A stretch of DNA of 32,689 nt from Octopus bimaculoides (taxonomy: Eukaryota): contig NC_068983.1 of NCBI RefSeq assembly GCF_001194135.2, positions 32,123,219 through 32,155,907 of the forward strand, written 5' to 3'. The notes beneath the pieces were generated by a model. That model made no database searches. It was not told the origin of the DNA and saw only the letters and a program-made list of their open reading frames with translations. The position numbers and the translations under genes were made by a program. Below are positions 1-32,689 of this stretch, one piece after another (the stretch's first letter is position 1; every line of letters begins with the position of its first letter).

Positions 1-1
1 A

Positions 2-172
2 AACAAATCTCAGGGTCAAACACTGTCTGTAGCTGGTCTTCTCTTGGAAGAGCCCTGCTTCTCACATGGACAACTGTATGTTGGCTGCTCAAGAGTGGGC
101 AGCAAAAAAAACCTATTTGTATATGCTCCACAAGGGAAAACAAGGAACATTGTTTACAACGAGGTGTTATAA
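2..172 (+). mobile_element. Helitron Rep/helicase C-terminus (PIF1-like helicase), open to the stop codon; continues beyond the left window edge
   Basis: Frame from nt 2 reads NKSQGQTLSVAGLLLEEPCFSHGQLYVGCSRVGSKKNLFVYAPQGKTRNIVYNEVL*. It contains the PIF1/Helitron motifs NKSQGQT and FSHGQLYV..SRV and the typical Helitron ending IVYxEVL*. Confidence 0.92.
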
Positions 173-291
173 TCACAACAGCAAGAAAGTATGTACATGA
201 TCACCTTCTTTTACGAAACTTCATTGACTTTCATATATTTATATTGATATACATATATATACGTGTGTTTGGGTGCGTGTGTGTATATACA

Positions 292-382
292 TCTCTATAT
301 ATAAAGATGATGCGTAGTCTAGATGGCGTTTTTAGATTTCATTATTCTCTTTAACCCGGGCAACGCCGGGTATTTCTGCTAG
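292..382 (+). mobile_element. Helitron termini: 5' a|TCTCTATATATAAA motif plus 3' hairpin and CTAG|t
   Basis: GC-rich hairpin cccgggcaacgccggg (355-370) followed by tatttctgCTAG (CTAG 379-382) then T. A Helitron-style 5' start TC follows A at 291. Confidence 0.8.
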
Positions 383-607
383 TATTAAATAAAAATAGAC
401 AGCAACAGACAATATTACTATTATGCACTTATAGTTAGTGATTTCACCAATAACTGTAATTGACTATGGTCAATAACTCTTGCTACTTATCAAAAGGTCA
501 ATAACTTTGATATGTGACTGACCAGAGCAATTAATTTCTAACTAACTTATTTCAGCTAGCTTGTTGAGCAACCATGTAAAGCAGGTGAGTGGGTGGAAGT
601 ATTTTAG

Positions 608-633
608 TATCATCATCATCATCATCATCATCA
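608..633. repeat. (ATC)n microsatellite
   Basis: Direct reading of the sequence. Confidence 0.9.
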
Positions 634-1194
634 CCATTCAGTGTCCATGGAATCCTCTCTCAGCACATATTTCTCTTGCATCATGAAAATGCAATTTTTT
701 AAGTGGGACATTAAAAGCATCACCCTCACCCTTTACAAAAAGGGTCTGCAAAGGCCATGAACACTGCCCTTGCTTCCAGATCTAATTAATAAAAAAAAAC
801 AAAAAAAAACAACTTAACTCATCACCCAGTTGAACACTGCCACCACCTAAGTCCCTAAGTGCTTGTGGTGGTGCTCAAAAGTTGCAAGTACTTGGGCTAA
901 GTCTCCAGACTGAGGACAACTTCTCTTCATCTGATCAGTCTCAGAGATTTCAAAAAGGTCGTAAGGTTCATGTCCTTCCATCCTTGATAAAGTCATTAAA
1001 ATAAAGGACAATCTTGAAAACAACAGAGCTTTCCTTGACACTTCCAGTGGCATATGACATATAAAGTATGAGAGAGAAATAGAAGTTGTAGCTCTTTTCC
1101 TCAGAGCATTAGTGCTGTAGGGACATGAGTTGATATAACTAACAACTGAAGCAAAGTCTCTCTCATCCATCTCAGACATGAAATGTTCTGTATT

Positions 1195-1195
<1 letters not shown>

Positions 1196-1237
<42 letters not shown>

Positions 1238-1352
1238 TTCCTCTTTCTTTCTCTCACTTTCTTTTTATCTTTCCTTCTCTCTTTCTCTCTACTGCTGCTG
1301 CTGCTGCTGGCGGTGGTGGCAGTGGCAGTGGCAGTGGCAGTGGCAATGGTGG
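1196..1352. repeat. Compound microsatellite (TC)n / pyrimidine tract / (CTG)n / (GGCAGT)n
   Basis: Direct reading; it explains the low-complexity ORFs 847-1422, 1178-1459 and 1183-1575. Confidence 0.9.
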
Positions 1353-1628
1353 TGGTAAAGTGGTTGACAATCAGAAGTGCAAATACAGATTTGCCCACTT
1401 CAAAAAAAACTCTGAAATACAAAACAATGAAGAGTTGTGTATATCAGATGACAAAATGACTATATCAAGTGACAAGGTTCTGTGCTGGAGCAGGCCTATT
1501 CAAGCCATGCAGGTGTGGAAAAATAGACATAAATCGGTGGTAATAGTAGTGGTGGTGGTAGGCTGGTGCTGGTGATGATTTTGGTGGTAGGGGTGATATA
1601 TTTTAATGTGGGAACATTTTTGTGTATA

Positions 1629-2800
1629 CGAGGGAGTAGCCAAAAGAAACCAGAATTTTGCAATATTATTTTATTCACTTAGTTTTTCATGTTTACACAT
1701 TTATTGCCTTCAAAGTATTCTCCATTTNNNNNNNNNNNNNNNNNNNNNNNNNNNNNNNNNNNNNNNNNNNNNNNNNNNNNNNNNNNNNNNNNNNNNNNNN
1801 NNNNNNNNNNNNNNNNNNNNNNNNNNNNNNNNNNNNNNNNNNNNNNNNNNNNNNNNNNNNNNNNNNNNNNNNNNNNNNNNNNNNNNNNNNCTGCAAAACG
1901 TTTTCGTTTAAGGATTTTTTTCATTCAGGGGGAACAAATAGGGAGGGTGGGTAAGTGGGGTTATGCCATTTTTGGTCAAAAACTGTTTCACACTCGAGGT
2001 GGTGTGCGCAGGAGCATTGTTGTGATGAAACCACCTCACTCCACTTTGCCACAGGTCAGGGTGTTTTCGTCTCACCGCATCTCGCAAATGCTTCAGAACT
2101 TCCAAGTAAAATGTCTGGTTAACAGTTTGACCAGGAGGAACAAATTCTGTGTGGACAATTCCTTTCGCATTGATGAAACAAATCAGCATCATCTTGACAT
2201 TTGACTTCACATGACTTGCTGTTTTGGGGCATGGTGACATTGAATACTTCCATTGACTTGATTGCTGCTTTGTTTCCGGGTCGTAGCCATAGCCCCAGCT
2301 TTCATCAGCAGTGATGACCTTCGAAAAAAGGTCTGGATCAGCTTCCAAATGTTCTTTCAGTTCACAACATGCATTCAATCATGACTGCCTTTCGATCTTC
2401 CATGAGCAAGTGAAGCACAAATTTTGTTGCAAACTTTTCCATTCACAATTCTTCTCTCAAAATTTGTTGGCAGGAGCTCCAGGGCACACCAGTCATATCA
2501 ACAAGTTCAACAATTGTTCAGCAATGGTCCTCCAAGAACAGTTCATGAATTTTCAAGATGTTTTCATTCATTCGAGAGGCTGACAATTGTTCTGAACAAG
2601 GTTGGTTTTCAAGCAAAAAGTGGCCATTCCTAAAGCATGAAAATCACTCGTTAATTTGTGTTTTTTCTCATGGTAGTATCCTTGTGAGCTGTTTGAAGCA
2701 TAACTGTTTCAGCTGCTATTTTCCCCAGCAGAAAACGGAATTTCTTGTTTCAGACATTTCAAAAACTGACAAATGGAGAAGAAGCACTGCAAAACAATGA
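1629..2800 (-). mobile_element. Mariner (Tc1/mariner) transposon, degraded transposase pseudogene spanning an N gap
   Basis: ORF 1908-2378(-) has VITADESWGYGYDPETKQQSSQW and FVPPGQTVNQTFYLEVL. HHNNAPAH replaces HDNAPAH, so the second catalytic D is N. The C-terminal GEYFEG motif lies near 1700-1727. A mariner-type terminus ta|cgagggagtagccaaaag is at 1627. The 5' boundary is approximate. Confidence 0.9.
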
Positions 2801-2829
2801 TACACCACATGGCAGTACAACTTCACTCT

Positions 2830-3025
2830 GCCAAATTTATTTATTCACATCGTTTTCAGTTTAATTATGCATTATCTCATAGCTTTGAGATTTTGATGAT
2901 GTAATTCTTTATTTTTAGAATGACATTGTCAGATAAGTGTAGGAGGATAGACCTGGCTGGTTTTCACATAGTAACAAATAGAATATCTGAGCTGGATATG
3001 GCTAGTTTAAACACTAAAGGGTTAA
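2830..3025. mobile_element. Partial non-autonomous DNA element ending ...aaagggTTAA (TTAA-MITE-like)
   Basis: Its right end ctaaagggttaa resembles the terminus of the TTAA element at 15802-16029. The left end was not found. Confidence 0.35.
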
Positions 3026-4745
3026 ATGAATGCCAAGTGCTTCAGTTATATGCATTCATCCAACCCATGCTAACATGGGAAAATAAACAAACAGGGGAAT
3101 ACAAATAACATAGCTAACAAGGTAGTTGTTATATAACTGACAAACATTCCATTAGCATACATTACTTTCCTCCAACTCGTTATCATTCTCATCATTATAG
3201 AAAATTAAATGAGAATCAGAAAGGTCTGGGAACTAGTAATGGGTTGCATTGACAAAATGAGTAAATAAAAACGATAAATTTTTATCAATCCTAATCTATC
3301 TTTTCGTCATTATCATTCTCCTTCTGTTCATTTTCATATATTGAAGCAGTTTGAATAAGTCTGCCATAAAACACACTGTCACTTCCTGCTCTGTAAGGAA
3401 CATTCTGATGATAAGTTCTTGAGGGACCCTCTTACATGCTCTCTCAGCCTGCTATAAATAGCAGTCAAATCAAACTCAACTAATACCTTTTTGTTTTAAA
3501 ACAAGAACAGGAGGACCTATTGGATAAGGTAAAATGAAATACACTATGTCTAGGTAAAAAACAACATATATCACAGTAGGTCTGCTTAACCATAACTGAC
3601 TTGGGCTAAACAACAACATTCCAATTCCATTTCTTCACACATATTCCTTTGTTATCTATCATATGGCATTTCTCCATGAGAAACATGGTCTATTTGCTCT
3701 TGTATTTCGATACCACAATTTTCAAATCATAGCAATGCTCACCCCTTAACATATGCAGTCTACAAACTTCTCTTGTTCTTGAAAACATTCCTTAATGAAG
3801 ACATGACTTCCTAATCTTGCTCAGCAATGCTGAAATATAGTTGTAACATTTATCAAGGAAATAAATCTTGTGAAACAACATTATTAATAAATATTACAGT
3901 TTGAACCTTCCTATTTGCTGTATATACAAGATTTCTCAAACTGACTATCTTTTTCATCAACCAAACATCCATAATATTACCGTTATTGCTTTCTGAAGGC
4001 TATACTTTCTCTTCAGCTCTGGTCAGTACCTTACAAACCACAAGAGCAATCCATATTAGAGTGCTGCTAACTGGGATTATGCTGCTTCTACATACACACA
4101 TGATTATATTAAAAAAAATAGTAGCTGATAGTAAGGATTCATTCAGCAACATGTTACACCTTTTAGCTCACTGATATGATGTCTCCTCTCTCTGTTTCTG
4201 CTACTTATACTATAATAGCTTCTTCTTCAAACTGCCAGCTGTGTACCACTACCACCTAAGCCAATCTGATGTATGTGCCTTGAATCTCTTTCACCATCCC
4301 TCTTTCTATTATCCTACCACAACCCTACACTAAATCCTTGCCTCTATCCTTGCAGTTGTTCAACCAGGTACAAATAGCCACCAAATCTTTCTCAAATGGT
4401 ATTCAACTATTTTAAAGTCACTCCAAAACATTTGTAAATTATCCAGCCGGGTGGCTGTTTTTTGTTGTTCCTTAATTCTAGGTCAATGCTGGTTGAACAG
4501 ACCTCTGATCAAATATATTCCAGCTGTGAACATCCTATAATTCTTTCAGACATAGTGTATCTAGGACTTAATCAATGATGAAAATCATTCTTAATGGCTT
4601 GTGTATGTGTGTGTTGGGGGTGGGGTTATAAGAGACATTGAACAGAAGTTAAACTTCCCATGACTTTTATTTACAGCTAGGTGAACAATGCCAGCTAAAA
4701 TTAAGCCATGGTTGGTTACACATTAGCACAGGTTATGAAATTTTA

Positions 4746-4785
<40 letters not shown>

Positions 4786-5137
4786 NNNNNNNNNNGAGAC
4801 ATTGAACAGAAGTTAAACTTCCCATGACTTTTATTTACAGCTAGGTGAACAATGCCAGCTAGAATTAAGCCATGGTTGGTTACACATTAGCACAGGTTAT
4901 GAAATTTTAATCTCTCTCACTCTACTATTTCAAATAATTCATAAGTAATGTACATGTTATCTTAACATTCACAACTTTATACTAAGTTAACTTACAAACT
5001 TAATTTAAATTTAAAATATAAGGTTCCTTCTATTATTTTATTTTCTGAAGGCAATGAAATGACCAGAACCCATAGAAGTATCATAATCTCCTTTTTAGGT
5101 AATAAAGCTAAGTTAAATCACCCTAATTGAGTTTTTC

Positions 5138-5190
5138 TGGTTGGTTGGTTGGCTGGTTGGTAGGTAGGTAGGTAGGTAGGTATGTATGTA
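5138..5190. repeat. (GGTT)n(GGTA)n microsatellite; second copy at about 10860-10942
   Basis: Direct reading. Confidence 0.9.
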
Positions 5191-5199
5191 TATTATTCT

Positions 5200-5823
5200 T
5201 AAACAAGAGTAGTTGCTAGAATAAGAAGAGACTGAGCAAAGTTCAGAGAGCATCTACCATTGTTGGTAACTAAGGGCCTCTCCCTCAGAGTGAAAGGCAG
5301 ATTGCATGATGCCTGTGTACGTACGGCTATGCTACATGGCAGTGAAATATGGGCTATGACTACAGAGGACTTGCGAAGGCTTGAAAGAAATGAAGCTAGT
5401 ATGCTCTGCTGATTAGATAATGTCAGAGTGCACATAGAGCAGAGTGTAAATGGTTTAAGAAGAGAACTGAGTATGAGAGGCATCAGATGTTGTGTGCAAG
5501 AGAGAAGACTGCACTGGTTTGGTCATGTGATGAATACGGATGAGGACAGCAGCATAAAGAAGTGCTGAGCTCTAATTATGGAGGGAACCTGTGGAAGGAG
5601 TAGACCTAGGAGGAAGGCATGGGAGGAAGTGGTGTGAAAGGATCTTTGGATGCTGGGCCACACTGAGGAAATGACAAAGGGCTGAGAGTTGTGTCAATTT
5701 GCTGTACTTGAGAAGACATGTGAAGCTAAGTAAAGGTGCAGTCATCCATATATATAAGCTTGTCCTTTTCAGATGCCAATGCAACATAAAATGCACTTGT
5801 GCTGGGGATGCATAAATGCACCC
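5200..5823 (+). mobile_element. RTE-clade LINE ORF2 C-terminus and start of the 3' UTR (copy 1)
   Basis: Translates VVARIR...LVTKGLSLRVKGRLHDACVRTAMLHGSEIWAMTTEDLRRLERNEASML...RRLHWFGHVM, the typical RTE post-RT region, with in-frame stops. Confidence 0.9.
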
Positions 5824-6629
5824 NNNNNNNNNNNNNNNNNNNNNNNNNNNNNNNNNNNNNNNNNNNNNNNNNNNNNNNNNNNNNNNNNNNNNNNNNNNNN
5901 NNNNNNNNNNNNNNNNNNNNNNNNNNNNNNNNNNNNNNNNNNNNNNNNNNNNNNNNNNNNNNNNNNNNNNNNNNNNNNNNNNNNNNNNNNNNNNNNNNNN
6001 NNNNNNNNNNNNNNNNNNNNNNNNNNNNNNNNNNNNNNNNNNNNNNNNNNNNNNNNNNNNNNNNNNNNNNNNNNNNNNNNNNNNNNNNNNNNNNNNNNNN
6101 NNNNNNNNNNNNNNNNNNNNNNNNNNNNNNNNNNNNNNNNNNNNNNNNNNNNNNNNNNNNNNNNNNNNNNNNNNNNNNNNNNNNNNNNNNNNNNNNNNNN
6201 NNNNNNNNNNNNNNNNNNNNNNNNNNNNNNNNNNNNNNNNNNNNNNNNNNNNNNNNNNNNNNNNNNNNNNNNNNNNNNNNNNNNNNNNNNNNNNNNNNNN
6301 NNNNNNNNNNNNNNNNNNNNNNNNNNNNNNNNNNNNNNNNNNNNNNNNNNNNNNNNNNNNNNNNNNNNNNNNNNNNNNNNNNNNNACTTACAAACTTAAT
6401 TTAAATTTAAAATATAAGGTTCCTTCTATTATTTTATTTTCTGAAGGCAATGAAATGACCAGAACCCATAGAAGTATCATAATCTCCTTTTTAGGTAATA
6501 AAGCTAAGTTAAATCACCCTAATTGAGTTTTTTTCCCCCTCTTAGATGTGATCAACTCAGGCTAATGTACAACTATTTTACTGTGCTGCTACTGTTTACA
6601 GCAAGCTGTGCATGCTCTGTAGTATACAT

Positions 6630-8010
6630 TTTACATCATATGGAGTTTCTACCCATGCCTTTTCTACAGATCAAGCAGGGCCATCTACCTGAAGGGGTTT
6701 GTGATTTGACAGCCTTCCTACTTACTAAGACTTGGGTTTTTGCTAGGTTAACCCTGAGGCCCTTTGATTCTAGACCTTGCTTCCACACCCTAAACTTCGT
6801 CTCCAGTTCTGGCAGTGACTTGGCTATTAGAGGAAGGTCACCAGCATAGAGGAGCTCCCAGGGGCATCCTGTCTTGAATTCTGTTATTGCCTGGAAGACT
6901 GTAATGAATAAGGAGCTGAGGACTGATCCTTGGTGAACCCCTACTTCTACTTGGACTTCTTCACTATACTTGTTGCCAACCCTCACCTTACTGACAGCAT
7001 CCCTGTACAGCTCTTACCAACCATTCATCTATCTCCAGTTTCCATATTGACCACCAGATAAGGGACCTTGTCAAAGGCTTTCTCCAAGTCAACAGAAGCC
7101 AAGTACAGAGGTTTATCTTTGGCTAGGTATTTCTCCTGCAGTTGCCTTACCAGAAATACAGTATGAGTGGTGCTTCTGCCTGGCACAAAACCAAACTGCA
7201 TTGCGTCTAAGCTAACTCTCTCCCTAATTAGTTGGGCTATGACCATCTCTGTAACTTTCATCCCCTGATCCAATAATTTGATACCCCTGTAGTTATTTCT
7301 ATCTAAAGCATCACCTTTCCCCTATGTAGCAGTTGACTATGGTGCTGCTACACCAGTCATTTGATATGACTCCTTCGTGAACTACCTGATTTACGATGTG
7401 GGTGACAAGACCATAACCCACACCGCCTGATATTTTAAGTATCTCAGCGGTGATTCCTGATGGGCCAGATGCTTTCCTTGTCTTAATTGCTTTATCTACC
7501 AGGGTACTGCCTATTCAGGTAGCAGGTCCCTCAATTGGGTCAACCTTTGGCAGACTCTCCTCTTCCCATTTATTCTCCACATTCAGCAGTCTTTCATAAT
7601 AGCTTCTCCAAGCTTCTTTCTTTGCAGAATCCTTAAACTCAAGAGCACCATCATCCATGTGGATACATTTCTCTCCTATGACATCATGGTTTTCTCTCAC
7701 ACACCGTCTTGCAATCCAAAATACTTCAGTTCTTTGGTTCTCACATCGCTGAACATTGGCAAACTTCTTCTTTTCTGCTACTCCCTTGGCTATATATACC
7801 TGTCTCCTAGCTTTCTTTTTGGCTATCTGATACCTTTTCCTGCTACTCCCACTCTTCCAGGCCTTCCAAGCCTGTTTCTTTGCTTTAATGACCCTGTCTA
7901 CAGTATTGTTCTACCACCATGTTACCTTAGGTCTGGAAGGGAGTTTGCACCAGCCATAGATTTGGTATGTGGCACTCAGCAAGCTGTCTCGCAAGAATTC
8001 CCATGAGACC
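6630..8010 (-). mobile_element. RTE-clade LINE ORF2 fragment (linker plus reverse transcriptase), frameshifted
   Basis: Minus ORFs give AKKEAWRSYYERLLNVEN, QFGFVPGRSTTHTVFLVRQLQEKYLAKDKPLYLASVDLEKAFDKVP, VGVHQGSVLS, CPWELLYAGDL (degenerate YADD) and GLRVNLAKT. Confidence 0.93.
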
Positions 8011-8019
8011 AAAATCCAA

Positions 8020-8592
8020 GGCCCCTGCCAGGGATGTAGCCAGCCCACTTACACGTAACATTCTTTCATTGGACACTAAACTCCGCTTGCAAAGACCTGT
8101 TGAGGCAAGTGAAATCGAAATCGAACTAAATTTGTAGACTGGCACCCTTGCCAACTTCTCTTTCATTGAACACTAAACTTGGCTTGTGAAGACTTGTTGG
8201 AGCAAGCGAAAGTGAAATCGTGATGGCACCTGTACTAGTGGATCACTAAGAGCACCGTCCGAGCGTGATCGTTGCCAGAGCACCAGCTGTCTAGCTTCCA
8301 TGCTGGTGGCACATAAATAGCACCATTTGAGCATGATCATTACTAACATCGCCTTCCTGGCACTTGTGCCAGTGGCAGGTGAAAAGACATTCGAGCAATA
8401 TCGTTGCCAGTACCGCTGGACTGGCTCCTGTGCAGGTGGCACGTAAAATACACCATTTCGAGCGTGGCCGTTGCCAGTACACCCTGACTGGCCTTCGTGC
8501 CGGGTGGCATGTAAATGCACCCACTACACTCTTGGAGTGGTTGGCATTAGGAAGGGCATCCAGCTGTAGAAACTCTGCCAAATCAGATTGAG
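8020..8592 (+). mobile_element. LINE 3'-end-derived repeat (3' UTR/SINE-like) with internal tandem units
   Basis: Contains ggttggcattaggaagggcatccagctgtagaaac, shared with the LINE 3' UTR at about 11615-11655. Has an internal ~96 bp duplication (8064-8124 vs 8160-8220) and ~60 bp degenerate units. Confidence 0.75.
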
Positions 8593-8779
8593 CTGATTGT
8601 AATATGTCATTTCATGAAAGGGGTACCAAGCTACAAAGAGTTGAGAACTACTGATCTGTTACAATGTAAATGCTTTCTAAACCTCAAGGGTTTTTTTTTT
8701 GTGAGTTGTTGTTTAGCTTTGATTTTATAGCATTAATCCAATAAGATAAATCTCCCTTTGGATAGGGAGTTAGCTCACT

Positions 8780-9195
8780 TTATCATCACCATTTAATGTC
8801 TGCTTTCCATGCTAGCATAGGTTGGATGGTTTGACTGAGAACTGGCAAGCCAGGAGGCCACACCAGGCTCCAATCTGATTTGGCAAGGTTTCTACAGCTG
8901 GATGCCCTTCCTAACACCAACTACTCTGAGAGTGTAGTGGGTGTTTCTATGTGCCACTGGCACTGGCTACACTCAAATGGTGCTTTTATGTGCCACTGGC
9001 ATGGGTACCAATCTGGCAGCACTGGCATCAGCCATGTTAAATGGTGCATTTTATGTGCCACGAGCATGGGTGTCAGTCAGGCGGCACTGGCATTGACTAC
9101 ACTCAAATGGTGCATTTTATGTGCCACCAGCATGGGTGCCAGTCAGGCAACACTGGCATCAGTCATTCTCAAATGATGCTTTTTACATGCCTTCC
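8780..9195 (-). mobile_element. LINE-tail repeat, reverse orientation, with 3-4 tandem ~65 bp units
   Basis: Begins with the (atc)n-tail complement and ctgctttccatgctagcat...gatgcccttcctaac. The unit atgtgccac...ctcaaatggtgcatttt repeats between 8949 and 9190. Confidence 0.8.
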
Positions 9196-10949
9196 TTAAA
9201 ATTTTTAGATGACTTGGTAGCTATTCTAATCAGAGTGCCTACAGGGGAACTGAAATCAAGATTCACAAATTAACAGTCTAAAACTATCCCTACTTAAACA
9301 TATTATCTCTACAACATGTCTTATAAATGATGAAAATTAAATTATCTCCTTATCTATAATGAGAGGCTGAGACCCTACTGATGTTTGTTTTCATGTAGTT
9401 CATCAAACAAAATTCAATCTGGTAGAGATTGATGATATCCAGAAAGCCCTGTTATGAAGAGTAAGTAACATGATTCAACAAAGAATTGAACTAGTACTGC
9501 AGGTTCAGTTTCTGTCACTCAATGAAACTCACTTACGAGACAAATACTGTCCTACTTTCTTACTTCTATGTTTAATATACAACTAAAAATATAAAAATTC
9601 TCCTGATACATCCCGTTTTTCAGCAATTTTCTATGCAACCTTCAAATCTCATCTAGTTTAGTTGTTTTTGCTTGGTAATTTTGTTTTCATGAGTTATGGA
9701 CTTGACACTATTATCATATTTATCCTACTTGGGAATTAATGCTGAAACCTGTTTTGTCAGTTGAGAAATCATTAAATATTCCACTGTCACAACCCAATAA
9801 GATGTGTTATTGAAGCAGCAAACACAAATAAAGAAAAAGGAAAATATAATAAATTATGTTCATATAAGCTGTTATTTATTCAAGCTATATTTATTGTGAT
9901 TGAATACAATACAAAGCATAAAACCTCCAATTTTTACAAAGATTCTTGTCAATGTATTTTTTGTCACACATTCTGGAGTGATTTGGTATAGGGTTATCTA
10001 GCTGAAATATATTTGTGTAAAGATAACAAAAACAGAAATGGTCCAATAATATAAATGTAAAGGGGCTAGAAACAAATAAAAGGCAACTTTTTTTTAACTA
10101 TGCTGGATACGCCTTTGTGTGTGTGTGTGTGTGTGAGGTTGAGGAATAATAACCTTCTTTGTACAGTAAATAAATAATGAGAAACAGTAAAGTAAATTAC
10201 GAGAAAGAAAGAAGACACTGAAGTTGTAGCAAGTTGGTGACCAAAGGTTTGCTTACTGATGGAATGAATTTTTCCCCAAAGTTTTTCAATGTCATCTAGA
10301 ATATTTGGAGTAATGTAATTGAATAAAGAGGTTAGTATGGGATCTATCTACAAGGACAATAGAGTATACTAGTGCATGTACAAAGGTGTAGAAAAAAGAA
10401 GGTACAAAACTAAGTCAAAGTAGTTGAACTTCAATGCTGAACTACATACAAGTGGGAAATTATAGAAAAATGGAGGTTTAGTGAAGAGGCAGAAATAAAT
10501 TCAATGTGAAATACAGATAATTAAAAGTAGACATTTCTGATAAATGCATTTATATACGAAACCATATATTTACACACACACACACACACATATATATAAC
10601 TATAGTTGTGAAACATGTAACTCATGAAAATTTGAGTTTCAGATAAATGGATAAGTTGGTGTATTTGTATGCCAAGTTTATAATTTTAGATACAAGTGTT
10701 CAATATATACCTACAGCATGTATAAATACATACAAACATACTCACATATTATTCACACACACACATACATATGTAGGCTTGCATGGGCCCAACGGAATTT
10801 ACTGAGTCAGATTTTTCTATGGTCAGACACTCTTCCAGCAGCCAACCTCAAACCTTCACCTGGTTGGTTGGTTGGTTGGTTGGTAGGTAGGTAGGTAGGT
10901 AGGTAGGTAGGTAGGTAGGTAGGTATGTAGGTATGTATGTATATTATTC

Positions 10950-11700
10950 TTAAACAAGAGTAGTTGCTAGAATAAGAAGAGACTGAGCAAAGTTCAGAGA
11001 GCGTCTACCATTGTTGGTAACTAAGGGCCTCTCCCTCAGAGTGAAAGGCAGATTGCATGATGCCTGTGTACGTACGGCTATGCTACATGGCAGTGAAATA
11101 TGGGCTATGACTACAGAGGACTTGCGAAGGCTTGAAAGAAATGAAGCTAGTATGCTCTGCTGGATAGATAATGTCAGAGTGCACATAGAGCAGAGTGTAA
11201 ATGGTTTAAGAAGAAAACTGAGTATGAGAGGCATCAGATGTTGTGTGCAAGAGAGAAGACTGTACTGGTTTGGTCATGTGATGAATACGGATGAGGACAG
11301 CAGCATAAAGAAGTGCTGAGCTCTAATTATGGAGGGAACCTGTGGAAGGAGTAGACCTAGGAGGAAGGCATGGGAGGAAGTGGTGTGAAAGGATCTTTGG
11401 ATGCTGGGCCACACTGAGGAAATGACAAAGGGCTGAGAGTTGTGTCAATTTGCTGTACTTGAGAAGACATGTGAAGCTAAGTAAAGGTGCAGTCATCCAT
11501 ATATATAAGCTTGTCCTTTTCAGATGCCAATGCAACATAAAATGCACTTGTGCTGGGGATGCATAAATGCACCCAAGCTGGTAGCACATAATAAGCACCC
11601 AGCATACTCTGTAAAGTGGTTGACATTAGGAAGGGCACCCAGCAGTAGAAACAATGTCATAACAGACAATTGGAGCCTGGACAGCTTACCGAGTAGCTAG
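10950..11700 (+). mobile_element. RTE-clade LINE ORF2 C-terminus and 3' UTR (copy 2, near-identical to 5200-5823)
   Basis: ORF 11011-11319 LVTKGLSLRVKGRL...RRLYWFGHVM; differs from copy 1 by only a few substitutions. Confidence 0.9.
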
Positions 11701-11754
11701 CTCCTATCAAACCATCCAAGAGCACTGTCCGAGCGTGATCGTTGCCAGAGCACA

Positions 11755-12345
11755 CCCTCCCCCCACTACTAACTTGGTCACCTAGATAGTGGAAGCTATC
11801 AACTACGTCTAGTTTTTCTCTTTGGAATGTGGCAGAAGTTGCTTTCTGCACATTTTCAGTGTTTATTGCTCCTGAACATCTGCCACATACAAAAACTAAC
11901 TTCCTAGTTAACCTTCCTTTGATATTGCTGCACCCCTTATGTGTCTATAGCTTACACTGGGTACATCTTATAGAGTATCTACCTATGCCTTTTCTACAGA
12001 TCGAGCAGGGCCATCTACCTAAAAGGGTTTGTGTTTTGTCTACCTTCCTACTTATTAGGACTCTGGTTTTAGCTAGGTTGACTCTAAGGCCCTTCGATTC
12101 TAGTCCTTGCTTCCACACCTGAAACTTCTCCTCTAGTTCTGATAGTGACTCAGCAATTAGCGCAAGTCATCAGCAAGGAGGAGCTCCCAGGGGCACCCTG
12201 TCTTGAATTCCTGTGTTATTGCCTGGAGGACTATGATAAATAGGAGGGGGCTGAGGACTGAACCTTGGTGGACCCCTACCTCTACCCGAAATTCTTCACT
12301 GTACTCATTGCCAACCCTCACCTTACTAACAGTGTCTCTGTACAT
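11755..12345 (-). mobile_element. RTE-clade LINE RT C-terminal half plus PHD-like cluster
   Basis: VRVGNEYSEEFRVEVGVHQGSVLSPLLFIIVLQAITQEFKTGCPWELL, then GRWPCSICRKG...FVCGRC, then VVDSFHYLGDQVSSGG. Confidence 0.9.
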
Positions 12346-12348
12346 ATA

Positions 12349-12545
12349 CTAGCAGTATAACCCAGCACTGCTCGGGATTAAGCTAGGATTATTAAATGAT
12401 TAAGTCCTTTATTTNNNNNNNNNNNNNNNNNNNNNNNNNNNNNNNNNNNNNNNNNNNNNNNNNNNNNNNNNNNNNNNNNNNNNNNNNNNNNNNNNNNNNN
12501 NNNNNNNNNNNNNNACACACACACAAACATCTTCTGTTTTATAGA
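12349..12545 (-). mobile_element. Short non-autonomous Helitron (interior in an N gap)
   Basis: On minus, the 5' end is a|TCTATAAAACAGAAGATG (12545) and the 3' end is hairpin cccgagcagtgctggg (12361-12376) then ttatactgCTAG|t (12349-12352). Confidence 0.75.
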
Positions 12546-13358
12546 TATTGATATATATATATATGTAGTTAAGTTTATGTCATAAAGTGACCAATGATTT
12601 TGCATCCACAAAGGCTTTAGCCCCGTGGACGTCTTGACAGGCTCTAAAGCCAAAGACAAATGTAACTGTGTTTACTAGCAATGATGGAAGTTTAACATAA
12701 TTAACATTAGGATTGAAACTGAATGGTTTAATTGTAGGGCATCAAGTACATCCAACTGTACTTATATATCTATATAAATTTTAAATAATGTCTGTTATGA
12801 AATACTGATATCTTATTTGGACACAAAGTCACTAAGTTATAGGGAAGTGGAGTAACATTTGATGATATTCAAGTCTTTCTCAACATAACATGAAGTAGAT
12901 TTGCTTCAGCTGCTAATAAAAACTGGTTGGCAGACACGATTCTATGTGATGGGTGGGCGATTACTCTTATTCTACCTCATATAATCATTTGTTTTTTTAC
13001 TTCTGGCGGGGAGGTTCATATTGTATTTTTTCACTTTATTATGGGTTAAATAGAATTGTTTTCTTGATTCATTTTATCTCATTCTACCAGTGATCAATTG
13101 TTATATCAATCTCACCTTTCTTTAAGTCAATAATTACAAAAAAAAAAAAAATAAATAAATAAATAAATAGCTTCTACTTCTAACAAAATAATGGCATCAA
13201 TATATAGTATAATGTTTTTGCTCATAATGACAAAGTTATAAGATGATTAGGTACATTTTCTTCATTTCCATATTTTGTGTGAGGTTAAGAATGTCTGATA
13301 AATTAAAGATGAGCAAATAAATTTATACACAAAACAGCTACTGATAAGTGAGAGGAGA

Positions 13359-13583
13359 TCACGGTAACAGATCATATCCCAGAAGGCAGTCAGCAATGGC
13401 ATCACAAAGGGAAAGTAGCTTGAAAGGTTTATGTTGAGCAAGTTGAAGGGCATGTGGTATTGAGTCTGTGATCCAGAAGTTATCAAAGATATCACTGTCA
13501 ACAAAATTCTTCCAAGAATTTTTAGGAAAAACAGCATGAGTTACATAAGCACTGATAGAAACAGCACCATGTTCAAGCAAAAT
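13359..13583 (-). CDS. PRS4-like: Class II ribose-phosphate pyrophosphokinase, terminal coding exon
   Basis: Acceptor tatattttcag|ATT, phase 0. Reads ILLEHGAVSISAYVTHAVFPKNSWKNFVDSDIFDNFWITDSIPHALQLAQHKPFKLLSLCDAIADCLLGYDLLP* (TGA 13359-61). Matches the plant PRS3/4 C-terminus pattern HGA..VSAYVTH.VFP..SW...FWITDS.P.......PF..LSL...IAD.L. Confidence 0.95.
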   Translation of the reverse strand: MLLEHGAVSISAYVTHAVFPKNSWKNFVDSDIFDNFWITDSIPHALQLAQHKPFKLLSLCDAIADCLLGYDLLP

Positions 13584-13789
13584 CTGAAAATATATAACAA
13601 AAGAAATTGAATAAAACAAAACCAGTAATCTTTTATACTTTATAGAATAAGAGCAACAATTTTTACTTTCATTGCAGTGGTCCTTCAGTTTTTCTGAGCC
13701 CTGTAAAAGAACTTGGAAGGTTGGGCCTCCAACCAGGCCTTATCGCGATACCCTTAAAGCCAGGAACTTTTCAACACCCTCTCGTTGTG

Positions 13790-14090
13790 TGAAGGTAGGA
13801 GTCCATTAATGCATTGTCCTCAGTCCATTCCTATTTATCGTAGTCATACAGGCCATTACTGGGAAACTTAAGACTGACTGTCCATGGGAACTCCTATATG
13901 CTGACAGTCAAATCCTCATAGCTGAATCTATAGTGAAATCAGAGAGGAAATTCTAGGCATAGAAACTAAATATAGAATTGAGAGGTCTTAAGGTGAACCT
14001 AGAAAAGACAAAAATTTTAGTAAGAAGGAAAATGGCATTTTGTGATATGTAGAAAGGGAGTAGGTATAAACTCCTGGACAAAGGTAGAAG
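13790..14090 (+). mobile_element. Degraded RTE LINE RT fragment in the last PRS intron
   Basis: VLSPFLFIVVIQAITGKLKTDCPWELLYAD, then RGLKVNLEKTKILV and ICRKGVGINS, with indels. Confidence 0.75.
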
Positions 14091-14662
14091 TAGGTGCTGA
14101 AATAAAGGCGAGAGTAAGTGAAGGGTGGCATTAGAGGTAGTTCAGAGGGGGTGGGGAGAGAGAGAGAGAGAGAGCTGGACATCAACATAACTTCCATCTC
14201 CAAAATTCCATTCATAAGATATTGATCAACCTTAGATTATGGTGCTTGTGCAATGGTATCAAACCCAGCTCATCACACAACCATGATGCCCTCTGTACAA
14301 GGCTGTCATTATTTAACCCCAGGTCAGTTCTGTGTGAGTAAATCTATGACCAAACCTATGTTCCAGCCTTTATCCTTCCATTTTTCTCGTTTTTTCAGAC
14401 AGTATACATCATTCAAATATCTTTTTTAAGATAGTACAATGATGTTTGCAGACTGAGAGATCATATAGAGGCTCTCTTGTTGGCCCATTAAAAGGTTCAT
14501 AGTTAGCGATAGATCCATATTCAAAAACTATTAACTACACCATTCAGGCCATACAAATTTGCTCAAAACTTTTGACGTAATACCTATCCAAACTTTGTCA
14601 AAACAATTTAGCCCCTGAGACAGATATATTTACAGACATTAGGTTAAAATAATACAACTTAC

Positions 14663-14739
14663 CTTGCCACATTCTTTCAAAGTTCCTCCAGTTAGAACCA
14701 AATCGTCAATTATGATGACAGATTTTCCCTCTGGGTTCC
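14663..14739 (-). CDS. PRS4-like: Class II PRPP synthetase exon containing the PRPP-binding loop
   Basis: ttcccttacag|GG AAC...GGC AAG|gtaagt, 77 nt, phase 1 to 0. Reads (G)NPEGKSVIIIDDLVLTGGTLKECGK, the type I PRTase motif. Confidence 0.95.
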
Positions 14740-14819
14740 CTGTAAGGGAATATAAAATATGAAGCAATAATGTGACAGAAAATTTTTTTATATATGTAGC
14801 TGTGTGCATTTGTTAACAT

Positions 14820-14924
14820 GTGTATGCATGGGTGTGGACATGTGTGTGTAAAAATATATACATATATGTGTATATGTATGTATGTATATACACACACATT
14901 TATACACCATAGCTGTATATACAA

Positions 14925-14977
<53 letters not shown>

Positions 14978-15050
14978 AAGACAGACAGACAGATAGATAG
15001 ACATGTCAAACAGAAATACATGCACACACACACATACACATATGTATATA
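14820..15050. repeat. Compound (CA)n/(TA)n/(GACA)n microsatellite block
   Basis: Direct reading. Confidence 0.85.
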
Positions 15051-15801
15051 TATACAACCTAAACAAGATTACATGTATAAATGGCAATTTGAGAACAAAA
15101 GTGTGCATCATCTCATTTTATATGTGCATATGTGAACATGTGTGTGAATATATTACTATTTTACTGTTTAATCATTTGCATATTGTTCAATCAATTGCTT
15201 TGTACCTTTGGAAGCCCTTCCTAACTGCTAACCATGCCACTGAGCTATGAAACTGGAACAAACTCTGCTTCCTCAGCCAGTCTTACTGAGATAACTGAGC
15301 TGTGCCCCTTACCATGGATAATGCATTATGGCTGTAGGAACACGGTTTTGAACCCATGAACATGAAATAAATAATCTAGCAGTGGAGTTTTGAGTTACAC
15401 TACAGGCCACATGTGACTTCTGTTGAACCTTACCTATGTTGTGCACCATAGCAGAGCATGTGACTCATAGTTTAGATGAAAGATTGTTAATGAAGGCCAA
15501 CACAATGTTATTGAAATAGAAAAAAAAACATTTGGCTTTAATAAAGTATTCACCGTTATTATGATTCCTTTAGGTGGGGTGCGATTTAAGAGTTCTACTC
15601 CAGGTCTACCTCCCTCCAAAGAATTAGTGAATTTGTAAACAATATAACATTTCATTACATACCAAAATCATACCAATCATCTGTATAACATATATTGTTG
15701 TATGTTACTGAATGAGGGATATTACACTAAAGAGATTTTTTTAATGAATTGGAAATCTGTCTGAATAGAATTATTTTACTGAATCCTTAAAGCATTATAG
15801 C

Positions 15802-16029
15802 TTAACCCCTTTGATGTCAACTTACACACAGCCATTTTCAAACTATGATATATATTTCATGTTTTAAAGCTATCTTAATTAAAATAATCTATCAAAATTT
15901 CATATTAACTTATGTTCCAAACACTAGCTTAATAATGACAAAGTAATTTTACTAAATTCTTTGTAATTTCAAAATTAATTGAAATAAAGGCAGTGAATTT
16001 CAGCAGAAATATGGTAATCAAATGGTTAA
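15802..16029. mobile_element. TTAA-flanked MITE (piggyBac-like termini)
   Basis: Left end TTAAcccctttgat and right end atcaaatggTTAA are imperfect inverted repeats with TTAA at both ends, around an AT-rich non-coding interior. Confidence 0.6.
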
Positions 16030-16589
16030 TAAACTACAAAGATTTATTTATGTTGAAATATTGAGTCAAGTTTGAATAACATTGTGAATAAATTTCCCTA
16101 ACATCACAGTAGCCTCCATCATTCTCCTTCACACCAAACACTGCCATCTTGACTAGAAAAACTCTTTCACTGTCAAGTAAGATTTCTTTCAAGACGCAAG
16201 GCCAATTTTGTAAAAGAGAACTACAATCCTACTGATACAGTGTTATCAACTGACCAAGGTGAAACTCTGTTACCACAGTGGCTTTCTTCCTTACTGTCTT
16301 AATTCAGCAAGTAGCATTGTGAAACAAGCTGTCCTGCCATAAAGCAGAGTTCTCTGTCTCTTATAACATGATAACAATTTTTGTGAATATTTCTACTGTA
16401 CAATTATGTTGGTAAAGCTTTAACAAATCTTAATACCTTGTATTCCATCCTTATTTTCATATCAGAGAAAAGTTCATATGGGTAGACTCAAATCCACAGT
16501 TCCAGTGAACAAAGAATAGTAGCTATCCCATTAAGTTGTAGTTTCTAAAAAAAAACTGTATCAGTAATAGAGGTCCTGAAATGACTATC

Positions 16590-16730
16590 TTGCTTCACAA
16601 CCATGTAGTCTTGGGGTTCAGCCCCACTGTGCTGTACCTTGGGCAACTATCATCTACTATGACCTTGAGTGGATTGAAATTTGGAAGACAGAAACAGTCT
16701 AGAAGCTCATTGTGTGTGTGTGTATGCATT
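16590..16730 (+). mobile_element. tRNA-type SINE, partial 5' half
   Basis: B-box-like ggggttcagcccc followed by accttgggcaa...gagtggatt...agacagaaac...agaagc, shared with the copies at 18549, 26801 and 30175. Confidence 0.7.
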
Positions 16731-16964
16731 GTGTGTGCATGTGCATGTGTGTGAGAGTGTTTCATTCCTGTACTTAAAACAATGATGTTGTTGATATTCC
16801 TTAACATAGTGGTTTGACATATATACATTGATAAAATAAGTACCAAACTTAATAATTACTGAGGCTGGTTGATATATTCAACTAAACCCTTGAAGGTAGT
16901 ATCTCACCATGGCTGCAATCCAATAGTCAGTAAAAAACTAAATAAATAAAAGGATACACACACA

Positions 16965-16967
<3 letters not shown>

Positions 16968-17062
<95 letters not shown>

Positions 17063-17085
17063 CACACACACATACATATACATAT
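16968..17085. repeat. (TA)n(TG)n microsatellite
   Basis: Direct reading. Confidence 0.95.
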
Positions 17086-18548
17086 CACACTTAATTTAAA
17101 CTAATTATGTTATTATATTTGCAACAATTATCTCATGATATTTACTGATATTTACAAATATCCTTAACATGACTGCATCTTTAGTTACACATCCATTCTC
17201 AGTCTTCACATGTGTACACACACACACATACACATACAGAGAAAATCTCTGCATTTTTTTATTTCTTATAATGAAATAACACTTTCAATGAGTTTTAATA
17301 TACACTTTGTTGTTTTATATACTAAGACATATTTCAAAAAACACCTCAAACAAATGCAAAGAGAACAGAGGGATGAAAAAAGGTAATAACTACAAGACAC
17401 AGTGATGTCACAAACTTTGCTGCTCATATTCTTCTTCCCCCCCCCCCCCNNNNNNNNNNNNNNNNNACTTCATGTTTAAATCTTTCGACTTTCTGCTCTT
17501 TCTCTTGCCACGTTTACTTTTACTCCTACTCAGTTTCTCACTTTTTAGGATCTTATCTTACTTCCTCTATCTCTTCATTGATCCCTCTATTTCCAGCCTT
17601 CTTTTCTTTGCCTCACTCTCCTTCTCTCTGTATCTTTCCCTTTCACCCTTATCAATGCCAACATAACTACCAACAACTCCACTGCCATATCTAACAGCTG
17701 TTTATTTCATTTTCTATTTGAGTTACTTTCCTTAGCATTACACAAAACACAAAAATAGGTATGTAGGAATGTACTGTTACAATAATATATAGAGAACAAT
17801 GATACAGTGTTTTTTTTAAACGGAAATTGTTTCCAGAAGTAATAATGTTTCTGTCAGGATCCTTCTTTGAAGAGTTGAGAAAAAAAGTGGAACACTGAAA
17901 ATGAAGTTGAAGAGGGTAAAAAGAAAAAGTGAGTGCCAGAATATTAAGCAAATTTATCTCAGTGAAGAAAAAAGGTGGTAGTTAGAATAAAAAGTTAAAG
18001 TTAAAAGAATGTATATTGTTTGATGTATAATGATTCACACTTATGTATGTACATATATTTACACAATCAAGAGAGGAAGGTGTAGGTGTGATGCAAATTG
18101 AAACAGATTCAGTCATTGTATTTTTTACAGTTCGCTTGAAGTCAGGGATCCAACCACAGTGACCTCTTTTGGCGAGCATTCTAGAAACTTCCAAGAATAG
18201 CAAATTTATGCAGAATATGCACAAAATATACATGAAAAGGTAAAAATAACAGCAAAATTCTGAGACACAGAATGTCTGACATGCAAACGTGATAACAACC
18301 GTCCATGAAACTGGAAATTACAGGATGCAAAAATCAAAGTGTTTGAGATGTAATGTTGGCTGCTGAGACATGAGCAGTGGAAAAAGTGTTGTTAGTCTGC
18401 AAGAACTCTAGGTTGCTTGCAGAGGCTGAAATTGCTTTCCTGCTGGAGCAATGAGAAAGCAAATAAAATCATAGAATGTGGTGCATGTGTGTATGAATGT
18501 TGAAACAAGTTAACATAATATACACAATATTCAAAAATATGTACATAT

Positions 18549-19789
18549 AGGCACAGGAGTGGCTGTGTGGTAAGTAGCTTGCTTACGAACCACATGGTTC
18601 CGGGTTTATTCCCACTGTGTGGCACCTTGGGCAAGTGTCTTCTACTATAGCCTTGGGCCGACCAAAGCCATGTGAGTGGATTTGGTAGACAGAAACTGAA
18701 AGAAGCATGTCGTATATATCATCATCATCATCATCATCATCGTTTAACGTCCGCTTTCCATGCTAGCATGGGTTGGACAATTTGACTGAGGACTGGTGAA
18801 ACCGGATGGCAACACCAGGCTCCAATCTAAATTGGCAGAGTTTCTACAGCTGGATGCCCTTCCTAACGCCAACCACTCAGAGAGTGTAGTGGGTGCTNNN
18901 NNNNNNNNNNNNNNNNNNNNNNNNNNNNNNNNNNNNNNNNNNNNNNNNNNNNNNNNNNNNNNNNNNNNNNNNNNNNNNNNNNNNNNNNNNNNNNNNNNNN
19001 NNNNNNNNNNNNNNNNNNNNNNNNNNNNNNNNNNNNNNNNNNNNNNNNNNNNNNNNNNNNNNNNNNNNNNNNNNNNNNNNNNNNNNNNNNNNNNNNNNNN
19101 NNNNNNNNNNNNNNNNNNNNNNNNNNNNNNNNNNNNNNNNNNNNNNNNNNNNNNNNNNNNNNNNNNNNNNNNNNNNNNNNNNNNNNNNNNNNNNNNNNNN
19201 NNNNNNNNNNNNNNNNNNNNNNNNNNNNNNNNNNNNNNNNNNNNNNNNNNNNNNNNNNNNNNNNNNNNNNNNNNNNNNNNNNNNNNNNNNNNNNNNNNNN
19301 NNNNNNNNNNNNNNNNNNNNNNNNNNNNNNNNNNNNNNNNNNNNNNNNNNNNNNNNNNNNNNNNNNNNNNNNNNNNNNNNNNNNNNNNNNNNNNNNNNNN
19401 NNNNNNNNNNNNNNNNNNNNNNNNNNNNNNNNNNNNNNNNNNNNNNNNNNNNNNNNNNNNNNNNNNNNNNNNNNNNNNNNNNNNNNNNNNNNNNNNNNNN
19501 NNNNNNNNNNNNNNNNNNNNNNNNNNNNNNNNNNNNNNNNNNNNNNNNNNNNNNNNNNNNNNNNNNNNNNNNNNNNNNNNNNNNNNNNNNNNNNNNNNNN
19601 NNNNNNNNNNNNNNNNNNNNNNNNNNNNNNNNNNNNNNNNNNNNNNNNNNNNNNNNNNNNNNNNNNNNNNNNNNNNNNNNNNNNNNNNNNNNNNNNNNNN
19701 NNNNNNNNNNNNNNNNNNNNNNNNNNNNNNNNNNNNNNNNNNNNNNNNNNNNNNNNNNNNNNNNNNNNNNNNNNNNNNNNNNNNNNNNN

Positions 19790-19841
<52 letters not shown>

Positions 19842-20055
19842 ATATGTTTGTGTGTCTGTGTTTGTCCCCCCAACATCCCTTGACAACCGATGGTGGTGTG
19901 TTTACGTCCCCGTAACTTAGCGGTTCGGCAAAAGTGACCGATAGAATAAGTACTAGGCTTACAAAGAATAAGTCCTGGGGTCGATTTGCTCGACTAAAGG
20001 CGGTGCTCCAGCATGGCCGCAGTCAAATGACTGAAACAAGTAAAAGAGTAGAGAG
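18549..20055 (+). mobile_element. tRNA-derived SINE (5' half 18549-18718, 3' half 19790-20055) interrupted by a nested LINE-tail repeat and an N gap
   Basis: A-box-like gtggctgtgtggtaag and B-box-like gggtttattcc. The 3' half (gacaaccgatggtggtgtgtttacgtccccgtaacttagcgg...ccagcatggccgcagtcaaatgactgaaacaagtaaaag) matches 30390-30580. Confidence 0.8.
18719..18897 (-). mobile_element. LINE-tail repeat, reverse orientation, nested in the SINE
   Basis: (atc)n gtttaacgtccgctttccatgctagcatggg...ggatgcccttcctaacgccaaccactc; same family as 8780 and 32389. Confidence 0.8.
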
Positions 20056-22023
20056 TATACATAGGTAAGGTCCTGCAAAAGAAAGTGACATGCAAAGAAA
20101 AGTGAAAAAAAACAGACAACAGAAATGCAATACAATGCGCAAGCAAGGAAAAGTTCCAGTCTCTAAAGTAGAGTTCAATGTAAATGGTTTTGGACAGTTT
20201 TTTGCAGCCAATGCACAGTTCTCCCACTGTGTGTGACATAGTGATCAAACTTTCTCACATAAACATGAACTGCTTACTTCCTTTTACTTAACAAATTGTA
20301 CACTTTAAATAGACTTTTCTTAGGTTTGTTTTGCCTTCTTGGTTACATGCTTTTGTATTTTTCACATGCATAGTTTACATGCTTTAACCTTTTTCCTGTC
20401 TTGCATTGTTCCATGTTTGCACACATTCTTTTATATGCCTTGTTGCTACCTATGCCTTAGCTTACTTTTCTGTTTCTCACCTACAGTTCATTCTTTGTTA
20501 TTGACTGTTCTGGTTCTGCCAAGGGAGTGCTGTAGGTGTGACGTAAATTGAAACAGCTTCTGTCATTGTATTATTTACGGTTCACCAGAAGTCAGGGATA
20601 AAATTACAGTGACCTCTCTTGGTGAACGTTCTAGAAACTTCCAAGAATAGCAGATTTATGTCCCTTTTAGTAATACCACTGAGTCATAGAATGTTCTGGA
20701 AGGTCTTTGTTCACCAAGGGGAACCAACAGTCTTTGAGGCTATATATTGGATGGTTGCAGTTCTTTGCCCTCTCTATTTCACTGAATTTCAACCTGAGCA
20801 CATCTGTGTTAGAGAGCAGCTAATCTTGACTACACGTCGCCTAGACAAAAGAAAATGACTTTTTGGAGCAACATTACGCGTCAAGCCTTTCATGTTACAC
20901 AACATGTGTACAGATTTCTCTTACACTACAAGTGAACCCAATTGTAGTATGAAATTCTTTCATACATCTTTCTATTCCATATTTCCATGCAGAATGCAAC
21001 AAGACTAAATTGTATGTAACTTTTCACATTCATGTATAGCTTCATATGAAGCTTACGTACTTGCTCTTAATTATGTTAAATTATTTGTGAAGTTTAAGAA
21101 TGGCTCTTTCATTATTCCAAACCTTGTAACTGTGTTAACAATTAGTAACAGTGGCAGCAAAACACTATAATTAGTGGTAAAAGAAACCCAGCGACATGAG
21201 AAGAGATGGTGGAGATCGAGGCAGTTGAGATTAGGGAACTGGGATTTTTGAATAGCAGTGTGTGTACAAAGAAAGAAAATAACAAAAACACTTGTATATG
21301 TGTACAACAGAACAAATACAAGAATAAAGGACAGTGCCAATGGTTTTAAAATAGAGAAAAAAGGGTTGTAGTTCATAGGAAAAGAACTAAGAGAAAACAT
21401 TTTTATGTATTGTCATACCCATACAAGTCTTTTAAGGCCATTTTCCATTCCTTGACAAAGGTTAGCCTTGTGAATACCATGACAATTTTCTCCATTTTGC
21501 CCTATTTTCTATATTCCATTCAGCAACTCCCTTGCTTTCATTTCCTCCTCCATCACCTTTAAGCATGTATTTCACAGTATCTCCCCACTGCTATTCTGTT
21601 CCACATTCATTTTGTTGATTTTTGCCACCCAGTCATTTCAATCCTTTCTCAGCTGATGACTCGGCCATCCCATCCCATTTCTCTTCACAACATTCACTGC
21701 CACTTCTGATCTCACCATGCTCTGCAATTTATTATTAATCATCCTCTTTTTCTCCAAGATACTCCACCCAACCACTGAAACATTTTCATTTTCATTCTTT
21801 CCAGCTTTCTATTGCTACTCCACATTTATTACGTGTGTTTCATTTCCTTAAGTCAGAACACGTCTCACGCATTCAGTATACATTTTTCTCTCAGTTTTAG
21901 CATCACTCCTCTCGTTAGCACACTATTAAATTCCTGAAACTTCTTCAATGTACATCTGATAGTAGTCATCATCACTCAGTCTGAGCAACCTTTTCCATTT
22001 AATGCTTCCTAGGTGACAAAATA

Positions 22024-22890
22024 CAAAGTGGTATCAAAAAGTTACTGGACTAGTTCTGTAGTGCACCAACAGATGGCAGCACATGGTTGCATGTGCAGTG
22101 ACCTTCATGAGGCAGTATGCCAAGTGATATCGTTGTGTTTACTTAACAAGTTGTGAAATTTGTGTTTTTGTGATCATGCTGTAGTCTGCAATTTTGTCAT
22201 AGACAAGAACAAAGAGCCAATGTGAAATTTTGTGTTAAACTTGAGAATTCTGCTACAGAGACATGAAGACTGCTTTGGCAAGCTTATGACGATGAGGCAA
22301 TGGGTTGTACACAATGTTTTGTGTGGCACAGGTACTTCAGAAGAGGAAGGATATCCCTGAAAGATGATGAGCAATCTGGAAGATGTACCACAAGTGTCAC
22401 CCCCCAGAAAAGTGGTATTGTGCATTGAGAATTCATCCCCCAAGGCCAGACCATCAATCAAAAGTTCTACTGCAATGTTTTGAAATGTCTGAGGGAGGAC
22501 ATTCAATGAAAGCAACCAGATCTGTGGAGCATGAAGAATTGGATTCTTCACAATGACAATGCATCTTGTCACTGAGCTCTCCTCACTTGTGAGTTTTTGA
22601 CCAAAAACACATGGTATTGCTTCTGCACCCACCTTATTCACTAAATTTAGCACCTGTGGACTTCCATCTCAAAAGTCATTGTTTTAACATTGTTGCCAAA
22701 ATCCAGAGTGAATTGCAGAAGGTCCTTGCCTCCTTCATGGAAAACAACTGCCAGGTCAGATTCCAAAAGTGGCAAGGATGCTGGGAGTGGCAAGGTGACT
22801 ATTTTGAAGGAGATGATGTTAAAACTTAGGTAGATATGTTATTTTTTTCATTAAACATAACTAATCCTGGAACTCTTTGATACCACCTCA
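22024..22890 (+). mobile_element. Internally deleted mariner with both TIRs and TA target duplication
   Basis: ta|caaagtggtatcaaaaagttactggact and agtt...ggaactctttgataccacctca|ta are inverted. Remnants include FIPQGQTINQKFYCNVLKCL, WILHNDNAS, LLHPPYSLNLAPVDF and GDYFEG. The first-D (ITGDETW) region is missing. Confidence 0.9.
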
Positions 22891-23134
22891 TATATTTACA
22901 TCTTGAATCTACATTCTACTTTCAAGATTCCAACAATTCCTCCTTCTTTAGCTCCCTCCATACACACTTTCACTTAAATGTAGCTGCCAAATTAGTTAAC
23001 CTCTCAAACCACTACATTTTTCATAAGCCCACCCAGAACATTTTGTATGTTTAAGGAAGTTCACTCTAGTATCCTTTCCATACACAGCCATTTCCTTGTT
23101 CTTTCTTCTTATCTGTGTACATTAAAGGACCTAC

Positions 23135-23319
23135 CATCTTTAATTTGAACAATTCTTTTTGAACCATTTCGTATCTTGTTGCAGATTATGGTGTCTGCAT
23201 TGGGAAAATAGCGTTGAAAGCGTTTGCAGGCACCATCATCTGGGAAAGCTACTGTGTAGTTATTACACCCAAACATATTCTCCAATTCAAGTTTCATCAA
23301 AGGAATGGCAGACTCCAGT
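23135..23319 (-). CDS. PRS4-like: Class II PRPP synthetase exon
   Basis: tttcttcacag|A CTG...GAT G|gtaggt, 185 nt, phase 2 to 1. Reads LESAIPLMKLELENMFGCNNYTVAFPDDGACKRFQRYFPNADTIICNKIRNGSKRIVQIKD; compare plant VAFPDDGAWKRF...VCTKVREGDKRIV. Confidence 0.95.
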
Positions 23320-23504
23320 CTGTGAAGAAAGAAACAAAACAAAATAGTTGAGTTTTAAATTTAGAATGAATGTATGTATATTTTGTGAATGTTCTAATGT
23401 AACTGAAAATTCCAACTTTACACACTGCTCTCAATACAGCAGACCACATGATCCCAGATTCAATTCCACAGTACAGGAATGAAGTAATATGAAAAAGTAC
23501 CCTA

Positions 23505-23705
23505 TGGCAACAAGCTGAGAGTAGTTAGCATGCTAGTCGAAATGCTTAGCATCATTTCATCTGACTTTATGTTCTGAGGTCAACTTTATTTCTATCCTTT
23601 AGGGGTCAATAAAGTAAGTACCAGTTGATCACTAGGGTCAATGTAATTGACTTGTGCTCTCCCCTGAAATTGCCAGCCTTGTGCCAAAATGTGAAACCAA
23701 TATGC
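23505..23705 (+). mobile_element. Second SINE family, partial
   Basis: gaaatgcttagc...aaagtaagtaccagttgatcactagggtcaatgtaattgact resembles the aataagtac...ggggtcgatt core of the other SINE copies. Confidence 0.5.
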
Positions 23706-23952
23706 AAAAAGTGCCTTCTTCCAAAGCTTTTGGATGCACACTAATTCAATGAGAAGGTAGTTCAGCTGATCAAACAATTAAATTCACAGCATTGAAACCA
23801 ATGGAGAATGATCCATATATGTACAGAAGAGGAAGTACTTATATGGGTGACCGCTTGGGAAACCTAGGTGCTATAAGCATTCCCTTTTCATGGTGTTGCT
23901 CCAGCATGACCGCAGCCACTTGGCTGAAACGCATAAATAAATCAATAAATAA

Positions 23953-23990
<38 letters not shown>

Positions 23991-25279
23991 TCGCTACATA
24001 GATGACTGTATAGGAGCCACCTCCCTCTCCCGCGAACAGCTCTGCCTTTTCATCTCCTTCCTCTCTAACTTCCACCCTGCTCTTGACTTTACTTCTACCA
24101 TCTCTGACACCTCTGTTAACTTCCTCGACATCTCTCTTTCCGTCAACCCCGCCTCCAACTCTCTAACTACCTCCGCCTTCTTCAAACCNNNNNNNNNNNN
24201 NNNNNNNNNNNNNNNNNNNNNNNNNNNNNNNNNNNNNNNNNNNNNNNNNNNNNNNNNNNNNNNNNNNNNNNNNNNNNNNNNNNNNNNNNNNNNNNNNNNN
24301 NNNNNNNNNNNNNNNNNNNNNNNNNNNNNNNNNNNNNNNNNNNNNNNNNNNNNNNNNNNNNNNNNNNNNNNNNNNNNNNNNNNNNNNNNNNNNNNNNNNN
24401 NNNNNNNNNNNNNNNNNNNNNNNNNNNNNNNNNNNNNNNNNNNNNNNNNNNNNNNNNNNNNNNNNNNNNNNNNNNNNNNNNNNNNNNNNNNNNNNNNNNN
24501 NNNNNNNNNNNNNNNNNNNNNNNNNNNNNNNNNNNNNNNNNNNNNNNNNNNNNNNNNNNNNNNNNNNNNNNNNNNNNNNNNNNNNNNNNNNNNNNNNNNN
24601 NNNNNNNNNNNNNNNNNNNNNNNNNNNNNNNNNNNNNNNNNNNNNNNNNNNNNNNNNNNNNNNNNNNNNNNNNNNNNNNNNNNNNNNNNNNNNNNNNNNN
24701 NNNNNNNNNNNNNNNNNNNNNNNNNNNNNNNNNNNNNNNNNNNNNNNNNNNNNNNNNNNNNNNNNNNNNNNNNNNNNNNNNNNNNNNNNNNNNNNNNNNN
24801 NNNNNNNNNNNNNNNNACAGTTTCACCTTCACCTCCTCCAACCTTATTTACTGCATCAAATGCACCCTATGCAACCAACTCTACGTGGGGCAGACGGGCC
24901 GCCGGCTGGCCGACCGTTTCACCGAACACCTAAGGGACGTTCGGCTAGGTTCGGACTCCCCCGTCGCCCGTCACTTCCACTTGGCCAACCACTCTCCCTC
25001 TAACATCTCCGTTTTTGGCCTCGCCCTGCACCATGGGTCCACTCCCTCGCGACTCCACTTGGAGCAACGCTACATTTTTAACCTTAATTCTTCTTTCCCC
25101 TTCGGACTCAACGCAGCCCCCTCCTCCTTATGACTCTCCCCTTTACGTCTATGCAACACTTTTCTTTATTTATTTATTTTTATTTTTTTTAACCCCCCCT
25201 CGTCCCCTTTACATTATATCCATTATTCTCTTGTTATTACACTCACTACATTTTTCCACTTTTTATCTCACCCCTACCT

Positions 25280-26460
25280 ACATGCACACATACCCACACA
25301 AAAAATACACGCACCCATACACACACATGTAAGCACACCTACCCCCAACACACCACACACACACAACACATATGCATGCACTCACACGCTCAGACTCGCC
25401 CACACACTTATACAAACGCACATACACACGCACACTTGCACATACACACACACGCTAACAATCACACAAACATACACACACACACACACCCAAGCACACA
25501 TAGCCCACATATACCCCCATTCACAAATACCTCCCACACACCTGACAACCCATACATACCCCCATTCACACATACCTCACATACACCTACACACACACCT
25601 CCCACACACCTTACATATATACCGCCCACATACATGACAAACATACATGCGTGCCCTCACACACACATATAGACGAATGCACATATATACACACACATAC
25701 ACACCTCTCACATACACAAAACCACACACACACACACACAACACACATACACACATGCACACATACACATATACACACATGCACACATACACATATACAC
25801 ACATGCACACACACCTCTCACATACACAATACTCACTCACATACATAACACACACGCNNNNNNNNNNCACATGCACACATACACATATACACACATGCAC
25901 ACACACCTCTCACATACACAATACTCACTCACATACATAACACACACGCACGCACGAAAACACAATATACACATACACGCACAAAAAATATACACACACA
26001 CACGCAAACACACATACAGACACACATAAACACACACACACGCACATCCACACACCCACATACACACACACTTCTCACCAACACTACACGCTCACGCATA
26101 CAATCACACACACATGGGCATAAACAACACATGCACACGCACATACACAGCAACGCACATACACACAAACACACGCACAAAAACATACACATACACACAC
26201 GCGCACATACAAAATACACACACACATGCACACGTACCCAACACCTACAACCCCACACAAACACGAACACACACATACTCAAAAAACCGCCTGTTGACTT
26301 TCTACCTACACTGTCTATAAGCGTCCACCAACCATTCCTGCTACTAATTTCTTCCACTATGTCANNNNNNNNNNNNNNNNNNNNNNNNNNNNNNACACAC
26401 ACACACACACACATACATACGCACGCACACATTCTGTTATCACACACACACTCGCAGACT
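25280..26460. repeat. About 1.1 kb cryptic CA-rich low-complexity tract with local 24-nt tandem units
   Basis: Direct reading; acacatgcacacatacacatatac repeats near 25751-25800. Source of many spurious HT/CV ORFs. Confidence 0.9.
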
Positions 26461-26621
26461 CTCGCGCACGCAGATATTCATCTCCCTTTTTCACTCTCCT
26501 GTCTTAGAAAGAACTTTTCCCCCACCACCTCCTCTTCTGGTTTTTTCACAATGTAACCTCGTTGGCATCGGTACCATTTTCCTCTTTCTCCGTTCTTCCA
26601 TTCTCCAAACTTTCCATCTTT

Positions 26622-26649
26622 CCGATGAAGGGCTACGCCCAAAACGTCA
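26622..26649 (+). ncRNA. Degenerate minimal hammerhead-ribozyme motif in the Penelope 3' region
   Basis: CCGATGA-a-GGGC tac GCCC-AAAAC-GTC-a versus canonical CUGANGA-stem II-GAAAC-GUC. Two core mismatches and weak stem I pairing. Confidence 0.5.
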
Positions 26650-26800
26650 TACACTCTCTCTTTCCTTTCCTGAGCGTCCAATAACACTATCCGTATCATG
26701 TCCTCACTTTGTTGTTTTTTTGTTATTGTTTTTTTGAACCTATATATATATATACACACACACTCATACATACATACATGTGTGTGTACACGCATAAAAT

Positions 26801-26970
26801 AGGCACAGGTATTGGTGTGTAGGTAAGAAATTCATCTCCCAATCACATGGGTTTAAGTTCAGTCTCAATGCATGACACCTTGGACATGTGTCTTTTACTA
26901 TAATCCAAGACTGCCCAAAGTCTTGTGAATAGACTTGGTAAATAGAAACTGAAAGAAGCCCATCCTATAT
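26801..26970 (+). mobile_element. tRNA-type SINE 5' half, diverged
   Basis: aggcacagg...cacatgggtttaagttcagtc...gacaccttgg...gaaactgaaagaagccc, the same family as 18549. Confidence 0.7.
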
Positions 26971-27354
26971 ATCATATGTATATCATATGCGTATGTATGT
27001 ATGTATGTATGTATGCATGCATGCATGCATGTATGTATGTGTTACTGTTTTCTGGCATTGAAATCATGTAATAGTTGTAAATGAAAGTCATCAAGCAAGC
27101 GATGTTTTTATGTTCTTCATTCTCATTCTTCCATAAAAACATATCTGGTAATGGGGAATATTACCTAATATGGAAACAAATGAGAGTTGGCAACAGAAAG
27201 GGAATCTGGCTATAGAAAATCTGCTTCAACAAAACTTACATGAGCATGGAAAGCGGACATTAAAGCAATGATGATATGTGTATGTGTGTGTGTGTGTGTG
27301 TGTACATATACATGTGAGTGGTTGTATTTCCAAGTCAGTGCCTAATAGTCGGAA

Positions 27355-27386
27355 ATGAGCATCATCATCATCACCACCACCACCAA

Positions 27387-27418
<32 letters not shown>

Positions 27419-27425
27419 TCATCAT
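27355..27425. repeat. (CAT)n/(CAC)n microsatellite
   Basis: Direct reading; it produces the spurious poly-His, poly-Asp and poly-Ile ORFs. Confidence 0.9.
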
Positions 27426-27757
27426 ACAAGTGGTGTCCATTTCCAATATTTCATGGAAAGATGTCTGGTCATGGGGAAATATTACCTTCTTTGGAAACAG
27501 GCAATGGTTGGCAACAAGTAGGCTATACAGTTATAAAAAAAAAACTGTCTGTTAAAACAAAATGTATATGTGTGTGTGTGTGTATTCACATTGTTCTATA
27601 ATTTTAGACAATAAAGGTTGCTCATATCCTTTATTTTCCAACGTTGTTTTCACTTTAAACCATCTTATTACTATATCAGATCTACACCTGAAAGTAGGTA
27701 CTAATAATTATTTGTTCTTTAAATAATAATTTTTTTTTTTTAAATCATCAGTTTTAC

Positions 27758-27876
27758 CTTGGAATGACTGTGTCAGAAAAGTAAAAGCGTTCCTGAAGGG
27801 CATGGATGTCAAATATTGTTATCTGTGCTGGTCCTTTTGTAGTAAATGGAATATGAGACATTAGGCTGGCCAAAGT
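27758..27876 (-). CDS. PRS4-like: Class II PRPP synthetase exon
   Basis: ctatttacaacag|ACT...CCA AG|gtaaaa, 119 nt, phase 0 to 2. Reads TLASLMSHIPFTTKGPAQITIFDIHALQERFYFSDTVIP(R); DIHALQERFYF is class II-diagnostic. Confidence 0.95.
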
Positions 27877-28046
27877 CTGTTGTAAATAGAAAAACAATTA
27901 TAAATTCTCAGATAAGGATTAATATTTAAAGTATAACACACATCTCTTCTGTTTTTATTTATAAATATAGAAAATGTGAGAGATACAAGATTATTGGTTT
28001 AATACAACAAGCTAAATATATTTCTGTCTTTCATCTTATTAAACTA

Positions 28047-29388
28047 CTAGCTGAATTACCTGGCATTGCCCGGTTTGTGCTGTTCTTATTCAGATTAGTA
28101 AACAATAAATATGAAGATATATATTTTTTTATAATAATTATTTCAAAACATATATATTTTATTTTAAAAATATCCAAATTGTAATGATAATAGAATTTCG
28201 AACTGAAAATCTGTCGATCTCAGGGTAAACAATATTCATTGTGTAATTTTAGTTGGTGTCCAAATGAATAAATTGTTGCTGTTTCCAAGTCGACAAGCAA
28301 GCAACATACAGTTGACTGCAGGAGAAACATGTAGTACAGAGATCAAGTCCAACTACCTTGATGGATTGACTCTGAGATTTGTTAATTGAAATACCAAAAC
28401 TTAGTTTGACTGGAAACTGAAACCTCTTAAAATCAAATGGAACATCTGTGGGTATGAGAGGAAATTTTGGAATAAAGACATTTTCTTCTTTGTGATTACC
28501 TGTTATGATTGTTGCCTGTAGGATATAGGGCTTCATGGAAGTAACAATGAAGTGAGTTCCATTACACAGGCAAAGTGGGTCAAGATTCCTAAGCAACATA
28601 ATGGGGGCATCCAGCTTTAGTGTCAAGTTATGCTGTGGCATCCCAATAGGTTTAAGTGTTTTCAGAAATTCAACAGGGTATTTAACAGCCTAATCTTGAT
28701 AAACTGTTGTGTGAATTGATAGAAAAATCATTTCTGATGTATCCGTTAACTTTTGAAGAAGTTCATGATTGAGTTTATCAACTATTTCATTAGCTGGAGC
28801 CAGTATAGCTCTTTGATATAGCCAGTTTACATCAGTGTAATTGACAATCACACATACACTGATACAGACATACACTAACACAGACATTTACTAAGACAGA
28901 CACACACAGACATATATTTATGTAATGAATGTGCAAACATACACACACTCATATACAAAATGTGTCATTGTCATGGTGGTAGAAAATGTCCTTTACTATC
29001 ACATACATAACGATCATGCAAACACACACACACTGACAGACACATACTCATATACAAAATGTGTCATTGTGGTCGTGGTATAAAATGTCCTTTACTATGT
29101 TGTATATAATGAATGCGCAAACACACTGACAGACACATACACACTCATATACAAAATCTGACGTTGTGGTGATGGTATAAAATGTCCTGTACTATAGTTG
29201 ACTATAGAAAGATTATTTTCAAGAAAATATTATATTGTTTTAATCCAAATGAAAATAAAAATTACATGTTGATACTCGTGGGGTGTAATAGTATTACCTT
29301 GTAGAATTTTGTTTGATTTGGTTGAGCTGTTTGAGAATGCATAGGGAACAGACAGACAGAGAGACAAAGAATTTTATATAGAGAGAGA
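28047..29388 (-). mobile_element. Internally deleted Helitron with both termini, a PIF1-helicase remnant and a minisatellite
   Basis: The 5' end is a|TCTCTCTCTATATAAAATTC (29388) and the 3' end is hairpin ccgggcaatgccagg then taattcagCTAG|t (28047). Helicase remnants: NWLYQRAILAPANEIVDKLN (28690-28887), and MPQHNLTLKLDAPIMLLRNLDP..LCNGT...FKRFQFPVKLSFGISINKSQSQS...QLYVAC (28249-28641). Confidence 0.92.
28914..29200. repeat. About 97-bp minisatellite, roughly 3 copies, inside the Helitron 5' region
   Basis: actcatatacaaaat...gtataaaatgtcctttactat recurs at about 28948, 29047 and 29144. Confidence 0.85.
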
Positions 29389-29627
29389 TTATCTCTTACT
29401 AAGCCAACTTCTCTACGATTGCACACTTTGCTAGAAAGAGTAGTCAAATCTGTTTCAAAATACATTCTATCACCTTAGAAAATGGGCAACGCATTGAACA
29501 ATGTAGCCCAAGTAATATAAAAAGGATGGTATTGTTATATCTGGAATGCATTTAATCATTCACTCTTCAATTATTATCATTTCAAAAAAATGATGCTCAT
29601 TATAACTAAAAAAAAATAAGTATTTAC

Positions 29628-29721
29628 TTTTGCTGTAGGTATTTCACCCTCATTCTCAACTCGTTCCATTGTTCCAGTAGGAAAATATGGCAACAGAAAA
29701 TGGAATGACCTTGCACGATAT
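29628..29721 (-). CDS. PRS4-like: Class II PRPP synthetase exon
   Basis: ttttcttttgtag|A TAT...GCA AAA|gtaaat, 94 nt, phase 2 to 0. Reads YRARSFHFLLPYFPTGTMERVENEGEIPTAK; compare plant [21 protein letters not shown]. Confidence 0.95.
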
Positions 29722-29829
29722 CTACAAAAGAAAATACAGAGAATCTAATCATCAAGAGAGGGTTTTAATTAGTAGGGGAATCAGAAAAGAAATCTTGATA
29801 TCTATAAAATATAAAGACAGTTAAATGAG

Positions 29830-30158
29830 AAAAAATAACTCAAAGTCTGTAGATGCTGTTAATTATTGCAGCAAGACAAATCACAAATCCCTTCAAGTAG
29901 ATGGCCCTGCTTGATCTGTAGAAAAGGCATAGGTAGAAACTACATAAGATGCACCCGAGTAAGCTTAGGACACATAAGAAGTACAGCAATATCAGAGGAA
30001 GGTTAACAGGGAAAACAGCTTTTGTCTGTGGAAGATGCACAGGTACAATAAAAGCTGAAAATGTACAGAAAGTAACCTGCGTCAACTGTCAAGGGGGTAA
30101 GCTGGAGGTAGTATATAGCTTCCATTATCTAGGTAACCAAGCTAGTAGCGGAGGTGGC
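29830..30158 (+). mobile_element. RTE LINE fragment (PHD-like cluster to YLG..SSGGG)
   Basis: RWPCLICRKGIGRNY...NIRGRLTGKTAFVCGRCTGTIKAENVQKVTCVNCQGGKLEVVYSFHYLGNQASSGGG. Confidence 0.85.
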
Positions 30159-30174
30159 ATATATTTATGAAATA

Positions 30175-30321
30175 AAGAAGCTTGCTTCCCAACCACATGG
30201 TTCTGTGTTCAGTCCTGCTGCATGACAACTTGGGCAAGTTTCTTCTACTATATCCTTGGGCCAACCAAAGCTTTGTGAGTGGATTTGGTAGATGGAATCG
30301 GAAAGAAGCCCATCGCATGTA

Positions 30322-30365
<44 letters not shown>

Positions 30366-30581
30366 TGTTTGTGTATGTGTGTGTTTGTACCTCCACCACT
30401 GCTTGACAACTAGTGTTGGTGTGTTTGTGTCCCTGTAACTTAGTGGTTTGACAAAAGAGACTGACAGAATAAGTACCAGCCTTAAAAAAGAAGTACTGGA
30501 GTCAATTCATTCATTCGACTAAACATTTAAGGTAATGCCCCAGCATGGTCGCAGTCTAATGACTGAAACAAGTAAAAGATA
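30175..30581 (+). mobile_element. Near-complete tRNA-type SINE with central (TG)n
   Basis: Colinear with both halves of the 18549-20055 copy; ends gactgaaacaagtaaaagat plus an A-rich tail. Confidence 0.85.
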
Positions 30582-30789
30582 AAAAAAACAAAACAAATTT
30601 AAGAACAACAACAAAAAAATCTAACACTAAACAGCTATTCCAATTGCAGAACAGGCATGAAACTTGATTTTTCAATTGTTTTCTGAACTGGCATCATTGA
30701 ATCATTGACTGGTGGGTGTTAAGTTCTCAATCAACCAAGTTTGTAATTTCAGAGTTGTACTTGTCTAGCAAGTGACTTGATTTAAGACC

Positions 30790-31074
30790 ACGTGTTAAAT
30801 TTATTTCATGCCAGTGAGGCACTTGTGCAGGTGATACATAAATGGCACCCATGCCAGTAACATGTAAAAGGAACCTGTGCTGGTGACACGCAAGAGGTAC
30901 CCGTGCTGGTGACATATAATAAAAGATACCCACTACACTCTATGGAGTCATTGGCATTAAGAAGGGCATCCAGTCATAGAAACCGAGCCAAAATCAGATT
31001 GGATCCTGATACAGCTTTTGGGTTTACCAGCTCCAGTCAAACTGTCTAACTCATGCTGGCATGGAAAACTGATG

Positions 31075-31076
<2 letters not shown>
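30790..31076 (+). mobile_element. LINE-tail repeat, forward orientation
   Basis: cccactacactc...ttggcattaagaagggcatccag...atcagattgga...catgctggcatggaaaactgatgatg. Confidence 0.75.
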
Positions 31077-31108
<32 letters not shown>

Positions 31109-31499
31109 ATGTGTGTGTGTGTGTGTGTGTGTGTGCATGTGTGTGAAAGGTTTTTGTTGCCCAACTGCAACCTGGTCACTGACAGAGTTGCAGTAGAGCT
31201 GTATCAGTGACTAGGCTGTAGTTGTGTGGCCAAATATGCTAACTTCCCTTAAAATTAATTTAAATTTAAAGATAAATTTAACAGTGCTGTGCATTATTAA
31301 ATGGCTAGACTGACTCTTCCACACTGTAGCTGCTTACTTAAGTTTGCAACAAAGGTTCAGTTCCTGGTTGAATTATTTTGCTTTACTTACTATTTCTCCT
31401 GGCAAATCCAGCCACAACACATGGTGATAATTCAACAACCCATTAAAGGTCACAAAAAATATTTTTATTGGTTAATTAGCAAACTATATTGATGCTTAC

Positions 31500-31572
31500 C
31501 TTGGAAACATATAAAGAACGGAAAGTTGTTCAAATATGATCTCAGGAGAGTGGAAACTGCCAAGGAAAATGA
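31500..31572 (-). CDS. PRS4-like: Class II PRPP synthetase exon, the most 5' one in the window (N-terminal exons lie beyond 32689)
   Basis: ttttcttatttcag|TC ATT...CCA AG|gtaagc, 73 nt, phase 1 to 2. Reads (V)IFLGSFHSPEIIFEQLSVLYMFP(R); compare plant [25 protein letters not shown]. Confidence 0.93.
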
Positions 31573-32313
31573 CTGAAATAAGAAAATGATTTATGTATAA
31601 GAACTACAAAAATGATAAAGGAAATTTTGCTGAAAACAAACAAAAATAAACTTAATATATAAAATAGCTGCCTGGAATTTCGACTGTACATTGGTTTTTC
31701 AGGGATTAAGATAGTTTCACAGATCAAAATGACAAAGTAAGTGTTTAGCTTAACAGCTGTTTAGCTTAAATGGCTCAGTCTATCTAGCTGCAAATAGATA
31801 CTACAATATAAGAACAACTCACCAGTGTAAAGTAGCTGCAGTACTGCATGATAAGTTATTACTGTAAAAACCCATGTAACTTACGTACATTTTTCGCAAA
31901 AATAAAAATAAACTCTAAGGGGTGTGTAAATTACATGAGTAGCTCCTTTTCAGAATTCCTTTGAATTTTTTTTTTTTTTTTTTTTTTCTTGCAAAAAGAT
32001 GTACAAAACGTAAACATTCGTACTGGAAGTTGACTCATTTAATGTCAGAAAAGGTTTTTACAGAAAAAATGGTTTAAATATGAAGTTGACTTTTATTTAT
32101 GCTTACTTTTTCTGTATAAATTTACTAAAACCATTAAATGGTTAACTACCTTTTGAAGTCTGACGTTCATGCCGGTAAACATGGTCTGGGCCATATTTTA
32201 CATTGCTTGGAGTTTCTACCTATCACAATAGAGCACCATTGACATACATAGTGATATGGGTATTCCTGACTGAAAAAAATGTAATGATATAGATAATCTT
32301 CATTGTATGTTTT

Positions 32314-32363
<50 letters not shown>

Positions 32364-32388
32364 TATATATATACATATATATACATAC

Positions 32389-32689
32389 ATCATCATCATC
32401 ATCATTTAACGTCCGCTTTCCATGCTGGCATGGGCTGGACGATTTGACTGAGGACTAGCAAACCATATGCCTGCAACAGGCTCCAATCTGATCTGGCAGA
32501 GTTTCTACAGCTGAATGCCCTCCCTAATGCCAACCACTCCGAGAGTGTGATGGGTGCTTTTACATGCCACCGGCACGAGGGCCAGTTTGGCGGTACTGGC
32601 AATGGCCACGCTCAAATGGTGTTTTTTACATGCCGCCTGCATAGCAGTCAGTCCAGCGGCACTGGCAACGACCTCGCTCAAATGTTTTG
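32389..32689 (-). mobile_element. LINE-tail repeat, reverse orientation, runs off the window edge
   Basis: (cat)n ttaacgtccgctttccatgctggcatggg...gtttctacagctgaatgccctccctaatgccaaccactc, followed by ~60 bp units. Confidence 0.8.

What the first reader, a model, noticed from the sequence alone, without database searches (positions are those of the whole stretch)
13359..31572. Plant-type (class II) PRPP synthetase encoded as a spliced gene in an animal, probably cephalopod, genome
Seen: six exons (73+94+119+185+77+225 = 773 nt) with GT-AG introns and matching phases. They give one open frame with FPTGTMER, DIHALQERFYF, AFPDDGA.KRF, IIIDDLVLTGGT, YVTHAVFP and FWITDS. Established: these follow Arabidopsis/spinach PRS3/PRS4 (class II: phosphate-independent, accepts several NTP donors, lacks class I allosteric ADP inhibition) rather than animal PRPS1/2 (DLHASQIQGFF, VSPDAGG, DDMADTCGT). 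Inference: the animal may have a second, unregulated route to PRPP for nucleotide/NAD synthesis, either ancestral and lost in vertebrates and insects or an old lateral acquisition. TE-filled spliceosomal introns argue against contamination. From memory, PRS4-like automatic annotations exist in some invertebrates, so the gene family is probably not new, but I know of no characterisation of its biochemistry in animals.
Basis: partly seen in the sequence, partly recalled or inferred. Interest (0 to 1): 0.75.

Follow-up and report, generated by a model that had tools for sequence, protein, structure and literature searches.

The report
Octopus class II PRPP synthetase gene
The window holds the last six exons of a real octopus gene for the "plant-type" (class II) enzyme that makes PRPP, the sugar-phosphate donor for nucleotide synthesis, but both this gene and its presence across invertebrate animals are already annotated and published.

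Summary
Six minus-strand exons (73+94+119+185+77+225 nt) have AG/GT borders and give one 256-aa frame. That peptide is 100% identical to residues 126-381 of Octopus bimaculoides XP_014781861.1 (LOC106877469).

All five N gaps lie inside introns 3 and 4. A transcript contig from a related octopus joins all six exons at the predicted borders, so no coding exon is hidden in a gap.

The class II call is correct at sequence level:
- 52-53% identity to biochemically characterised spinach PRS4, against 21-24% to human PRPS1 and E. coli Prs.
- A class II regulatory-loop motif (TGTMER), with Thr in place of class I Arg96.
- No class I C-terminal allosteric/filament motif.
- All catalytic residues kept, and dN/dS 0.12.

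"Plant-type" is a misnomer, and lateral transfer into animals is not supported. All six intron positions and phases are shared with a brachiopod and a sea anemone.

None of this is new. The protein was already named "ribose-phosphate pyrophosphokinase 4-like". Karki et al. (Nat Commun 2025) report class II PRPS across most metazoans except craniates. A 2026 preprint lists the Octopus sinensis orthologue as class II subclass 1 and shows the amphioxus enzyme is active.

Still untested in any animal enzyme: phosphate independence, NTP donor range and ADP/GDP insensitivity.

The parts
31500..31572 (-). First coding exon in the window (73 nt). Encodes (V)IFLGSFHSPEIIFEQLSVLYMFP(R), residues 125-149 of XP_014781861.1. 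Enters in phase 1 and leaves in phase 2.
29628..29721 (-). Exon of 94 nt. Encodes the regulatory flexible loop with the class II motif FPTGTMERVENEGE.
27758..27876 (-). Exon of 119 nt. Encodes the NTP/diphosphate-binding motif DIHALQERFYF; the equivalents of human D128 and H130 are kept.
23135..23319 (-). Exon of 185 nt. Encodes AFPDDGA (equivalent of metal-site D171) and the catalytic flexible loop NKIRNGSKR (equivalents of K194 and R196).
14663..14739 (-). Exon of 77 nt. Encodes the ribose-5-phosphate binding loop IIIDDLVLTGGT.
13359..13583 (-). Last coding exon (222 nt plus the TGA stop). Encodes YVTHAVFP, FWITDS and the short class II C-terminus ...LLGYDLLP, which lacks the class I GESVS-LF motif.
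12854..13358 (-). Probable 3' UTR. It is colinear with the 3' end of transcript contig L007 at about 80% identity. An AATAAA lies at 13040-13035.
23320..27757 (-). Intron 3 (4.4 kb). Holds three assembly gaps and a 1-kb CA-rich simple-repeat block (25.3-26.3 kb).
14740..23134 (-). Intron 4 (8.4 kb). Holds two assembly gaps and SINE-like dispersed repeats (18572-18719, 18799-18895).
28249..28641 (-). Pif1-type helicase fragment (PF21530, E = 1e-11) inside intron 2. Probably a remnant of a Helitron-like element.
31573..32689 (-). 3' end of the upstream intron. The previous exon lies beyond the window, past a 4.5-kb gap in the assembly.

Best explanation
The window carries the 3' two-thirds (six of the coding exons, residues 125-381) of the single-copy Octopus bimaculoides gene LOC106877469. 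This gene is the octopus orthologue of the metazoan class II (subclass 1) ribose-phosphate diphosphokinase, also called PRPP synthetase.

The protein most likely works as a conventional PRPP synthetase, transferring the beta,gamma-diphosphoryl group of a Mg-NTP to C1 of ribose 5-phosphate. The residues it would use are the conserved His of DIHALQ, the metal-site Asp of FPDDGA, the Lys/Arg of the catalytic flexible loop, and the DDLVxTGGT ribose-5-phosphate loop.

Three features set it apart from class I: Thr replaces the adenine-contacting Arg96, the basic regulatory-loop residues are replaced by acidic ones, and the C-terminal allosteric/filament motif is missing. By analogy with spinach PRS3/PRS4, it is therefore expected to be phosphate-independent, tolerant of several NTP donors and free of allosteric ADP/GDP inhibition. 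By analogy with the amphioxus enzyme, it is expected to form its own dimer-to-hexamer assemblies separate from class I PRPS.

Shown here: gene structure, orthology, class-specific residues, purifying selection, and a spliced transcript in a congener. Inferred: catalytic activity and the regulatory properties.
For: Gene structure and identity:
- Six AG/GT-bounded exons give one frame.
- 100% identity to XP_014781861.1, once named 'ribose-phosphate pyrophosphokinase 4-like'.

Family and class:
- Pfam PF00156 and PF14572 score above their cut-offs, and TIGR01251 hits at E = 6e-29.
- 52-53% identity to KPRS4_SPIOL and other plant PRS4 proteins, against 21-24% to human PRPS1 (my sequence verified identical to PDB 8dbc) and E. 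coli Prs.
- In an NJ tree the octopus sits with the molluscs (72% bootstrap) inside a class II clade, separated from class I by a long branch.
- Residue mapping: D128, H130, D171, K194, R196, D220, D221 and T228 are kept. R96 becomes T, Q135 becomes R, D143/N144 become I/P, and residues 308-313 are absent.
- The octopus agrees at all 51 residue columns that are invariant in the other 28 class II sequences.

Descent, expression and selection:
- All six intron positions and phases are identical in Lingula and Actinia.
- Transcript contigs L007 and L008 from other cephalopods bridge the junctions.
- dN/dS = 0.12 against L007.

Literature:
- Class II is found across most metazoans but not Craniata, and splice junctions are conserved among holozoans (PMC12238573).
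- Octopus sinensis XP_029634381.1, in the same 90% cluster as this protein, is listed as class II subclass 1.
- The amphioxus class II enzyme is active.
Against: - No enzyme assay exists for any molluscan class II protein.
- Phosphate independence, NTP range and ADP/GDP insensitivity have been measured only for plant enzymes (PMC3380012).
- The octopod ribose-5-phosphate loop has Leu (DDLVLTGGT) where most class II proteins have Gln, Met or Lys. The consequence is unknown.
- The FLAG-region criterion (no Glu39 equivalent; Phe109 instead) lies in an exon outside the window and rests on the NCBI gene model.
- The transcript evidence comes from related species, not from O. bimaculoides itself.
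- The TIGR01251 score (101) is below its cut-off (113), which is expected for a partial and divergent class.
Confidence: 0.93

Rival explanations
1. It is a catalytically dead pseudoenzyme that regulates or scaffolds other PRPS subunits, as PRPSAP1/2 do for class I.
For: The 2026 preprint reports more than 30 independent pseudoenzyme origins in eukaryotic PRPS, including within class II. The octopod ribose-5-phosphate loop has an unusual Leu at the position of class I Asp224.
Against: Every site the preprint uses to call pseudoenzymes is intact: the regulatory loop, H130, D171, the catalytic loop K/R and the ribose-5-phosphate loop DD...T..T. That position is already variable (Q/M/K) among class II proteins, including the active amphioxus enzyme (M). 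No cephalopod name matched in the preprint's supplementary files outside the class II species table, so none is in its pseudoenzyme sheet. The amphioxus class II protein does not associate with class I subunits.
Confidence: 0.04
2. It is a class I PRPS/PRPSAP or a class IV PRPS that was mislabelled because of a few motif resemblances.
For: The Pfam and NCBIfam models hit are generic to all PRPS classes. The regulatory-loop motifs of class IV (STMER) and class II (TTMER) are similar.
Against: Identity to class I is only 21-24%, against 52-84% to class II members including spinach PRS4 and amphioxus. The FLAG-region Glu retained by class IV is Phe here. The preprint files the O. sinensis orthologue under class II subclass 1. 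No class IV sequence was available here for a direct comparison.
Confidence: 0.02
3. It is contamination or a recent lateral transfer from a plant, alga or bacterium into the octopus assembly.
For: Close homologues exist in plants and in at least one bacterium: Desulfonema ishimotonii, 59% identity (61% over the window-encoded part), in a truly bacterial gene neighbourhood.
Against: The gene has spliceosomal introns of 1.8-8.4 kb carrying octopus-type repeats and transposon fragments. It lies on a 168-Mb chromosome record. Orthologues of about 95% identity occur in O. sinensis and O. vulgaris. Its six intron positions are shared with Lingula and Actinia and none is identical with spinach PRS4. 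It groups with the molluscs in the tree.
Confidence: 0.01

Closest known systems
Metazoan class II (subclass 1) PRPS, e.g. Branchiostoma lanceolatum CAH1247366.1 and Octopus sinensis XP_029634381.1 (Karki et al. 2025, PMC12238573; Karki, Meller & Cunningham 2026, PMC13252144)
   Same: Same orthologous group. The O. sinensis protein falls in the same 90%-identity cluster. Identity to amphioxus is 60%. The intron positions match those of other animals, and the GTMER regulatory loop, the lack of a FLAG Glu and the short C-terminus are all shared.
   Different: Nothing of substance. Octopus species (though not Argonauta) carry a Ser/Thr/Gln-rich insertion of about 55 residues near the N-terminus; it is outside the window and is skipped in some O. 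sinensis isoforms. The octopods (Octopus and Argonauta) have Leu in the ribose-5-phosphate loop where others have Gln, Met or Lys.
Plant class II PRPP synthases: spinach PRS3/PRS4 and Arabidopsis PRS3/PRS4 (Krath & Hove-Jensen 1999-2001)
   Same: 52-53% identity. They share DIHALQERFYF, AFPDDGAxKRF, DDLVxxGGT, YVTHxVFP and FWITDS, show the same replacement of the class I regulatory residues, and end at the same short C-terminus.
   Different: Plants have GSFER where animals have GTMER in the regulatory loop. No intron position is identical (one lies a single codon away). The biochemical hallmarks (phosphate independence, broad NTP use, no allosteric ADP inhibition) were measured only for the plant enzymes.
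Class I PRPS (human PRPS1/2, E. coli and B. subtilis Prs) and PRPSAP1/2
   Same: Same two-domain phosphoribosyltransferase-type architecture by profile matches, same reaction, and conserved catalytic His, Asp, Lys/Arg and ribose-5-phosphate loop.
   Different: Only 21-24% identity. Arg96, the basic regulatory-loop residues, Gln135, Asp143/Asn144 and the C-terminal GESVS-LF allosteric/filament motif are replaced or absent. The amphioxus class II protein does not co-assemble with class I subunits.
Bacterial class II-like Prs (Desulfonema ishimotonii, P0104)
   Same: 59% identity (61% over the window-encoded part), with the same GTMER loop and signature motifs. It is intronless and sits in a bacterial gene neighbourhood.
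   Different: It is prokaryotic and lacks the animal N-terminal insert and the ...LLGYDLL tail. In the NJ tree it groups with plant PRS4 (98% bootstrap), not with animals.

Membership tests
Class II PRPP synthase (PRS3/PRS4 type) | Sequence groups with biochemically characterised class II enzymes (spinach PRS4) and apart from class I | tested here: met
   52-53% identity to KPRS4_SPIOL and other plant PRS4 proteins, against 21-24% to human PRPS1 and E. coli Prs. The NJ tree shows a class II clade on a long branch.
Class II PRPP synthase (PRS3/PRS4 type) | Regulatory flexible loop remodelled: the class I Arg96 equivalent replaced by Thr/Ser in a T-x-[TS]-[MF]-E-R motif ('TTMER' in PMC13252144) | tested here: met
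   The octopus has T164-G-T166-M-E-R169. T166 aligns with human R96, and the basic KKDKSR stretch aligns with the acidic RVENEG (definition).
Class II PRPP synthase (PRS3/PRS4 type) | FLAG-region glutamate (human E39) absent | tested here: met
   Phe109 of XP_014781861.1 aligns with E39. This column holds F, W or Y in all 29 class II sequences. The residue is encoded outside the window.
Class II PRPP synthase (PRS3/PRS4 type) | Class I C-terminal allosteric/filament-interface motif (human 305-313, NGESVSYLF) absent | tested here: met
   The protein ends ...LLGYDLLP with no equivalent of S308, S310 or F313.
Class II PRPP synthase (PRS3/PRS4 type) | Catalytic residues of PRPP synthetase retained | tested here: met
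   Equivalents of D128, H130, D171, K194, R196, D220, D221 and T228 are all present. The octopus agrees at 51 of 51 residue columns invariant in the other class II sequences.
Class II PRPP synthase (PRS3/PRS4 type) | Activity independent of inorganic phosphate | not testable with these tools
   This is a biochemical property (definition in PMC3380012). The papers read report it for no animal enzyme.
Class II PRPP synthase (PRS3/PRS4 type) | Broad diphosphoryl-donor specificity (ATP, dATP, GTP, CTP, UTP) | not testable with these tools
   Only inferred from the loss of the adenine N1 and N6 contacts.
Class II PRPP synthase (PRS3/PRS4 type) | No allosteric inhibition by ADP/GDP | not testable with these tools
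   Only inferred from the replaced or absent allosteric-site residues.
Class I PRPS / PRPSAP | Arg96, FLAG Glu39, basic regulatory loop, Gln135, Asp143/Asn144 and the C-terminal GESVS-LF motif | tested here: not met
   All are replaced or absent. Identity is 21-24%.
Class IV PRPS (PMC13252144) | STMER regulatory loop together with a retained FLAG-region glutamate | tested here: not met
   The FLAG position is Phe. The O. sinensis orthologue is listed under class II, and class IV is described as largely mutually exclusive with class II. No class IV sequence was available for direct alignment.
Phosphoribosyltransferase-type PRPP synthetase superfamily (Pfam PF00156 / PF14572; TIGR01251) | Profile matches above the curated cut-offs | tested here: met
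   PF00156 scores 36.3 bits (cut-off 26.3) and PF14572 scores 31.6 bits (cut-off 27). TIGR01251 scores 101 bits, below its cut-off of 113, for this partial peptide.

The most novel reading that the evidence does not exclude
The most novel reading still open is about physiology, not about the gene. The octopus (and invertebrate) class II enzyme could truly be a phosphate-independent, NTP-promiscuous PRPP source that is not feedback-inhibited and runs beside regulated class I PRPS. The cephalopod-specific features might tune it in a lineage-specific way. These are the Leu in the ribose-5-phosphate loop and an alternatively spliced Ser/Thr/Gln-rich N-terminal insert of about 55 residues. None of these properties has been measured for an animal enzyme.
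Probability: 0.5. Interest if true: 0.3.

Novelty: already known. Interest (0 to 1): 0.15.

Why it matters
The gene is a sound example of a metabolic enzyme class that vertebrates lost and most invertebrates kept. That bears on how PRPP supply, and hence nucleotide and NAD synthesis, is regulated outside vertebrates.

The distribution, the LECA-age origin, the conserved splice sites and the basic activity of an animal class II enzyme are already published. This very gene is already annotated. The window therefore adds an independently verified gene model and a clean intron-position comparison, not a discovery.

The remaining open point is biochemical: phosphate dependence, donor range and nucleotide inhibition of an animal class II enzyme.

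Tried and rejected
- Primary definitions: I tried to read the Hove-Jensen 2017 review (PMC5312242) and the Krath & Hove-Jensen papers (PMC2374067, PMC32126). None is held. The class definitions were taken from PMC3380012 and the two Karki papers instead.
- A search of the Nat Commun 2025 supplements for Octopus/Mollusca found nothing. The 2026 preprint's table did list cephalopods.
- My first splice mapper required an ATG start and failed on Lingula, whose gene call starts inside the protein model. The version anchored on tblastn hits worked. A multi-record file error also cost one call.
- A Pfam call with a wrong frame failed.
- Rfam scan of the window at the gathering threshold found no RNA family.
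- dN/dS against the more distant cephalopod transcript L008 could not be computed because synonymous sites are saturated.
- Not done: a direct search for an octopus class I PRPS. A human PRPS1 query would probably list only vertebrate clusters in its top 120, and the question is peripheral.
- Not done: structure prediction. No class II structure is solved, and the sequence evidence was already decisive.
- Rejected readings: contamination or recent lateral transfer, class I/PRPSAP, class IV and pseudoenzyme (see the rival explanations).

Full report
**1. Observation**

All six quoted motifs lie on the minus strand, each inside a short open stretch. Reading the flanks gives six exons:

| Exon (minus strand) | Length |
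|---|---|
| 31572-31500 | 73 nt |
| 29721-29628 | 94 nt |
| 27876-27758 | 119 nt |
| 23319-23135 | 185 nt |
| 14739-14663 | 77 nt |
| 13583-13359 | 225 nt, with TGA |

Every acceptor is a polypyrimidine tract followed by AG, and every donor is GTA(A/G). Joined, the 773 nt give one frame of 256 codons plus a stop.

**2. Gaps**

The window has nine N runs. The five inside the finding all lie within introns:
- Intron 3 (27757-23320): 24189-24816, 25858-25867 and 26365-26394.
- Intron 4 (23134-14740): 17450-17466 and 18898-19789.

None is closer than about 870 nt to an exon. The window is base-for-base the same as GCA_001194135.2 chromosome CM046603.1, with the same gaps, so the newer assembly does not close them. 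Coding continuity was therefore tested in other ways:
- A 1597-nt Logan contig from run SRR3401912 (L007) carries an uninterrupted ORF 94-98% identical to the five internal exons. It aligns to the window in six blocks that end at the predicted exon borders, so it is a spliced transcript of a closely related octopus joining exons 3-4 and 4-5 directly.
- A second transcript contig from a more distant cephalopod (L008) shows the same pattern for five of the six exons.
- In a 31-sequence alignment, no residues are missing at either junction.
- Lingula has the same exon sizes, 73/94/119/185/77.

No coding exon is hidden in a gap. The intron lengths remain uncertain.

**3. Identity**

The peptide is 100% identical over all 256 residues to XP_014781861.1, a 381-aa protein of Octopus bimaculoides. 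It is currently titled 'uncharacterized protein LOC106877469' and was earlier titled 'PREDICTED: ribose-phosphate pyrophosphokinase 4-like'. tblastn of that model puts residues 124-381 on exactly these exons.

The first 124 codons lie beyond the end of the window. In the chromosome record the gene spans 54 kb. Orthologues of the same length and more than 90% identity exist in O. sinensis and O. vulgaris.

dN/dS against the L007 transcript is 0.12 (dS 0.19, dN 0.023), so the gene is under purifying selection.

**4. What it is**

Profile and structure-database matches:
- Pfam matches the phosphoribosyltransferase and PRPP-synthetase-associated domains above their cut-offs. NCBIfam TIGR01251 (ribose-phosphate diphosphokinase) hits at E = 6e-29.
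- The best solved structures are bacterial and human class I PRPP synthetases, but only at E = 1e-17 to 1e-12.
- In contrast, hundreds of proteins are 55-84% identical. They come from molluscs, annelids, nemerteans, a brachiopod, a bryozoan, a priapulid, echinoderms, hemichordates, amphioxus, tunicates, cnidarians and sponges. Many are named 'ribose-phosphate pyrophosphokinase 4-like'.

To test the class call I collected reference sequences:
- Plant PRS4 proteins, found with a probe sequence; these include Swiss-Prot KPRS4_SPIOL, the spinach isozyme 4 used to define class II.
- E. coli Prs, taken from the annotated K-12 genome.
- Human PRPS1; my remembered sequence proved identical to PDB 8dbc chain A.

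Over the window-encoded 256 residues, the octopus is 52-53% identical to plant PRS4, 60% to amphioxus, 73% to abalone, 24% to E. coli Prs and 21% to human PRPS1. In a bootstrapped NJ tree all PRS4-like sequences form one clade on a long branch from class I, and the octopus sits with Argonauta and two other mollusc sequences, one of them abalone (72%).

Residue mapping (class I numbering is human PRPS1):

| Site in class I | State in the octopus protein |
|---|---|
| D128, H130 (catalytic) | kept |
| D171 (metal site) | kept |
| K194, R196 (catalytic loop) | kept |
| D220, D221, T225, T228 (ribose-5-phosphate loop) | kept |
| R96 (adenine contact) | Thr, in TGTMER |
| Basic regulatory loop | acidic (VENEGE) |
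| Q135 | Arg |
| D143, N144 | Ile, Pro |
| 305-313 allosteric/filament motif | absent |
| FLAG Glu39 | Phe109 (encoded outside the window) |

These are the features that PMC13252144 uses to separate class II from class I and from its new class IV. The octopus agrees with all 51 residue columns that are invariant in the other 28 class II sequences.

**5. Origin**

I mapped exons in Lingula anatina (L002), Actinia tenebrosa (L003) and spinach PRS4 (L004) by exact protein-to-genome threading.
- All six introns that bound or separate the window's exons are at the same alignment column and the same phase (1, 2, 0, 2, 1, 0) in octopus, brachiopod and sea anemone.
- None is identical in spinach. One spinach intron lies a single codon from the last octopus intron.
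- The Desulfonema ishimotonii homologue (59% identity; 61% over the window-encoded part) is intronless and lies among typical bacterial genes: a TonB receptor, a sigma-54 activator and threonyl-tRNA synthetase.

Taken with the tree, this means vertical inheritance in animals at least since the cnidarian-bilaterian ancestor. The family is not plant-specific.

The introns hold a Pif1-type helicase fragment, dispersed SINE-like repeats that recur elsewhere in the window and many microsatellites. Contamination is excluded.

**6. What is already known**

- Karki et al. (Nat Commun 2025, PMC12238573) report that class II PRPS occurs 'across most metazoans, excluding Craniata'. [quoted passage not shown] They also report that its loss in vertebrates coincides with the expansion of class I paralogues.
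- Karki, Meller & Cunningham (bioRxiv 2026, PMC13252144) list Octopus sinensis XP_029634381.1, Argonauta hians and Acanthosepion pharaonis as class II subclass 1. The O. sinensis protein is in the same 90% cluster as the window's protein.
- The same preprint shows that recombinant Branchiostoma lanceolatum class II protein makes PRPP, forms dimers to hexamers, and does not co-assemble with human class I subunits.
- The defining class II properties are phosphate independence, broad NTP use and no allosteric purine-nucleotide inhibition (PMC3380012). I found no measurement of them for an animal enzyme.

**7. Verdict**

'Plant-type' and 'possible lateral acquisition' are not supported. The finding is already known, both as an annotation and in the literature.

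What remains open is ordinary enzymology of an animal class II PRPP synthetase. Whether the octopus also carries class I PRPS was not tested here. The literature describes class I as nearly universal in eukaryotes and lists a molluscan example.

Noticed in passing
window 4632-4759 / 4796-4923; 4990-5136 / 6386-6532; 25776-25857 / 25868-25949: Pairs of 98-100% identical segments lie beside N gaps. Two pairs directly flank the 10-N gaps at 4786-4795 and 25858-25867. In the third pair, one copy starts right after the gap at 5824-6385. They look like assembly artefacts (duplicated gap edges), not biological repeats.
   Followed up: partly
window 5139-5823 and 10890-11574; also 6632-6836 / 11962-12166 and 6912-7009 / 12247-12344: Two copies of the same retroelement-like sequence lie about 5.7 kb apart downstream of the gene, in the same order and at 84-98% identity. 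One copy carries a reverse-transcriptase fragment (6636-6986, PF00078, E = 3.5e-5, below the cut-off). This is either a local duplication or two insertions of one LINE family.
   Followed up: partly
window 1908-2378 (-): Mariner-type transposase fragment (PF01359, E = 4e-15) about 11 kb downstream of the gene.
   Followed up: partly
window 28249-28641 (-), in intron 2: Pif1 helicase 2B-domain fragment (PF21530, E = 1e-11) on the same strand as the gene. Probably a decayed Helitron-like element.
   Followed up: partly
window 8782-8963, 18799-18895, 32395-32576 (direct); 8503-8590 (inverted): A dispersed repeat of about 100-180 nt at 80-92% identity occurs at least four times, twice inside introns of the gene. 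It is SINE-like. A second family occurs at 18572-18719, 26825-26972 and 30175-30322 in three different introns.
   Followed up: no
window 25300-26300: A 1-kb degenerate (CA)n / CACACACACATA block explains the extreme GC skew (-0.65) at 24-27 kb. It also generates long spurious His/Thr-rich and Cys/Val-rich ORFs.
   Followed up: yes
L005 6001-6906 (Desulfonema ishimotonii) and the tree: A deltaproteobacterial class II-like Prs groups with plant PRS4 at 98% bootstrap in the NJ tree, not with other eukaryotes. This could reflect the class II subclass structure, the bacterial source of the class, or gene transfer. It was not resolved with this small tree.
   Followed up: partly
XP_014781861.1 residues ~37-95 (outside the window; L006 between 10163 and 34038): Octopus proteins carry a Ser/Thr/Gln-rich insertion of about 55 residues near the N-terminus that is absent from other animals. 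O. sinensis isoforms X2-X4 skip or truncate it, which suggests alternative splicing or alternative starts.
   Followed up: no
L004 (spinach PRS4) vs the window exon 14663 / 13583 junction: The last octopus intron (phase 0, after ...ECGK) and a spinach PRS4 intron (phase 0, after ...ECQ) lie one codon apart. This could be intron sliding of an ancient shared intron, or coincidence.
   Followed up: no
P0068 (Branchiostoma lanceolatum): The amphioxus protein reads DIHSLPLRFYF where every other class II sequence printed in the alignment reads DIH[AT]LQERFYF. The class II enzyme shown to be active in PMC13252144 is from this species.
   Followed up: no
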